Source: an uncultured Actinomycetota bacterium (GTDB lineage: Bacteria; Actinomycetota; Actinomycetes; JAHEKZ01). Taken from it: 64,000 nt of DNA. The stretch's first letter is position 1, and each line of letters begins with the position of its first letter. Below are positions 1-64,000 of this stretch, piece by piece. The DNA lies in contig CAVSDB010000001.1 of assembly GCA_963726755.1 (NCBI GenBank), positions 429,127 through 493,126 of the forward strand, given 5' to 3'. The notes beneath the pieces were generated by a model that did no database searches, was not told the origin of the DNA, and worked only from the letters and a program-made list of their open reading frames with translations. The position numbers and the translations under genes were made by a program.

Positions 1-561
1 CAGGGCTAGTTGCGATCCGGGAGGCAGCGATTCGAATACGGCTGTCAAAACCACAGCGGCTCGAACTCCGGCCATTTCGTGAACGTCGTCGACGACCAAT
101 GTCACGGGTCGGTCGACTTGTTCGAGGGAGCGTTGGAACTGCGGTAACACTCGTCGAGAGAAGGCGGGCTCGTCGGAGGTCAACGTTCCCGGCGGTGGGA
201 CGACTTGGGCTCCGGACGCGCTGAGTGCCGCCAGCACCGTCGACATCAATACGACAGTGTCTGCGTCGGTGTCCGTGACGGTTGCCCAAGCCACCGGACG
301 ACCTGCGTCGGCTGCCCATTGCGAGATCAGCACGGTTTTCCCGAATCCGGCCGGTGCCAACACCAGGACCAACTCCGACCGGTTACGCGACAAATCGGCG
401 AGCAGCCGATTTCTGCGAATCTGCCCGAGCCGGGCGGCAGGTGGTCGAACCTTGGATCCAGGAGTGACGACAGGACCGCCAAGACCGGGGTTGCCGTCCT
501 GCCTTGAAGGCAGGGCAGCCGATGGCTGATCCACGTGGGCATCGTATGAGGTGTTCCCCAC
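1..561 (-). CDS. LuxR/LAL-type (MalT-like ATPase) transcriptional regulator, N-terminal part; gene continues beyond the window start
   Basis: Reverse-strand translation gives ...RPPAARLGQIRRNRLLADLSRNRSELVLVLAPAGFGKTVLISQWAADAGRPVAWATV... This is the P-loop (GFGKT) N-terminus typical of large ATP-binding LuxR regulators. The frame stays open to position 1. A candidate GTG start lies near 559-561. Confidence 0.5.
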   Translation of the reverse strand, partial: MGNTSYDAHVDQPSAALPSRQDGNPGLGGPVVTPGSKVRPPAARLGQIRRNRLLADLSRNRSELVLVLAPAGFGKTVLISQWAADAGRPVAWATVTDTDADTVVLMSTVLAALSASGAQVVPPPGTLTSDEPAFSRRVLPQFQRSLEQVDRPVTLVVDDVHEMAGVRAAVVLTAVFESLPPGSQLAL

Positions 562-638
562 CTTGCCCTGCGCAGGACCAAACCGACAGGATCTATCCGC
601 TAGATCAGATCTGGTGCTCACCGGATGAAGGGCTCGTC

Positions 639-1322
639 GTGGCGCAGGTGACCCAAGATTTGCTTCCCTTGGCGCTAGGGGTAGCCCTGTCGCCGATTCC
701 CATCATCGCCGTCATCATCATGCTGTTGTCGGCGCGGGCTCGTGCGACGAGTTGGGGATTCCTGCTCGGCTGGCTGTTGGGGATCTCGGTGACCTGCTTG
801 GTCTTCGTTGTCGTTGGTCATGTCCTGCACGTCGAGCACGGCAGCGCATTGTCGAAGGTCGCGGCCATCTTGGTTCGTTCTTCTTGGCTGTGCTTGGCTG
901 CTTGCTCGCCGCGCGGACGTGGCGACGGCGACCGCGTGAGGGGCAAGCGGCGGACGTTGCCGGTGTGGCTAGCGACGGCCGACCGACTCAGCGTTGGCAG
1001 GGCGGCAGCGTTAGGGGTGTTGTTGTCTGCCGCCAATCCGAAGAACCTGGTGCTGTGTCAGTCTGCGGGTACGACGATCGCGGGTGCTGACCTCGACTTC
1101 GGCGCAGGATCCTCTGGGCAGTTTGGTTGTTCACCGTTGCTCGCAGCTTCGACACGTTGGCTGTTCCGGTACTGGCGTATGCGGTGGCTAGGCAGCGGGC
1201 AGCAGGACCCACTCGACCGGTTCAGGGGCTGGCTGATCGCCCAAGCGAACGTGGTGACGACGGTGCTGCTGCTGGTGATCGCCGTGGTTCTGATCGTCAG
1301 GGGTGCCAAAGGATTGGCGTGA
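639..1322 (+). CDS. GAP-family integral membrane protein
   Basis: ORF 504-1322. The hydrophobic N-terminus (LLPLALGVALSPIPIIAVIIMLLSARA) and the ANPKNLVL and C-terminal ...LDRFRGWLIAQANVVTTVLLLVIAVVLIVRG motifs match GAP-family proteins. The start was set at the GTG at 639. Confidence 0.45.
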   Translation: MAQVTQDLLPLALGVALSPIPIIAVIIMLLSARARATSWGFLLGWLLGISVTCLVFVVVGHVLHVEHGSALSKVAAILVRSSWLCLAACSPRGRGDGDRVRGKRRTLPVWLATADRLSVGRAAALGVLLSAANPKNLVLCQSAGTTIAGADLDFGAGSSGQFGCSPLLAASTRWLFRYWRMRWLGSGQQDPLDRFRGWLIAQANVVTTVLLLVIAVVLIVRGAKGLA

Positions 1323-1394
1323 CGCGGTCCTGACAGATCCAGGTGGGGCTACCCTCGTGTCTGGAGTGGGACTTCGCATCCAAGTTGAAGGGGA

Positions 1395-1717
1395 TTGACG
1401 ATGGACCCCACGAGCAAGCCGACGGTGTTGGTTGTCTACTTCAACTTGTCAAAACAATCTGGTCGAGTTGCGGCCGGGATGGCACGAAGCCTCGAGGTCG
1501 CTGGCTGTGAAGCTGCTCAAGCTTTCATCGAGTTCACCGACGAACGATGGGTACCAAAGCTCTCGCTCCCGATGAAGCACCAAGTGCCGCAGATCGCGTC
1601 GATTCTCTTCGCGCAGGTTCGTCACAAAACTGGAGAAGTTCAGATCCCGGCCCAGGCAAAGTCGGGGGATCGATATCGGACAGTTTCTGGAGGTGCAGAG
1701 TGGCCGCTCCGAAGGGG
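1395..1717 (+). CDS. short ORF, possibly the remnant N-terminus of a flavodoxin-like protein (MTMDPTSKPTVLVVYFNLSKQSGRVAAGMARSLEVAG...)
   Basis: ORF 1395-1832 overlaps the formylglycine-generating-enzyme start. Only the first ~100 codons look protein-like. GC is locally lower than the surrounding sequence. Confidence 0.15.
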
Positions 1718-2626
1718 ATGGCCCTGGTGTCAGGCGGCAGATTCCGAATGGGCAGCGAGCAGTTCTACCCAGAGGAGCAACCGGTCGTCGATGTCGAGGT
1801 GGCTGACCTGTACGTCGACGAGCACCCGGTAACTAACGCGGAGTTTCGTCGATTCGTTAAGGCGACGAAACACGTGACGGTCGCAGAGCAAGACCCAGAC
1901 CCGGCTGACTTTCCGGGGGGTGACGTAAGTGGCTTGGTCCCCGGTTCGTTGGTTTTCACTCCCACCCCCGGTCCGGTGCCTCTAGACGACTGGACGCGTT
2001 GGTGGCGGTTTGTTGCCGATGCGAATTGGCGCCACCCGAGGGGACCAGACAGCACACTCGACGGACTAGATCGACATCCGGTCGTCCACGTGGCGTTCGA
2101 GGACGCTGTGGCGTATGCGAAGTGGATCGGCAAGCGGTTGCCGACCGAGGCCGAGTGGGAGTACGCGGCGCGTGGGGGGCTCGACGAGGCGACCTACGCG
2201 TGGGGTGACGACTTCATGCCGCGAAACAAGTCGATGGCGAATACGTGGCAGGGGCAGTTTCCCTGGGAGAACTTACGCAGCAATGGGCCAAGTTGGACGA
2301 CTCCTGTCGGGTCGTACCCGCCGAACGGTTATGGACTCGACGACGTCACTGGCAACGTCTGGGAGTGGACGTCGAGCGAGTGGTCCCCTGATCACACGAG
2401 CGTCGAGGTTGTCGAAGAAAAGCCTGCGCAGTCCTGCTGCGCGCCAACTGCTTCCATCGGTTCTCAGCGAAGAGACACGGCAGGTGATGAAGGGTGGGTC
2501 GCACCTTTGTGCACCTTCGTACTGCCTACGTTATCGACCGGCCGCGCGCCAGGGGCAGACGGTCCGGAGTTCAACCAGCCACCTGGGGTTTCGACTTGTT
2601 GCCGATGTGGTGGAATTCGGATGATC
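1718..2626 (+). CDS. formylglycine-generating enzyme (sulfatase-modifying factor family), reading frame broken by a 1-nt indel near 2485-2495
   Basis: [18 protein letters not shown]...[12 protein letters not shown]...[15 protein letters not shown]...NTWQGQFP...GNVWEWT in frame 2 continues as ...[21 protein letters not shown]...TSHLGFRLV in frame 0. The whole gene is collinear with mycobacterial FGE. Confidence 0.85.
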
Positions 2627-2979
2627 GGGTCAGGCGCCAAGTCCCGCTTCGGCCGATGTGCTATCGCGTTGCCCAGGGTTCTCTAACCTTGGGTTGACGA
2701 TCCGGCGCCAGTCGAGTCGTCGTTCGGCGGCCTCGGCTTGAGGTCTCCGAACTCTCCTTCGATGCGCTTGACGCCATCGGTGCCCATTCCCGCAAGCTCC
2801 CGCTCGCCGACTCCCTCTTGCGTTCCTGGGTTGTCCTCGCCACTTGGTGCCGGAACGATCTCTTCTTCGCTCAAGGGGTATTCCTCTTGGAAGAACATCA
2901 TGACTACGCCGGAGACGAATCTCCAGTGACCATAACTCCAGGCCGCGGGGCTTGCCAGTTCGCCGCTAGCGTGGGTGGA

Positions 2980-5489
2980 ATGCACACTCGACCGCTGACG
3001 CGTGATGAGGCACAAGCACAGAGCTCGACTCATCACTGTCGACAGTTACGACATCACGATCGACCTCACGGGTTGCGACGACGGTCTGCCTACGTTTGGT
3101 ACCACGTCACGCATTCTGTTCTCGAGTGCCGAAGTCGGCGCCGAGACGTTCGCGGAGTTCCGTAGTACTGAGCCAGCGACGGCAACGCTTAATGGGCGCG
3201 AGGTCCCAGTTGTCGACGGTCGCATCGTGCTCGACGACCTGGCTGACACCAACGAACTCGTAGTACACGGACGTGGCGACTATTCGACGTCCGGTGAGGG
3301 ACTGCATCGCGCAGTTGACCCGGCTGATGATGCTGTCTACGTCTACAGCATGTGCTTCTTGCACGATGCCTCACGAGTCTTCGCCTGCTTTGACCAACCG
3401 GACCTCAAAGCAGTCTTCCGCCTGACGATCAGTGCTCCGTCAAGCTGGACAGTCATCTCCAACGCACCAGCCAACGGCGACGGGACGTTTGCACCGACCC
3501 CAAAGCTGCCGACGTACCTCGTGGCTTTGGCCGCGGGACCGTACGCGTCGGTGCATGGAACGTGGACGCCCCCTGGCGGTGGCCCGGACGTCCCACTCGG
3601 CGTGTACGGCCGACAGTCACTTGCTCCGCTACCTTGAGCCGGACATCTTGGAGACGACCAAGGCAGGGCTCGAGTTCTTCACGTCGCAGTTCGGTATCGC
3701 GTTCCCGTTCGCAAAGTTCGACCAACTGTTTGCACCGGAGTTCAACGCGGGTGCGATGGAGAACGCCGGTCTGGTCATACATATGGACGAGTTGCTGTTT
3801 CGAAGTGTCGTCACTGAGTCTGAGCGTGAAACGCGCGCAAACATCGTGCTGCACGAAATGGCGCACATGTGGTTCGGCGACCTAGTGACGATGCGCTGGT
3901 GGGATGACCTCTGGCTCAACGAAGCTTTCGCAACCTACTGCTCCTACCTTGCAACGGCGGAGATCACCGAGTTCACCCAGGCTTGGACCAGTTTCTGCGT
4001 CAACGAGAAGTCCCGCGGCCGCGCCGGCGATGCGCGTCCGTCCAGTCACCCGGTGTCGGGGGACGTGGTCGATACCGACGCAGCGCTGCTCAACTTCGAC
4101 GCGATCAGCTACAACAAAGGTGCGAGTCTGTTGCAGCAGTTGGCCGAGAAGGTCGGACGCGATGCCTTCTTCGCCGGTGTACGCCACTACTTCACCGAAC
4201 ATGCTTGGGGGAACACCGATCTGCAGGACTTGTTGACCGCATTGGCGCGCGCAAGTGAGGTCTCGCTCGACGGTTGGTCCGACCGATACCTCAAGACGAC
4301 CGGCTGCCCGACGATCGTGGCCGAGGTGTCGGTTGACGCTGCGACTGGATTGATCACCAACTTGGACGTGGTGCAGCGCAACGTCGTGACCGACCAACAG
4401 GTCGGCGTTGGTCTGTACCGATCCGAATCCGGCAGTCTCACTCGGGTGGCTCGTCATGACTTCGCGTTGACCGGTGAACGGACGCACATGACCACCGCTG
4501 TTGGGCTGTCGGCGCCTGACGTGGTGTTGCTCAATGACGGTGACGGGGCGTACGCGTCGATGGAGTTGGATCAGGTTTCCCTGGCGAACGTCATGATGTC
4601 AGGGGTCAGCGCTTTCGATGAATCACTGCCGCGCGCGCTCGTGTGGGGCTCGTTGTGGGACATGACGTTGAGTGGTGAGCTGGCAGCGGCTGAATTCATC
4701 GAAGAAGTGGCGCGTGCCTTGCCCGGCGAGAGTCACGTCCCGGTGATTGAGCAGTTGCTCGAGCGCGCTCACATTGCCTCCGAGCAGTTCGTGGCGCCGA
4801 GCGACACGGCGGCATTGCGAATACAACTCGGGGAGGCATGCACGGCAGCGGGTCGAGGCACAGTACCCGGATCGGGAAGGCAACTGGCGCTCATGCAGGG
4901 TGAGGCTGCCTTCGCGACCTCCCCTGAACAGTTGCAGCGAATCGGGGATCTGTTGGACGGCCCGTCAGACCGTAATGGCCTGATGATCGACGCAGACTTG
5001 CGCTGGCGTTTGCTGCATCGGCTCGTGGCCACCGGGCTTCGTGCGGTCGAGGACATCGAGGCTGAGTTCTCCCGTGACTCCACCGCGTTTGGTCGTCACC
5101 GCGCGGACCGAGCCAAGGCAGCGGTTCCGAGCGCTGACGCGAAGGAGCGGGCATGGGCGGCCGCCATCGGTAGTGCATCGGGCAGCACTAACCGAACCGT
5201 GCGCGAGGCGTGTCTCGGGTTCTGGCAATGGAATCAACGAGAACTGTGCAGTCCCTACGTCAGCCGATACTTCGACGCACTTGACGACGTCTGGCGAGAA
5301 CGGGACACCGAGATTGCACACCAGATGACGGGCGAACTGTTCCCGGCGGGTTTCGTCGACGAGACAACCAGGGATCTCGTTGACCGCTACCTCACGCGAA
5401 CCGATCTGCCTGCGGGGCAGCGCCGAATTCTCGCGGACGCGCGGTTTGATCTAGTGCGAGGTCTCGACGCTCGGAACCGCAGGCGTTGA
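2980..5489 (+). CDS. pepN: aminopeptidase N (M1 family), two apparent 1-nt frameshifts (about 3010 and about 3627)
   Basis: GAMEN motif and HEMAHMWFGDLVTMRWWDDLWLNEAFATY zinc site. The N-terminus MHTRPLTRDEAQA.. (ATG 2980) shifts into ..RARLITVDSYDITIDL.. Frame 2 stops at 3637, and frame 0 continues with ..RYLEPDILETTKAGLEFF.. Removing one base at about 3627 restores QSLA-RYLEPDIL. Confidence 0.9.
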
Positions 5490-6483
5490 CGGTTCCGGTG
5501 GTGTCGTAACCCGCGCTCGGAACACCCAGTACGACCAGCCTTGGTAAATCAACACGATTGGGGTCATGACGAGTGCGACGACTCGTCATGACCTTCAACG
5601 CGTAGTCGCCCGAAGCGGTACCGGCCACCGTGAGGTTGTTGGCGGTGGTCGTCGAAGAGACCATGACGTTGGGATACAAGTTGGCGAAGAGTGCAGCAAC
5701 CGTGCCGCCGATCGTGACGGCGGTAGCCGCGAACGACCAGCCGTCGCGCCCTGTCCGGATCAAGATCGCAGCCGCCACCGCAGCGACCGCGGGAACCGCA
5801 GCAGCCAAAATGCGCCAGAATCCGCCGTCCGAGATCGACACGGTCCAGGCCGCGTAGCCGACGACCATTAGCACCGCCGGCCAAGCCAACTTCGCGGCGA
5901 GGCCGCGTGCTCGTTCGCGAACTGTTCCGGACGTCTTCAAGCCCAAGAACGTCGAGCCGTGCAGCAGGCACAACACGAGCAGAGTCACTCCGACCCACAG
6001 ACCGTAGGGAGTCAGCAGGTCAATGAACGAACCGGTGAACTCATCGGACGAATCGATGGGCAGCCCGGCTAGCAGATCGCCGAGTGCAACTCCCAGCAGC
6101 AGCGGTACCAGGATCGAGCCGACGGTGAGCGTCCAACTCCACGTCCCGCGCCAACGATCGGTATCAACCCTGGCGCGCCATTCGAACGACACACCACGAA
6201 GGATCAGCGCGAACAGGACCAGCAGCAGAGCGAGGTAGCCAGCTGAAAACCACGTGGCGTACCAACTGGGGAACGCCGCGAAGATCGCTGCACCGCCAAC
6301 GATCAGCCACACTTCGTTGCCGTCCCAGACCGGACCGATCGCGTTGATGGCGACTCGTTTTTCGACGTCGGTGCGACCGACGGCTTTGTGCAACGCGCCG
6401 ACACCGAAGTCGAATCCTTCGAGAACGAAGAAGCCAGTCCAGAAGATCGCAACGATGACGAACCAGAGGATCTGAAGATTCAT
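5392..6483 (-). CDS. cydB: cytochrome bd ubiquinol oxidase subunit II. The C-terminus is altered by a 22-bp palindromic insertion; the native stop would be at about 5461.
   Basis: MNLQILWFVIVAIFWTGFFVLEGFDFGVGAL... is typical CydB. After ..ALKVMT the ORF reads non-CydB sequence. Deleting 5571-5592 restores KVMTPIVLIYQGWSYWVFRARV, the canonical CydB C-terminus. Confidence 0.85.
   Translation of the reverse strand: MNLQILWFVIVAIFWTGFFVLEGFDFGVGALHKAVGRTDVEKRVAINAIGPVWDGNEVWLIVGGAAIFAAFPSWYATWFSAGYLALLLVLFALILRGVSFEWRARVDTDRWRGTWSWTLTVGSILVPLLLGVALGDLLAGLPIDSSDEFTGSFIDLLTPYGLWVGVTLLVLCLLHGSTFLGLKTSGTVRERARGLAAKLAWPAVLMVVGYAAWTVSISDGGFWRILAAAVPAVAAVAAAILIRTGRDGWSFAATAVTIGGTVAALFANLYPNVMVSSTTTANNLTVAGTASGDYALKVMTSRRTRHDPNRVDLPRLVVLGVPSAGYDTTGTVNACGSERRDLALDQTARPREFGAAPQADRFA
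5563..5592. repeat. 30-bp perfect hairpin element (12-bp inverted arms gtcatgacgagt / actcgtcatgac around gcgacg). Equivalent to a 22-bp insertion flanked by the palindromic octamer GTCATGAC, inside the 3' end of cydB.
   Basis: Seen directly. In-silico removal of 5571-5592 restores the canonical CydB C-terminus. Confidence 0.7.
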
Positions 6484-6492
6484 GGCGTCACC

Positions 6493-7914
6493 TCAGTACG
6501 TCAGGACGGGGGCTTGGGGCGATGAAGAATCGCCGTCGCTGGGTTTGTCAGGTACGTCATGTTCGAGCTCAAGTCCGCGGCGGGCATAGCGAGTCATCAA
6601 GAATGCCCAGACGGCGCCCAAGATGAGGTACAGGATCCAGAATGAGACGAGACTGATGCCCACCTCGGTGAGACTGACCGACGGTGAGTTGCCGTCCTCT
6701 GTGCGGAGCAACCCCTGAACCACCCACGGCTGTCGGCCGTTCTCTGTCAGTAGCCAACCTGCGGTATTCATGATGAACGGAGCGAAAACTGCCCAGGTGG
6801 CAACCCAGAGGAACACTCGGGATGACTCAAGCCGTCGTTTACGCCACAGCCACAGACCCCACAGCGCGAGCAGTGGCAAAACCGACCCGATGTACGCCAT
6901 CACCCGCATCGACCAGTACTGGATGAAGAGATTAGGGATGTAGTCACCGGGTCCATATTGCTTTTCGTACTGCGATTGAAGTTCGTTGATCCCCACCACC
7001 TGGCCGTTCCACGATCCAGTCGCCAGTATCGAGAGCAGGTGAGGTATCTCGATAATCTTGATTGGGTCCTCGTCGCTGCTTGTCCATCCTCCGAGCTGTG
7101 CCGCAGAGAAGGAGCACGGGGCGCAGGTCTCCCATTGCGCTTCCATTGCGGCGACCTTCATGGGTTGATACTTGGTCTCGATGACGCCAAGGTGACTGCC
7201 GACCATGAGCACAAGCATCGAGACCGGAACCATAAAGGCCAGCGCCAGTTTCGCGGTGCGCACGAACAGTTCTGGGTTGCTCTTCTTGCGCAGATGCCAC
7301 GCAGACACCGAGAGCATGACCAGGCTTCCGGTCAGCAGTGACGCCAAGATGACGTGGATGTAGCCCCAGACGAATACCGGGTTGGTGAATAGCGCGCCTA
7401 TTGACGTGAGTTCAGGCCGTCCGGTCGTCGCGTTGATTTCGTAGCCCACCGGATGTTGCATCCATGAGTTCGCGGCCATGATGAACGCTGCCGAGAGCGC
7501 AGCACCGAAGGCAACCGCCCAAACGCATGCAAGGTGCACCTTCTTGGGCAGGATGTTCCAACCGAACAACCACAGCCCTAAGAACGTCGACTCAAGGAAG
7601 AACGCGGCCAGACCCTCCATGGCCAGGGGAGCGCCGAAGACGTCACCGACGAAACGCGAGTACGCCGACCAGTTCATGCCGAACTCAAACTCTTGAACAA
7701 GTCCGGTGACGACGCCGATGGCGATGTTGATGACGAGCAAGGTTCCGAAGAATCGAGTCAGTCTGCGTAAGTCCGGATCATTCTTCCGGTACCACATCGT
7801 GTGCAGCGTCGCGACGAGGAAGGCCAGCCCGATCGTCACTGGGACGAAGAAGAAGTGATAGATCGTCGTGGTAGCGAACTGAAGCCTCGACAGGTCCAGT
7901 TGGGTGATGTCCAC
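6493..7914 (-). CDS. cydA: cytochrome bd ubiquinol oxidase subunit I
   Basis: 473 aa. MDITQLDLSRLQFATTTIYHFFFVPVTIGL... and a Q-loop region. It lies immediately upstream of cydB on the same strand. Confidence 0.9.
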   Translation of the reverse strand: MDITQLDLSRLQFATTTIYHFFFVPVTIGLAFLVATLHTMWYRKNDPDLRRLTRFFGTLLVINIAIGVVTGLVQEFEFGMNWSAYSRFVGDVFGAPLAMEGLAAFFLESTFLGLWLFGWNILPKKVHLACVWAVAFGAALSAAFIMAANSWMQHPVGYEINATTGRPELTSIGALFTNPVFVWGYIHVILASLLTGSLVMLSVSAWHLRKKSNPELFVRTAKLALAFMVPVSMLVLMVGSHLGVIETKYQPMKVAAMEAQWETCAPCSFSAAQLGGWTSSDEDPIKIIEIPHLLSILATGSWNGQVVGINELQSQYEKQYGPGDYIPNLFIQYWSMRVMAYIGSVLPLLALWGLWLWRKRRLESSRVFLWVATWAVFAPFIMNTAGWLLTENGRQPWVVQGLLRTEDGNSPSVSLTEVGISLVSFWILYLILGAVWAFLMTRYARRGLELEHDVPDKPSDGDSSSPQAPVLTY

Positions 7915-8029
7915 GCTGCCTCCAGATCGGCTACCGGCCTCCGACGGAGCCTAGACCGCAGGAGGAGATGCATGCCGATACTCCTGCATCGGTGCCGTGG
8001 CGTCGGTGGTGGCTGGTTAGGATCCAGCC

Positions 8030-9665
8030 ATGATTGAAAGCATCCGGACCAAGGCCCTATGGGCTGTGATTGTTCTTGCCCTTCTCGTGATCCCGTTGGC
8101 GGTCCTGATCCGCCCGACGTGGTGGCTGCTGGAAATCATCTTCGTCCCGTTGGTCGTGCTTGGGATCTACGACTACTTTCAGCCAAAGCACAGCATCCTG
8201 CGCAACTACCCCTTGGCCGGACGGCTGCGCTTCCTTCTCGAGGGCATGGGTCCAGAGCTTCACCAGTACCTGGTTGAGAAGAACACCGATGGTCGGCCGT
8301 TCGACCGAGACACTCGTTCAGTCATTTACGAGCGTGCAAAGAACGTCGGAGACAAGAAGCCTTTCGGTACCGAGCTTGATGTGTACGAGTCCGGTTACAC
8401 CTGGTTGAGTCACTCGATCGCGCCACGACCCATGGTGGCTGACCCCGAGAATGACCTGCGGGTAACGGTAGGTGGGCCGCTCTGCACCCAGCCTTACGAC
8501 GCATCGATTTTGAACATTTCGGCCATGAGTTTCGGCGCCCTCGGTCAAGCGGCGGTGCGGGCGATGAACATCGGAGCCAAGAAGGGCGGCTTCGCCCACG
8601 ACACCGGTGAGGGCGGACTGTCGCAGCTACCACAAGGAAAACGGCGGCGACCTCATCTGGCAAATCGGTACCGGATACTTCGGTTGCCGCAACAACGACG
8701 GGGACTTCGACCCCGAGGCGTTCAAGAAGAACGCGACGCTGCCGCAAGTGAAGATGATTGAGATTAAGGTGTCGCAAGGCGCCAAGCCCGGCCACGGGGG
8801 CATCCTGCCAGCTGCGAAAGTGACGCCCGAGATCGCCGAAGCCCGGTTGGTTCCTGAAGGCAAAGACGTGTTCTCTCCGACGTATCACAAAGCGTTCTCG
8901 ACGCCGCTGGAGATGACGGCGTTCATCGCACAACTACGCGAACTTTCTGGTGGAAAGCCGGTCGGCTTCAAGCTTTGTGTGGGTGATCCACGCGAGTTCA
9001 TGGGCATCGTCAAAGCGATGATTCAGACCGGAATCTACGCAGACTTCATTGTCGTCGACGGTGGCGAGGGTGGCACCGGTGCTGCTCCGCTGGAGTTCTC
9101 CGACTCACTCGGCGCGCCGCTTGCCGAAGGCCTGATCGTGGTGCAAAACACACTGGTTGGTGCTGGCGTGCGCGACAAGTTCAAAATTGGCGCCAGCGGC
9201 AAGATGGTGACGGCCTCCGCCATGGCCCAGTCACTGGCGATGGGTGCCGATTGGTGCAACTCTGCGCGAGCCTTCATGTTCGCTGTTGGTTGCATTCAGT
9301 CTCAACGGTGTCACACAAACAAATGCCCGGTGGGTGTCACGACTCAGGACGCGAGCCTGCAACGCGCGCTGAACGTCATGGACAAGTCCGAGCGGGTGCA
9401 CCACTTCCACAAGAACACCGTTCATGCGCTGGCCGAGATGATCGCTGCCATGGGGCTAGATCACACCAACGAACTGCAACCCCATCACGTAGTCCGAAGA
9501 GTCGACTACTCGCGCGCGCTGTCTCTGGATGAGATCTACGACTTCGTTGACGAGGGGCAACTCGTTGAAGGAACCGCCCCCTCGCGATTCCAAGGCTTCT
9601 GGAACCAAGCTTCAGCTCAGTCGTTCCGACCCTGGTCGGCGTCAGAGAAGGCCCACGCCAGTTAG
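8030..9665 (+). CDS. FMN-binding glutamate synthase family protein (GltB domain-2-like, membrane-anchored), apparent 1-nt frameshift near 8622
   Basis: The N-terminal TM segment and ...FGALGQAAVRAMNIGAKKGGFAHDTGEGGLS are in frame 2. ...YHKENGGDLIWQIGTGYFGCR...GAKPGHGG...DFIVVDGGEGGTGAAP... is in frame 0. The two ORFs overlap 8607-8761. Confidence 0.8.
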
Positions 9666-9671
9666 CGAGTA

Positions 9672-10913
9672 TCAGTCGAAGACGTGACCGTGCTCGTAAC
9701 GTTCGTCAGCGCCCGCGGCTGCAGTTAGCGCGGCGACGTTGTCACGAGTGAAGAAGCCCTCGTAGCCGTGACACCGCTCGACGTATTCGGTGATCAGCAT
9801 TGAGTAAGCAGAGCTCTTGGAGAAGATCTGCTTGAGATTGGGATCGTCCTTGCACTCGCCGACGACATTCGCGAGGAACGGCGTGCCCATGTCAGCGAGC
9901 TGTCGAACGACGTAGTCGACATTCTTTTCATCGACCACATGCCCGTCGATTACGGCCATCGCGATGTGGTGCATGCGTCGACCAAAGTTGCGCACGAAGT
10001 CCTCGGTCGGCATCGGCAAGTTGTGGAAGGAGTTGACGACTGACGGTGTGTTGTTCGCCGTGAATACGCGGGCCGGTGACTTCTTGTCGTCGTCGACGTC
10101 TGGGTGCCGCGTGACGTTGGTCGAGGAGTTCATTTCGCTGATGTTGTACGCGCCCCAGAAGTAGTAGGGCACGACCGTGAGGTACTCCAGCAGGGCATCT
10201 TCGCGCTCGCCGGCGAGAATCCGAGTGGCCATGTGGTCGATCCCGAGGACAAGACCACTGATCCCGTGCTCCTCCTGAAGGGCAGCCGCACGATCGAGTT
10301 TTCCGCGCTCTTCGCTCGTCAGGTTCATTGACTCGCCTAAGCCAAGCACTTCGATGTCGTCAATGTCAGTGTCGATATACCCGACCCGGTTGTAGGTGAA
10401 GTCCGACATGAACGTGAAAGTCAGATGTTCGAGAGCGTAGAAACCGTTGACCGTGTCGCCCGGGTACGCGAATCGAATGTTCTGTGGTTCAAGCGTGTCT
10501 CGGACCGCCTTGGTCGACGTCGTGCTGTAGATCTCGCCGACGTAGCGCGCGTTTGGTTTGCGGCGCGCCAGGGGGTACAGCATGTTCCACCGTGTGAGGT
10601 TGTCCTCGTACGTCGCTGTGAGTGGTTCGAGTACGAACAGTCGTGGGAACTCGGGCTGGGACTGCAGGACGAACACCTTGTGTGTCTCAGTGAGCCAGGC
10701 GGACTGGAAGCGGTAGGGACCCATGCACGCGAGTTCGGCAAGGTAGTCGATGGCATCGCCATGCTCGATCTGTACGACGACACCGACCATGGTGCCGACG
10801 AGGTCATCGAGCCCGGACGACTTGCGGCGGTCGTAGACGCGGGGTAGGTACTCCTCAAAGAATTCGGAGTTCTTCTTGTCACCAAGGGGGGTGTAGTTGG
10901 TCAGATCCAGCAC
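9672..10913 (-). CDS. conserved protein with a C-terminal VOC/4-hydroxyphenylpyruvate-dioxygenase-like domain
   Basis: 413 aa. The C-terminal HHIAMAVIDGH...LKQIFSKS...GYEGFFTRDNVAALTAAA resembles the HPPD C-terminal signature. The N-terminal half is not recognisable. Confidence 0.4.
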   Translation of the reverse strand: MLDLTNYTPLGDKKNSEFFEEYLPRVYDRRKSSGLDDLVGTMVGVVVQIEHGDAIDYLAELACMGPYRFQSAWLTETHKVFVLQSQPEFPRLFVLEPLTATYEDNLTRWNMLYPLARRKPNARYVGEIYSTTSTKAVRDTLEPQNIRFAYPGDTVNGFYALEHLTFTFMSDFTYNRVGYIDTDIDDIEVLGLGESMNLTSEERGKLDRAAALQEEHGISGLVLGIDHMATRILAGEREDALLEYLTVVPYYFWGAYNISEMNSSTNVTRHPDVDDDKKSPARVFTANNTPSVVNSFHNLPMPTEDFVRNFGRRMHHIAMAVIDGHVVDEKNVDYVVRQLADMGTPFLANVVGECKDDPNLKQIFSKSSAYSMLITEYVERCHGYEGFFTRDNVAALTAAAGADERYEHGHVFD

Positions 10914-11035
10914 GGCGCGATGGTCCCTTCTCGTACCCGGGGGGTGGTCAGCAGGTCAGGCCAAGGCCAACGATAGTGGCGTGGACGGGCCGCTAGGGTC
11001 GCCAGTACAGGACTCACACTGGGAGGACGCTCGTT

Positions 11036-12746
11036 ATGGCATCGAGGCATTTCACCGTCGAGGTGGCCCCTGACGGAACTGAGCGACTTCAAGTCCACTC
11101 ACGAGGGATGGACGTGCTCGATAACCCGGAGTTGAACCGGGGCACGGGATTCACACTGGCAGAGCGAGAACATCTCGGTCTTCATGGTCTTCTGCCATCG
11201 GCCGTCGAGACGCTTGACGAGCAGGTTGCGCGCAGCTACGAACAGTTCAGCCAGTGCGAGACCGACGTGAGTAAGTGGGTCTTCCTGACCCAACTTCACG
11301 ACAGTAACGAGGTGCTGTTCTACAAGTTGATGGGCGAGCACGTGCGCGAGATGCTCCCGATTGTCTACACGCCGACCGTCGGGACGGCGATCCAGGAGTT
11401 CTCCCACCTCTTTCGGCGCCCACGCGGTGTCTTCTTGAACATCGACGATGTCGACGGCATCGATAAGGCGCTCGAATCCACCGGGCTAGGACCGGACGAC
11501 ATCGACTTGGTCGTTGCGTCAGATGCCGAGGCAATCCTCGGTATCGGTGACTGGGGCGTGGGTGGCATCGACATCTCCATCGGCAAACTCGCTGTCTACA
11601 CAGTCGCTGCGGGCATTGATCCCGGCGCGTGTGCTGGCGGTCGGACTCGACGTCGGTACGAATCGCGAGGAACTGCTGAACGATCCGCGTTATCTGGGGC
11701 TGCGGCGTTCTCGCGTTCGCGGCGAGGCGTACGACTCGTTCATCGACGCCTATGTGGCGAGCGCCAGCAAACGGTTCCCGAACGCAATTCTGCACTGGGA
11801 GGATTTCTCGGGTCCGCCGGCGCGCGGAATCCTGGCTCGCTATGGCGACACGTTGTGCACGTTCGACGATGACATCCAGGGCACCGCGGCCGTCGGACTG
11901 GCGTGTGTTCTGTCGGGCGTTCGCGTGTCGGGCGGACGTCTGGTCGACCAGAAGATCGTGGTCTTTGGGGCGGGCGCCGCGGGTGTCGGTATCGCGGACC
12001 TCATTGCACTGGCGATGACCGAAGACGGGCTATCGGCGGAAGAAGCCGCAGCCCGTATCTACTTGCTGGATCGACCGGGGCTGCTCACCGACGACATGAC
12101 CGACCTCTTCGACTACCAGAAGCCGTATGCCAAAGATCCGGCAGCGGTTGCTGGTTGGCGAACGGCCGACGGCACGTTGGGGCTTCAGCAGGTCGTCGAC
12201 AACCTGCATCCGACCATGCTTGTGGGCACGTCCGGGGTGACAGGCGCGTTCAACGAGGACGTGATCAAGTCGATGCTCGCGCACTGTCCCCGACCGATCA
12301 TCTTGCCGATGTCCAACCCGACCGTTCTGGCGGAACAAACCCCAGCGAAACTCCTCGAATGGACTGACGGCGCCGCTCTCGTGGCGACCGGCAGCCCGTT
12401 CGATCCGGTCGACTTCAATGGCACGACCTACCGCATCGGTCAGGCGAACAACGCGTTGATGTTCCCCGGCCTAGGACTGGGTGTCATCGTTTGTCGCGCG
12501 GCCACCATGCCGCCGTCGCTGTTCATTGCGGCCGCGCGCGCGCTCGCCAAACTTGCCGACCCCACTGATCCGGCGAAGGGCCTGTTGCCTGACATCTCGC
12601 GGCTACGCGAGGTCTCAGCGACGGTTGCTGTCGACGTCGTGAACACCGCGACGGCGGCCGGGATCGCACGAGTGAAAGTCGACGATCCCATCGAGTCAGT
12701 CCATGAAGCGATGTGGCAGCCCAAGTACCTACCCATCGTGCGTTAA
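11036..12746 (+). CDS. NAD(P)-dependent malic enzyme, apparent 1-nt insertion near 11625
   Basis: N-terminal ...LNRGTGFTLAEREHLGLHGLLP...VYTPTVG...GIGDWGVGGIDISIGKLAVYTVAAGIDP in frame 2, then ARVLAVGLDVGTNREELL...FGAGAAGVGIADLI...NNALMFPGLGLG in frame 0. Deleting one G in cccggcg restores GIDPARVLAVGLDVGT. Confidence 0.85.
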
Positions 12747-12757
12747 GGAGCACAGCC

Positions 12758-14500
12758 ATGGCTCAGACGGTCGCGGAGATCCTGGTTGCCCAGATGGTCG
12801 AGGTCGGCATTCGCAAGGTCTATGGAATCGTCGGTGACTCAGCGAACCCCGTGGTCGATGCGTTGCGACGCCACGAGAGCGACATCGAGTTCATTCATGT
12901 CCGCAATGAAGAGGCTGGAGCGTTCGCCGCGGGAGCTGATGCGCAGATCTCGGGACGACCGACAGCAGTCCTCGGTTCGTCTGGGCCAGGCAGCCTTCAC
13001 CTGCTCAACGGGCTGTACGACTGTCAACGGAACGCGGCTCCCGTCTTTGCCATTGCAACGCATATTCCGAGTACCGAGATCGGCAGCGGGTACTTCCAGG
13101 AGACCAACCCCGAGGCAATCTTCTCCGGCTGTTGCAATTACGTCGGGATGATTTCGACCCCGGCTGCGATGCCTCGGATCTCTGAGTTGGCGCTGCAGGC
13201 CGCCATCTTGGAGCGCGGGGTTGGAATGGTGATCCTGCCCGGCGACATCGCTGCGATGACAGTCGACAATCCGCTGCTCTCGCATCCGATCCTCACCCAC
13301 CGGCCGGTCAGCCGACCGACCGACGCAGTGCTCGATCGAGCGGTTGAACTCATCGGTGCGGCGAAGAAGATTGCCATCCACGGGGGCGAGGGCACGCGTC
13401 ATGCTCGCACCGAAGTGCTGCAGTTGTCGGACGTGCTGAAGGCGCCGGTCTCGTACGCGTACCGCGGTAAGGACGTCCTCGAGGCGGACAATCCGTCATC
13501 GGTTGGTATGACAGGGCTGCTTGGCTGGGGTGGCGCCACGGAGGCGCTGGCTGAATGCGACTTGCTCATCATGCTGGGCACGGACTTTCCGTACCACGCC
13601 TTCTTGCCCGCTGGTAAGACCATCATTCAGGTGGACGACAAGCCGCTCCACCTCGGTCGTCGTGCTGCGGTGGACCTCGGACTTGTTGGTGATGTTGGTG
13701 AAACGATTCGTGCTCTGATCCCGCGGCTACAACCGCGTACCGACTCGCACTTCCTCGACACCATCATTAAGCACCACCACAAGATGGTGGAGAGCATCCA
13801 GACGTATGCCACGCACGAAGGCAGTGGTGGTCCACTTCGACCTGAAATGGTGGCCACGGCTCTCAGCGACTTGGCTGAGGACGACGCGGTCTTCACTGTT
13901 GACACTGGTATGTGCAACGTGTGGGGAGCCCGTTATCTGCACATGAAACCCGGCCGCCGGATCCTGGCGTCGTTCAGCCATGGGTCGATGGCGAACTCGA
14001 TGCCGCAGGCGATCGGCGCCAAAGTTGGTTCACCGGATCGTCAGGTCATCGCGTTGTGCGGCGACGGTGGCTTCACGATGCTGATGGGCGAGATTCTCAC
14101 GGCTGCGGGACTCGATATCCCGGTGAAGCTCATGATTTTCAACAACTCAACGCTTGGCATGGTGCGAGCCGAGATGATGGTCGTCGGCTACGAACCGTGG
14201 GGGACCGACGTAAAGAACCCCGACTTCGGCGCGTTGGCTCAGGCGGCTGGCCTGCACGGTGAGCGCGTCGAGAAGGCAGCGGACATCCGGCCGGCGATCC
14301 AGCGGGCATTCGATCATCCCGGCCCCGCACTCATTGACTTCGTTACCGATCCCCGGGCGTTGGCGGTGCCGCCGCACACCACGCTCGAAGAAATCAAAGG
14401 TTTCTCGCTGTCGACCGCCAAACTTGTATTCGGTGGAGACTTCGCCGAGGTCTGGGGTCAGGCGAAATCCAACATCCGTGACGTGGGCCAAGCGCTCTGA
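12758..14500 (+). CDS. thiamine-diphosphate-dependent pyruvate oxidase / pyruvate dehydrogenase (quinone), PoxB-like
   Basis: MAQTVAEILVAQMVEVGIRKVYGIVGDS... N-terminal TPP-enzyme domain and the GDGGF thiamine-binding motif. About 580 aa, intact. Confidence 0.8.
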   Translation: MAQTVAEILVAQMVEVGIRKVYGIVGDSANPVVDALRRHESDIEFIHVRNEEAGAFAAGADAQISGRPTAVLGSSGPGSLHLLNGLYDCQRNAAPVFAIATHIPSTEIGSGYFQETNPEAIFSGCCNYVGMISTPAAMPRISELALQAAILERGVGMVILPGDIAAMTVDNPLLSHPILTHRPVSRPTDAVLDRAVELIGAAKKIAIHGGEGTRHARTEVLQLSDVLKAPVSYAYRGKDVLEADNPSSVGMTGLLGWGGATEALAECDLLIMLGTDFPYHAFLPAGKTIIQVDDKPLHLGRRAAVDLGLVGDVGETIRALIPRLQPRTDSHFLDTIIKHHHKMVESIQTYATHEGSGGPLRPEMVATALSDLAEDDAVFTVDTGMCNVWGARYLHMKPGRRILASFSHGSMANSMPQAIGAKVGSPDRQVIALCGDGGFTMLMGEILTAAGLDIPVKLMIFNNSTLGMVRAEMMVVGYEPWGTDVKNPDFGALAQAAGLHGERVEKAADIRPAIQRAFDHPGPALIDFVTDPRALAVPPHTTLEEIKGFSLSTAKLVFGGDFAEVWGQAKSNIRDVGQAL

Positions 14501-14556
14501 AACCTGCGCATGACTTCCGAGGTGTGGAGATCCTCTAACCGGGACACACTGGAGGG

Positions 14557-16068
14557 GTGAACACCTCGGCTGGGACGTCAGGGACGACCGCACTCGTTAC
14601 TGGGGCGAGCGGCTACATCGGCGGACGCTTGGTACCTGAACTGCTGGCCGCGGGTTTCAACGTCCGCGTATTGACCCGTCGAGCTGACCAGCTACGAGAT
14701 CGGCCGTGGTTTGGCGATGTCGAGGTTGCGGTCGGTGACGCCTCAGACCCCGAGGTAGTCGCCCAAGGCCTCAAGGGCGTCGACGTCGCCTACTACCTCC
14801 TGCATTCGTTGGTCAGTGGCGATGGATTTGAAGATGTTGAGCAGCGCATGGCTCAGACTTTCGCGTCCGCTGCCAAAGCTGCTGGTGTACAACGCATCAT
14901 CTACCTCGGCGGCTTGCTGCCGGTAGGCGATGAACTTTCACCCCACCTTCGGTCGCGCATGAAGGTGGGAGAGATCCTCCGCGACTCTGGAGTTCCGACC
15001 ATTGAATTGCGCGCGGCCATCATCATTGGTTCAGGGTCAGCTTCGTTTGAGATGCTGCGCTACCTCACTGAGCGACTCCCCGCGATGGTCACGCCGCGGT
15101 GGGTTCACAATCGCATTCAACCCATCGCGATCCGCGACGTGCTTCGCTACCTTGTCGCCGCTGCCGCACTTCCGAGTGAACTGAACCGCACGTTCGACAT
15201 TGGCGGGCCAGACATCTTGACGTATGCGGAGATGATGCAGCGGTATGCAGCAGTGGCAGGTTTGAGCCGCCGATGGATCGTTCCCGTTCCGGTGCTGTCT
15301 CCTACGCTGTCCAGCCACTGGGTGGGGCTGATTACTCCCGTTCCCAGCTCGATCGCTCGCCCACTCGTTGAGTCGCTACGTCACGAGGTGTTCTGCCACG
15401 AACATGACATCGACGCCTACGTCCCGGTGCCTTCAGGTGGACTCTTCGGGGTTGACCGCGCGATTAAGCAAGCACTGAGGCGAATCAAGGACGCCGACGT
15501 GGTTACTCGCTGGTCCAATGCGTCCCTTCGCGGCGCCTCCAGCGACCCGCTTCCCACTGATCCAGATTGGGCCGGCGGAAGCCTGTACACCGATGAGCGG
15601 GAGCAGCTCACCACTGCTTCACCCGCCGCGCTTTGGACAGTGATTGAAGGGATCGGCGGTGAACGGGGGTGGTACTCGTTCCCGTTGGCTTGGGGAGTAC
15701 GTGGGGCTATGGACCGCGTTGCCGGGGGCGTTGGGTTGCGTCGCGGCAGACGTGACCCGAATCGCCTGATGATCGGTGAGTCACTGGACTTTTGGCGGGT
15801 CGAAGAAATTGAGTCAGGTCGCCTGCTTCGGCTCCGTGCTGAGATGCGTCTACCCGGGCTGGCATGGCTCGAGATGAGTGTCGAAACTGCGCCGACGGTG
15901 TACCGGCAGCGTGCTGTCTTTCATCCCCGCGGCTTGCTTGGGCATGCCTATTGGTGGTCAGTCGCGCCATTCCACGGCATCGTGTTCGGTTCGATGGTGC
16001 GCAATATCACGCGTGCCGCGGAATCGAGCGAAGAACTCGATTCCGCGGCAACGCTTCCCAGCGGTTAG
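14557..16068 (+). CDS. NAD(P)H-binding (SDR/NmrA-like) protein with a C-terminal DUF2867-like domain
   Basis: TALVTGASGYIGGRLVPELLAAGFNVRVLTR Rossmann motif. 503 aa, intact. GTG start at 14557. Confidence 0.7.
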   Translation: MNTSAGTSGTTALVTGASGYIGGRLVPELLAAGFNVRVLTRRADQLRDRPWFGDVEVAVGDASDPEVVAQGLKGVDVAYYLLHSLVSGDGFEDVEQRMAQTFASAAKAAGVQRIIYLGGLLPVGDELSPHLRSRMKVGEILRDSGVPTIELRAAIIIGSGSASFEMLRYLTERLPAMVTPRWVHNRIQPIAIRDVLRYLVAAAALPSELNRTFDIGGPDILTYAEMMQRYAAVAGLSRRWIVPVPVLSPTLSSHWVGLITPVPSSIARPLVESLRHEVFCHEHDIDAYVPVPSGGLFGVDRAIKQALRRIKDADVVTRWSNASLRGASSDPLPTDPDWAGGSLYTDEREQLTTASPAALWTVIEGIGGERGWYSFPLAWGVRGAMDRVAGGVGLRRGRRDPNRLMIGESLDFWRVEEIESGRLLRLRAEMRLPGLAWLEMSVETAPTVYRQRAVFHPRGLLGHAYWWSVAPFHGIVFGSMVRNITRAAESSEELDSAATLPSG

Positions 16069-16448
16069 CTGAGAGCGGATGTCTTGAGCTTGTCGAACTC
16101 TGCCTGGTCAATCGCGCCGGAGTCGAGCAGTGCTTTCGCCGAGGCAATCTGATCGGCTGGTGAAGCGCCGCCGTACTGTGCGGCCATCTGCTTCTGCGCC
16201 TCGGCTATCTGCTTCGCCTGACGCTCCGCCATGCCGTGACCGCGCGCGATCAGGTAGATCAGGATCCCGAGGAACGGCAGGATCACAACGAAGATGACCC
16301 AGAGCGCTTTTGCCCCACCAGACAATTCGTGATCGCGGAACAGGTCCGAGAAGATCGTGAGGAGGAGCCAAAACCAAATCACGAACATGAAGAGTTCGAA
16401 CATCCAGAGCAGGACGTCTCCGTCTCCGAAACCAGAAAGCAAGTACAT
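16065..16448 (-). CDS. small membrane protein with a PLD-nuclease N-terminal-like TM domain and a C-terminal SHOCT domain
   Basis: MYLLSGFGDGDVLLWMFELFMFVIWFWLLLTIFSDLF... is hydrophobic, followed by ..AKALLDSGAIDQAEFDKLKTSAL (SHOCT-like). Confidence 0.55.
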   Translation of the reverse strand: MYLLSGFGDGDVLLWMFELFMFVIWFWLLLTIFSDLFRDHELSGGAKALWVIFVVILPFLGILIYLIARGHGMAERQAKQIAEAQKQMAAQYGGASPADQIASAKALLDSGAIDQAEFDKLKTSALS

Positions 16449-16464
16449 GTGATGCCTCTCTAGG

Positions 16465-17285
16465 TTGGGGAGGTTGACAGTAGCGGACGCAAGGAATCCG
16501 CAATGGCCGGATAGCCTGCGTTTCGTGATGGAGATCGGTCTGCTCATCGATCAGCTCGCGGACGATGGACCGCGGCTGGCAGCCGCCGCCGAACGTGCCG
16601 GGTGGGACGCTCCCGTACCGCGTACTCGCTGGACCGTACGCAAACTCGTCACCCACACCGGTGGAGTTCACAGATGGGCCGCTGACGTCGTGGGAGTTGG
16701 TTCGAAGACCCTGAACACCGAAGCGGGACGTGCCGTGGGTATAGGTCCCGGCGACGACGAGTTGCTGGACTGGTTCTTGAGCGGACATGCCGCCCTAGTC
16801 TCAACCCTTCGAGAGGCTCCGCCCGACCTAGTCGCTGACACGTTCCTGCCGGCACCCTCACCGCTGCACTTCTGGTCGCGTCGGCAGGCGCACGAGACGG
16901 CCGTCCACCGCGCAGATGCCGACGCAGCGTGCGGTGAGCTGACCAGCTTTGCGCCCGACTTTGCGCAGGACGGTATGAGCGAGATGCTGACTGGCTTCGC
17001 TGCCCGCAAGTCCAAGGCTGTTGATACCGAGGCGACGATTCTGCTCGAGGCGTCCGACGGACCATCGTGGTTGGTCACGCTCGGCGGTGACCAGACGCTT
17101 GCTGACGTCGTTGGCGAGGGTGACCCAGAGGACTGCCGATCGAAGATGGTGATCGACTTTTCGTGCGGGGCACCTCGTCGGACCTCTACCTGTGGCTGTG
17201 GAATCGCGATTCACGCGCGGTCCTCGACGGATCACAGCCGATCGCGGACCTTTGGGCCAAGGCGGTGCGGGTCCGCTGGTCGTGA
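16465..17285 (+). CDS. mycothiol-dependent maleylpyruvate isomerase family (DinB-like) protein, apparent frameshift near 17150-17170
   Basis: N-terminal ...WTVRKLVTHTGGVHRWAADVV... is MDMPI_N-like. The canonical C-terminus ..SSDLYLWLWNRDSRAVLDGSQPIADLWAKAVRVRWS* is in the other frame and ends at 17285. Confidence 0.7.
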
Positions 17286-18800
17286 GGTGAACCCACCGGC
17301 CGTTGCGGCCTGCAGGGCGAGCCAAAGGTCGACGCGGTCCGGTGTCGAAGCGAGTTCTCGACCGGTCAGCGACTCGACGCGGTCGAGTCGGTTGCGCAGG
17401 GTGTTGACGTGAACGTGCAGTTGGTCGGCGGTCTCTTGCCATCGGCCACCGGCGTCGAGGAACGCACGCAGCGTTGCCACCAGATCGCTGCCGTGGGCTG
17501 CGTCGTACTCCTCGAGCGGCGCGAGCAACGTCTCGCGGAACGCGTCGAGGACGTCTTGGTCTTGCAGCGCAAGCAGCAGACTGTGGCTCCCGGTCAGGGC
17601 ATGCGACACCACAGCACCGTCACCGCGACGTCGGCCGAGTTCGCACGCCTGCCGCGCTTGCACCAAGCTCCGTCGAAGCGCGGTGATGTCCTCGGTGACG
17701 TAGCCCGCTCCCACCGAGATCGCCGACAGCCAACCCGCGAGCAATGTCGCGGCCAGGGTCACCGACGCTCGCGTCGGCAGTAGCGCCGACCGTCAACCAC
17801 CAGCATGAGTTCGTCACCGCGCAATGCGACGACGCCGTCCACGCCGGCTTCGATCAGCCACCGTTCGGACGACTCGAGCGCGTGCTCTCGGTCGTTGACG
17901 GCACAGACAAACGGCAGCAGCGCACCGTCAGGATCGAGGCCGTAGTACGGCATCCGCGCCGACGCCGCTTCGACCTGGCGACCGAGCACAAGCGACACCA
18001 CTTCGCCGGCTAACCGACGTTCGGACTCCTTGACTGCGCGTTGACGAGCAAGCACCAAGCTGACAACCGGCCGCGCGACGTCGACGCGCGAACGCAACAA
18101 CAGGTCGCCGGAGTCATCGACCGCTACCGCGATCACTGCGGCTGGAACCCGATCGGTACCTACCGGCTGCACGACCCAACCGTCCATTTCGGTTCGTCCG
18201 GCTCGCGCTGCTTGTACGGCACGCTCGCGTACCGCGGACTCTGGCGCGCGTCCGGCTTGTGCGAGCAGCCGGCCAGTGTCGTCAGCGATCCATACGTCGT
18301 GACCGGTCGATCGCCGTAGCAACCGTGCGACGCCACCGAGCGCCGCTTCCGGCGACGAGTTCTCTGCCGCCGTAAGCAGGTCGGACGTCAGTTGCAACGT
18401 CTCTCTCAGCGCACCTTCGCGGTCGTCCGCGAGTCGCTCGACGAACCACTTCGAGATCGCGACGAACGGTGTACTCACCGGCACGACGACCAGCGGAACG
18501 TTGAGCTCTTGGCACGCCCGGCGTACCGCCACGGGTACGCGTTCGTCGCCGACGAGTAGGCCGTAGCCGATCCCAGCGATGTCGCGACTTCGTAGCGCAC
18601 GCACAAAGCCTTCGGCCGAGTGTCGACGGCCGCGCCATACCCCAGCAGTCAGGACGAACTCGCCGCCGACCAGATATGGGCGAGGCGTCGGCAAGTTCGG
18701 TGACGTGCACCCAGCGGATCTCGCGGTCGAGATCGCCGTCGACGAGAAGTTCGAGGCCGAGTGCGGGATCGGCGAGCAGGTCGCGGATGGTCGTGGGCAC
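17232..18800 (-). CDS. PucR-family transcriptional regulator, split across three ORF pieces. There is a frameshift near 18680. The junction at 17759-17762 is a GTGA stop-start overlap.
   Basis: MPTTIRDLLADPALGLELLVDGDLDREIRWVHVTELADASP continues as PYLVGGEFVLTAGVW in the other frame (PucR N-terminal domain). The C-terminal piece carries the PucR HTH (...HVHVNTLRNRLDRVESLTGREL..). Confidence 0.65.
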
Positions 18801-18927
18801 TGTATGAATCTACGACGCTTGGGGTGAAAGTCGCCAGGTTTCTACATAGGTAGGAGGACCTAAGTAGGAGCAAGATCTGCCCCAGTCGAGCGACCCGGTC
18901 CGGGCGCGGTCAGATCAAGGAGTCTTC

Positions 18928-20373
18928 ATGAGCGAGGTCACGAGCCAGCCGGTCGTCCCGGGTGGCATCGAGTCGAGATCCATCGACTGGGTTCCCGAGA
19001 ACGAACGGCACGGCCGCGTTTCGGCGCAGGGACCGTTCTGGTTCCTCGGCAACTTCCAGCCGTTCACGGTGGGTATCGGCATCCTCGGTCCGACGGTCTT
19101 TGGGCTGACGCTGGTCCAGACCGCCATCGCCGGCATCCTCGGGATCTTGTTCGGCACCATTTTCATGGCGTTCCATGCCTCGCAGGGGCCGACCTTTGGT
19201 CTACCTCAGATGGTGCAGTCACGCGCTCAGCTCGGCTACCGCGGCGTGATCTTGGCCCTGATCGCCACCGCGTTCACGTTCGTCATGTTCAACGTGGTCG
19301 ACACGGTCATCATCAAGCTGGGTCTCAACGGGATCTTCGGCTGGAACGACAACGTCATCGCGATCGTCATCACCATCATCGGCACCGTGCTGGCCATCTA
19401 CGGACACGACTGGTTGCACCGGGTGTTCCAGGCGCTCTTCTGGGTCTCGCTGCCGTTCTGGGTGATCCTCACTCTCGGCATCATCTTCGGTTCGGCCGGT
19501 GGTCAGGCTGCCGCACCAACGACACTAACAACCGCCGGATTCCTTGGAATGTTTACGGTTGCCGCGTCGTACAACATCACGTACGCGCCCTACGTCTCTG
19601 ACTACACGCGCTACCTGCCCCGCAACACCAAGGTCAGCGCCATCGTGTTGTCGGTCTTCATCGGTGCGGCCGGTTCGCCGATCTGGCTGATCCCGCTGGG
19701 CGCTTGGCTTGGCGAAGCTCTGGGAGTGTCTGACCCGCTGCTCGGGATCTACACCGCTGGTAACAACGTCTTCGACGGTCTCGGCGGGATTCTCACGGTG
19801 CTCTCGGTGCTGGCCCTGGTCGCCACGATGGGCCTAAACGCCTACAGCGGCATGCTCACGATCGTGACCGGTATCGACTCCTTGCGTCCGGTTAACCCCA
19901 CTCGCACCATCCGGATCGCGGTCATCGTGGTGCTTGCTGTCGTGTGGCTGCTGCTGGCGAGCTTGCTCGAGAACGCGTCAACGGCTCTGGCCAACAGCTT
20001 GCTCGTGATGTTGTACCTGCTTGCTCCGTGGACCGCGATCAACCTGATGGACTACTTCTTCGTCCGACGTGGTCACTACGCAATCACTGACCTGTTCAGC
20101 CCGAACGGGATCTACGGTGCGTGGGCATGGCGCGGCATTGTCGCGTTGCTCATCGGTATCGCAGTGGAGTTCCCCTTCATGGTCGTTGGAACCACCTATA
20201 CCGGGTTCATCGCCAGCGACTACCTCCAATACGTCGACATCTCGTGGATGGTCGGCATGGTTGTGGGTGGCGGGCTGTACTACATCTTCACGCGATCGCT
20301 CGACGTCGCGGGCGAGCAGTCGGCTATCGACGCCAGCGAGCAAGTACTGCGCGACACCGGTGTGGCGCGATGA
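18928..20373 (+). CDS. NCS1-family (purine-cytosine / hydantoin-type) permease
   Basis: 481 aa, 12 predicted TM segments. N-terminal ...[32 protein letters not shown] is typical of CodB/NCS1. The stop overlaps the next start (ATGA). Confidence 0.8.
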
Positions 20374-21758
20374 CCGCGGTCGACGCACAAAGTGATGAGG
20401 CACGGCTCGCCGAGGTTGGTGAGGCAGCGGACGGACTCGTCAAAGCGTTCGGTTCTCACGACCGCGACGCGTACTTCGAGGCGTTCGCACCCGAGGCGAC
20501 GTTCGTGTTCCATCCGTCACCGGAGCGCCTCGAGTCGCGCGCTGACTACGAGCGAGAGTGGGCGGCGTGGGAGTTCGACGGTTTCCACGTCGAGTCGTGC
20601 GAAAGTCTCGATCGACGCATCGACCTGATCACTCCCGACGTCGCGGTGATGACGCACAGCGTCCGCACCCGCCTGGCGGGTGTCGAGGAAACGCAGCGCG
20701 AACGCGAGACGATCGTGTTTAGGCGATCGCCGGACGGCGCATGGTCGGCGGTGCACGAGCATCTGTCGCCGGACCCTGGGAACGGACACATGAGCGGAGA
20801 GCCGTCGCCGATCGGACCGCCCAGCGCGGTTGAGGTTCCCCGCTTCGCCGGACCCGACACGTTCGCGCGGCTCCCGCGACTCGACCAGGTCGAGCACGCC
20901 GGCGTCGCGGTGCTTGGTATCCCGTTCGACTCCGGTGTCTCGTACCGTTCCGGCGCCCGCTTCGGCCCCCAGGGGATCCGCGCAGGTTCGAAACTGCTGC
21001 GGCCGTATCACCCGTGGCTCGACGTCAACCCGTGGGATGTGCAGCAGGTTGTCGACGCGGGGGACGTTGCTGCCAACCCGTTCGATCTGCTGGCCGCGGT
21101 CGGTCAGGTCGAGGCAGCGGCACGTTCGTTGCTCACGAAAGCCGACCGCATCGTGACGATCGGTGGCGACCACACCATCGCGCTTCCGCTACTGCGAGCA
21201 GTGGCGGCGCAACATGGTCCCGTCGCGCTGGTGCACTTCGATGCGCACCTGGACACGTGGGACACGTACTTCGGCGCGCCCTATACGCACGGCACACCGT
21301 TTCGTCGCGCAGTCGAAGAGGGTTTGCTTGATCTCGATGTCTCAGCGCACGTCGGTATTAGAGGACCGCTCTACGCAGCGAAGGACCTCGTCGAGGACAA
21401 GCAGTTGGGCTTCGCGATCGTCAGCACCGAGGACGTCGCTCGACGCGGCGTCGACGAAGCGATCGACCGAGTGCGCTCGCGAGTGGGGGACCGTCCGGTG
21501 TACGTCTCCATCGACATCGACGTCCTCGACCCGGCGCACGCACCGGGGACTGGTACGCCGGAGCCCGGCGGTCTGACGTCGCGCGAACTGCAGATGATTC
21601 TGCGCGGGTTCACCGGACTCAACCTCGTCGGCGGCGACGTCGTCGAGGTGGCGCCGGCGTACGACCACGCCGAACTCACCACCATCGCAGCGGCCAACGT
21701 TGTTTATGAGTTGCTCGGACTCATGGCACTACAGAAAACTCAGGGGAGTCAGTCATGA
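20370..21758 (+). CDS. arginase/agmatinase-family ureohydrolase (guanidino-amidinohydrolase) with an N-terminal SnoaL/NTF2-like (DUF4440-like) domain in the same frame
   Basis: Residues about 1-135 are NTF2-like (..[15 protein letters not shown]..). Then comes ...[13 protein letters not shown]...[22 protein letters not shown]...GGDHTIALP...HFDAHLDTW...[23 protein letters not shown] (manganese-site motifs). There is no stop codon between the two parts. Confidence 0.75.
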
Positions 21759-22171
21759 AATTGCTCGTCGCGATCGACGGTTCGGAGCACTCGGACAAAG
21801 CTGTGGCCACGGCTGGTCGCCTAGCGGCAGCCACCTCGGCCGACGTGGTCGTCATCCATCAGCGCAGCGACATCGCGACCGACCATGGACCGGCTTCTCC
21901 CTCATCGGAACGGACCGACGATGCACAGACGCTGGTCGACTCGGCTGTAGCCGCGCTCACGACGGCTGGTACTGGTTCGGTGCAAGGACGGGTCGTCCGA
22001 GGGCTGCGCGGTGAAGAGGCGCAGGCGATCCTCGACGTCGCTCGCGACGAGGACGCCGACATCATCGTCGTCGGCCATCGCGGTTTGGGTCGGCTCGCGG
22101 GGCTACTCGTGGGCAGCGTGACTGACAAACTCGTACAACTATCTGACCGCGCCGTCCTCGTTGTTCACTGA
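21755..22171 (+). CDS. universal stress protein (UspA family)
   Basis: [17 protein letters not shown]...[36 protein letters not shown]. Overlaps the preceding stop (ATGA). Confidence 0.8.
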
Positions 22172-22176
22172 CGGGC

Positions 22177-23545
22177 TCAATCTCTCAGGGAAAGCAGTTG
22201 GTACGCCTCGATCGGCTCGACGCGTCCCTTAACTGGCAGATCGCCAAGCGACTCTGTGACGGCGTCCGAGAGTTGAGCGGCGGTTGTCGCGCTAATCGCT
22301 ACGCCACCGACCGGCGCTTTTCCTTCTAACCGGCTGGCGACGTTGACGGTGTCGCCGATCGCGGTATGCGTCCGTCCGCCCGGCGCTCCGAGGACTCCGA
22401 TCGCGGCCTCGCCGGTGTTGACTCCCACCCGAAACTGCGGCCAGTCGGGGTGAGCGACGGCAACGGCTTGTGACCGCTCCTGCAGTTTCAAGGCCGACCG
22501 GGCTGCCCGCATAGCGTGGTCGGGCTGATCGCCGTGACCGTTGAACGTCACCATGATTGCGTCACCGATGAGGCGGTCGACGTCTCCGCCCTGTTCCTGG
22601 ACGATCGGTGGGATGACGCGCTCGAAGTACTCGTTGAGCATGCCAGCGACCTCGGCGGCGTCATGCCCCTCTGAGAATGTGGTGAAACCCTGAAGGTCGG
22701 CGAACAGCACGGTGATCTCTTGCGTGGCGTCGCCGCCTTGGACGTACAGGTCGCTGAAGCGTTCTTCGTGCCACTGCCGATGTGCGCCGTAAGCGATGAT
22801 GGCGAAGGCGGCGAGCATCAGCAGGTGCCACTCCCACCAGCTCATGTGCCAACTTCGCGACACTGACACTGCGAACATCGCCTCGGCAAGTAGTACGAAT
22901 GCCGCCGCCATCGTCAGCAGCATCGATGAGCGTCGCGCTCGCCACATGGTGAGGTACCTAAATGAGCTCACTAGATACAAGGCCACCGCGGGAGCGGATG
23001 CCGCGACGATAATTACGCTGGCTCGTTCCCCTGTGGGCGTCGAATCCAATGGCGGAATGCGAGCCAGCGACCAGACAGCCCAGACGGTGATCAGTCCAAG
23101 AAGAACGCCCTCGATCAACTGGGCGTGAGCGAGCACCCAACGTCCGCGCGACCCCGTCAGGTCAATGGCAGACCATGCGACGAAAAGCGAACCAAGGAGC
23201 AGTCCCACCGGAGTCGCGGACTGGAATCCTTCGTTTGATTCAGCTACTAGAACACCTGGTGTTGCCAGTGCATGCAGTCCGAGGAAGCCGGCACTGACGA
23301 AGAACGCCATCGAGACGAGAAATACGCGCGCCTCTGATCGACGTTGTGCTGCGACGCCAGTCGCGTACGCCAACACCGCGTTTAGGGCAGCGGCCGACAG
23401 ACACTAACCAGAAATGTGACGGCTGATGGTGCCACTCGACGTCGAGCCGCGGGTATCCCAGGAGGACGCCAAGGCCAACCACCGGCAACGCGAGCGAGAC
23501 AGCGACGATGGCTTTGTGGAATGTCGCTCCGGATGTCATGACCAC
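22177..23545 (-). CDS. membrane-anchored class III adenylate/guanylate cyclase, apparent 1-nt frameshift near 23395
   Basis: C-terminal cyclase domain (..VLFADLQGFTTFSE...RVGVNTGEAAIGVLG..). The N-terminal TM region MTSGATFHKAIVAVSLALPVVGLGVLLG... is in another frame. The junction is ..HFWLVSV | AALNAVLAYATG. Confidence 0.75.
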
Positions 23546-23615
23546 CCTCCGACCGTTGAGTGGATCGTCATTGACACTAGTTGGCGAACCAGTCTGCCGA
23601 AAGACCTCTCAATGA

Positions 23616-24137
23616 CTAACGTGCGGGGAGTATCGCCATCCCGCGCTCGTCGTGTGTGACGTCTGGCCATGGACGTCGTGCCCACTCCAGTCCGGAGCGG
23701 GCGGCGTCCACGATCTCGCTCGCGTGCTCGGCAATCTGCTTCGCGGACTCCGCGTGCGCGGCTAGATCTTCGACGCCGCCCTGCGACAGGAGTTCTGTCA
23801 CGTCGCTCAACTGCACCTCGAGCCAACCAGTGGGGTCTGCCGGGATGGCGGGGTCGAACGTCCGGTCGCCTGGTTCACCGTCCGGCATGGTCGGGTGCCA
23901 GTGCATCCGGTCCGCTGCTCCCGGCGCGGACTCGAGCAGGTCGATCCGACAGACGGCCGGCAGGAGCGCGACCTGACTCGAGACGTAGATGCTGCCGACG
24001 TGCTTGGACTCGACGAGCCGAAGCTCAACGCGTACGCCGCGCTCTCGGATGTCCGGCTCCGACGCGAACTCCGGATCCAGGAAGTCAATGCGCGCGACTG
24101 TGACGGCGAGGGTGTCGAACAACCAGACAGTTTCCAT
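23616..24137 (-). CDS. hypothetical protein
   Basis: 173-aa ORF with plausible coding statistics. No recognisable motif. Confidence 0.35.
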   Translation of the reverse strand: METVWLFDTLAVTVARIDFLDPEFASEPDIRERGVRVELRLVESKHVGSIYVSSQVALLPAVCRIDLLESAPGAADRMHWHPTMPDGEPGDRTFDPAIPADPTGWLEVQLSDVTELLSQGGVEDLAAHAESAKQIAEHASEIVDAARSGLEWARRPWPDVTHDERGMAILPAR

Positions 24138-24233
24138 TAACTTCTGCTCGCAATGGTCGGTGTAGATGACTCGTCGTGGATTCGAGGCAGGCGACGAAGG
24201 AGTACCAGATCCAGCGTCCGATTTCGCTTCGCC

Positions 24234-25161
24234 CTAGTCGACGTGCAGCACCACCTTGCCGGGCACCGTTCGGGCCAGCAGCTCGCTCACCACCGGCATC
24301 GGGTCACGCCACGACGTCTCTTTCACGATCTGCGGATCGAGCTTGCCAGACGCAACTAGACCTACCAACCCGTCCAGCTGCTTAGTTCCCAGTCGACGCT
24401 GCGCAACCTCGGTGAAAACCAGCAGACCTTCGACTCGCGCACCTGAATGCGCACCGAACCAGCCAGAGTCGACTTGCGCCGGCTTCGCCCGAAGAACGTC
24501 CGTACGTCACCAGGGTTCCCTCGTCGGACAGCACTTCCATTGAACGAGCCAACGAAGCCCCGCCCACTGACTCAAGGATGACGTCGTATCGACCCGTTGC
24601 GTGTTCGATTCCGACTACGACCTCGTCCGCGCCAAGCTCGCGAAGTCCGTCAACGCGCTCGGGGCGTCCGACAACCGCTGTGACCTGAGCCCCGGAGAGC
24701 CGGGCCAACTGAATGGCCAACCTTCCGACGCCACCCGCACCACCGGTAATCAGGACCCGTCGACCAAGCAAGAACCCACCAAGCTCCAAGGCACGCCACG
24801 CTGTCAAGCCCGCGATCGGCAGCACGCTTGCGGCCGCGTACGAAACTTCGTCAGGTAGGACGCTCATCGCGTGCGTTGGTACGCAGACCAGCTCAGCCCA
24901 TGCGTGACCGTCAACAATTCCGACGACCCGTTGACCGCTGCTCGGACCGGATCCATCGGCAGCCGACTCGACAACATCACCGGCGACGTCCCAACCCAAG
25001 ACCTGACCCGGATCTTCGTCGCGAAGGTGCGCGACCTCTCCCCGGTTAACCGAGGTGGCACGCAACCTCACCACTGCTTCGTTGGAGCGAGGACTTGGCT
25101 CAGCTACGTCGACAAGCGCAAGACCGCTCCCGTCCACGCCTGTTGTTGCCAATGCCTTCAT
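24234..25161 (-). CDS. zinc-type alcohol dehydrogenase / quinone oxidoreductase (MDR family), apparent 1-nt frameshift near 24460
   Basis: MKALATTGVDGSGLALVDVAEPSP...GGAGGVGRLAIQLARLSGAQV. The C-terminus ..AQVDSGWFGAHSGARVEGLLVFTEV...GKVVLHVD* is in the other frame and ends at 24234. Confidence 0.75.
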
Positions 25162-25220
25162 GAAGTGTGAACCTATCTGGACGAGGTAGCGCAGCAATAG
25201 CGGCTAGGTTCCAGGGAACG

Positions 25221-26619
25221 ATGCCGGGGAGAGCCATGATGCCAACCCAAGCGGAACTCCAGGAGAAAGTGACGGAAGTCGCCACCCGGCTGGACATGCC
25301 GGGCGTCGCAGTCGGAGTGGCGATTGGCCCGGAGACGCACATCGCCTTCCATGGTGTTACCAACCTGGACGAACCACTCCCGGTAGATGCCGGCACGTTG
25401 TTCCAGATCGGCTCGACGGGCAAGACGTACACGGCGACCGCGATCATGCAGCTCGTCGAACAAGGCTCGCATCGAGCTCGATGCTCCGGTTCGCACCTAC
25501 GTCCCGGAACTTCGGCTCAAGGACGAGCAGGTCGCGCGCGACGTGACGGTGTTGCACCTGCTCAATCACACGGCGGGGTGGGACGGCGACTTCTTCAAAG
25601 ACACCGGCGAGGGACCGGATGCGCTCGACCTGTTTATGCAGGCGATGGCGAACATCGAGCAGGTGACGCCACTCGGTTCGATGGTGTCCTACAACAACGC
25701 CTCGCTCGGACTTGCGGGACTGGTGATCGAACGGGTCACCGGCGAGCCATACGAAGAGGTCGTACGGCGTCGGGTGTTGCAGCCGCTCGGATTGGAGCAC
25801 ACGACGTTCGATCGGGACGTCATCGTTTCGCACCGCTTCGCGAACGGGCACTATCGGGCGCAAGACGGTACGACAAAGGTGGCGCAACTGTGGGAGCCCG
25901 GCAGGTACGGGCTCCCGCAAGGGGCGGTGATCTCGTCGGATGTGGCCGATCAGCTGGCCTGGGCGCGGTTCCACATGGGCGAGGGGACCTCGCCCGACGG
26001 CACCCGTATCGTCTCGCGCGCGTCGCTGGACTTGATGAAGACCGAGACCGCGAACTGTTCAGGCAGTGCGCTCGGGGATGCGGTAGGGATCAGTTGGTTC
26101 CTGCGCGATATCGGCGGTACGCGTGTGGTGTTCCACGGAGGCGCCACCGCCGGACAGCTCTCGTACTTCGAGATGGTTCCTGAGCGTTCCTTCGCGATGA
26201 CGAGTCTGACCAACTGCGCGCCGGTGGGTGAGGCGTTCAACGCCGAGATCATGCGCTGGACCTTCGAGTCGTACCTCGGGCTGGACATGCGCAATCCCGA
26301 GCCGCTGGCGCTGTCGGACGACGCACTCGCCGAGTACGTCGGAACCTACGACACGATTGCCGTCGTCTACACACTCGAGTTGACGGCTGAGGGTCTGATG
26401 GTGAGCTACGTCGAGGATCCCGAGGCGCTCGCCGAACTCGGAGAAGAAGCGATCGACGAACCGCCGGAGCCGATCGGCATCCTCCCCGGGGATGGGGACC
26501 GATTCATCGTCATGTCTGGCTCGGCCAAGGGCACGCACGGCTATTTCATACGCGACGCGAGCGGTCGGGTCAGCGGGATGCACGTGGGTGGCCGCTACGC
26601 GACTCGCGCCGAGGGCTGA
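25221..26619 (+). CDS. serine hydrolase of the class C beta-lactamase / PBP4* family, apparent 1-nt frameshift near 25460
   Basis: FQIGSTGKTYTATAIMQLVEQG (S-x-x-K) in frame 0, then RIELDAPVRTYVPEL...LLNHTAGW... in frame 1. Confidence 0.75.
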
Positions 26620-26670
26620 TACGGGCACCTGCCAGCCGCATCGCCTGACAAAGCCGGAAAATTTCGAACG

Positions 26671-26745
26671 GGTGCGCCGCCAGGGACTCGAACCCCGAAC
26701 CCGCGGATTAAGAGTCCGCTGCTCTGCCAGTTGAGCTAGCGGCGC
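26671..26745 (-). tRNA. tRNA-Lys (anticodon CTT)
   Basis: Reverse complement GCGCCGCTAGCTCAACTGGCAGAGCAGCGGACTCTTAATCCGCGGGTTCGGGGTTCGAGTCCCTGGCGGCGCACC. Clean cloverleaf; anticodon loop CTCTTAA; 7-bp acceptor stem. Confidence 0.9.
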
Positions 26746-27183
26746 GTTGCATCCGACCAGGTTGCGATCGGTGCGGAGGAAACCCTAGCAGCGGAGCCGG
26801 GGCATCCGAAAATCGGTTTCCGCCTAGACGAGGACCGCTTCGCGGACCCGTGGCCAGTACGGATCGAGGCGACCAGCTTCGACGTCCATGATCTCTGCGG
26901 AGGCAGGTCCGGACGGTTCCATGAGGTCATAGAGCAGCGTGAGCGGCACTTGCGCTCGCAGCAGGTCCATCACCCTGGCATTCGTCATTTCGTTAGTCCC
27001 CCCAGGCATAACGACTGTCACATACAGAGGTTCGGGGTGAACGCGCGAACGCTTGCTGAACCAAATGGGTGTCCGCTTTTCGGGCGTCACCCGACTGCCG
27101 ACCGACATCCCCCGTGCGGGCGAACAAGTGTCACCCGAGGGGCGCATCGTCAGACCGCGACGAGGTACGGCAGGCTGAGATTT

Positions 27184-28494
27184 GTGACATCAAACACAAC
27201 GTCCACCGCCGCTGAAACACTCTGCGATCTCATCCGCATCGACACCACGAACGACGGGACGGATGACGGACCGGGGGAGCGGCTAGCCGCGGAGTACGCC
27301 GCAACGCGGTTGAGCAACGCCGGACTCGAACCGCTGCTCCTGGAGTCCGCGCCGCGTCGCGCAAACCTCATTACGCGTTGGCCAGGCGTCGACCGCAGTC
27401 GTCCGCCGCTCTTGGTGCACGGACACCTCGACGTCGTGCCCGCGCAGGCGTCCGACTGGTCGGTCGATCCGTTCGCTGGTTTCGTCAAGGACGGCTTCGT
27501 CTGGGGACGCGGGGCGATCGATATGAAGCAGTTCATCGCGCAGTTGCTTGTGCTGGTCGAGGAACGTCAGAGCGCCGGACGTCTGCCTGCGCGTGACGTC
27601 GTGCTGGTATTCACGGCCGACGAAGAACACAGCGGACAGCGCGGCGCGTACTGGCTCGCCCGCGAACATCGCGATCAGTTCGACGGCATCGTCGACGCCA
27701 TGGGCGAGGGCGGTGGTTTCAACATCTCGCTCGCCAACGGCCAACGCTGCTACCCCGTCGGTACGAGCGAGAAGGGGATGCTCTGGACGCGCGTCATCGC
27801 CGAAGGGCGTGCGGGTCATGGCTCAAGCATCAATCGCGAAAACGCCGTCACCCGACTGTCGGCAGCGATGGCGCGGGTCGGTGCGTACGAGTTTCCTGTG
27901 CAGCTGACGCCCACCGTCGAAGCGTCGCTCGCGATCGTCGCCGAAGCCGCTGGGCTGCCTGCGTCGATGGTGCAGTCTGACCCCGAGGCGATCTGCGACA
28001 CGCTTCCGCTGATTGCTGACGATCTGAAGGCCAGCCTTCGCCACATGGCAAACCCCACGATGCTCTCAGCCGGTTACAAGACCAACGTGATCCCCGGACA
28101 CGCCGAGGGGGTCATCGACGCGCGGACGCTCCCCGGGTTCGAGGCCGAGTTCCTCGCCAAACTCGACGAGTTGCTCGGTCCGCACGTGACGCGCGAAGCG
28201 ATCGTCCACGATGTCGCGCACGAAGGACCGGCCAGTGGTCGCGTCTGGGACGCGATCGTGTCAGCGATCGCCGACGAAGATCCGAGCAGTGTCGTCGCAC
28301 CGTCGATCGACAACGGCGGTACCGACGCGAAGGCCTTCGTGCCGCTCGGCATCACGTGCTACGGCTTCACGCCGGTGCAGTTCCCCGCCGACGAACCGCA
28401 CCCGGAGCTCTACCACGGGATCGACGAGCGCGTACCGATCGACGGACTCGACTTCGGTGTACGCGTACTCGACCGGCTATTCGACTTGGTCTAG
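27184..28494 (+). CDS. M20-family metallopeptidase (dipeptidase / succinyl-diaminopimelate desuccinylase-like)
   Basis: ...LLVHGHLDVVPA...GRGAIDMKQFIA...VFTADEEHSG...GEGGG... metal-binding motifs. GTG start at 27184 (VTSNTTSTAAETLCDLIRIDTTN). Confidence 0.8.
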   Translation: MTSNTTSTAAETLCDLIRIDTTNDGTDDGPGERLAAEYAATRLSNAGLEPLLLESAPRRANLITRWPGVDRSRPPLLVHGHLDVVPAQASDWSVDPFAGFVKDGFVWGRGAIDMKQFIAQLLVLVEERQSAGRLPARDVVLVFTADEEHSGQRGAYWLAREHRDQFDGIVDAMGEGGGFNISLANGQRCYPVGTSEKGMLWTRVIAEGRAGHGSSINRENAVTRLSAAMARVGAYEFPVQLTPTVEASLAIVAEAAGLPASMVQSDPEAICDTLPLIADDLKASLRHMANPTMLSAGYKTNVIPGHAEGVIDARTLPGFEAEFLAKLDELLGPHVTREAIVHDVAHEGPASGRVWDAIVSAIADEDPSSVVAPSIDNGGTDAKAFVPLGITCYGFTPVQFPADEPHPELYHGIDERVPIDGLDFGVRVLDRLFDLV

Positions 28495-28511
28495 CGCAGC
28501 GACTTGGTCTA
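28481..28511. repeat. tandem duplication of cgacttggtctag (two copies separated by cgcag) at a convergent gene junction
   Basis: Copy 1 supplies the stop of the M20 peptidase (..FDLV*). Copy 2 supplies the stop of fdhD on the opposite strand. Confidence 0.6.
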
Positions 28512-29376
28512 GTGGACGCGCTCGGCGTGCGTGTAGACGTTCATCGTGTCGTCGCGCAGGAAACCGATGAGCGTGACGCCCGCGCGATCAGCAAGTTCGA
28601 CCGCGAGGCTTGACGGCGCAGACACTGCAGCAACAACGCCGACGCCAGCCATCGACGCCTTCTGCACGAGTTCGAACGACGCGCGTCCACTGAGTTGCAG
28701 AATGTGTTCGCTCAGCGGCAGCCGCTGACCGGCCAACGCCCAACCGATGACCTTGTCGACGGCGTTGTGTCGTCCGACGTCTTCGCGCAACACGAGCAAC
28801 TCGCCACTCAACGTGAACAGTCCGGCCGCGTGTAGTCCACCGGTGCGATCGAAGACCGCCTGGCTCTGCCGCAACGTGTCAGGCAGCGAACTCAACGTCG
28901 TCGCCTTCACGACATCGGGAGTGACGGTCCAACGGCGCGAGCAATCGGTCAACGACTTCGTCGATCGCCTCGGTGCCGCAGATGCCGCACGCACTCGACG
29001 TCCAGCCATGACGCGGATTCGGACGTCGCATGGTCCGCAGCTCGACCTCGACCGCGGTGCGCTCGGTCATGCTGTCGTCCCCCGGATCGGTGAGCGACGG
29101 CTCGGCGAACGTCCGGCACTCGCGCGCGGAGATCACGTCGTCGGCCTGACTCACCACACCGTCGCTGACCAGCCAGCCGAGCGCGAGGTCGATGTCGTCG
29201 CCGGGTGTCCGCATCGTGGTGAAGACTTCCTCGCCGTCGACGCTCACCGTCAGGGGATCCTCGACGGCGAGCGTGTCGATCCGCGTCGTCGCGACCCCGT
29301 GCTCGTAACGGACGATCGGGCGGCGATCACTGCGGCGGCTCACCCCTCCATCATGCCTTGGCCAAGCAGTTGTCAC
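28509..29376 (-). CDS. fdhD: formate dehydrogenase accessory sulfurtransferase FdhD, apparent frameshift near 28990
   Basis: ...[14 protein letters not shown].. in one ORF and ..[55 protein letters not shown] in the other. Together they give about 280 aa. Confidence 0.7.
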
Positions 29377-29404
29377 CCGCCGCGTTCGCCGGAATGCTGG
29401 GCCC

Positions 29405-31213
29405 GTGAGCGATGCGACGTGGGAGATCCGGATCCGTGGCCCTCAGCTGATGGCGCTGGGGCTGACCTCGCCGCCTATCGCGTGGGCGGGCGAGGTGCAG
29501 GGCCGAGGCGTCGTGCTCGCGCGTACGAAGGGCGCCGTCGAGGTCCACACCTTCGACCTGTCCGCCGAACCAACGCTCCGGCAAGTGACCGACCGACGCT
29601 ACGGGACCATCGACGGCGCGATCTCACCTGACGGACGCTGGGTGTTCTGGTTCGACGACGAAGCCGGCGACGAGGTCGGCCGCTGGCAGCGAGAACCGTT
29701 CGACGGCGGCTACCGGCAGGCACTCCTGACCGACCTACCCGCTTCCGAGTCAACCGGCATCGTCCCCCGCAACAACGGTGGCGCGATCGTCGCGCGCTGG
29801 AGCGACCACCTCGAACTCGCGGTCGCTCACCCAGACGGAACTGGTGACGTCGTCTTCTCGCAGGATGATTGGTCCGCGCTCGATGACGTCAGCGCCAGCG
29901 GTGACCTCGCCCTCCTGACGACCTCACCCGCCGACGATGCGGCGCACACCCGCGTGCTCGTCGTCAGTCTCACCGACGGCGCCGTCGTCGACACCCTTGC
30001 CGTCCCCGACGCACGACTGACCGCCGTCGCGTTCCGCCCCGGAACCAACGACACGGTGCTCGTCCTCGACGAGTCGGGCGAGCGCATGGGTCTAGCCCTT
30101 TGGCACCTCACGTCGAACGACCTCACGCCGATCCGAACCGGACTCGGAGGCGACCTTCACGCCAAGTGGTCGCGCGACGGGAGCTGGCTGGTCGTGACCA
30201 GTTTCGAGAACGGCCGGGAGAGCGTTCACCGCCATGACCTCGCGAGCGGAGTCACGACGCTGCTTCGCCCCGCCGTGGGCGTGGTCGGTGGCATGTCAGT
30301 CGACGCTGATGACTGCGTCCAACTGCTCGAGTCGTCGTCCGACCAGCCGGCCAGATTGCTGCTGATCCCCTCCGATGGCTCGGCAGCAGACGACGCGTCC
30401 AACCCCCTTGTGCTCATCGACCCCTCCGCGGGACAGATGCCCCCGACGCCAACGTCGACCGATGTGTTCACCGACGGTCCGGGTGGTCGGATCCATTCGC
30501 TGCTGACAGAGCCGTCCACCGGCACGCGTCCATTCCCCACGGTCTTCTGGGTGCACGGCGGTCCGTGGTGGCGCGACGAGCACGCGTGGCGCGACAGCGT
30601 GCCGTCGCTCACCGACGCGGGCATCGCGGTCGTGCGTGTGAACTTCCGCGGGTCCACCGGCTATGGCACTGCCTGGCAGGACGCGCTGCATCGTGACATC
30701 GGCGCGATCGAGTGCGCCGACATTGCGGCGGTACGTGAGGCGCTGGTGCGTGACGGCGTGATCGACCCCAAGCGCGTGGCCATCGGTGGTGGTTCGTGGG
30801 GTGGCTACGTCACCCTGTATGCGCTCGGCACGCAACCGGACGCCTGGGTCGCCGGCGCCGCGCTAGTACCGCTTGCCGACTGGGCACTTTGCTGGGAACT
30901 GCAGCCAGCGAACTGGCGCGCAGGTGACGCGGCGCTGATCGGCGGACGGCTCGAGGATGTGCCGGAACTGTTCGCGGCGGCGTCGCCGATCACGTACGTC
31001 GACGACGTGCGAGCGCCGGTACTCATCACCGCGGGGGAGTCCGACCCGCACTGCCCGGTGCAGCAAGTCGACACTTACGTCGAGCGGTTGCAGGCTCGCG
31101 GCCACGACGTGACGTATGACCGACGGACCGGCGGGCACGTAGCGTGGGACGCCGACACCCGAGTGGCTGAGACCCGCACGTTCGTCGACTTCCTGAAGTC
31201 GAAACTCATCTGA
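29405..31213 (+). CDS. S9-family serine peptidase (prolyl oligopeptidase / dipeptidyl-peptidase-like)
   Basis: 602 aa. N-terminal beta-propeller-like region and a C-terminal alpha/beta hydrolase with GGSWGG nucleophile elbow and ..HGGPWWRDE.. Confidence 0.8.
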   Translation: MSDATWEIRIRGPQLMALGLTSPPIAWAGEVQGRGVVLARTKGAVEVHTFDLSAEPTLRQVTDRRYGTIDGAISPDGRWVFWFDDEAGDEVGRWQREPFDGGYRQALLTDLPASESTGIVPRNNGGAIVARWSDHLELAVAHPDGTGDVVFSQDDWSALDDVSASGDLALLTTSPADDAAHTRVLVVSLTDGAVVDTLAVPDARLTAVAFRPGTNDTVLVLDESGERMGLALWHLTSNDLTPIRTGLGGDLHAKWSRDGSWLVVTSFENGRESVHRHDLASGVTTLLRPAVGVVGGMSVDADDCVQLLESSSDQPARLLLIPSDGSAADDASNPLVLIDPSAGQMPPTPTSTDVFTDGPGGRIHSLLTEPSTGTRPFPTVFWVHGGPWWRDEHAWRDSVPSLTDAGIAVVRVNFRGSTGYGTAWQDALHRDIGAIECADIAAVREALVRDGVIDPKRVAIGGGSWGGYVTLYALGTQPDAWVAGAALVPLADWALCWELQPANWRAGDAALIGGRLEDVPELFAAASPITYVDDVRAPVLITAGESDPHCPVQQVDTYVERLQARGHDVTYDRRTGGHVAWDADTRVAETRTFVDFLKSKLI

Positions 31214-31264
31214 CGCCCGCGTACATGGAGGTCCGTAACGATTTCGGGACGTCGGACCCCGACA

Positions 31265-32500
31265 GTGGTTAGCGTGACCACGCCTGTGACCAGCCAGAGC
31301 CGTGACATCCGCTGGCCGTGGCTGGTGCTCCTCGCGGTGCTCCTCGCGGCGGTGATCGCCGACGGCGCCACGATCTGGCAGCACTCGATCGGTCTGCCGC
31401 AGCCGTACCCCTACTGGCTCGAGACTTCGGCGAGCGAGATCGCGTACGGGTTCGTCGGAGCCATCATCTGCATCCGCGTCCGGGGGAACGCGCTGGGACC
31501 GATCATGTTGGCCATCGCTGTCCTCGGCGCGGTTCAGGGGTTGGCCGGAACTGCCGCACTCAGTGGACCGCAGCTGGGTTGGCCAACGATCCTGACCGAA
31601 ATCGCTGGCGGAGCCTTCGGGGCGGTTCAGGCTCGAGGTGTCGGCCTGCTCGGGCTCCTGCTGATGTTGGCTCCGACCGGACGTCCGCTCAGCCCGCGAT
31701 GGCGCTGGCCGATCGCGCTTTACGTTGCCGTGCTCATCCTGGGTGGAGTTTCGACGTTGTTCATCGGACCTGACCCGGCGTCGCTCGACGGGTACACCCT
31801 CGACGGTGCCATCCCACTCCCGTACGGCCATGTGCTCGCAGTCGCGGGTGTTGCAATCGGCACCTACGGCGTGGTCATTGGATTGCTGCTCGGCTGCATA
31901 GTTCTCGCCCTTCGTTGGTTTCGGTCCCTAGGCGTTGAGCGCGAACAGGTGACCTGGGTGGTCCTTGGCGGACTAGCAGGACCAGCGATCGTACTGACGG
32001 ATGTCTTCGTGACCCTGGCGGTCACCGGGTCAACGCAAACGTCCGGTCTCCATGGATCGCTGGTTTGGGCGTTCGCAGGAGTTATGCTGCCGGCTGGCAT
32101 CGCTGTCGCGGTGCTGCGTCACGGTCTATACGACATCGACCGCGTCGTCAGCCGAACCGTCTCGTACGCGCTCGTCACTGGCATCCTCATCGCGCTCTAC
32201 GTGATCACCGTTACTGCGACCAGCAAACTCTTGCCGGAATCCTCCGATCTCGGCGTCGCGGCGGCGACCCTCCTCGCCGCGACAGCGTTCCAGCCGCTCC
32301 TTCGACGCGTGCGCAGATCGGTGGACCACCGCTTCAACCGGACGGCGTACGACGCGGTCGCAACGGTTGAGGAGTTCTCACGCGGACTCGATCGCCGGGT
32401 TGAGCTGGGCACCGTCGAAGCGCAATTGCTCGACGCGGTAACGAAGACCGTTCAACCAGCCAGCGTCAGCCTTTGGCTGACCCGGGGATCGCATCTCTAG
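31265..32500 (+). CDS. polytopic membrane protein (sensor-like multi-TM domain, no kinase domain)
   Basis: 411 aa with about 10 hydrophobic segments and a C-terminal cytoplasmic tail ..DHRFNRTAYDAV.. Confidence 0.45.
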   Translation: MVSVTTPVTSQSRDIRWPWLVLLAVLLAAVIADGATIWQHSIGLPQPYPYWLETSASEIAYGFVGAIICIRVRGNALGPIMLAIAVLGAVQGLAGTAALSGPQLGWPTILTEIAGGAFGAVQARGVGLLGLLLMLAPTGRPLSPRWRWPIALYVAVLILGGVSTLFIGPDPASLDGYTLDGAIPLPYGHVLAVAGVAIGTYGVVIGLLLGCIVLALRWFRSLGVEREQVTWVVLGGLAGPAIVLTDVFVTLAVTGSTQTSGLHGSLVWAFAGVMLPAGIAVAVLRHGLYDIDRVVSRTVSYALVTGILIALYVITVTATSKLLPESSDLGVAAATLLAATAFQPLLRRVRRSVDHRFNRTAYDAVATVEEFSRGLDRRVELGTVEAQLLDAVTKTVQPASVSLWLTRGSHL

Positions 32501-32544
32501 AACATCCTGGGGGCGAGTTCTAGGCTGGAGAACGAGGCCGACTC

Positions 32545-32799
32545 GTGACCAACTCCCGCCGCAATCCCCGCACTGGCACTGAGCCGAACACTGCTCGGTC
32601 CGCCCTAGGAATGCGTCGCGGATTAGCCATCTTCGGGTTGGTCACTTGTTCGGCGCTCGTCGGGTGGCTCGTCGTCATCGGACAAGCCGACTCGGGCGGC
32701 TACCGCGTGGCGTTCTGGGTCCTAGCCGGGATCGCCGCGCTAGGCGCGATCGTGGCGGTGGTCGACCTCGTGGTGATCCAGCGTCGGATGCGCAACTGA
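32545..32799 (+). CDS. small membrane protein
   Basis: 84 aa with two TM helices. Weak. Confidence 0.3.
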   Translation: MTNSRRNPRTGTEPNTARSALGMRRGLAIFGLVTCSALVGWLVVIGQADSGGYRVAFWVLAGIAALGAIVAVVDLVVIQRRMRN

Positions 32800-32823
32800 G
32801 CGAGAAACGTCGATCGAAAAACT

Positions 32824-32900
32824 TGGGGTGAGTGACGGGACTTGAACCCGCGGCCCCCTGGACCACAACCAGGTGCTCTACCAGCTGAGCTACACCCACC
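32824..32900 (-). tRNA. tRNA-His (anticodon GTG) with encoded G-1 and CCA
   Basis: Reverse complement GGTGGGTGTAGCTCAGCTGGTAGAGCACCTGGTTGTGGTCCAGGGGGCCGCGGGTTCAAGTCCCGTCACTCACCCCA. 8-bp acceptor stem with G-1:C73; anticodon loop TTGTGGT. Confidence 0.9.
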
Positions 32901-32938
32901 ATGACCGCTTATGCGGCTGGACGAGTGTACCGAGTCGG

Positions 32939-33556
32939 CTAGCCGGCGTCCGAATCGGCGGCTGGAGCGAACTGAGCCGCGATCGCTTTGGCGGTGTCGG
33001 TGTCCGGGCCCGGAGCCGCGACGAAGACCGCCGCCCGGTAGTACTTCAGCTCCTCGATGGACTCCTGGATGTCCGCGAGCGCACGGTGACCGCCGTGCTT
33101 CTCGGGAGCCTGGAAGTAGGCCTTGGGGTACCAGCGGCGGGCCAGTTCCTTGATCGAGGAGACGTCGACCATCCGGTAGTGGACGTGAGCGTCGAGCTCA
33201 GCCATGTCTCGCGCGATGAACCCGCGATCGGTCGCGATCGAGTTTCCAGCCATGACGGCCTTGCGGGCGTCGGGGATGTACTCCTTTATATACGTCATCG
33301 CCAGCGCCTCAGCCTCGGCGAGCGTCATCCCCGCGGCCAGCTCTTCGAGCAGACCGGACGTGGTGTGCATGTTCCGGACGAACTCGTCCATCTGCTCGAG
33401 CGCGGCGTCCGGTGGCTTGATGACGACGTCGACGCCGTCGCCCAGGACGTTCAACTCGGCGTCAGTGACGAGGACGGCGAGCTCGACCAGAGCGTCCTTC
33501 TCAAGGTCGAGCCCGGTCATCTCGCAGTCGATCCAGACCATGTGTGTGTTGCTCAT
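32939..33556 (-). CDS. orn: oligoribonuclease
   Basis: MSNTHMVWIDCEMTGLDLEKDALVELAVLVTD... DEDDh exonuclease motifs. 205 aa. Confidence 0.9.
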   Translation of the reverse strand: MSNTHMVWIDCEMTGLDLEKDALVELAVLVTDAELNVLGDGVDVVIKPPDAALEQMDEFVRNMHTTSGLLEELAAGMTLAEAEALAMTYIKEYIPDARKAVMAGNSIATDRGFIARDMAELDAHVHYRMVDVSSIKELARRWYPKAYFQAPEKHGGHRALADIQESIEELKYYRAAVFVAAPGPDTDTAKAIAAQFAPAADSDAG

Positions 33557-34461
33557 GGGTCGAGATTAGTCCCGGGGCGAACGACGAGGACCGGACATCG
33601 GGAGTGTTGCAGCAACGAATGACTCGTGGAGCCGAGCACCAACCGCGAAAGCCCGCCGTGGCCGCGACTGCCAACGACGACTAACTCGGCGTTGCCGGAC
33701 ACCTCGGCCAGCACCTTGCTGGCATTGCCATGTTCGAAGTGTTCCTCGACTGCGACGTCGGGGAACTGCTCACGCAACCCCGCGACCGTCTCTGCCATAT
33801 CGAGTCGCTCCTCGTCCATCGCGCCGTCCGTCAACGCGTTGGGCAGCGTCATGCCTGCTGGATCGATGGTCGGTCCGTTCCAGATGTGCAGCAGCGTCAG
33901 GCCAATGCCCCGCAGTGACGCGGCCTCGAAGGCAGCCTGTGCAGCCTGAACCGACACCTCAGAGCCATCGATGCCGACGACGACGCGTGGGTCGTGGCCG
34001 TCGACCTCATGGGTGGTCGCGGTGTGGGGGACAACCGCAACGGGACACGGCGCGTGCGTGACGCACTGAATGCTGATGGAACCGAGGATCAGTTCGCTCA
34101 ATGCGTTCACGCCGTCTGTCCCGACGACGAGCATCGCGGCAGTTTCTGACGCTTCGACGAGAATGCTGGCAGGGGGACCTGCTTGAAGTTCGCCGACGAC
34201 CTCGATGTCGGGATGGCTGGCGCGGGCGCGTTCGACCGAGTGGTCTAGGACGTGTTGGGCAGCCTGCTGTAGTGCCGAGTCGTCCGGGGTCATGACTGCT
34301 GGCCCCATGGCGACAGGGGGAATGGGGACCGACCAAGCGTGGACCACACGGAGGGGAAGTTTGCGGAGCGACGCCTCGGTCGCTGCCCAATGCACGGCGG
34401 CCATGGCGGGATCGGAGCCGTCGATCCCCACGACGATTGACGGGCGAGTGACTGGGTTCAT
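33553..34461 (-). CDS. tandem-domain universal stress protein
   Basis: Two UspA domains (..IVVGIDGSDPAMAAVHWA.. and ..VVVGIDGSEVSVQAAQAAF.. with ..LVVVGSRGHGGLSRLVLGSTSHSLLQHSRCPVLVV). The start was set at MNPVTRP to avoid the tRNA. Confidence 0.75.
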   Translation of the reverse strand: MNPVTRPSIVVGIDGSDPAMAAVHWAATEASLRKLPLRVVHAWSVPIPPVAMGPAVMTPDDSALQQAAQHVLDHSVERARASHPDIEVVGELQAGPPASILVEASETAAMLVVGTDGVNALSELILGSISIQCVTHAPCPVAVVPHTATTHEVDGHDPRVVVGIDGSEVSVQAAQAAFEAASLRGIGLTLLHIWNGPTIDPAGMTLPNALTDGAMDEERLDMAETVAGLREQFPDVAVEEHFEHGNASKVLAEVSGNAELVVVGSRGHGGLSRLVLGSTSHSLLQHSRCPVLVVRPGTNLDP

Positions 34462-34539
34462 GAGCGCCTCCTCGACCTCATCCACGTCAATTTTCGCACG
34501 AACGGACCAGACCGGCCGGGCGAAAGGTCCTGAAGATAC

Positions 34540-34615
34540 TGGTGCCCCCGGTTGGAATCGAACCAACGGCCAACTGCTTAGAAGGCAGGCGCTCTATCCG
34601 CTGAGCTACGGGGGC
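34540..34615 (-). tRNA. tRNA-Arg (anticodon TCT)
   Basis: Reverse complement GCCCCCGTAGCTCAGCGGATAGAGCGCCTGCCTTCTAAGCAGTTGGCCGTTGGTTCGATTCCAACCGGGGGCACCA. Anticodon loop CTTCTAA; CCA encoded. Confidence 0.85.
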
Positions 34616-34682
34616 AAGGCGGACCAAGTGTAGGGGAGAATTTCTTCGCCGCTTGGGCGTAGGTTGGTGATTCAACCAAGGA

Positions 34683-36170
34683 GTGGACATGAGCGCTATG
34701 AATGCGGCACCAGTTGATGCGTTGATCGGTGGAAAGTGGGTAGCGGGGTCCGCTGGCACCTTCGAAGTGCTCTCCCCGCATTCGCGTGAGGTGGTCAACG
34801 TCGTCGCTCGCTGCGACCCCTCTGATGTGGACCTGGCAGTTGCGGCCGCGAGAGAGGCTCAGCCGGCGTGGGCCGGGCTCCCGATCATCGAACGCTCTAA
34901 GATTCTGCGCCGAATTCACCAACTGTTCCTGGAACGCGCCGAACCGATTGCGCAGATGCTTACCGCAGAGATCGGCAAGACGATTACCGATTCTCGCGAG
35001 GAGGTCTACGAGTACTCGGCACCGTCATACAACAAAGCCGCCGAAGAGATTCTCCGCCACCGAGGACTGTCACTTCCGTCGACGCAGGAGCAGACAACGA
35101 ACAAGCGACTCGTCCTTGGTCACCGTCCACTCGGGGTCGTCGGCGTCATCACTCCCTACAACTTCCCAACGGATATCGCCTCCATCGCGTTGGCTCACAT
35201 CATCGCGGCGGGAAACACCGCCGTGTGGAAGCCGTCGGAGTATGCGCCGGTGAGTTGCGCCATGGTTGCTCAGCTGTTTGAGGAGGCTGGCCTACCGCCA
35301 GGCGTGGTGAACGTGGTCCAGGGCCTCGGTGATGTTGGCGCCGCGATCGTCTCTCACGATGACGTTGACGGAATCTTCTTCACTGGGTCAACCAAGACTG
35401 GCGAACAGATTGCTCGCGCGGCTGCGCTCAAGCCGCACTTGCTTGAACTCGGTGGAGATGGTCCCTTCATCATCTTGGGCGATGCGGATGTTGATGCCGC
35501 CGTCGATGGCGCGATGAATGGCTGTTTCTACTACTCGGGCCAAGTGTGCACGTCGGCCGAGCGACTCCTGGTTCACGAGGATGTGTACGACGAGTTCGTT
35601 GCCAAGCTGAAGGCGAAGGCCGCCGAGTTGCGAATTGGCGACCCAGCCGATGAAGCCACTGAGATGGGGCCACTGTGCAATGACGCGACCCTCAAGCGGG
35701 TTGTCGAGCATGTCGCTGACGCACGCGAACGCGGGGCTGAGATCGTGCAGTTCGGACCCGAGGAGGAGCTGTACTTCCCGGCGACAATTCTGACCGGCGT
35801 GACTGAAGAGATGCTCATCATGCAGGAGGAGACCTTCGGCCCGGTCGCTCCCATCATGAAGATCTCGTCCGCTGAGCAGGCGATAGAAATTGCTAACCGC
35901 AGCGAGTTGGGTCTGATTGCGTCGCTGTGGACCCGTGACCTTGCCACTGCGTGGCGCGTTGGCGAAGCGCTGCCGCACGGCTCGGTGAACATCAACGAGA
36001 CCAGCAACTACTGGGACCAACTCGCACCGTTTGGTGGCACCGGCAAGAGCGGTGTGGGACGTGAGTTGTCGCAGTGGTTCCTGGAGTCCTTCACCGAGCG
36101 CAAGCTCTTGGTGTTCGACCTGGGTGACAGCGACGTGAAGTACAACCGCCGCGCTGAAGGTGGCTGGTAA
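34683..36170 (+). CDS. NAD(P)-dependent aldehyde dehydrogenase
   Basis: 495 aa. ..ELGGDGPFIIL.. and catalytic ..YYSGQVCTSAERLLV... Intact. Confidence 0.85.
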   Translation: MDMSAMNAAPVDALIGGKWVAGSAGTFEVLSPHSREVVNVVARCDPSDVDLAVAAAREAQPAWAGLPIIERSKILRRIHQLFLERAEPIAQMLTAEIGKTITDSREEVYEYSAPSYNKAAEEILRHRGLSLPSTQEQTTNKRLVLGHRPLGVVGVITPYNFPTDIASIALAHIIAAGNTAVWKPSEYAPVSCAMVAQLFEEAGLPPGVVNVVQGLGDVGAAIVSHDDVDGIFFTGSTKTGEQIARAAALKPHLLELGGDGPFIILGDADVDAAVDGAMNGCFYYSGQVCTSAERLLVHEDVYDEFVAKLKAKAAELRIGDPADEATEMGPLCNDATLKRVVEHVADARERGAEIVQFGPEEELYFPATILTGVTEEMLIMQEETFGPVAPIMKISSAEQAIEIANRSELGLIASLWTRDLATAWRVGEALPHGSVNINETSNYWDQLAPFGGTGKSGVGRELSQWFLESFTERKLLVFDLGDSDVKYNRRAEGGW

Positions 36171-36187
36171 GTCGCCGGGCGGTTGAT

Positions 36188-37846
36188 CTAGGGCAGAACC
36201 CTCAGGACCAGGGAACTGGGAGTGACCTCGCTGGAAGTAAGAACTTGCGTGCTCTTCGTCGTCTCGACTGCCGTCCAGCGGTTCTCGCCGGTGCCGGGGT
36301 GGGGCACAAATTCGGGGTAGTCGCTGCTGAACAATGCCAGGCAAAGGCTGTGCCCAGGTTGGACTCGGTAGCCAACGTGACCCATCTCGATGCTGACGGG
36401 AGCACGACCACTCGGATCGTGGAGCGTGGCCTGCCCACGTACGACTAGCCGCGCCGAGCCGTCCGGTGCAACATCGAACAGTTTGGCGAAGACATCCGTG
36501 GACGGAGCGGTGGACGAGACGGTTACCCGCAGTTCCACCGGGCCGGCCACATCGAGGGGGTTGGCGAACGCCGCAGACACAAAACTCAGCACGTCCGGCC
36601 GTTCGAGCATGCTGTGCTCGTCCGGGTACCAGCGCAGGAACGCGAACGAGTCCTCAACGGAGGAAGGCACCAGGTCGCCGGGATCGTGAACCCACGAAGC
36701 GACGTCGCCCTCAGCTGCGATTGCATCGCCGAGAACTCCGCGTCCCACCTGAGCATCAGACAGGTTGGACAGGAGAAGGAGCACCTCGGTCGCCTCTGGC
36801 GGTGGCCAGCTGGATGACTCCCGGTATCCGGCGTGACCGAGGTGCCACGAGACTTTGGGGATGGAGTCCTCGGAGCGGATCCCCTTGAGGAAGACGTCGA
36901 AGAAGTCGAGCGCCGGTGTCACGTATTTGACCATCAGTCGGTCTATTGCGGATTCACTCACGAGGTGGTCGTCCATGGGCTGGATCGGCGCATCTGACAG
37001 GTGGTAGTTCTCGTGATCCACCGAGTCCGCGGATAGGTACTGGTGCTTGGCCCAGTCGCTTCGATTCGAAAGTGTGCAGTAGTCGCGCATCGAGGGGATG
37101 AGGATGTTGTCGAACCAGCCAACAACATGCAGAACGGGCACTGGCGAGGCGTCGAAAGGGTGCCCGAACGGGAACGAGTCGATGGCCTGAGCCTTAGGCA
37201 CCAGCTTGTCGTAGAGGCGGGAACGTGCCCCGATGCGGACGAACGCCTCCTCGAAGATCGCGGTGATCGGTCGTCGGTCATAGTCCAACGGAAAGTCCTG
37301 GATCTCGTTGTCCACCCAGTAGTGCGCTAGGTAGTCAGCGGCCACCAACCAGGGCACATCCGACGTGGCTCCGTGGGTTGGCTCCCGGAACAGATCCGCA
37401 CTCGTCACCCGCGGGACGATCGCCTTCAATGCCGGATGCTCGGCACTGAGAGCAGCCCACTGCGTGAAGCCGTAGTACGAGTCACCGAACATCCCCACGA
37501 CTCCGTTGGACCATTGCTGCTGCGTGATCCACTCGATGGAGTCGTATCCGTCTTCGCACTCGTTCACCAAACCGACGGTCTCGCCGCCGGACCGGAACTT
37601 TCCGCGAACGTCCTGAACGACGACCGCGTAGCCACGAGATGTGAAGTGAGGTGCGACTCGGTCCATTAAGACGTATCGGCTGTCCTTGTCATAGGGGAGT
37701 CGGACCAAGACGGTCTCCACCGCTGTGTCTTCCGCCGGCAGGTACACATCTGACGCGATCGCGACACCGTCTCGCATGGGAACCATGTACTGCGTGGCGT
37801 TCGGAGGCACCGGCTCAGCCTTGACCCGAATCACATCTTCACCCAT
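36188..37846 (-). CDS. CocE/NonD-family hydrolase (S15 X-Pro dipeptidyl-peptidase fold)
   Basis: 552 aa. ..VLVRLPYDKDSRY...GYAVVVQDVRGKFRSGGE...GMFGDSYYGF.. is typical of the family. Confidence 0.75.
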   Translation of the reverse strand: MGEDVIRVKAEPVPPNATQYMVPMRDGVAIASDVYLPAEDTAVETVLVRLPYDKDSRYVLMDRVAPHFTSRGYAVVVQDVRGKFRSGGETVGLVNECEDGYDSIEWITQQQWSNGVVGMFGDSYYGFTQWAALSAEHPALKAIVPRVTSADLFREPTHGATSDVPWLVAADYLAHYWVDNEIQDFPLDYDRRPITAIFEEAFVRIGARSRLYDKLVPKAQAIDSFPFGHPFDASPVPVLHVVGWFDNILIPSMRDYCTLSNRSDWAKHQYLSADSVDHENYHLSDAPIQPMDDHLVSESAIDRLMVKYVTPALDFFDVFLKGIRSEDSIPKVSWHLGHAGYRESSSWPPPEATEVLLLLSNLSDAQVGRGVLGDAIAAEGDVASWVHDPGDLVPSSVEDSFAFLRWYPDEHSMLERPDVLSFVSAAFANPLDVAGPVELRVTVSSTAPSTDVFAKLFDVAPDGSARLVVRGQATLHDPSGRAPVSIEMGHVGYRVQPGHSLCLALFSSDYPEFVPHPGTGENRWTAVETTKSTQVLTSSEVTPSSLVLRVLP

Positions 37847-37867
37847 TCCGAACCTCCTGCGGTGAAT

Positions 37868-38488
37868 CTAACCAATGACGGCAGGAGCCAGACCCGATTC
37901 GGCGAGCAAGGCTTCGACCAAGGCGTCGTGTTCGCCCCGAACGAGGTCACCGATGGGGTCAGGGCTGTACTTCAACAAGTGGTCGGGGGACAGCGACATC
38001 GCCGCACGCATCGCGAGAAGGCGGCGCCGCTCCGGGTCGTGCTCGTCCCGGTAGACCAGCCGTCCGCAGCGCAAGCGTCGGGCTTGGCCGACGCGCAGTG
38101 GGATGTAGAGGACGAGCAGGATCAACGCCGGAATCGCGAACGTCAGCAGTCCGAGCGCAAGGGCGAGGCGGTGGATGGCGGTATCGCCGGTGAGCGCCAG
38201 CTCAACCACATTGCCGCCACTCGCGGAGCCAGCAGAGCGCAGTGCGCCTGCGATCTCGTCACCTACGACCGGGGTTCCGGAGAGTGCGTCCGCAGCAGCA
38301 CCGAAACTGTTCTGGAGAGCCGTTCCGGCGCTTTGGGCAGAGTCGGTAACCACGCTGAGGTTCTCGACGAGCCGGTAGACGCCTCGACCCAGCCACGCGA
38401 GGAAGATCAGAGCGAGCACGACCAAAACATCACGTGCGATCGTTGACCGCCGCTGTCTTGGTTCTGAGGGGTAGGGGGACCAGGACAC
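37868..38488 (-). CDS. hypothetical membrane protein
   Basis: 206 aa, two hydrophobic segments. No motif. Confidence 0.35.
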   Translation of the reverse strand: MSWSPYPSEPRQRRSTIARDVLVVLALIFLAWLGRGVYRLVENLSVVTDSAQSAGTALQNSFGAAADALSGTPVVGDEIAGALRSAGSASGGNVVELALTGDTAIHRLALALGLLTFAIPALILLVLYIPLRVGQARRLRCGRLVYRDEHDPERRRLLAMRAAMSLSPDHLLKYSPDPIGDLVRGEHDALVEALLAESGLAPAVIG

Positions 38489-38536
38489 GGCAGACCTCCA
38501 GCAGGTCGGGTTACGGCGGGACGATGACTGTTCTGG

Positions 38537-38902
38537 TCAAAGCGTGCCTGGCGCGACCTGGCAACTCGACGAGCGGGTCACGAAGTGCCGTTCGTCGCCT
38601 GCGGCTAGCGAGAACCCTTCCGGCGGGCCGTCGGCGACGTCGAGCAGGAACTGATCGTGACCCCATGCCTTATCGAGTTGGTAGTCGATGTAGAACGGGC
38701 AGCCGTCGATCTCACCGAGTAGCACGTCGCCGTCACCTACAAGGAACTCGCCGTCGGGGTAGCACATCGGTGTGCTTCCGGCACAACAACCGCCGGATTG
38801 TACGAACATCACTGAGCCCCCGACCGCGGCGCGCAGGCCGTTGATGGCACTGCGCGCCGCCGGGGTAGCCGTGATGCGGACCGGCTCAACCGTTTGAGAC
38901 AT
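38537..38902 (-). CDS. DUF779-domain protein (common partner of aldehyde dehydrogenases)
   Basis: ..VMFVQSGGCCAGSTPMCYPDGEFLVGDGDVLLGEIDGCPFYID.. It lies immediately downstream of the aldehyde dehydrogenase on the same strand. Confidence 0.7.
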   Translation of the reverse strand: MSQTVEPVRITATPAARSAINGLRAAVGGSVMFVQSGGCCAGSTPMCYPDGEFLVGDGDVLLGEIDGCPFYIDYQLDKAWGHDQFLLDVADGPPEGFSLAAGDERHFVTRSSSCQVAPGTL

Positions 38903-38908
38903 AGAGAC

Positions 38909-40429
38909 TCAGAACAGTCCGAGCGGCTTGGTGCTGTAACTGACGAGCAGGTTCTTCGTCTGGCTGTAGTGGTCGAGCATCATGCGGTGGTTCTCCCGCC
39001 CTATGCCGGAGATCTTGTAGCCGCCGAATGCCGCGCCTGCTGGGTACTCGTGGTAACAGTTCGTCCACACCCGACCCGCCTTGATCTTGCGACCCATCGT
39101 GTAGGCGCGTGAACCGTCACGTGTCCACACTCCGGCCCCGAGACCGTAGAGGGTGTCATTGGCAATCTCGAGTGCTTCGGCGTCGTCCTTGAAGGTGGTG
39201 ACGGCGAGCACCGGCCCGAAGATCTCCTCCTGGAACACGCGCATCTTGTTGTGTCCCTTGAGCACAGTCGGCTGGAAGTAGTACCCGTCGGCAAATTCGC
39301 CGCCGACCTGAGCACGTTCGCCGCCAATGAGCACCTCGGCACCTTCGTTCTTGCCAATCTCGACGTAGGACGTGATCTTCTCCAACTGCTGAGCAGATAC
39401 CTGAGCTCCAAGCTGGGTATCGGTGTCCAGTGGATTGCCCTGCTTGATGGCTGCGATGCGGCCAAGGGCACGTGCCATGAACTCGTCGTAGATGTCCTGC
39501 TGGATGAGTGCCCTTGACGGGGCCGTGCAAACCTCACCCTTGTTGAAGGCGTAGAGCACGAGACCCTCGACGGCCTTGTCTAGGAACTCATCATCGTGGG
39601 CCATCACGTCGCTGAAGAAGATGTTCGGCGACTTGCCGCCGAGTTCGACGGTTGACGGGATGAGGTTCTGTGCTGCGTACTGCATGATCAGCCTGCCGGT
39701 CACGGTCTCGCCGGTGAAGCCGATCTTGGCGATTCGTGAGTTCGTCGCGAGCGCTTTGCCGATCTCGGCACCTGGACCGTTGACGACGTTGATGACACCT
39801 GGTGGCAAGACGTCCTCGAGGATCTCCATGAGCTTGAGGATCGACCACGGAGTCGGCGATGCCGGCTTCATGACCGAGCAGTTGCCAGCCGCGAGCGCGG
39901 GTGCGAGCTTCCAGGCCGCCATGAGTAGTGGGAAGTTGAACGGGATGATCTGGCCGACGACGCCTAGGGGCTCGCGGAAGTGATACGCGATGAGATCTTT
40001 GTTGATCTCGGTCGAGCGACCTTCTTCGGAGCGAGCCGCAGCAGCGAAGTACCGGAAGTGATCCACGACTAGCGGCAGGTCAGCGCCCAGAGTCTCGCGG
40101 ACCGGCTTGCCGTTCTCCCAGCTTTCGGCGACAGCGAGCATCTCCTTGTTGGCGTCGATCGCGTCGGCGATGGCGTTGAGCACCGCGGAGCGTTCGGTGG
40201 CTGAGGCTTCGCCCCATGCATCCTTCGCGGCATGTGCTGCGTCCAGAGCCAACTCAATGTCAGCGGGAGTGGACTGTGCGATCTCGGCGATCGGGCGAGC
40301 GGTGGCTGGGCTCAGGTCTACTCGATACTTCCCATCTGTTGGTGCGAGCCACTTTCCCCCGATGAAGTTGTCATACCGAGGGTTGACAGTGACGATGCTT
40401 TCCGATTGACCGGGGGCGGCGTACTTCAT
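38909..40429 (-). CDS. aldehyde dehydrogenase (acetaldehyde dehydrogenase-like)
   Basis: 506 aa. ..[27 protein letters not shown].. and Cys ..[12 protein letters not shown]... Reasonable RBS (AAGGGAGAAC) upstream. Confidence 0.85.
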
Positions 40430-40609
40430 GACGTTCTCCCTTGTTCCTGTAGGAATTGGGCCTCGTCGTAGACGGGGCGACCCCCGCGCGTGTGCCGATC
40501 GGCAGCGGCGCAGGGCGCCTAACCCCCATCAGACCCGAACAGTAGGGAGGAGGTGAGAGGCGAAGGTCCCCCTTGTTTGGAGGCGCCGCTCCGCTGGAAG
40601 AGTGTACGG

Positions 40610-41362
40610 CTAGCGATATTCGGGGTTTGGGTGGTCTGGGTCCTCGAGGTTCCAGTTGAACGTCACGTTGCCCTGGGCAGGAAGTCCGCCCGCGTCTTTG
40701 AGCGCTCGTGCGGTGTGCAGCAGATTCCATGCGGCGAACACGGTGTTGCGCGTTGTCCAGTGGTTCTGCGCTCCGCGGTTGTCGTCCAGATACGACGGAC
40801 CGGGACCAGCTTCCCCGTTCCAGTAGGAGTCTGACTGCGGTGGGATTGTGAAGCCGATGTGTTGCAAGGCGTACATCATCTGCGCGGCGCAGTGCTTGCC
40901 GCCGTCCTCGTTGCCAGTGATGAGCACGCCGCCGGCCTTGCCGTAGTACGACCACTGACCTTTGTCGTTGAGATCGCTCGACCAGCCGTAGAGGCGTTCG
41001 ATGATCAGGCGGGTCGTCGACGCTTGGTCGCCGAGCCAGATCGGTGTCGCGAGTACGACGATGTTGGCTGGCTCGATGAGGCTTCGGTAGATGTCCGGGA
41101 AGTCGTCGACTGGCCAGCCCTGCTCTCGCATGTCGGGGTAGACGCCGGGAGGAATGACGTGATCGACCGTGCGCACGACGTCAACCTTTGCGCCGACTCC
41201 AGCCATGATGTGCTGACTGATATCGATCAGCGCCTGAGTGTGGCTGATTTCAGGTGACCGCTTGAGGGTTCCGTTGATGAAGACGGCTCTCAGATCCGAG
41301 AAGTCGGTGGTGTTCGACGCGATCTCGGAGTCAATGAAGGCTTGGACTGAGGCGGGCAGCAT
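40610..41362 (-). CDS. flavodoxin-like fold NAD(P)H-dependent oxidoreductase (FMN reductase-like)
   Basis: 250 aa. ..IVVLATPIWLGDQASTTRLIIERL.. pattern. Confidence 0.6.
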   Translation of the reverse strand: MLPASVQAFIDSEIASNTTDFSDLRAVFINGTLKRSPEISHTQALIDISQHIMAGVGAKVDVVRTVDHVIPPGVYPDMREQGWPVDDFPDIYRSLIEPANIVVLATPIWLGDQASTTRLIIERLYGWSSDLNDKGQWSYYGKAGGVLITGNEDGGKHCAAQMMYALQHIGFTIPPQSDSYWNGEAGPGPSYLDDNRGAQNHWTTRNTVFAAWNLLHTARALKDAGGLPAQGNVTFNWNLEDPDHPNPEYR

Positions 41363-41416
41363 GGCTGCTCCCTTCGGGAGGCGACGCTGCAGTCTAGAAC
41401 TCAGCGAACATCGGCG

Positions 41417-42407
41417 TCAGACTGCAGATCTCCGGGCCAGAGCCGTACGGACGCGTGAGACGACATAATCGGGCCGTTCGACAAGGTCATGCCAGGTCAC
41501 TGCTAGGACGATCCAACCTGCCAGTTGCAGGTCGATGGCCTTCGCGTCGTCCGCGCGACGACGTTCAGGCGTTCGGTGGTAGGCCCACCCTTGTACCTCG
41601 ATCGCAACTTTCTCTTGGACGAAGGCGAGATCAACTTTGTGCGCGCGATCGGCCGTCTCAATCACGTGATTGGCAACGAACCATCCGAGGCCAGCGGCCT
41701 GCAGAATCCGATGACAAAGGCGCTCGGCCTCGGACGCAGCCAAGTCGGCGGCGCTTGCCGACCAGACGTCGAGCCTGTCGCGAGCCCCTGCGCGTCGAGG
41801 CCTCGACGGCAGCTGTCAGCGAAGGTAGGTCAATGACCTCGAGCACCAACAAGCGGTCGATCAGTTCCTGCGCCTTGGTGAGCGGAAGTTCGTGCGCGAG
41901 GTCGGCAGCGGTGCGCAGTCGCGTCGTGACCGGGAGCCCGCCGACTTTGGTGACATCTGACGTCGGTAACTCCAGGCGAGCGAGGCGAAGTTTGGCGACC
42001 GGCCACCTTCGCCGCGTGTCGGTCGGAAGTGCGACCACGATCGGCCACGTTTGCGGGAGCCATCCTCGGAGTGCGGCAGCGGACGTGCCCATGACTGCGC
42101 CGTCTGGACCGGCCGATAGGACTCCCGCCCACGCCCAGGTGAGCCACGTGATCGGCGCTGCGTTCGCAACGTAGATCGAGGTGAGTACCCGCGACCACGC
42201 GGCAGATGCCAGCCGTCCGTCGATCTGGCGCGCGGAGAAGCCAAACGAGAGGGCTTGGCTCCTAGTGAATGCTCCGGCCTGCCGGCGTGCCCGAGCTTGT
42301 AGTGCCGCCTCGGGACCTGGTCTGGTGCTCACGCGTGCCAGGCGTCGCGGCAACGCTGGCAAAGGCGTGGCCGTGACGCGGGATCTGTGGACGAATGCAG
42401 CGTCCAC
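41417..42407 (-). CDS. DUF559-domain protein (endonuclease-like), apparent frameshift near 41700-41745
   Basis: The N-terminal piece ..GAFTRSQALSFGFSARQIDGRLASAAWSRVL.. and the C-terminal piece ..KVDLAFVQEKVAIEVQGWAYHRTPERRRADDAKAIDLQLAGWIVLAVTWHDLVERPDYVVSRVRTAL lie in different frames. Confidence 0.6.
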
Positions 42408-42491
42408 CGCCCCAGCGCCGCCAACTTTGGAAACGTGCCTACCTCTCAGGTGGGTACGTTTCCAAAGTTGACGTCCCGAGCTGGCTGAGTT

Positions 42492-43982
42492 CTAGGGACG
42501 CACCACGCGGAACAGGCTCATGTCCTTGCTGATCGCGCCACGCACGTGTCCGTACGGTGCCGCCGCCGTCTTCCGCAAGAAGTCGACCGTCTCGGTGTTG
42601 ACGACCTCGCCAGGGAGCAAGTTCGGGATCCCCGGCGGATAGGCCGCAACTGCGTCGGCTGAAACTCGTCCGACGGCGTTGGCTGCGCTGACGATCTCGG
42701 TTTCAGCAAAGTACGCATCGCGGACCGAAGTTGCTCGCTCACCAGGAGTTGGCAACTCGATGTGTGCGGTGCTGTCGACGCCATCGGCTGGCAGGCGGTG
42801 CATTGCATCGAGCAGTCGATCAACGTCCGGAACCGCACCGGCGCCGACAACCGCGACCAGAACAGCGTCGGTCGACATTTCGAGGTGAATGTTGTGCTCG
42901 GTGAAGAGCAGGTGACGAGCCTCGTGGCCACTGATGCCGCCGGCGCGAGTGTCCATGACAACCCGCAGTGGGTCGAGGGACATGACGTCGTCGAAGGCGA
43001 GCATGCGCTCGTCGATCGAGCCGTAGCGACCTTCGGCTGCTAGGCGGCCGCGAATCTTGTCGACGCAGCCGAGGCTCGCGGTGATGGCTGTCGCACCGTT
43101 GACGGCCATCTGCTTGCGGGCTTGATCCAGCGACGCCATAAGCAGAGCGGACGAGGACGTTGACTGCATCGACCTGAACGAACGCTCGATGAGTGGCTCG
43201 AGACGGTCGGCGAATTCGCCGTGACCGAGGTGCAGCATCGCCGACTGGGTAAGGGATCCCGCAAGTTTGTGCGTCGACGAGATGACCAGGTCGGCGCCTA
43301 GGCGAAGTGCGTTTTGTGGCAGCTCGGGGTGGAAACCAAAGTGCGCGCCCCACGCTTCGTCAACGACGAGTGGCACGCCGTGCATGTGCGCGACCTTCGC
43401 GAGCCCAGCGACATCTGCGACGGCGCCGAAGTACGACGGGGTCACTACGTAGGCGGCGGCAGCGTTCGGGTTAGCGAAGAGGGCGGTGTCTAGAGCTTCT
43501 GGCGTTACACCGTGCGCGATGCCGTACTCCGCGTCAACGCTGGGGTAAACGAACGACGCGTCGAGGCCCGCGAGGGCGAGTCCGTCAATGACGGACGAGT
43601 GGACGCTGCGCTGCAGCACGATTTGTGTACCGAGTCCGCGGACTGCGAGGCAGGCAACGAGGTTGCCCTTGCTTGCGCCGTTGGTGAGGAACCAAGTGCG
43701 TCGCGCACCCCACGCTTGCGCGGCTAGGTATGCCGACTGACTCAGCGGAGTTGGTGCGTCACCGAAGTCGATGCCGTGGGTCAGCGGCGGGATGTCGAGC
43801 CGAACTGCCTGCTCGCCAAGAAACTCGATGAGCCCGGGCTGGGCATCGTGCGATGCCTGGTGACCGGGGACGCCAAGCCGAAGGATGTCGGTGTTGGCGT
43901 TCGCCTCGAGTGCGTCGCTGTACGGCGTGCAGGTTTGGTCGAGGCCGGGGATGTTGGCCGCCAAGGAGTCGTGAGGGGTCAT
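42492..43982 (-). CDS. PLP-dependent Orn/Lys/Arg decarboxylase-family enzyme
   Basis: ..VISSTHKLAGSLTQSAML.. (PLP-lysine region). About 497 aa from MTPHDSLAANIPG. Confidence 0.75.
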   Translation of the reverse strand: MTPHDSLAANIPGLDQTCTPYSDALEANANTDILRLGVPGHQASHDAQPGLIEFLGEQAVRLDIPPLTHGIDFGDAPTPLSQSAYLAAQAWGARRTWFLTNGASKGNLVACLAVRGLGTQIVLQRSVHSSVIDGLALAGLDASFVYPSVDAEYGIAHGVTPEALDTALFANPNAAAAYVVTPSYFGAVADVAGLAKVAHMHGVPLVVDEAWGAHFGFHPELPQNALRLGADLVISSTHKLAGSLTQSAMLHLGHGEFADRLEPLIERSFRSMQSTSSSALLMASLDQARKQMAVNGATAITASLGCVDKIRGRLAAEGRYGSIDERMLAFDDVMSLDPLRVVMDTRAGGISGHEARHLLFTEHNIHLEMSTDAVLVAVVGAGAVPDVDRLLDAMHRLPADGVDSTAHIELPTPGERATSVRDAYFAETEIVSAANAVGRVSADAVAAYPPGIPNLLPGEVVNTETVDFLRKTAAAPYGHVRGAISKDMSLFRVVRP

Positions 43983-44067
43983 AGGTATAAGAGTCGACGA
44001 TTTAAGAAGCAAAGACAAGGGGGTGACTATCTGCCTCCGCTCAATACTGGGTATGTAGCATAGACGC

Positions 44068-44970
44068 ATGCTCGATCTAAGACAGTTGTCGGTTCTTGAG
44101 GCGGTTGCGCGCGAAGGCTCAATGGCGGGGGCTGCTCGATCCCTGCACTACAGCCAGCCCACAGTGGCCCACCACCTCGCGGCCCTGGAGTCTCACTTGG
44201 GTGTCGCTCTGGTGACTCGGACTACTCGCGGAGCGACGCTAACTGAACTCGGCCAACTGTTCCTCGGTCACGCGAGCGCGGTACTGGATCGACTCGCTTC
44301 TGCAGAGGCTGAGGTCAAGGCGCTGGCTCAGCACGGGGTGGTAACTCTTCGCGTCGGAACGTTTCCGACCGCCGGGGCGCACGTGTTGCCTCACGCGGTC
44401 GCGGCGACGCTCGTGCGCACCGAAGTCCGTATCGAACTTCTGGAAGCCGAGACCACCGAGCTGATCGAACGACTTGATGCACGCGAATTGCACTGTGCGC
44501 TCGTCTACGACGACCCGGATGCTCCGATGCTTGTTCGCGAAGACTTAGCCATCACTGCGTTGTTCGACGATCCGTTTCTCGTGGTACTGCCTGCAAGTCA
44601 TCGCTTGGCATCCGCTGAATCGATCCGGCTTGGGGATCTTGCCGATGACGGTTGGATGATGTCGCGCGACATTGACGAGCCCGCGGACCAATCGCTGAGA
44701 GCAGCATGTGCCGTTGAGGGGTTCGTACCGCGTCCGGTATTGCGCACCGACGACTACGACGTGATGTTCGGCTTCGTTGCTGCAGGCGTCGGTGTCGCGT
44801 TGGTTCCGCAGATGGCGATCGTCGAGCGTGAAGGCGTGGTTGTTCGACCACTCGCAGGTGCCAAACTGCGACGAACGGTGATGTTCGTTATGCATCCAGA
44901 CGATTCACCCCCGGCTGCCAAAGCATTGCTAGCGGCGCTGCGGGCTAGTGCTGTAACGCTGTCGGCTTAG
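44068..44970 (+). CDS. LysR-family transcriptional regulator, divergent from the decarboxylase
   Basis: MLDLRQLSVLEAVAREGSMAGAARSLHYSQPTVAHHLAALE (HTH), followed by a LysR substrate-binding domain. Confidence 0.85.
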   Translation: MLDLRQLSVLEAVAREGSMAGAARSLHYSQPTVAHHLAALESHLGVALVTRTTRGATLTELGQLFLGHASAVLDRLASAEAEVKALAQHGVVTLRVGTFPTAGAHVLPHAVAATLVRTEVRIELLEAETTELIERLDARELHCALVYDDPDAPMLVREDLAITALFDDPFLVVLPASHRLASAESIRLGDLADDGWMMSRDIDEPADQSLRAACAVEGFVPRPVLRTDDYDVMFGFVAAGVGVALVPQMAIVEREGVVVRPLAGAKLRRTVMFVMHPDDSPPAAKALLAALRASAVTLSA

Positions 44971-45158
44971 CCAGACTTGCGTCGGAACTCGCGCTTGCCG
45001 CCGTGCTGGTGAGTGTCCGGCTTCCCGTGAGTCGACTCGCCGCCACGACCTCCGCCGACCCCGTCGGCACCCTGCTGCTTCTTACGCTCCAGCGCCTCGC
45101 GGTACTTGTCTTTGGGATCGTCCCTGCCCGGTGTGGGCTTGGTCTCGTCGGTAGCCAT
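44967..45158 (-). CDS. small conserved actinobacterial protein (DUF5302-like), Lys/Arg/Gly-rich
   Basis: MATDETKPTPGRDDPKDKYREALERKKQQG... 63 aa. Confidence 0.45.
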   Translation of the reverse strand: MATDETKPTPGRDDPKDKYREALERKKQQGADGVGGGRGGESTHGKPDTHQHGGKREFRRKSG

Positions 45159-45193
45159 AGCTACACATTACCCCCGAGGATTAGTGGGATTCA

Positions 45194-45209
45194 GGCGCCA
45201 TGTGGCGCC
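45194..45209. promoter_or_regulatory. inverted repeat GGCGCCA-TG-TGGCGCC in the 164-bp region upstream of the Pls-like synthetase gene
   Basis: 7-bp perfect arms with a 2-bp spacer, 113 bp upstream of the TTG start. A second, longer-range inverted pair AGTGGGA (45184-45190) / TCCCACT (45250-45256) flanks it. Confidence 0.3.
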
Positions 45210-45321
45210 ACCGTTCCGCCCGTCAACCGGTCCGCGGAGTCGTCCCACTCACGTGCGGTCCACGTCCGAGCGGCGATAATCGAGGTGGACGGCCCCGTCG
45301 GATCCAAGATGCGAGAACTCG

Positions 45322-48300
45322 TTGACTCTGCTCCGCGCACGTTACGCGCCCGACCCTCGTACTTTGGTCGACATCTTCCAGAGCACGGTGGATGAGTATC
45401 CGGATGATCCTGCGATCGACAACGGCGCCGATGTTCTTACCTATCTCGAGTTCTATGAGAGCGCCGAGGAACTCGCCACAGCACTCAACGGCCTCGGCGT
45501 CGGGCCTGGGGACCGTGTAGGCGTCCGAATCAAGTCCGGCACGGTCGACCTTTACATAGCAATCATGGGCGTCCTCCTGTCAGGAGGGTGCTACGTCCCA
45601 GTGGACGCCGACGATCCGGACGAACGAGCCCGCATGGTCTTCGACGAGGCTGACGTAGCGGCAATCATCGGCAACGACCTGGCCGTCACCACCCGCGGAG
45701 CAAAACGAGCTGAGGTGACTGCTGTAGTCCCCGAGCCCGACGACGACGCCTGGGTGATCTTTACCTCCGGCTCTACCGGAAGACCCAAGGGGGTCGCAGT
45801 CTCGCACCGCTCGGCGGCGGGTTTCGTCGAAGCTGAAGCACGTCTGTATCTCCAGGAACGACCGTTGGGAGTTGGCGACCGAGTGATGGCCGGTCTGTCG
45901 GTCGGTTTCGACGCATCGTGCGAAGAGATGTGGCTCGCGTGGCGATACGGCGCTTGCCTGGTTCCAGCGCCTCGTTCGCTGGTACGCAGTGGCATGGACC
46001 TCGGTCCATGGCTAGTCGCGAATGACGTGACAGTGGTCTCGACCGTCCCCACTTTGTTGATGTTGTGGCCGTCCGAGGCGCTTGCCAACATTCGCCTACT
46101 GATCCTCGGAGGCGAGGCATGTCCACCCGAGATCGGCGCGAGGTACGCGTCCCCCGACCGTGAGGTGTGGAACACCTACGGGCCAACCGAGGCAACTGTG
46201 GTTTCGTGCGCCGCCAGATTGACAGGCGAACCGCCGGTGCGAATAGGACTGCCCCTCGACGGCTGGGATCTCGCCGTCGTCGATGAAGGCGGCAGCAGCG
46301 TTAACCCCGGTGAAACCGGCGAGCTCATCATCGGCGGCATCGGGCTGGCCCGGTACTTAGACCTCGAGAAGGACGCCGAAAAGTTCGCTGAAATGCCAAC
46401 ACTTGGTTGGTCGCGCGCCTACCGCAGCGGCGATCTGGTTCGGTACGACGAGGAGGGGTTGGTTTTCGTCGGACGAGCCGACGACCAAGTCAAGCTCGGA
46501 GGTCGTCGCATCGAGTTGGGTGAAGTCGACAGCGCGCTGCTCGACCTGCCGGGAGTCACCGGCGCCGCGGCCGCGGTACGTAGAACCAAATCGGATAACC
46601 AGATCCTGGTCGGATACATCGTCGTTGATGCGGCCTTCGACGCTGCGATCGCCATGGAACAGTTGCGTGCCAGCATGCCTGCCGCGATGGTGCCACGTCT
46701 GGCCCAGGTTGAGCAGATACCGACGAAGACCTCGGGGAAAGTCGACCGCGATGCGCTGGCTTGGCCCCTAGCGCGCGTCAAGTCCGAAGCCGCCGAGACT
46801 CGCTTCGAAGGCACTGCTGGCTGGGTTCAGGACATCTGGATGGACGTCCTCGGAGCGGTAGTCACCAGCGCCGCGGACGACTTCTTCGATCTGGGCGGAG
46901 GCAGTCTGACGGCTGCCCAACTGGTGGCCAGGTTGCGTGAGCGTTTTCCGGAAGCCACAGTTGCCGATGTCTACGAGCACCCCACAATCGGTGGACTCGC
47001 GGCGACTCTGGACTTGATGGCCGGCCCGACGACGAAGACCAACCGACCGGTGCGTCCGGTGCCGCTGAAGACACAAGTCAGCCAGGTAGCCCTCACTTTC
47101 GGTTTGCGCACCGTTAGTGGGCTGAGGTGGCTTATTTGGATCGCAGCCGCGAACAACGTGAGCAGTTCGGTCCTCGGGGTCAACTGGCTTCCGACGGTCT
47201 CGTGGTGGTGGGTGCTGGCCGGGTGGTTGCTGTTGGTGTCTCCGCCTGGCCGCATTCTGCTCACCGCAACCGGTGCGCGCATATTGCTGCGTGGCATTGC
47301 TCCCGGTGGGTACCCCAGGGGCGGACTCGTGCACCTGCGCGTCTGGCTTGCCGAGCGCGTGGCAGACGAACTGGGTGCGGCGAACCTCGCTGCGGCGCCG
47401 TGGATGCGGCAGTACGCGCGTGCGCTCGGTGCAACCATCGGAGGTCACGTCGACCTTCACTCGACTCCACCCATCACCGGCATGCTCAGGCTCGATGCTG
47501 GGTGCACGATCGAGCCCGAAGTCGACTTGCGGGGTTACTGGATCGACGGCGAGGTCCTCCACGTTGGTCGAATGGAGGTTGGCGCGGGAGCTCGAGTTGG
47601 CGCTCGGAGCATGCTTCTTCCGGGGGCGTCAATCGGCGCGGGCGCGGAGATTGCGCCAGGCTCGGCCGTCTTCGGTGAGGTCCCGGCGGACGAGGCTTGG
47701 TCGGGCGCCCCTGCTCAGCCAGTCGGTGAAGCCAGGGGTCCTTGGGAACAAACGCGGCCGAACAACCAGCCGATGTGGGTGGTGGGCTACGCCGCGATGG
47801 CGGTACTCATCTCGACCTTCCCCCTCATCGCAGTTGTTGCGGGCGGGGCGTTGGCGGTGCCGGCCCTTCGCTCAGCGGCGTCCCTGCACGACGCCACCCT
47901 CACCGCACTGGTCTACCTCCCGGTTTGCGTGGTGCTGGCGATGTTGGTTCTGGCAATTCTCATCTGGCTGCTGGTGCGACTGCTCTCGATTGGCCTCGAG
48001 GGCGGGCATCACCCTGTGCAAAGTCGAGCGGCGTGGCAGGCATGGTCGATTCTGCGGGTGCTCGATGAGGCGCGAAACTGGTTGTTTCCGCTCTACTCCA
48101 GCACGCTGACGCCCTCGTGGCTACGTGCGCTTGGAGCGCGAGTTGGGTCAAACGTCGAGGCGTCCACTGTGTTGTTGATCCCCACCCTCACTTCCATCAG
48201 CGATGGCGCTTTCCTCGCTGACGACACCTTGCTCGGTGGGTACGAACTCAGCGGGGGGTGGCTGCGAATAGAGCGGGTAAAGGTCGGCAAGCACGCTTTC

Positions 48301-49185
48301 GTGGGCAATTCGGGGATGACCGCTCCTGGGCGCAAGGTCCCTAAGAGGGGTTTGGTCGCCGTACTATCGGCCGCGCCACGGCGTAAACATGCCAAGAGCG
48401 GAACGTCGTGGATCGGCAGCCCACCCACGAAACTTCGACGACAGTCAAGCTCTGTCGATGACAGCCGGACGTATAACCCGTCGACGGGGCTGCGGTTCGC
48501 GCGATCTGGGATCGAGTTGCTTCGTGTCGTCGCGGTCATCTCCTATGCAGCGATCTGCCTCGCCGTCGTTGTCACGCTCGAAGCGCTCGTGACGAGCGTG
48601 GGGTGGCTTCTGGCAGCACTGCTGTCCGGCGTGGTGCTGATTGGTGCAGGTGCCGTTGCAGCCGGAGTAACCGCGGTCGCGAAGTGGTTGCTCGTTGGGC
48701 GGATGCGTGTCTCCGACCATCCACTGTGGAGTTCGTTCGTATGGCGAAATGAGCTTGCGGACACGTTCGTCGAAGTTGTTGCTGCACCATGGTTCGCCCG
48801 CGCCACGATCGGAACGCCCGTTCTCAACCTATGGTTTCGTTCGATGGGGGCAAGGATCGGCAAAGGCGTGTGGTGTGACACGTACTGGCTCCCGGAGGCC
48901 GACCTGATCGAGCTGCGCGACGGAGTGACGATCAACCAGGGCTGTGTAATACAAACCCATCTGTTCCATGACCGCATGCTCAGCATGGACAAAGTGACGA
49001 TGCGCGACGGTTCCACGCTTGGCCCGAACAGCGTCATCCTGCCAGCGGCCGTCTTGGGTCGGCACGCTACCGTCGGGCCGGTGTCGCTGGTGATGAGAGG
49101 CGAATTCGTGCCTGACAAGACCCGTTGGATCGGCAATCCCATCGGTCCTTGGCTCCCGGACGAGATCGTGGATACGTCGCGATGA
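45322..49185 (+). CDS. Pls/PosA-family single-module non-ribosomal peptide synthetase: A domain, T domain, three tandem membrane-embedded C-terminal domains. Candidate homopoly(amino acid) (epsilon-poly-L-lysine-type) synthetase.
   Basis: 1287 aa, intact. The A-domain cores are FTSGSTGRPKGV, FDAS, NTYGPTE, GELIIGG, YRSGDL and TKTSGKVDR. The carrier motif is FFDLGGGSLTAAQL. The remainder is about 650 aa with paired TM helices separating three hexapeptide/beta-helix-like soluble domains. There is no condensation or thioesterase domain. TTG start at 45322. Confidence 0.85.
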   Translation: MTLLRARYAPDPRTLVDIFQSTVDEYPDDPAIDNGADVLTYLEFYESAEELATALNGLGVGPGDRVGVRIKSGTVDLYIAIMGVLLSGGCYVPVDADDPDERARMVFDEADVAAIIGNDLAVTTRGAKRAEVTAVVPEPDDDAWVIFTSGSTGRPKGVAVSHRSAAGFVEAEARLYLQERPLGVGDRVMAGLSVGFDASCEEMWLAWRYGACLVPAPRSLVRSGMDLGPWLVANDVTVVSTVPTLLMLWPSEALANIRLLILGGEACPPEIGARYASPDREVWNTYGPTEATVVSCAARLTGEPPVRIGLPLDGWDLAVVDEGGSSVNPGETGELIIGGIGLARYLDLEKDAEKFAEMPTLGWSRAYRSGDLVRYDEEGLVFVGRADDQVKLGGRRIELGEVDSALLDLPGVTGAAAAVRRTKSDNQILVGYIVVDAAFDAAIAMEQLRASMPAAMVPRLAQVEQIPTKTSGKVDRDALAWPLARVKSEAAETRFEGTAGWVQDIWMDVLGAVVTSAADDFFDLGGGSLTAAQLVARLRERFPEATVADVYEHPTIGGLAATLDLMAGPTTKTNRPVRPVPLKTQVSQVALTFGLRTVSGLRWLIWIAAANNVSSSVLGVNWLPTVSWWWVLAGWLLLVSPPGRILLTATGARILLRGIAPGGYPRGGLVHLRVWLAERVADELGAANLAAAPWMRQYARALGATIGGHVDLHSTPPITGMLRLDAGCTIEPEVDLRGYWIDGEVLHVGRMEVGAGARVGARSMLLPGASIGAGAEIAPGSAVFGEVPADEAWSGAPAQPVGEARGPWEQTRPNNQPMWVVGYAAMAVLISTFPLIAVVAGGALAVPALRSAASLHDATLTALVYLPVCVVLAMLVLAILIWLLVRLLSIGLEGGHHPVQSRAAWQAWSILRVLDEARNWLFPLYSSTLTPSWLRALGARVGSNVEASTVLLIPTLTSISDGAFLADDTLLGGYELSGGWLRIERVKVGKHAFVGNSGMTAPGRKVPKRGLVAVLSAAPRRKHAKSGTSWIGSPPTKLRRQSSSVDDSRTYNPSTGLRFARSGIELLRVVAVISYAAICLAVVVTLEALVTSVGWLLAALLSGVVLIGAGAVAAGVTAVAKWLLVGRMRVSDHPLWSSFVWRNELADTFVEVVAAPWFARATIGTPVLNLWFRSMGARIGKGVWCDTYWLPEADLIELRDGVTINQGCVIQTHLFHDRMLSMDKVTMRDGSTLGPNSVILPAAVLGRHATVGPVSLVMRGEFVPDKTRWIGNPIGPWLPDEIVDTSR

Positions 49186-50495
49186 ACACCGCCCCGTCGG
49201 AGGTTGTTGACGACTACTTCCCGGAGAACGGTGACCTGTCGTACGACGTGCGCAGTTATGACTTGACCATCGACTACAAGCTTGAGTCGAACCAGTTAGA
49301 CGGGCGAGCAGTTCTCGAAGCCGTTGCACGCACTGACATCAACGAACTGTCTCTCGATCTGCGTGGGCTCAGGGTATGGAAGGTCAATCTCGACACAGTT
49401 CCGGTTGCGAGATTCTTGACCAGGCACGGCAAACTCATCATCCGCACGAAGGAGGTGATCGAGCAGGGGGAAGTGTTCCGGGTCTGGGTTCGGTATAGCG
49501 GCCGACCGAAGCCGATTCCCGATGGCGGCGACGAGATGGGTTGGGACGAACTCACCGACGGGGTCATCGTGGCTGGCCAGACGAACGGCGCACCTTCCTG
49601 GTTTCCATGCAACGACCGCCCGGCTAACAAGGCGAGCTATCGCATCGCCGTCACCACCGCTTCTGCGTACCACGTCGTGGCGAATGGAACTCTCGTCAGT
49701 CGTCATCGAGGGGCGAGCGCGACCACGTGGGTTTATGAGCAACGCGAACCCATGGCCACGTATCTCGCCACGGTCCAGATCGGACGCTATGTCTCACGGC
49801 CGACAGCCAGCTCGCCGGTTCCGACGACCGCTGTCCTACCCGAGCGACTCCTCCGCTACTACGACAGCGCCTTCGGCCGCCAACCAGAGATGTTGGACTT
49901 CTTCGTCCGACGGTTCGGGCCGTATCCCTTTCCGGCGTACACGGTGGTCATCACCGAGGACGAACTCGAGATTCCTCTCGAAGCTCAAGGTCTCTCGGTG
50001 TTTGGATCCAACTTTCTCTCCGACGACTGGGACGTCGTGAGGTTGGTCGCTCACGAACTCGCACATCAATGGTTCGGCAACAGCCTCACGCTCACGACCT
50101 GGCGTGACATCTGGCTGCACGAAGGGTTCGCCTGCTACTGCGAGTGGTTGTGGTCGGAGGAGTCCGGAAACCGTTCCGCGGATGAGTGTGCGGTCGAGCA
50201 TTGGAATCGGCTGGCCGATGGACGGCAAGACGTCGAGCTCGCGGATCCGGGGCCGGACGCCATGTTCGAGGACTGGGTATACAAGCGAGGAGCACTATTG
50301 CTCCACTCGTTACGACTGACGATTGGTGACGACACGTTCTTCGAACTGCTTCGAGAATGGGTGGCGCGCAACTCTCATGGGTCGGTCACGACCGAGATGT
50401 TCATCAACCTCGCCGAGCAAGTTTCCGAGCGGGACCTCAGGAGCTTCTTTGCGCGTTGGCTGAACCAACTGGAGTTACCAGATCTGCCCGTCTAG
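49182..50495 (+). CDS. short M1-family zinc metallopeptidase (no C-terminal ERAP domain), translationally coupled to the synthetase
   Basis: HELAHQWFGNSLTLTTWRDIWLHEGFACY (HExxH plus E zinc site). About 438 aa from MNTAPSEV. The ATG overlaps the synthetase stop TGA (ATGA at 49182-49185). Confidence 0.8.
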   Translation: MNTAPSEVVDDYFPENGDLSYDVRSYDLTIDYKLESNQLDGRAVLEAVARTDINELSLDLRGLRVWKVNLDTVPVARFLTRHGKLIIRTKEVIEQGEVFRVWVRYSGRPKPIPDGGDEMGWDELTDGVIVAGQTNGAPSWFPCNDRPANKASYRIAVTTASAYHVVANGTLVSRHRGASATTWVYEQREPMATYLATVQIGRYVSRPTASSPVPTTAVLPERLLRYYDSAFGRQPEMLDFFVRRFGPYPFPAYTVVITEDELEIPLEAQGLSVFGSNFLSDDWDVVRLVAHELAHQWFGNSLTLTTWRDIWLHEGFACYCEWLWSEESGNRSADECAVEHWNRLADGRQDVELADPGPDAMFEDWVYKRGALLLHSLRLTIGDDTFFELLREWVARNSHGSVTTEMFINLAEQVSERDLRSFFARWLNQLELPDLPV

Positions 50496-51120
50496 CGACG
50501 AGCTCAGGCGGGTTCAGAGAGAGCACGGTCACGGCTGCTACATGCCCGCTCGTGGTTTCGAAGTCCATCATCCAGACCGACGTCTGAGGTGGGTCGGCAG
50601 CTGCCCACTCGACCAGGCCGGGCGGTTCGCCCGGGTCGGTGAGGAGTATCAGCCGAGGGTCGACTGTGAGACCCCGACCCGTGGCTTTGAGCAGGGATTC
50701 TTTGCGGACCCAAGTGATGGTCTCGGTAGCTCCAAACCGCAAACCCTCGTTTTCGTGCGCAACGACGGCATCGAAACCGGGAAACGAAGCCGCGTCGGAT
50801 CGTTCGACGTCCACGCCAACTTGGCCGGCTTCGGTGAGCGCAACCACCGTGAGGTCCTCGGCGTAGCTAATGCTCACATCAGGTAGCGGGAGCCCCGGGG
50901 TCGCAGCAAGTACCGGTCGACCATGCGTCGTGCTTCCGCACAATCCGCAGTGATTGGTCACGTGCGCGCCCCGACCAGGCACTCCGAGGCGTCGCAGTCC
51001 CTCACCGCAGATCATGCGACGAGCCGCCTCACGGTCGACCCCGGCACACCAAAGGACAACTACGAGTGTCGACTCCGATGTTCGGTCGAGATGGCGATTG
51101 CGCAACACGACGTCAGCCAT
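50437..51120 (-). CDS. Sfp-type 4'-phosphopantetheinyl transferase
   Basis: ..VSISYAEDLTVVAL.. and ..WVRKESLLKATGRGL.. match the PPTase motifs (SISH-like and W..KEA..K). 227 aa. Confidence 0.7.
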   Translation of the reverse strand: MADVVLRNRHLDRTSESTLVVVLWCAGVDREAARRMICGEGLRRLGVPGRGAHVTNHCGLCGSTTHGRPVLAATPGLPLPDVSISYAEDLTVVALTEAGQVGVDVERSDAASFPGFDAVVAHENEGLRFGATETITWVRKESLLKATGRGLTVDPRLILLTDPGEPPGLVEWAAADPPQTSVWMMDFETTSGHVAAVTVLSLNPPELVARRADLVTPVGSANAQRSS

Positions 51121-51463
51121 TCGTGGCGACAGTCACGACACCGTTCTCGACGTAGAGGTTCACACGGTCGGTTCGGTAGTCCATGGTCAGCGCGTAGCAG
51201 TCACCGTCCTTACCAGCCAGGCGTGTCGTGAGGTCCTGTTGCTTGGCGAGGTTCTTGGCGTCCGTTAGGGACAGGCCGATGAACTGTTGGGTGTCTACGC
51301 CCGGGGTCGCAACGTCCGACGATGGGCTGGTTAGGCAGGGACTGTCGGCCGCCGTGTCCGATTCTGACGGTGATGTCTGAGGTGTTGTGTCACCGGTGGA
51401 ATCGCTGTTCCCGCATCCGGTCATCAGGACTCCCACCGCCAAGACGATCGCGAGTTTGCGCAT
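51113..51463 (-). CDS. lipoprotein of the I78 peptidase-inhibitor family
   Basis: Signal peptide plus lipobox MRKLAIVLAVGVLMTGC. C-terminal ..FIGLSLTDAKNLAKQ...DGDCYALTMDYRTDRVNLYVENGVVT matches the Inhibitor_I78 (TMDYRxDRLN) signature. Confidence 0.6.
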   Translation of the reverse strand: MRKLAIVLAVGVLMTGCGNSDSTGDTTPQTSPSESDTAADSPCLTSPSSDVATPGVDTQQFIGLSLTDAKNLAKQQDLTTRLAGKDGDCYALTMDYRTDRVNLYVENGVVTVATNG

Positions 51464-51497
51464 GTAGTGAGCCTAAGGCAGCCAGGGCGGCACTAAG

Positions 51498-52676
51498 TCA
51501 CTCGACGGGGGAATCGCCTGTCAACTGCGGACGGGGTGGGACGTGCTCCTCGAGCTCTTCCTCGGGGAGCACCTCTTCTTCAACGTCCTTGGCCGAGATG
51601 CTGTGTGTCATCGCGTAGCCGATCCAGCCGCCAAGGATGATCAGCAGTGCACCGACAGCTATCCACGCGAGCACAGTCGGGAGCTGTGTTAGCTCGTACA
51701 CGGCGAACGCGATTACTGCGGTTGTTGGAATCGTCACTAGCCAGGCCAGAAGCATTTCTCCGACGACCTTGACGTTGATACCGCGACCCGACGCGACGCC
51801 GCCGCCCATGATCGAAGATGCAGCAGCTTGCGTCGTCGAGATCGGAATGCCCATTGCGGTGGCACCGAAGATTGCAGTCGTAGCACCGATGTTGGCTGCG
51901 ACGCCGGAGTTCGCATGGAGCTTCGTGATGCGGAGACCCATCGTCTCAATGATTCGCCAACCGCCCCACATCGTGCCGAACGCGATCGCGGTGTACGCCG
52001 AGAGCGCGGCCCACTCGGGGATGACGACGTCACCCGCGGCGTTCAGTTGTGTGTAGCCAGCGCCGAAGAGCAGCGCGGCGATAAGTCCCATCGTCTTCTG
52101 CGCGTCATTCGCGCCGTGTCCGAACGATACGGCTGCGGCTGACACAAGTTGCAGTGCCTTGAATGGTTTGGCGTTGTCGTGCCACTTCGTCAGCTTCTGC
52201 AGACCTGCGACGAGGTACATGGCGACGAACGCGATGCTAAACGCGACTATCGGAGACAGCACGATCGCAAGGACGGTCTCGCCGACCTTGGTCCAGTCGA
52301 TCGCGTCGAGCCAACCTGCGGCTAGTCCGGCACCAACGAGCCCACCGATCAGTGCGTGACTCGACGACGAGGGCATGCCGATCCACCACGTCACGTAGTT
52401 CCAGGCGATCGCCCCAATGAGCGCCGCGAAGACCACGGCGACGCTTGCGAAGCTGGTGGTGACGACCTTGCCCACGGTGTTGGCAACCGCGGTCCCGACC
52501 CAGAAGTAGGCCACGAAGTTGAAGAAGGCGGAGAAGACGACGGCCCAGCGGGCGGGGAGAGCGCGGGTGGCGACGACTGTGGCGACGGAGTTGGCGGCGT
52601 CGTGGAAGCCGTTGGTGAAGTCGAACAGCAGTGCGAGGGCTACGAGCGCGATCACCGTGACGAGCAGTACGTCCAC
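51498..52676 (-). CDS. PiT-family inorganic phosphate transporter
   Basis: ..FDFTNGFHDAANSVATVV.. and ..FGHGANDAQKTMG.. duplicated signature motifs. 392 aa. Confidence 0.85.
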   Translation of the reverse strand: MDVLLVTVIALVALALLFDFTNGFHDAANSVATVVATRALPARWAVVFSAFFNFVAYFWVGTAVANTVGKVVTTSFASVAVVFAALIGAIAWNYVTWWIGMPSSSSHALIGGLVGAGLAAGWLDAIDWTKVGETVLAIVLSPIVAFSIAFVAMYLVAGLQKLTKWHDNAKPFKALQLVSAAAVSFGHGANDAQKTMGLIAALLFGAGYTQLNAAGDVVIPEWAALSAYTAIAFGTMWGGWRIIETMGLRITKLHANSGVAANIGATTAIFGATAMGIPISTTQAAASSIMGGGVASGRGINVKVVGEMLLAWLVTIPTTAVIAFAVYELTQLPTVLAWIAVGALLIILGGWIGYAMTHSISAKDVEEEVLPEEELEEHVPPRPQLTGDSPVE

Positions 52677-52931
52677 GAACGCTCCCTTACTAATAGGTGA
52701 ACTCGAGATGAATACTCGCAGGAACGTTAGGAGGGGTCGATGACTCCATGATGGACGTTAAATGAACTCACGGTGAACACGCCGGTAGACCTGCTCTGAC
52801 CTGCGGGTTTGTCGAGAAACTGGCTTTGCGATTCGATGGCTCGTTGGTGATCATGTAACCTTTAGTTCACCTGTTGTTCATCCGATACCTATCGGAGCAG
52901 GTTCAAAAAGATCACGAAAGAGGGTGACGAA

Positions 52932-53039
52932 ATGGCTATCACTGAAGCGCTGAGCCGTGTGCTCCGCCCCAATGACACCTACTACATGCGCGCCCTTCGC
53001 TCGGTTACCGACGAAGATCGCGACGCTAAGTCCCGCTGA
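52932..53039 (+). CDS. candidate 35-codon small ORF (MAITEALSRVLRPNDTYYMRALRSVTDEDRDAKSR)
   Basis: Strong Shine-Dalgarno GAAAGAGGGTGA ending 6 nt before the ATG, inside an unusually low-GC intergenic region. No similarity recognised. Confidence 0.3.
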   Translation: MAITEALSRVLRPNDTYYMRALRSVTDEDRDAKSR

Positions 53040-53060
53040 TCCGTTCGCTCCACCCCTGCT

Positions 53061-53260
53061 CGCCTAGGCTGGCCCCGCTTTAGCGACCCCAAATCGCACG
53101 AGACCGCCGAACGGTGGCAGACCGGCATTTTCGAGCCACTTCCGCGGTCCAGAACGCCGGTCCGCCATCGCTCGGCGTGTCCGAAGGTCGTCTGTCGGGG
53201 CACCGGATTGTGGGCACCGCCTAGGCTGGCCCCGCTTAGCGACCCCAAACGCACGAGACG
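53061..53260 (+). repeat. two copies of a 42-44 bp direct repeat (53061-53104 and 53219-53260, about 95% identical) in the 5' leader of the next gene
   Basis: cgcctaggctggccccgctttagcgaccccaaatcgcacgagac versus cgcctaggctggccccgcttagcgaccccaaacgcacgagac. The second copy ends 10 nt before the ATG at 53271. Confidence 0.7.
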
Positions 53261-53270
53261 GAGCCACTCC

Positions 53271-55760
53271 ATGACGTCCCCTCAGACTGACCCTGCGCCG
53301 ACTTCTTCTGCAGCGCTTCCATCACGCGCCCGCGTGGTCGTTGTTGGTGGCGGCGTCATCGGGACCTCGGTGGCCTACCACCTCGCCCACATGGGCTGTA
53401 AGGACGTCGTCCTGCTCGAACGTGACCAGCTCACGTCTGGCACGACCTGGCACGCAGCCGGACTGATGGTCACGTACGGCTCGCTGTCGGAGACGTCGAC
53501 CGAGTTGCGCAAGTACACCCAGCAGCTCTACAAGAACCTCGAAGCCGAGACCGGTCTGGCGACCGGTTTCAAGGCATGCGGGTTCATCGAGCTCGCGCTC
53601 GACGACGATCGGCTCGAGGAGTTCCGGCGCGTTGCCGCGTTCAACCGCTACTGCGGCATCGACGTTCACGAGATCTCGGGCAAAGAGGTCGGCGAACTCT
53701 TCCCGCTTGCACGCACCGACGACATCGCAGCCGGCTTCTACGTCAAGGAAGACGGTCGGGTGAACCCGGTCGATGTGACGATGTCGATGGCCCGCGGCGC
53801 GAAGATGCAGGGCGCGACGATCATCGAGGGCGTTCCAGTTACAGGATTTCTCACCGCGAACGGTGCGGTGACGGGAGTTCGTACGCCACAAGGTGACATC
53901 GAGGCGGAGTTCGTCGTCAACTGTGCGGGCATGTGGGCGCGACAGTTGGGCGAACTGGCCGGCGTGAACATTCCCCTGCAAGCCGCTGAGCACTACTACC
54001 TGCTCACCGAGGAGATTCCCGAGGTATCGAGCGACTGGCCGGTGCTCGAGGACCCGGAGAACCACGGCTACTTCCGCGAAGAGGGTGGCGGGCTGATGCT
54101 CGGGCTCTTCGAGCCGGTGTGTGCGCCCTGGAACGTCGGCGGGATTCCGAACGACTTCTCATTCGGCGAATTGCCACCCGACTGGGAACGGATGGGCCCG
54201 TACCTGGAGAACGCGATGTCGCGGATTCCAATCTCGAGCGAAGTCGGGATTCGCAAGTTCTTCTGCGGACCGGAGAGTTTCACCGCCGACCTTGAACCCG
54301 TCGTTGGCGAAGCGCCCGAGTTGAAGAACTACTTCGTCGCGGCCGGTCTGAACTCGATTGGCATCTTGAGCGGTGGTGGTCTTGGTCGCGCCCTGGCGCA
54401 CTGGATCCTCAACGGACGTCCGGACATCGACGTCACGGGGTTCAACATCGACCGGCTGCACACCTACCAGTCCAACCCGGAGTACCGGGCGACGCGGACC
54501 GTCGAATCGTTGGGCACTGTCTACTTGCCGCATTATCCGACGAAGTCGATGAAGAGTGCACGCGATGCGAAGAAGTCCGCGTTTCACGACCGGCTCGTCG
54601 CGCAACGCGGGTACTTCCGCGACGTCAGCGGCTGGGAGGGTGCGGATTGGTACGCACCAGAGGGTGTGGCACCGGAGGTCGAGAAGCTCTCGTGGGGTCG
54701 GCATAACTGGTTCCCGTACTGGGAAGCGGAGCATCGCGCGGCGCGTGAGGGCGTCATCGCGATGGACATGTCATTCATGGCCAAGTTCCGCGTGCAGGGA
54801 CGTGACGCCGGGCGGCTGCTCGATCTCGTGTCGGCCAACAGCGTGGACGGCGATAGCGGCGTCATCACGTACACGCAGTGGCTGAACGAGGACGGCACGC
54901 TCGAAGCCGACCTGACGGTGACCAAGCTTGCCGAGAACGACTTCATGGTGGTGGCGTCCGACACCGCGCATCGTCATACCGAGGCGTGGCTGAAGCGCCA
55001 CACGAGCGAAGACATGCATGCCTTCGTCACCGATGTGACGTCTGGGCTCGCTCAACTCAACGTGCAGGGTCCGCGGTCGCGCGAGTTGCTGCAGACGTTG
55101 ACGTCGGCCGATTTGTCGAACGAGGCGTTCCCGTTCCGTGCCGCGAAGCAGATCGACATTGGCTACGCACGCGTGTTATGCGTGCGGATCACGTACCTGG
55201 GTGAGCTCGGCTACGAGTTGTACATCCCGACCGAGCAGGCGACGCACGTGTACGACCGGCTGGTCGCCGCGGGCGAAGCATTCGACCTAAAGCACGCCGG
55301 TTTGATGGCGCTTGCCAGCTTGCGTATGGAGAAGGGCTACCGGGACTTCGGGCACGACATCGACAACACCGACTCCGTCCTCGAGGTTGGGTTGGGATTC
55401 GCCGTTGACCTCGACAAGCCGGATGGATTCATCGGACGTGACGCGGTGCTAGCCAAGAAAGCCGAAGGTCCGCTGAAGCGACGTCTGGTGCAGGTGCTCG
55501 TCAAAGATCCCGAGCCGATGATGTTCCACGCCGAGGTCGTCAGCCGCGACGGCGTCCCTGTCGGTTACGTGCGTGCGGCTTCGTACGGTCACACGTTGGG
55601 TGGTTCGGTCGGACTGGCGATGGTCGAGGCAGACGTTCCGGTGGACGCGGCGTGGCTCGATGCTGGGGAGTGGACGGTCGACATCGCGGGCAACACGTTC
55701 CCGGTCGAGGTCTCCCTGCGTCCGATGTACGACCCGAAGAACGAACGCATCAAGATGTAA
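53271..55760 (+). CDS. dimethylglycine/sarcosine oxidase-dehydrogenase family protein (FAD-dependent oxidoreductase fused to a GcvT-like folate-binding aminomethyltransferase domain)
   Basis: VVVVGGGVIGTSVAYHLA (FAD Rossmann) and a C-terminal ..LGELGYELYIP.. GcvT fold. 829 aa from MTSPQTDP. Confidence 0.8.
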   Translation: MTSPQTDPAPTSSAALPSRARVVVVGGGVIGTSVAYHLAHMGCKDVVLLERDQLTSGTTWHAAGLMVTYGSLSETSTELRKYTQQLYKNLEAETGLATGFKACGFIELALDDDRLEEFRRVAAFNRYCGIDVHEISGKEVGELFPLARTDDIAAGFYVKEDGRVNPVDVTMSMARGAKMQGATIIEGVPVTGFLTANGAVTGVRTPQGDIEAEFVVNCAGMWARQLGELAGVNIPLQAAEHYYLLTEEIPEVSSDWPVLEDPENHGYFREEGGGLMLGLFEPVCAPWNVGGIPNDFSFGELPPDWERMGPYLENAMSRIPISSEVGIRKFFCGPESFTADLEPVVGEAPELKNYFVAAGLNSIGILSGGGLGRALAHWILNGRPDIDVTGFNIDRLHTYQSNPEYRATRTVESLGTVYLPHYPTKSMKSARDAKKSAFHDRLVAQRGYFRDVSGWEGADWYAPEGVAPEVEKLSWGRHNWFPYWEAEHRAAREGVIAMDMSFMAKFRVQGRDAGRLLDLVSANSVDGDSGVITYTQWLNEDGTLEADLTVTKLAENDFMVVASDTAHRHTEAWLKRHTSEDMHAFVTDVTSGLAQLNVQGPRSRELLQTLTSADLSNEAFPFRAAKQIDIGYARVLCVRITYLGELGYELYIPTEQATHVYDRLVAAGEAFDLKHAGLMALASLRMEKGYRDFGHDIDNTDSVLEVGLGFAVDLDKPDGFIGRDAVLAKKAEGPLKRRLVQVLVKDPEPMMFHAEVVSRDGVPVGYVRAASYGHTLGGSVGLAMVEADVPVDAAWLDAGEWTVDIAGNTFPVEVSLRPMYDPKNERIKM

Positions 55761-55819
55761 AGAACTCCGACCGACCTTCGGGGGGTGAAGGCCGGCCGGA
55801 GCGTCTGTGACTGGTGTTC

Positions 55820-57730
55820 TTAGTGCTGACCACCCTTGCTGCATGGGCAGCCGTCGTGACGGCTCAGACCCTTGCCGATGGCGTCGTGACTCGTGCGCTT
55901 GCTCGCGACTAGTGCACCGGCCTTAGCGGATAAAGCTGCCCGACGCTGCGTCGCGCGTCCCGACGAAGAGTTGATGTCGAACACCGCATCGCCGCCGACC
56001 ATAGTCAACTGCGGTACCGCGGTGTTGATTTCCGAAACGTCGCACTTTGTGATGTCGATGTCGAGCACGACCAGGTCGGCCTGCTTGCCCGGTTCCAACG
56101 TGCCGGTCATCTTCTCTTGGTGGAGTTGGTACGCCGTGGCGCTGGTGTGCATGCGCAGGGACTGCAGGCGGGAGATGCCCTGCGAGATGTGGAGCGGACG
56201 GCCCTCGCCGTAGATGCCGAACCGGTCGATCGCACTCTGCACCTGGTTCCACGGGTACAGCGGGTCGACTGGCCAGTCAGAGCCACCGGCGAGCTTGGCG
56301 CCAGCCTGCAGCAGGCTGTTCGCCGGGTACATCCGCTTGTGACGTTCGGCGCCGATGTACGGCTTGAGCGCTTCCATCGTCCAGACGTTGCGCGTCGCCC
56401 ACTGCAACTGCATGTCGGGGATGACATTGAGTGGCGCGAAGCGGTTGTAGTCGTCCGGGTGGACGAGCTGCAAGTGCGCGATGGTGTGCCGGTTGTCGCG
56501 AGCGCCGTTGTTGTGGCGAGCGATCTGGTAGCCATCGAGCGCGGCACGTACGGCACCGTCGCCGATCGCGTGGACGTGGACCTGCCAGTCGGCAGCGTCG
56601 AACTCAGTGGCCAGAGCTCCGAGGGTCGGGCCATCGACGTACAAGTCGCCATAGTGGTCACTGGGCTGCCCGTCGACGAGATACGGGTCGACCAGGAACG
56701 CGGTCTGCGAGGGGTACTCGATGACGCCGTCCATGAAGACCTTGATGGTGCCGAAGTTCAGACGCGGGATGCCGGCGTACTTGCGTGCCTTGTGCTTGGC
56801 CTTGCGGAGGGTTTCCGCGGGAGTGCCCGCCGCTTCGGCGGTGACAATCAGCGCTGGCGTGATGCGCTGATGGATGCGGCCTGCGCCAATCAGTTCGGCG
56901 TAGGCACCGAGCTGCCAGTTCTCGACCCAGGCGTCGAGGATCGAGGTGATTCCACCGGCGGACATCGCCTGGAACGCGCCGTCGATCGCGGTGAGCGTCT
57001 CCTCCCATGTCGCGGGTGGGATGAAGGAGCTGACCAAGTCTTGCGCCGAGTCCTTCAGCAGACCGGTGGGGTCGCCGTTGTTGTCTCGGACGATGCTGCC
57101 GCCGACGGGGTCGGGGGTGTTGGCGTCGACGCCGGCAATCTGCAGTGCGCGACTGTTGACCCACGAGTTGTGGCCGTCCGAGCCCTTCAAGATGATCGGA
57201 CGCGAGGTCGCGAGCACGTCGAGGTACGCCTTGTCGGCGAGCGTTCCGGTCGGCAGGAGGCCGACCGGGTTCCAGGTCTCGACGACGAGCCAGCCGTCAG
57301 GCTCGTGGTCCGCCGACGCTTGCAGGAGCGACGTCAAGAACGTCTGCAGGTCGGGAACGGTGATCTCGACGTTCTCCAGCGACGGGTTCAACGACGCAAG
57401 ACCTGCGTACATCGGGTGCTGGTGACCGTCGTGGATACCCGACATCACGGTGCCGCCGTGGGCGTTGACCATGTTCGTGTGCTGGCCGCGGTGCCGACTG
57501 ACTTCGCCGTGTCCTCCGCACGCGATGATGTGACCGTCCGCTGCGATAGCGATGGACTCGGCGATGGTGTTCTTGCGATCGCCCACGAAGACTCGACCGT
57601 TGTAGATGATCGTCGCGGCCGTGCTGTTGCTACTTGCGCGCGCGATAGAGGGGGCAAGCGAAACAGCAGCACCGGCGCTTATCGCACCGGTGCCGGCTAG
57701 GAATGCGCGGCGACTGACGGTTGATGTCAT
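55820..57730 (-). CDS. Tat-secreted amidohydrolase-family (Amidohydro_3-like) metal-dependent hydrolase
   Basis: Twin-arginine signal MTSTVSRRAFLAGTGAISAGAAVSLA. ..HDGHQHP.. and ..VHVHAIGDGA.. metal-ligand motifs. 636 aa. Confidence 0.7.
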   Translation of the reverse strand: MTSTVSRRAFLAGTGAISAGAAVSLAPSIARASSNSTAATIIYNGRVFVGDRKNTIAESIAIAADGHIIACGGHGEVSRHRGQHTNMVNAHGGTVMSGIHDGHQHPMYAGLASLNPSLENVEITVPDLQTFLTSLLQASADHEPDGWLVVETWNPVGLLPTGTLADKAYLDVLATSRPIILKGSDGHNSWVNSRALQIAGVDANTPDPVGGSIVRDNNGDPTGLLKDSAQDLVSSFIPPATWEETLTAIDGAFQAMSAGGITSILDAWVENWQLGAYAELIGAGRIHQRITPALIVTAEAAGTPAETLRKAKHKARKYAGIPRLNFGTIKVFMDGVIEYPSQTAFLVDPYLVDGQPSDHYGDLYVDGPTLGALATEFDAADWQVHVHAIGDGAVRAALDGYQIARHNNGARDNRHTIAHLQLVHPDDYNRFAPLNVIPDMQLQWATRNVWTMEALKPYIGAERHKRMYPANSLLQAGAKLAGGSDWPVDPLYPWNQVQSAIDRFGIYGEGRPLHISQGISRLQSLRMHTSATAYQLHQEKMTGTLEPGKQADLVVLDIDITKCDVSEINTAVPQLTMVGGDAVFDINSSSGRATQRRAALSAKAGALVASKRTSHDAIGKGLSRHDGCPCSKGGQH

Positions 57731-58410
57731 GTGGAGCCTTTCGTTGGGCGGGATGCGAGTCGTGCGGCAATGCCATCGAGCATGATTTCCATGGCATCGG
57801 TGAAGAAGTCCTTGTCGGCCGAGGCAGCGATGTGGGGTGCCGCCGCGTGAAGGTGAGGGAATTGTTCGGAGTCAGCGCTGGCATACCTACCGGTCCAGGC
57901 GTTGACGTCCTTTTCTTGGACGTCGACCGGCAGTGTCATGAAAGCCGCGGTCAGTCCGCCCCACGCCAACATCGAGTCGGCGAACGCGCGCCAGATCGTG
58001 ACCGACTCCTCGGGGTCGAAGCCAGCCAGGTTGAGAGCAGCCAGGACTCGCTCAATCGCGGCGGTCTCGGCTTCACCCTGGGTCGTGCGGGACGCGATCA
58101 GCACGGCCAACCGTGGATGTTGAATCGCTGAGCGATAGCCCTCTGCCGCGACACCTCGCAGCATTACCCGCCAGTCGTCGCTGTCCGGAAGGGTCTGAAT
58201 GGCTCCCGCGATCAGTTCGTCGGCCATCGCGAGGAGCAGTTCGTCCTTGTTGCGGAAGTACCGGTAAACCGCCGTGGGGTCAGATCCCAGCATCTTTCCG
58301 AGGTGTCGGAAAGTGAGCGCGTCGTCGCCTTCAGCGTCGATGAGCTCCATCGCCGTGGAGAGAATGAGCTCGCGGGACAGCCGGGCGCGGGGTTTGGTCG
58401 CCGTAGCCAT
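57727..58410 (-). CDS. TetR/AcrR-family transcriptional regulator
   Basis: ..LSRELILSTAMELIDAEGDDALTFRHLGKMLGSDPTAVYRYFRNKDELL.. (TetR_N HTH). Confidence 0.8.
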   Translation of the reverse strand: MATATKPRARLSRELILSTAMELIDAEGDDALTFRHLGKMLGSDPTAVYRYFRNKDELLLAMADELIAGAIQTLPDSDDWRVMLRGVAAEGYRSAIQHPRLAVLIASRTTQGEAETAAIERVLAALNLAGFDPEESVTIWRAFADSMLAWGGLTAAFMTLPVDVQEKDVNAWTGRYASADSEQFPHLHAAAPHIAASADKDFFTDAMEIMLDGIAARLASRPTKGST

Positions 58411-58505
58411 GTCGTCCAGAATGCGCCATGTCAACGCAGTTGTCAACGCTGTTGACTATGTGTCGATAGGGACCAAAGTGCCTTGCCGCCCCGGATACGC
58501 GCTGC

Positions 58506-60254
58506 TTGAGTAAGCGCGTGCCCCCCAACTCCGGCCACACCGTGCGCGGACGGGTTCATTCAGGTGCCGGTGCGATTCCCGGCTGGTCGACGCTGACGTC
58601 GTATCACCGGGAGTGGCTGGGCAAGGATTTGATCGCCGGACTGGTGCTCACTGCGCTGTTGGTCCCGCAGGGGATGGCCTACGCCGAGCTCGCGGGCCTG
58701 CCGGCGATCACTGGCCTCTACACCTCGATCCTCTGTCTGCTCGGGTATGCCGTCTTCGGACCGTCGCGGGTACTTGTCCTTGGGCCCGACTCCGCACTCG
58801 GGCCGATGATTGCGGCGACGTTGGCACCGCTGCTGTTGGCCAATGGGGATCCCGATCGGGCCGTCGTGTTGGCGGCCGCCTTGTCGCTGATGGTTGGGGT
58901 CTTGATGACCGTGGCCGGCATCGCCAAGTTGGGGTTCGTTGCCGATCTGCTGTCGAAGCCCACGCAGATCGGCTATCTGAATGGCTTGGCCTTGGTCATC
59001 CTCGTCGGGCAATTGCCGAAGCTCCTTGGGTTCTCGATCGATGCGGGCGGGTTGGTCGACCAGACCTCCGAAACCCTGTCGGGCATCGCCGCGGGTGACG
59101 TGAACCGGTTCGCCGCCGCCATCGGCGTCCTTTCGCTGGTGACGATCGTCGTCATGCAGCGGTGGCTGCGCAAGGTTCCCTCGGTGTTGCTGGTGGTTGT
59201 GGTCGCATCGCTTGCGGTGAACTGGCTCAACCTCGTGGACGACGGGGTCCAGGTCGTCGGCGCGCTGCCGCAGGGATTGCCGTCGTTCTCCTTTCCCAGT
59301 GTCAAGGTCGCAGATCTCCAGCCGCTGTTTCTTGGCGCACTAGCCATCGTCCTCGTCGCGCTGGCGGACACGATCACTACGGCCACGGCCTTCGCATCAA
59401 GAAGAGGCGAGCGGGTCCGGGGCAATCAGGAGATGGTGGGGATCGGGGCGGCGAACATCGCGACCGGTCTGTTCGGCGGGTTCTCCGTCAGCACCAGTGC
59501 GTCGCGGTCGGCCGTCGCGGATCAAGCTGGTTCGCGGACCCAGCTAACTGGAGTGATTGGTGCATTGGCGATTGCCGCCCTCTTGGTCTTCGCCCCCGCG
59601 CTGACTCGCTATGTGCCTCAGGCGACGTTGGCAGCGGTCGTGATCGCCGCAGCGTTTTCGCTCGCCGACCTCGGAGCGATCCGCAGACTGTGGCGACAGC
59701 GCCGAACAGAGTTCGCTTTGGCTATTGCGGCCTTCCTCGCCGTGGCGTTCTTCGGAGTTCTTGTGGGGATCGGTATTGCCGTCGCACTGTCGATCCTCAA
59801 TGTCTTCCGTCGCACTTGGTGGCCGCACCAGACCCAACTCGGTCGGGTCGAGGGACTGGCCGGATTGCACAGCACCGAGAGCCATCCGGAAGCCGTCACG
59901 CTCCCCGGGCTCGTGGTGTACCGGTTCGACGCGCCGCTGATCTTCGCCAACGCGCGAACCTTCGCCCATGAGGTACGCGAGTTGGTAAGGGATCAGCCGG
60001 AGTTGCAGTGGGTGGTCGTGGCTGCCGAACCGATCACCGACATCGACACCACAGCAGCAGACATGCTCGAGGAACTCGATGTTTGGCTCAATGATCGCGG
60101 GGTCTCGCTGGTGTTCGCCGAGATGAAGGACCCGGTGCGAGACAAAGTCGAGCGCTACGAACTCACTCGAACGATCGATCCCCACCACTTCTTCCCTACG
60201 GTGGAGGATGCGGTCGCGGAGTTCATCGCGGAATCGGGCCAGCATTGGCAGTAG
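58506..60254 (+). CDS. SulP-family anion transporter with a C-terminal STAS domain
   Basis: ..YHREWLGKDLIAGLVLTALLVPQGMAYAELAGLP.. SulP signature. STAS ..LVVYRFDAPLIFANARTF.. 582 aa. Confidence 0.85.
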   Translation: MSKRVPPNSGHTVRGRVHSGAGAIPGWSTLTSYHREWLGKDLIAGLVLTALLVPQGMAYAELAGLPAITGLYTSILCLLGYAVFGPSRVLVLGPDSALGPMIAATLAPLLLANGDPDRAVVLAAALSLMVGVLMTVAGIAKLGFVADLLSKPTQIGYLNGLALVILVGQLPKLLGFSIDAGGLVDQTSETLSGIAAGDVNRFAAAIGVLSLVTIVVMQRWLRKVPSVLLVVVVASLAVNWLNLVDDGVQVVGALPQGLPSFSFPSVKVADLQPLFLGALAIVLVALADTITTATAFASRRGERVRGNQEMVGIGAANIATGLFGGFSVSTSASRSAVADQAGSRTQLTGVIGALAIAALLVFAPALTRYVPQATLAAVVIAAAFSLADLGAIRRLWRQRRTEFALAIAAFLAVAFFGVLVGIGIAVALSILNVFRRTWWPHQTQLGRVEGLAGLHSTESHPEAVTLPGLVVYRFDAPLIFANARTFAHEVRELVRDQPELQWVVVAAEPITDIDTTAADMLEELDVWLNDRGVSLVFAEMKDPVRDKVERYELTRTIDPHHFFPTVEDAVAEFIAESGQHWQ

Positions 60255-60343
60255 CGCGAATGGGGCGCGCACCCGCGTTACCGGGCGGTTCGCGACGGTG
60301 AGCGGTCATATACGCCGCTGATTGTCGTGAACCGAAGCATCGG

Positions 60344-60820
60344 TTAGCACCTGATCCTGGTCTCACGGTCGAACACCGAACCGTGCAACAGGTGGCCCTT
60401 GTGACCCAGCACTTGAGCGAAGATCCAGACCCGAATCATGCTACGACCGTGCTCCCACTCGCCGCGCTTAAAGGTGTTGCACTGCATGCGGAGTGAGATC
60501 TCGTGAGCTCCGGTGGTTACCGGCTTGTTGAAGTGGACGGTTTCGCGATCACGGTCGGCCCATGTCCCGCTCGTACCGTGACTCTGGCCGCTGATAGCGA
60601 CCGTCGCCAGTCCCCGCCGGTACTCGGCCCCGCACCGGAGAAGCCCGAAGACCTGAACCCAGCGTGCATTCTTGTCGTCTCGATCGACACGCTTAATGGT
60701 TTCCGGCTCAAGGATGCATTGCCCGACGAAGGCGTTCCCGTCGATTTGCTCGGCCAGCGCAGGAGTTGATCCGAGCACTAGAGCCGCAACGATCCCGACG
60801 ACTGTTAGAAGTCTTCGCAT
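60344..60820 (-). CDS. secreted hypothetical protein (signal peptide, 4 Cys)
   Basis: MRRLLTVVGIVAALVLGSTPALA signal. No motif. Confidence 0.35.
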   Translation of the reverse strand: MRRLLTVVGIVAALVLGSTPALAEQIDGNAFVGQCILEPETIKRVDRDDKNARWVQVFGLLRCGAEYRRGLATVAISGQSHGTSGTWADRDRETVHFNKPVTTGAHEISLRMQCNTFKRGEWEHGRSMIRVWIFAQVLGHKGHLLHGSVFDRETRIRC

Positions 60821-60980
60821 GCGTTCTCCTGCCTCAGACGCCGAGGCGTCAGGCTAGTGCGTTGGGGGCCTCCACGCACGACCACCGTCAAACGCAGGCC
60901 TGGATTGAAACGGAAAGACTTAGACGGAGGTCAGAGTAAGGGAGTCGGCACTATCCTCAGGTCCCAAGAATGGGGCACCC

Positions 60981-61982
60981 ATGCGGTTTCGATCTAGAGA
61001 ACCCGACCAAGCCGGCGACCCGGCGATAGCCGACGTCGAGTCGCCGATTGTCGGGGACGAGTTGTCGGCTGGCAGCCCCTCGCCCTCCGGGGTCTCGCGG
61101 GTGTTGGGACGCGTGCCAATCACGGCGTTGCTCATCGTGGTCATCGCGGTGTTTGCGATCGCCACGCGACCTTGGGATTCAGTGAAGGCGGTGGATCCCA
61201 ACCCGGTGCCGACTCCGAATCTCTTGGTTGATCCGGCGCCGAGCGTGGGCAACTGCTACACGTACACGTTCTTCGACTTCGCGCAGGCAACTGAAACAAG
61301 TCCACAAGTCTCGTGCGCTGATCCGAGGCACGTCGCCTACACGGTGACCGTCATCAGGGCGCCTAAGGTCTCTCTCCCATACGACTTCGACAATGCCGCC
61401 GCGAATGCGTCTGTGGCCGCGTGTCAACCACCCGTTGACCAGTTGACCGGCATCGGCGACGGCGTCGAATTCTCTTCGATTCTGGGCGCCGTCTACGAAC
61501 CGACTTCGCTTCAACTTCGGGACGGTCAACGATGGCTGCGCTGCGATGTCGTGGAGCGAGGTCCGAAGGGTTCTCTAAGGCCACTCCCGATGCGGCTCGA
61601 CCAATCACTTGCGAGCGGACCGAATGTGCGCGACGCCCTCTGCGTGCACCCCGGTCCATGGGTGCCGGGCATGCACGGGGACCCTTCGATAATGGGATGG
61701 TCCAATCTTGCCGATTGCTCCGATCCGGATGCCGTTGTCGCTATCCGATCGGCCCACCTCGGACTCGACGCGACGACTTGGCCCGGTGCTACCCGGGTGA
61801 ACCGGGCAGCAGATCGCGCTTGCCGTACCGAATCCTCGCGGTTCGTTGGCCTGGCGTTGTCTCCACTGACGGCGCCGCAGGACTCGTGGACTCCAGAAAC
61901 CTTGTGCGTTGCTGAAATGACGGACTACCGCAAGTGGGTCGCAAAGGGAAAGTCACTGGCAATCCGTAGGGTCAATAGATAG
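60981..61982 (+). CDS. membrane-anchored extracytoplasmic hypothetical protein (Cys-rich)
   Basis: Single TM ITALLIVVIAVFAIA after about 45 aa. About 10 Cys in the extracytoplasmic part. Confidence 0.35.
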   Translation: MRFRSREPDQAGDPAIADVESPIVGDELSAGSPSPSGVSRVLGRVPITALLIVVIAVFAIATRPWDSVKAVDPNPVPTPNLLVDPAPSVGNCYTYTFFDFAQATETSPQVSCADPRHVAYTVTVIRAPKVSLPYDFDNAAANASVAACQPPVDQLTGIGDGVEFSSILGAVYEPTSLQLRDGQRWLRCDVVERGPKGSLRPLPMRLDQSLASGPNVRDALCVHPGPWVPGMHGDPSIMGWSNLADCSDPDAVVAIRSAHLGLDATTWPGATRVNRAADRACRTESSRFVGLALSPLTAPQDSWTPETLCVAEMTDYRKWVAKGKSLAIRRVNR

Positions 61983-62529
61983 TCGATTGCCCGAGCCCTA
62001 TGGCCTTCACCATCAACTGAGTTCGTTCGGAGGCGCGACGCAGCGTCCCGCCGTCATCCCAGTCGTACTCCGTGACATCCCAGACATCCGTAGGTCGGTA
62101 GCCGAGCCTTGCGTACAACCGGGCTGCTCCCGGATTGTCGTCACCGACTCCCAGGGCGGCGACGGGAATGCCCCGGTCCTGGAGGAGTGCCTCAGCGGCG
62201 GCGATCAGCTGAGTCCCAACTGCGAGGCGTTGCCAAGCGGGTCGCACCTGAAGGTGGTTGATCTCAACAGCGTTCGGGAAGCCGCTGCGTGCATTCGGCC
62301 CGACGCAGCCACCCCACTGCACCATGCAATAGCCCGTCGCCTCGTCGGCTTTCCACGCGACTAGGAACGTCGACTGCCCAGTCTGTTGTGCCGCGAAGTG
62401 CGCCTCATGGACTTTGACCTGCTCTGGCCAGGAGGTGGCCAACGCCGCTAGATCGTGCTCGCTGCAAGGGCGCGTCTCCACCATCTGATTGCAGCATGGA
62501 CCGGCTGTTCCGCCGCACCACACTGGCAT
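61972..62529 (-). CDS. GNAT-family N-acetyltransferase
   Basis: ..QRLAVGTQLIAAAEALLQDRGIPVAALGVGDDNPGAARLYARLGYR.. (acetyl-CoA-binding motif A-like). The start is uncertain (62529 or 62484). Confidence 0.6.
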   Translation of the reverse strand: MPVWCGGTAGPCCNQMVETRPCSEHDLAALATSWPEQVKVHEAHFAAQQTGQSTFLVAWKADEATGYCMVQWGGCVGPNARSGFPNAVEINHLQVRPAWQRLAVGTQLIAAAEALLQDRGIPVAALGVGDDNPGAARLYARLGYRPTDVWDVTEYDWDDGGTLRRASERTQLMVKAIGLGQSTIY

Positions 62530-62586
62530 CTGATGCTGATTGACGAGTGCCTAGAGCCTGAATGAGAGTCAAATAATTCAACTGCA

Positions 62587-62602
62587 TTGATCATATGATC
62601 AA
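62587..62602. promoter_or_regulatory. perfect 16-bp palindrome TTGATCATATGATCAA in an AT-rich divergent promoter region. Candidate operator for the adjacent TetR-family regulator.
   Basis: The palindrome is seen directly. It lies 77 bp upstream of the TetR gene start (62679) in a roughly 150-bp stretch of about 35% GC. Confidence 0.45.
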
Positions 62603-62678
62603 CAAAGTTCCAGAAAAATATTGGATTGTTGTCGCAACTAACCTTGAATCATTTACTGAATGTGGTTAAGTTTATTTC

Positions 62679-63317
62679 ATGGCGAGACCAAGCAAACAGG
62701 GTGAACGCCGGGAGGAGATCCGTCAGGCGGCTGCCCGCGCCATCATCAGTGGCTCAGGTCAGCCTCCCCTTCGCTTGACGGATGTGGCGAGAGAGGCCGG
62801 GATGACGCCGGCGGCGATCCTCTACTACTACGCGGATGTCGACGAGTTGCTGCGTGAGTGTGCGCGGCATGCAATGACTCGCTACACCGATGACCGATTG
62901 CGGCACTTGGAGTCGCACACGGACCCGACACAACAATTGGCGGCGGTGCTCGCCGAGAGTTTGCCGCAGGGACCGGATGATCCCGACTGGGTGCTGTACT
63001 TCGCCGACGCCTCCTCTGGTCGCGATCCGGCTCGAGCAGTGGTCAGTTGCGCAATCTTCGACGCATCAGTAGAGATTTATCGCCAGATTCTGCATCGCGG
63101 TGCCGAGATGGGCGTCTTTCATCTGATTGACAGCCCGCTGGCGATCGCGCGGACGCTGGGAGCGCTCGAGGACGGTCTGGCCATCTACATCGTCAACCGG
63201 CACCCGGTCATCGATCGAATCGAGGCCACCCAGATGGTCTTGCGCTACGTGCAGGCGGCTACCGGAGTCGACCTCAGCAGCGTGGATTTGAAAGCGCTTA
63301 GTGAGCAGCCTGTATGA
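62679..63317 (+). CDS. TetR-family transcriptional regulator
   Basis: ..RREEIRQAAARAIISGSGQPPLRLTDVAREAGMTPAAILYYYADVDELL.. HTH. 212 aa. Confidence 0.8.
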   Translation: MARPSKQGERREEIRQAAARAIISGSGQPPLRLTDVAREAGMTPAAILYYYADVDELLRECARHAMTRYTDDRLRHLESHTDPTQQLAAVLAESLPQGPDDPDWVLYFADASSGRDPARAVVSCAIFDASVEIYRQILHRGAEMGVFHLIDSPLAIARTLGALEDGLAIYIVNRHPVIDRIEATQMVLRYVQAATGVDLSSVDLKALSEQPV

Positions 63318-64000
63318 AGACAACGCCGTTTCACAGCCGAACGCTGCCGCTAAATCACGAACTGTCGTGGTACGAGTGGGACGGGTGGGTTGTTCCCGAC
63401 TCCTACGACGACATGTACGCAGAGCTGCGCGCGACACGGGAGCGAGCGTCGATGGCAGACATGTCACCGATGTCGAAGTATGAGATCTCCGGTCCGCAGG
63501 CAGGGCAGTTCCTCGACTTTCTAGTGACCCGTGACATGTCCACTGTCGAAGTGGGTCAGGCCGTCTACACCCCGTGGTGCGACGACGCGGGAAGGCTGCT
63601 CTGTGACGGCGTGGTGTTTCGCCTTGGCGAAGACCGGTTCCTAGTGACCGCCGACCCGCACATGATCTGGTTCAGCCAGCGAGCTCAGGGTTACGACGTC
63701 TCAATAGCCGACGTCACAGAAGACCTAGGGCTCCTGGCCGTGCAGGGACCTCACTCGCAGCAGGTCATGGAAGCACTCACCGGGACAGACTGGGGGGATC
63801 TCCCATTCTCCCGGTGCCGAACGATTGATGTGGCTGGGGCGAGAATCGTCGTCGCACGTCAGGGGTTCACGGGGGAGCACGGGTACGAACTGCAGGTACC
63901 CAGGGACGCTTGCCCCGACGTGTGGGACGCACTTACCGCAGCCGGAGAACCCTGCTGCAAGGCCGCGTCTCCACGCTCACATTGGACCAGTTCAACGTGC
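63314..64000 (+). CDS. glycine-cleavage T-protein-family aminomethyltransferase-like protein (5' part; continues past the window end)
   Basis: Translation from the ATG at 63314 gives MKTTPFHSRTLPLNHELSWYEWDGWVVPDSYDDMYAELRATRERASMADMSPMSKYEISGPQAGQFLDFLVTRDMS...GFTGEHGYELQVP. The frame is open to 64000 and overlaps the TetR stop. Confidence 0.7.
   Translation, partial: MKTTPFHSRTLPLNHELSWYEWDGWVVPDSYDDMYAELRATRERASMADMSPMSKYEISGPQAGQFLDFLVTRDMSTVEVGQAVYTPWCDDAGRLLCDGVVFRLGEDRFLVTADPHMIWFSQRAQGYDVSIADVTEDLGLLAVQGPHSQQVMEALTGTDWGDLPFSRCRTIDVAGARIVVARQGFTGEHGYELQVPRDACPDVWDALTAAGEPCCKAASPRSHWTSSTC

Follow-up and report, generated by a model that had tools for sequence, protein, structure and literature searches.

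The window analyzed here, a stretch of 64,000 nucleotides, carries an unremarkable actinobacterial version of the epsilon-poly-L-lysine synthetase operon already known, its own 4'-phosphopantetheinyl transferase (PPTase) included. The segment at 45177-51111 is a cassette of three genes and probably orthologous to the system that makes epsilon-poly-L-lysine in Streptomyces albulus and Corynebacterium variabile. Established here are the domain architecture and specificity code, the coupling of synthetase and peptidase, the conservation of the neighborhood and the boundaries of the cassette. The features are the following.

45177-51111, no single strand: cassette of 5,935 bp with the pls upstream region, pls, the M1 peptidase gene and the PPTase gene, delimited by blastn against a related genome (L086)
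45159-45321, plus strand: pls upstream region, with a GATAAT at 45275-45280 as a putative promoter element
45322-49185, plus strand: pls, a Pls/PosA-family synthetase and predicted epsilon-poly-L-lysine synthetase of 1287 aa, TTG start
45328-46773, plus strand: adenylation (A) domain, residues 3-484, by match to PDB 7wew, the A domain of S. albulus Pls
46822-47010, plus strand: thiolation (T, PCP) domain, residues 501-563, Pfam PP-binding at 53.7 bits
47044-47766, plus strand: polymerization unit 1, residues 575-815, the TM1/TM2 pair and the C1 left-handed beta-helix (hhalign, hydropathy, AlphaFold2)
47767-48501, plus strand: polymerization unit 2, residues 816-1060, the TM3/TM4 pair and C2 (hhalign, hydropathy, AlphaFold2)
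48502-49182, plus strand: polymerization unit 3, residues 1061-1287, the TM5/TM6 pair and C3 (hhalign, hydropathy, AlphaFold2, Foldseek)
49182-50495, plus strand: two-domain M1 zinc metallopeptidase of 437 aa, positional orthologue of PldII (Pfam Peptidase_M1_N and Peptidase_M1)
50437-51120, minus strand: Sfp-type PPTase of about 227 aa, start uncertain (Pfam ACPS)
51113-51463, minus strand: lipoprotein of 116 aa with lipobox LMTGC and a CI-2-fold domain at residues ~55-116, a neighbor outside the module

The synthetase homologues share the N-terminus MTLLR with the window protein, and the full architecture of 1287 residues is kept at 56-84% identity over hundreds of species. A Pfam scan detects four families in the protein, AMP-binding (residues 19-344), AMP-binding_C (401-473), PP-binding (501-563) and Hexapep (752-783, within unit 1); Condensation and Thioesterase are not among them. 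Such an A-T didomain without condensation (C) or thioesterase (TE) domain is a mark of the Pls/PosA family. The phosphopantetheine-accepting residue of the T domain is Ser528 in the motif DLGGGSL; this Ser is invariant in the homologue alignment. Beyond the T domain, the NCBIfam model of the Pls/PosA C-terminal domain (TIGR02353) aligns end to end, from residue 588 to 1274 (model positions 3-695 of 695), with 701 bits against a cutoff of 423.1.

This C-terminal region is built from three related units. Self-BLAST detects no internal repeat in it; the repeat becomes visible by profile-profile comparison, where hhalign pairs the units 575-815, 816-1060 and 1061-1287 with probabilities of 97.8% (unit 1 against unit 2), 98.0% (unit 1 against unit 3) and 92.7%. 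Hydropathy gives three pairs of hydrophobic helices, that is, six TM helices. The AlphaFold2 model of residues 575-1287 (pTM 0.76) presents three long helix pairs, those of unit 1 at model positions H8-44 and H54-81, with the beta-helix of unit 1 at low confidence. The C-terminal beta-helix fold of unit 3 matches hexapeptide acyltransferases in Foldseek. Six TM helices in three pairs with three tandem acetyltransferase-like (beta-helix) domains likewise characterize the Pls/PosA family. An earlier note, made from the letters of this DNA and a list of its open reading frames, had described a 1287-aa A-T synthetase of Pls type, with three tandem domains separated by TM-helix pairs and neither C nor TE domain; Pfam, TIGR02353, hhalign and hydropathy bear out each part of this description.

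The best match of the A domain in the PDB is 7wew, the A domain of S. albulus Pls, at 60% identity and about 608-610 bits, followed by LgrA at 391 bits. The closest characterized homologue is S. albulus Pls and not the loading module of a multimodular synthetase. The specificity code reads DAESIGTVVK (D197, A198, E201, S240, I261, G263, T285, V293, V294 and K473). All ten positions equal the published lysine code of S. albulus Pls and the code differs from those for ornithine, diaminobutyrate (DAB), diaminopropionate (DAP) and beta-lysine; its residues are invariant in the homologue alignment and identical in 83/83 loci. The Pls/PosA family is marked by an Asp in the first code position and a Glu in the third, residues described as binding the alpha-amine and the side-chain amine of a cationic substrate (PMC10522769); here they are D197 and E201, both invariant. 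From this code, L-lysine is the predicted substrate of the A domain.

The strongest competing explanation is that the product is a polymer of lysine with another linkage or length, or else a different cationic homopolymer: delta-poly-ornithine, poly-DAP, poly-DAB, epsilon-poly-beta-lysine or poly-arginine. Enzymes of this kind do exist within the family (PMC10522769), and the C-terminal domains, which set linkage and chain length, are unreadable from sequence. The delta-poly-L-ornithine synthetase PosA of Acinetobacter baumannii is such a case: TIGR02353 covers it too, and its modeled C-terminal domain is pseudo-threefold, with a helical bundle and three beta-helices (PMC10522769). PosA differs, however, in its code (DMEHNGTVSK), and its A-core is only 36% identical to that of Pls, compared with 60% for the window A domain. 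Against the A-domain structure of PosA, the window protein reaches 204 bits, vs 608 against that of Pls. Code position 2 is Ala, the lysine type, where ornithine codes have Met, DAP and DAB codes Phe, and beta-lysine codes Gly. These comparisons, together with the full code identity and a PldII-type peptidase context that has been described as specific to pls (PMC8117764), make a different polymer improbable, and we retain epsilon-poly-L-lysine as the predicted product.

The peptidase gene follows directly. Its ATG at 49182 overlaps the TGA of the synthetase in the sequence ATGA (49182-49185), an arrangement that the earlier note had likened to Streptomyces, and rightly so: the pls and pldII genes of S. 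albulus overlap by 4 bp as well (PMC4361855; PMC9223678). An M1 peptidase lies downstream of pls in 80/81 evaluable loci. Among these 80 loci, the peptidase start and the pls stop share 4 nt in 36 and 1 nt in 18 (together 54/80). The N-terminal and catalytic M1 domains of Pfam score 52 and 109 bits, above their cutoffs. The zinc site HELAH (residues 291-295), Glu314 and the catalytic Tyr in VYKRGA are present, with the HExxH-(18)-E pattern, and the catalytic residues are intact in 78/78 family members. An identical 437-aa product is present in a public collection. The closest solved relative is the two-domain M1 zinc metalloprotease of PDB 6a8z / 6iff (155 bits, residues 7-436 against 39-467), which likewise lacks the C-terminal domain of classical aminopeptidase N; to our knowledge, that relative is not linked to any polymer synthetase. 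Whereas M1 aminopeptidases carry the exopeptidase motif GxMEN, the window peptidase has IPLEAQ in its place, and its family has the form IP[LIV]E[AS]Q.

We regard the window peptidase as the predicted orthologue of PldII on the basis of its position, its coupling, and the Streptomyces-type loci L084 and L085, in which pls is followed by the same M1 gene, 46-48% identical. Neither the window peptidase nor its pls-linked family has a signal peptide or TM helix. The literature locates PldII activity at the outer side of the membrane (PMC9205021), and given that location the signal-less family counts against the explanation advanced here.

The PPTase gene is convergent with the peptidase gene and overlaps its 3' end by 59 nt. 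Pfam ACPS matches at 29.1 bits against a cutoff of 25, a small margin, and the motifs GVDVE (G-x-D-x-E) and WVRKESLLK (W/F-x-x-K-E-S/A-x-x-K) are present; the NCBIfam models HetI and AusB match weakly, far under their cutoffs, and a PDB sequence search with the protein gives no match. As the public collection has no record of the 227-aa product, the start codon is uncertain; this, the small margin and the lack of a PDB match count against the explanation. A convergent Sfp-type PPTase had been proposed from the open reading frames. The gene itself stands, by domain and motifs; its conservation with the synthetase is restricted, as the same convergent position is occupied by a PPTase in 21/83 loci, among them the three closest relatives examined. 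Linkage of the PPTase to pls is limited to a clade. In the Streptomyces-type loci, the peptidase gene is followed by a YchJ-like gene with no PPTase there, whereas the window has one.

A mechanism can be proposed by homology. The PPTase would convert the apo T domain, at Ser528, to its holo form; the T domain is its predicted target. L-Lysine would be adenylated by the A domain and then loaded as a thioester on the T domain. The three pseudo-symmetric membrane units, each a TM-helix pair with a left-handed beta-helix, would carry out repeated lysyl transfer, with the epsilon-amine of either a free lysine or the growing chain as acceptor; the chain would stay untethered to the enzyme, and a cationic isopeptide polymer would result. 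Through the ATGA, translational coupling would provide the M1 zinc peptidase in fixed proportion to the synthetase. By analogy to PldII, the peptidase may cut the polymer, its probable substrate, for self-protection or turnover.

The likeness to S. albulus extends from the A-T didomain followed by six TM helices and C1-C3, through the identical lysine code, to the metallopeptidase gene directly downstream with a 4-bp overlap. The window host is a non-streptomycete of about 62% GC, and the direct sequence comparison with S. albulus covered the A domain. The earlier note had also called the products of non-streptomycete Pls/PosA-family genes mostly uncharacterized, and it overrated the novelty: a pls-peptidase operon from outside Streptomyces has been published together with its product (PMC8117764). 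Coryneform genera widely carry Pls homologues, and the one of C. variabile, in the same operon type, gave epsilon-poly-L-lysine 26-35 residues long upon expression in S. coelicolor; pls is not expressed natively in C. variabile (PMC8117764), which counts against the explanation. That locus resembles the one in the window in being a non-streptomycete pls in an operon with a peptidase and in its conserved Pls-type code. The C. variabile product is confirmed, only by the heterologous expression, while the window product is predicted from sequence; and the term PPTase has zero occurrences in that paper (PMC8117764), whereas the window cassette carries such a gene.

The limits of the cassette are given by the related, collinear genome L086. 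Alignment by blastn matches L086 4691-9313 to window 55761-51112 at 87.8% identity and L086 11360-15924 to window 45176-40611 at 80.8%; the stretch of L086 between the two blocks does not align to the window. At the position of the cassette, L086 has 2,046 bp of other genes, and around the replaced segment it keeps Pit, the lipoprotein, and DUF5302-LysR. Because L086 retains the flanking genes, lipoprotein included, and other genes replace exactly 45177-51111, the module comprises three genes (pls, the M1 peptidase and the PPTase), not four. No repeats were found at the junctions, and the GC content is 0.627 in the cassette and 0.62-0.63 in the flanks.

The fourth gene at issue encodes the lipoprotein, which the earlier note had counted as part of the locus and assigned to the I78 inhibitor family. 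Lipobox and superfamily fold hold; the family assignment does not, as Pfam Inhibitor_I78 (PF11720) gives no match to the protein even at E<=10 and matches only 5/38 members of its family, weakly (best 5e-4). In Pfam, potato_inhibit comes closest, with 15.2 bits where the cutoff is 24.5. The AlphaFold2 model, with pLDDT 88-97 over residues 61-116, presents the CI-2 alpha/beta superfamily fold, which is marked by an exposed binding loop supported by two Arg residues. Foldseek places the C-terminal 60 aa with CI-2, eglin and AFUEI (probability 1.0, target-normalized TM-score 0.6-0.7, rmsd 2-2.5 A), and the family profile matches I13 and I78 structures in the PDB (LUTI, CI-2, AFUEI; E 0.002-0.1). 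The segment LTMDYRTDRV aligns with VTMEYRIDRV in the reactive-loop region of CI-2. The modeled fold is thus that of CI-2 and eglin c (MEROPS I13) and AFUEI (I78), but the window protein is lipid-anchored and bacterial, falls under both Pfam cutoffs and is unlinked to pls. Most likely, it is an exported serine-protease inhibitor.

Should this inhibitor control the M1 peptidase or protect the polymer, the system would consist of four genes. Adjacency argues for this, as does the overlap of the lipoprotein stop with the annotated PPTase ATG, and the CI-2/I78-superfamily fold is in keeping with it. Yet that ATG owes its existence to a synonymous change, AAC to AAT, in the last Asn codon of the lipoprotein gene, and none of the 85 other pls loci examined has the lipoprotein. 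Its gene keeps its place next to Pit in L086, where other genes replace pls, peptidase and PPTase. I13 and I78 inhibitors target serine endopeptidases, and we know of no zinc metallopeptidase among their targets. With the fold of standard-mechanism serine-protease inhibitors, the lipoprotein is unlikely to act on a zinc metallopeptidase of the cytoplasm; the one is exported, and the other has no export signal. We consider a four-gene system highly improbable: the lipoprotein is part of a flanking Pit-lipoprotein gene pair unrelated to the pls system. Least of all would we expect a fusion without polymerase function, in which an ordinary A-T protein, stand-alone or of NRPS loading type, is joined to an unrelated membrane acyltransferase, since the generic NRPS models that also match the A-T part stay far under their cutoffs (MxcG, for example, at 313 bits vs 2300), whereas TIGR02353 is above cutoff end to end and the full architecture is conserved across species.

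Within the three-gene cassette, a broader proposal can be made tentatively, and we hold it to be rather unlikely as a whole. The pls gene, the peptidase of PldII type and an Sfp-type PPTase dedicated to the pathway might form a self-sufficient cassette in a non-streptomycete Actinomycetota clade, one gained, lost or swapped as a unit, with the PPTase conferring portability to hosts without a compatible PPTase; the signal-less peptidase with its altered GxMEN would then work on the cytoplasmic side, unlike the reported surface location of PldII. The practical value of the locus is modest: it extends the list of predicted epsilon-poly-L-lysine producers by one, from a lineage of actinobacteria that is uncultured or has been little studied. 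The 5.9-kb unit of synthetase, peptidase and PPTase is compact and could go whole into a heterologous host. Of possible use to polymer researchers are the in-cluster PPTase that recurs among the pls loci and the peptidase family without export signal and with a changed exopeptidase motif, which is awkward to reconcile with the PldII surface location; neither changes the understanding of the system.

Upstream of pls, the GATAAT sits in a stretch that, in the upstream alignment, is common only to the closest relative (L081). A consensus promoter scan of the pls region recognized no promoter, a point against the explanation. Terminator-like sites were no more frequent than in shuffled controls, and Rfam matched neither a riboswitch nor any other RNA in the vicinity. 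The upstream gene of Orn/Lys/Arg-decarboxylase fold and LysR were considered as members of the system and set aside; jackhmmer and tblastn searches of the pls loci for the lipoprotein, LysR, the decarboxylase, Pit and DUF5302 gave no conserved linkage.

The intact synthetase gene had further been set against a window in which many genes were thought to carry frameshifts. The ORF and GC3 map shows tiling by long coding-like ORFs instead, and the argument from an intact gene among damaged ones has no basis that we could find. Two suspected frameshift pairs (24571-25167 and 17699-18556) gave no Pfam match and nothing pointing to a frameshift. Of the flanking ORFs scanned, the majority match Pfam families over full length and none has a truncated match, and a suspected set of in-frame stops and frameshifts at 37871-40528 resolves into separate genes, Aldedh and DUF779.

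The locus was correctly recognised as Pls-type in the earlier note, and the four genes that the note had assigned to it (45159-51463) are present where it had placed them, as seen from the ORF list and translations. The features of the region are the following.

42492-44970: Orn/Lys/Arg-decarboxylase-fold PLP enzyme (- strand) and LysR regulator (+ strand), just upstream of the cassette
44967-45158, - strand: DUF5302 gene, 63 aa, divergent from pls (Pfam, 49 bits)
45322-49185, + strand: Pls/PosA-family synthetase ORF (pls), 1287 aa, TTG start (ORF list, translation)
49182-50495, + strand: M1 peptidase ORF, 437 aa, ATG at 49182 (ORF list, translation)
50437-51120, - strand: PPTase ORF, 227 aa (ORF list, translation)
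51113-51463, - strand: lipoprotein ORF, 116 aa (ORF list, translation)

The left edge drawn in the note, 45159, is the first base beyond the start codon of the divergent DUF5302 gene. The sequence ATGA at 49182-49185 is common to the ATG of the peptidase and the TGA of the synthetase, the 3' end of the peptidase gene and the convergent PPTase gene overlap by 59 nt, and the annotated ATG of the PPTase is overlapped by the stop codon of the lipoprotein. No support was obtained for the claim that many genes of the window are frameshifted. The window is tiled with long coding-like ORFs, and of the flanking ORFs scanned with Pfam, most gave full-length domain matches and none a truncated match.

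Comparison of the synthetase with characterised enzymes agrees with the Pls assignment. Among solved structures, the closest is that of the A domain of the S. albulus epsilon-poly-L-lysine synthetase, Pls (PDB code 7wew; 608 bits; 60% identity across 487 residues by BLASTP), ahead of linear gramicidin synthase, which comes next at 391 bits, and of PosA at 204 bits. Ten Stachelhaus positions were taken from the alignment of the window protein with 7wew; they were placed by GrsA numbering through the motif anchors. The resulting specificity code is DAESIGTVVK (D197, A198, E201, S240, I261, G263, T285, V293, V294 and K473), and it is unchanged in 83/83 loci examined. This is exactly the code of the lysine-specific S. 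albulus Pls, D A E S I G T V V K (PMC10522769, Supplementary Table 2), from which the codes of the Orn, DAB, DAP and beta-Lys enzymes differ (PMC10522769). Position 2 of the code, proposed to set substrate length (PMC10522769), is Ala in the window synthetase, like in the Lys enzymes.

The architecture of the synthetase gives the same picture. Pfam reports AMP-binding (residues 19-344), AMP-binding_C, PP-binding (501-563) and Hexapep domains, and neither Condensation nor Thioesterase families, in agreement with the A-T organisation read earlier from the sequence. The carrier serine, S528, lies within DLGGGSL and is invariant. The C-terminal region (588-1274) aligns end to end with TIGR02353, the curated NCBIfam model of this domain in Pls/PosA proteins (701 bits vs a cutoff of 423), while generic NRPS models score far under their cutoffs. 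The three tandem domains with TM-helix pairs proposed for this region are recovered by profile-profile comparison, hydropathy and an AlphaFold2 model, which together support its three-fold build. Units 575-815, 816-1060 and 1061-1287 are mutually alike (probabilities of 97.8%, 98.0% and 92.7%); hydropathy places helix pairs at about 589-645, 817-886 and 1062-1120, the first being the least hydrophobic; and the model of residues 575-1287 (pTM 0.76) contains long helices in three pairs, with a helical segment and beta-strands after every pair. Fold matches of this model in the PDB are without exception hexapeptide-repeat acyltransferases, with weak scores. The same architecture has been described for Pls (PMC8117764) and modelled for PosA (PMC10522769).

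The family is widespread. A protein search returned about 8,000 relatives of the synthetase, the best 120 being 66-100% identical over the full length, and many carry the NCBI name Pls/PosA family NRPS. With one genome per species, at least 600 stretches have a synthetase match and at least 599 relatives are confirmed; among the matches listed are Nocardioides, Nocardia, Rhodococcus, Mycobacterium, Kribbella, Kocuria, Brachybacterium, Tsukamurella and many MAGs.

Coupling of the M1 peptidase to the synthetase stop codon, noted earlier in the window, recurs in other loci. An orthologue follows the synthetase in 80 of the 81 loci with downstream sequence, with a start that overlaps the synthetase stop by 4 nt in 36/80 and by 1 nt in 18/80. 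At the sole exception, L004 (11826-19825), no M1 peptidase gene is found in the 8 kb available downstream of the synthetase. The window peptidase has both M1 domains (Pfam), the HELAH-(18)-E motif and the catalytic Tyr in VYKRGA, and it is without the C-terminal domain of classical aminopeptidase N; its nearest solved relative is the two-domain M1 zinc metalloprotease 6a8z/6iff, a full-length match. Zinc ligands and catalytic Tyr are retained in all 78 complete orthologues (window 49182-50495 and 77 from the other loci), and in all 78 the GxMEN exopeptidase motif is replaced by IP[LIV]E[AS]Q, which is found also in the peptidases of two Streptomyces-type loci, L084 (11951-13330) and L085 (12141-13484).

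The resemblance to the Streptomyces arrangement also stands. The gene for the polymer-degrading peptidase, pldII, adjoins pls with a 4-bp overlap in a single operon (PMC4361855) and is translationally coupled to it (PMC9223678); in C. variabile too, pls shares an operon with the gene of a homologous peptidase (PMC8117764). The same M1 gene comes straight after pls in L084 and L085, one of which is from S. resistomycificus, at 46-48% identity to the window protein for the peptidase and 56% for the synthetase. Because of this published coupling and shared gene order, the window peptidase is strongly indicated to be a PldII orthologue. One property does not fit. PldII activity is reported on the outer face of the membrane (PMC9205021), and the family has no export signal: no hydrophobic segment in the window peptidase could serve as signal peptide or TM helix, just 3/78 orthologues pass the hydropathy threshold, and the two Streptomyces-type peptidases have neither feature. 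The gene calls of these Streptomyces-type records each split the pls homologue in two (L084 8001-11876, L085 8001-12072). The tblastn alignment is continuous in one frame in L084, where the extracted stretch holds one stop codon, and falls into two separate, frameshift-like pieces in L085; these may be assembly errors or pseudogenes.

The convergent PPTase is present as described (Pfam ACPS, 29.1 bits vs a cutoff of 25), and its length and motifs GVDVE and WVRKESLLK fit the Sfp type; its linkage to pls is restricted to 21/83 loci (iterated search of all ORFs). In all 21 it lies on the opposite strand right after the peptidase, mostly overlapping the peptidase end. Besides loci of Nocardioides, Micropruina, Kocuria, Brachybacterium and Dermatophilaceae, the 21 include the three nearest relatives studied (84%, 76% and 74% synthetase identity), in each of which a different gene lies upstream of the PPTase. 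The Nocardia, Rhodococcus, Mycobacterium, Kribbella and Streptomyces-type loci do not have it.

The limits of the locus are defined by L086, a collinear contig of a related genome that is 81-90% identical to the window at the DNA level. L086 4691-9313 matches window 55761-51112 (DAO/GCV_T, Pit and lipoprotein genes), and L086 11360-15924 matches window 45176-40611 (DUF5302, LysR, decarboxylase-fold and FMN reductase genes). Between these blocks the window has 5,935 bp (45177-51111), exactly pls, peptidase and PPTase, where L086 has 2,046 bp with an ECF sigma factor and two ORFs; the functional unit is therefore a three-gene cassette. Its junctions have no repeats, and its GC is that of the flanks. 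Since L086 retains the lipoprotein (P0123) without the cassette, the lipoprotein is a flank gene that persists where the cassette is missing, and its earlier inclusion in the pls locus does not hold. The upstream LysR and decarboxylase genes are flank genes as well, because they too are in the L086 block; as they also show no linkage to pls in 83 other loci, their closeness to a lysine-polymer cassette looks coincidental. The DUF5302 gene adjoins LysR in L086 too and is not beside pls in other loci. The annotated PPTase ATG sits in the last codons of the lipoprotein gene (51112-51120; AATGGCTGA), where L086 has AACGGCTGA (9300-9313); the annotated start codon thus exists only through a synonymous AAC-to-AAT change relative to L086. 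Since public gene calls do not list a 227-aa product, translation may in fact begin elsewhere. The compared region (window 33795-62320) is a patchwork of small gene blocks. Further indels separate the two genomes: window ~58464-60233 (sulfate permease/STAS gene) and 36170-40610 (Aldedh and DUF779 block) are without counterpart at the matching place in L086, as is L086 3710-4690 (314-aa gene) in the window.

The earlier I78 assignment of the lipoprotein survives at the level of lipobox (LMTGC) and fold; Pfam gives no Inhibitor_I78 match, nor any family at threshold (best potato_inhibit, 15.2 bits vs 24.5). The indexed protein search, which depends on shared short exact words, reaches only three close homologues. 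A full HMMER search finds its last ~60 residues to be a widespread domain (838 representatives at E<=1e-3), which also occurs in tandem, with up to 11 copies per protein (11 in the 2281-aa P0244). Weak potato_inhibit matches are seen in 11 and weak I78 matches in 5 of 38 relatives. The C-terminal domain is a CI-2-superfamily domain, because the family profile matches LUTI, CI-2, BGIT and AFUEI (an I78 protein) in the PDB and the AlphaFold2 model, confident over residues 61-116, overlays CI-2, eglin c and AFUEI with an rmsd of 2-2.5 Å. LTMDYRTDRV stands at the place of the CI-2 reactive loop; the targets of I13 and I78 inhibitors are serine endopeptidases. The CI-2-like family (P0244-P0392) is large, bacterial and mostly under the Pfam I13 and I78 thresholds, and the Cys pair C43 and C89 is kept among close relatives.

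By homology with Pls, the PPTase would prime Ser528, the A domain would load L-lysine, and in repeated rounds the membrane domain would join the thioester-bound lysyl group to the epsilon-amine either of free lysine or of the growing chain, which is not tethered; the coupled peptidase would trim or degrade the polymer. Earlier publications already cover the pls-peptidase operon outside Streptomyces, how widely it occurs and what it makes. We add that in one clade the PPTase recurs as a third gene, that the three genes form a cassette with defined ends, and that the inhibitor-like lipoprotein does not belong to the pls locus.

No riboswitch was found near the locus with Rfam, and no consensus promoter by a consensus scan. 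A -10-like GATAAT (45275-45280) lies upstream of pls, within a short stretch (45270-45321) that reads GCGATAATCGA ... CGGATCC ... TGCGAG and resembles ~9950-10000 of L081, the relative with the 84%-identical synthetase; this upstream stretch is common to the window and L081 only.

Follow-up and report, generated by a model that had tools for sequence, protein, structure and literature searches.

A Predicted epsilon-Poly-L-Lysine Synthetase in an Uncultured Actinobacterium Carries the Specificity Code of Pls

INTRODUCTION

[quoted passage not shown] Table 2). DAESIGTVVK is also the NRPSpredictor2 code of all experimentally confirmed epsilon-PL synthetases (PMC8117764 Data Set S3), that is, the bacterial enzymes of S. 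albulus, S. roseoverticillatus, S. celluloflavus, Kitasatospora aureofaciens, and Corynebacterium variabile and the fungal enzymes of Epichloe festucae and Claviceps purpurea (PMC8117764). In S. albulus, pls is translationally coupled to the gene for an epsilon-PL-degrading metallopeptidase, PldII, and repression of pldII shifts the chain-length distribution. A downstream peptidase has been described as specific to pls and is unreported for the three other polymer synthetases compared (Dab, Dap). The Pls of C. variabile is functional heterologously, with epsilon-PL being produced upon its expression in Streptomyces coelicolor, yet natively no epsilon-PL was detectable. Therefore, the presence of a pls gene is no proof of production.

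[quoted passage not shown] In the A domain, it is to the Glu at code position 3 that the side-chain amine is anchored, and PosA is dead after the exchange E221A; code position 2 tracks the chain length of the substrate, with A for Lys, M for Orn, and F for Dap/Dab (PosA/SulM papers). Activity with Lys is gained by PosA upon the exchange M218A.

Here, we describe a gene from a 64,000-nucleotide stretch of DNA of an uncultured actinobacterium (the window). A preliminary description of this DNA had read, by hand, the residues of an A-domain substrate pocket in the interval 45322-46800 and had proposed a cationic substrate, most likely lysine, on the grounds of the acidic residue at position 239 and of a likeness to the code of a bacitracin Lys module. 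We determined the code by automated alignment, compared it with those of Pls and its sister enzymes, and analyzed the domains, the conservation, and the genetic surroundings of the predicted synthetase.

RESULTS

Specificity code of the A domain

All strings on which the manual reading had been based (FDASCEEMWLAWRYGACLVPA, VTVVSTVPTL, LLILGGEA, WNTYGPTEATVVSC, and TKTSGKVDR) are present in the translation of the open reading frame at 45322..49185 (+). By using MAFFT, the window protein was aligned with GrsA, with the Pls A domain of known crystal structure (7WEW), and with its 120 closest relatives in the database. The GrsA reference fragment was 100% identical to residues 184-526 of 1amu_A (GrsA-PheA, 1AMU), in which the residues are numbered as in the Stachelhaus scheme, D235 being the Asp of FDAS. 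At positions 235/236/239/278/299/301/322/330/331/517 (1AMU numbering), the window protein has DAESIGTVVK, and these are the same ten residues that had been read by hand; none of the ten code positions differed. In the same alignment, the controls gave DAWTIAAICK for GrsA and DAESIGTVVK for 7WEW, and the latter is indeed the published code of S. albulus Pls. The interval 45322-46800 does correspond to an A domain, and the code codons fall within it, at 45910..46740 (+) as placed by the alignment to the verified 1AMU numbering. They encode, all on the plus strand, D197 (position 235; codon 45910), A198 (position 236; codon 45913), E201 (position 239; codon 45922), S240 (position 278; codon 46039), I261 (position 299; codon 46102), G263 (position 301; codon 46108), T285 (position 322; codon 46174), V293 (position 330; codon 46198), V294 (position 331; codon 46201), and K473 (position 517; codon 46738).

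The best match of the A domain among solved structures was 7WEW (E = 2.6e-182, 610 bits, 62% identity), with an alignment that is gap-free around every pocket residue, whereas the structures of the PosA A domain (8G95-8G98) gave only about 207 bits (8G95, 207). A cationic substrate, with lysine as the most likely one, is thus supported at the level of sequence, the code being identical in 10/10 positions to that published for S. albulus Pls (Lys). The Lys module of bacitracin synthetase, to which the code had been likened before, is not the closest reference; the nearest code is that of Pls itself. The codes of the sister enzymes are more distant: 6/10 positions are identical in PosA (Orn; DMEHNGTVSK) and in the PDAP synthetase (Dap; DFEYVGTVTK), 5/10 in the poly-beta-lysine synthetase (beta-Lys; DGESVSVVNK), and 4/10 in both the PLDAB synthetase (L-Dab; DFECLSAVTK) and the PDDAB synthetase (D-Dab; DFECLSCVSK). 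Code position 2 is Met in PosA, where it touches the C-delta of ornithine, and Phe or Gly in the poly-Dap, poly-Dab, and poly-beta-lysine enzymes, which share 4 to 6 of the 10 residues; the window protein has Ala at this position (236). By the family structures and mutagenesis, E201 together with A198 would give a lysine-type pocket.

The second shell was compared by using the 8-angstrom signature over the 31 unambiguously placed positions. Positions 210, 213, and 214 were left out, their MAFFT placement differing from the published NRPSpredictor2 string for Pls. Among the 31 positions, 3 differed between the window and S. albulus Pls (300, L/V; 328, A/T; 332, S/A), and one (332) differed between the window and the fungal Pls. 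By eye, positions 210, 213, and 214 read F-A-E in both the window and S. albulus Pls (FVDAE, FVEAE).

The preliminary description had also held that a non-basic substrate returned by specificity predictors would refute the lysine assignment. Such a rule would misfire, because the SVM layers of NRPSpredictor2 call the DAESIGTVVK pocket "hydrophobic-aliphatic" or "tyr=bht" even in proven Pls enzymes, and the nearest-code layer alone gives "lys" (PMC8117764). Substrates in the Pls family are predicted reliably by exact-code comparison with Pls but not by the SVM layers of NRPSpredictor2.

Conservation of the code

All 80 related genome loci (80/80) have the code DAESIGTVVK. Of the 120 closest database proteins, 117 have it as well, and the 3 others deviate conservatively, with I299V in one and V331I in two. 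Across the family, the pairwise identity of the A domain to that of the window is at least 62% (median, 73%). Among 202 family members, all ten code positions lie in columns that are at least 97% conserved. Since such columns make up just 207 of the 462 A-domain columns (45%), the code match is more than chance (hypergeometric P = 2.9e-4). The 80 loci, at 56-72% identity, are from Nocardioides, Rhodococcus, Nocardia, Mycobacterium/Mycolicibacterium, Kribbella, Kocuria, Tsukamurella, and many uncultured Actinomycetota, and the closest named genomes belong to Nocardioidaceae and uncultured Actinomycetota (62-72% identity). A protein database search with the 7WEW sequence returned only partial proteins, with 62-78% identity.

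Domains of the synthetase

The gene at 45322..49185 (+) encodes a protein of 1287 amino acids and is of the pls type by translation, Pfam, TIGR02353, and TIGR01733. The gene starts with TTG, the earliest start codon in frame downstream of a stop, and homologues align from residue 1-3. The Pfam search identified AMP-binding (amino acids [aa] 19-344), AMP-binding_C (aa 401-473), PP-binding (aa 501-563), and Hexapep repeats, and it found no canonical condensation or thioesterase domain in the 1287-aa protein. The protein matched TIGR02353 (Pls/PosA family nonribosomal peptide synthetase) with 701 bits (cutoff, 423) over model positions 3-695 of 695 and TIGR01733 (amino acid adenylation) with 324.9 bits (cutoff, 317.4). 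The layout is that of the single module of Pls, namely, an A domain, a thiolation (T) domain, and a membrane-embedded C-terminal domain.

The A domain (aa 19-480; 45376..46761, +) was delimited by Pfam and the identity to 7WEW, and all core motifs, A1 to A10, were located in it. The T (carrier) domain (PF00550, aa 501-563) is encoded at 46822..47010 (+), and phosphopantetheine would be attached to its Ser528 in FFDLGGGS (nucleotides [nt] 46903-46905); with this serine, the catalytic set expected of Pls is complete. The putative C-terminal polymerization domain (aa 588-1274; 47083..49143, +) is assigned by the family model TIGR02353 only. It consists of three units in tandem. Each unit combines a pair of hydrophobic helices with a segment of hexapeptide repeats, and the units resemble each other in BLASTP comparisons (unit 1 to unit 2, E = 5e-10; unit 2 to unit 3, E = 5.5e-8; unit 1 to unit 3, E = 0.01). 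Strong hydrophobic stretches are present at aa 818-851, 855-895, 1062-1102, and 1086-1125. The first helix pair, at about aa 589-650, is Trp rich and weakly hydrophobic on the Kyte-Doolittle scale. The three similar soluble segments that are typical of Pls, set apart by pairs of transmembrane helices, are present, with the first pair as a weaker candidate. The pattern of helices and units fits the published description of six helices in three domains.

Genetic surroundings

Downstream of the synthetase gene, a gene for an M1-family zinc metallopeptidase of 437 aa (49182..50495, +; PF01433, PF17900) overlaps the pls-type gene, the ATG of the former and the TGA of the latter forming ATGA (cgcgATGAac, 49182-49185). 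The zinc site HEXXH-X18-E is intact (aa 291-314). The gene has the translationally coupled metallopeptidase gene downstream that is known for pls, with the M1 enzyme being likened to PldII by description. Of the 80 related loci, 78 have a homologue of the peptidase gene downstream of pls and in the same orientation, and the 2 others run into a contig edge. The distance from the end of pls to the start of the peptidase gene is at most about 200 nt in 74 of the 78 and 0.6 to 9 kb in the remaining four.

Convergent with the peptidase gene is a 4'-phosphopantetheinyl transferase (PPTase)-like gene (50437..51120, −; PF01648 at E = 1.1e-6), a homologue of which occupies the same convergent position in 8/80 loci, mostly the closest ones. 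It encodes the probable activator of the T domain. Upstream of the synthetase gene is a gene for a LysR-family regulator (44068..44970, +; PF00126, PF03466), of which a homologue was found in just 2 of the 80 loci, upstream and on the opposite strand; its link to pls is uncertain. An upstream gene of the Orn/Lys/Arg-decarboxylase fold had a homologue in none of the 80 loci (0/80). The decarboxylase and LysR genes were considered as parts of the system and rejected, being essentially not conserved in the 80 loci. Within 44900-51300, a simple scan found no promoter-like sites, including sigma-70-like sites upstream of pls, and terminator-like sites were fewer than in shuffled controls.

DISCUSSION

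Nature of the enzyme and its product

The region has the pocket and the domain architecture of Pls, its motifs are intact, and its gene context is that of pls; very probably, it is the A domain of a Pls-type (epsilon-poly-L-lysine) synthetase. From characterized homologues, we infer the roles of the residues, the activation of lysine, the epsilon linkage, and the polymer product. The DAESIGTVVK pocket would bind L-lysine, with the alpha-amino and carboxylate groups held by D197 and K473, the epsilon-amine in a salt bridge with E201 (code position 3), and the six-carbon chain in the space provided by the small A198 (code position 2). Lysyl-AMP would be formed and then loaded as a thioester onto Ser528 of the carrier domain, which presumably is primed by the neighboring PPTase. 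The three-unit membrane C-terminal domain would then join the thioester to an epsilon-amine, either that of free lysine or that of the growing chain, and iteration of these steps would lead to the release of epsilon-PL. The coupled M1 peptidase may trim or degrade the polymer, either for self-protection or for control of the chain length.

If lysine is activated, the product could still differ from the classical 25-35-mer of epsilon-polylysine: the chains could be short, the polymer could be modified or stay associated with the cell, or the lysine could be passed on to a different acceptor. We consider this unlikely, since epsilon-PL was obtained from every tested member with DAESIGTVVK, bacterial and fungal, and the C-terminal domain fits TIGR02353 over the full length. 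What speaks for a different product is that the sequence does not reveal the chain length, whose distribution is altered by pldII repression, that C. variabile made no detectable epsilon-PL natively, and that almost all non-Streptomyces actinobacteria, such as Nocardioides, Rhodococcus, Nocardia, and Mycobacterium, have a member of the family, with no report of epsilon-PL production from these genera in the papers that we consulted.

It is very unlikely that the A domain takes another cationic amino acid (L-ornithine, 2,4-diaminobutyrate, 2,3-diaminopropionate, beta-lysine, or arginine) to make another homopolymer. D235, E239, V330, K517, and the overall architecture are common to all these synthetases, and PosA is modestly active with L-lysine, so that the pockets are not absolutely specific, but the low identity of the sister codes, with just 4 to 6 of 10 positions shared, argues for lysine, as do the Ala at 236, which is found in the Lys enzymes in place of Met, Phe, or Gly, and the bit scores of the A domain with Pls and PosA. 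Moreover, the downstream peptidase is reported for pls and not for the three Dab/Dap synthetases compared. A decayed or nonfunctional remnant that matches the pocket by ancestry only is hardly conceivable, for although no sigma-70-like promoter was seen upstream in the simple scan, the frame of 1287 codons is uninterrupted, A1 to A10 and the carrier serine have been retained, conservation is strong in each of the ten pocket columns across 202 homologues, and the zinc site of the coupled peptidase is complete.

With the Pls-type assignment, the uncultured actinobacterium has an ordinary, uncharacterized orthologue of an enzyme that is already well studied, and similar predictions for related actinobacteria are already published (PMC10522769 Supp. 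Table 2). The sequence-based substrate prediction for the gene is fixed as L-lysine, which has little meaning beyond annotation; the gene is one further example of the published invariance of DAESIGTVVK across actinobacterial Pls orthologues. The locus is predicted to be a compact polylysine operon of a synthetase and a degrading peptidase, with a PPTase gene adjacent.

One may speculate that the polylysine system, here and in the many non-Streptomyces actinobacteria with the invariant pocket and a coupled peptidase, has a housekeeping, lysine-linked role and is not mainly a source of a secreted antibiotic. The polymer would then be, for example, a cell-surface polycation or a lysine store, and in the window, the neighboring genes for the LysR regulator and for the Orn/Lys/Arg-decarboxylase fold might be connected with it. 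We regard such a role as quite unlikely; it may draw on the breadth of the family and on the local neighborhood, the latter being essentially not conserved in the 80 loci.

Comparison with known systems

The Lys module of the bacitracin synthetase BacB has a code that the preliminary description gives as DAESIGSVCK, which would share 8/10 positions with the window. This module is part of a multimodular nonribosomal peptide synthetase with canonical condensation domains, unlike an iterative membrane polymerase. The delta-poly-L-ornithine synthetase PosA of Acinetobacter baumannii (ATY43264.1; PDB 8G95-8G98) is a member of the same three-domain TIGR02353 family as the window enzyme, and it has the Glu at code position 3 that anchors the side-chain amine, a role that the window enzyme would share by analogy. 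PosA differs from the window enzyme in its code (DMEHNGTVSK, 6/10, with Met for Ala at position 2), in the similarity of its A domain (207 bits), and in that no cotranscribed neighbor was reported.

The Pls of C. variabile DSM 44702 (WP_014008652.1/WP_148263309.1) has the same code as the window enzyme, is encoded in a pls-peptidase operon, and is likewise from a non-Streptomyces actinobacterium; the deviating positions of its 8-angstrom signature are 300 (F), 332 (A), and 334 (G). The closest counterpart is Pls of S. albulus NBRC 14147 (BAG68864.1; A domain, 7WEW), which is of similar size (1319 aa versus 1287 aa in the window) and has second-shell differences at 300 (L/V), 328 (A/T), and 332 (S/A). 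The host of the window gene is an uncultured actinobacterium with a GC content of about 62% rather than a Streptomyces species, and the operon in the window is adjoined by a PPTase gene. Both enzymes have the code DAESIGTVVK in A domains that are 62% identical, in both, the A domain is followed by a T domain and by a threefold domain embedded in the membrane, and both are encoded by genes with a translationally coupled metallopeptidase gene downstream, which is of the M1 family in the window.

Reading substrate predictions for Pls pockets

[quoted passage not shown] Since the SVM labels are wrong for proven enzymes, the output of automated predictors can be misleading for Pls enzymes.

Genetic surroundings of pls

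Immediately upstream of pls, a gene with an Orn/Lys/Arg decarboxylase fold (42492-44069, minus strand) and a gene for a LysR-family regulator (44068-44970, plus strand) are divergently oriented, with overlapping start codons. Among the 80 related loci carrying pls homologues, no homologue of the decarboxylase was detected and a LysR homologue was present in only two; a tie of this pair to lysine metabolism is, therefore, only possible. Between the LysR gene and pls lies an ORF encoding a basic, Gly-rich protein of 63 amino acids (MATDETKPTPGRDDPKDKYREALERKKQQG...; 44969-45158, minus strand), for which tblastn gave no match at E <= 1e-10 across the 80 loci.

Elsewhere in the window, one ORF (20121-21758, plus strand) joins an N-terminal SnoaL-like/DUF4440 domain to an arginase-family domain (amino acids 261 to 532), which is an unusual fusion. 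Genes for tRNA-Lys (CTT; 26671-26745), tRNA-His (GTG; 32824-32899), and tRNA-Arg (TCT; 34540-34615) are located on the minus strand, and besides these three, no Rfam family reached the gathering score in the whole window.

M1 peptidases

The window encodes two M1 peptidases. The larger, aminopeptidase N-like one (3432-5489, plus strand; PF01433 and ERAP1_C) has the canonical GAMEN motif and lies 40 kb from pls; it might possibly correspond to Pld, an exo-type enzyme that degrades epsilon-PL. The PldII-like peptidase (49182-50495, plus strand), whose gene overlaps a PPTase-like ORF on the minus strand by 59 nt at the 3' ends (50437-50495), has kept HEXXH-X18-E but, compared with the other M1 aminopeptidase, has IPLEA in place of the exopeptidase motif GAMEN. 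IP[LIV]E[AS] was also present in 59 of 76 peptidases encoded directly downstream of pls in the related loci. PldII has been reported to act in an endo-type manner, to which this replacement might be related.
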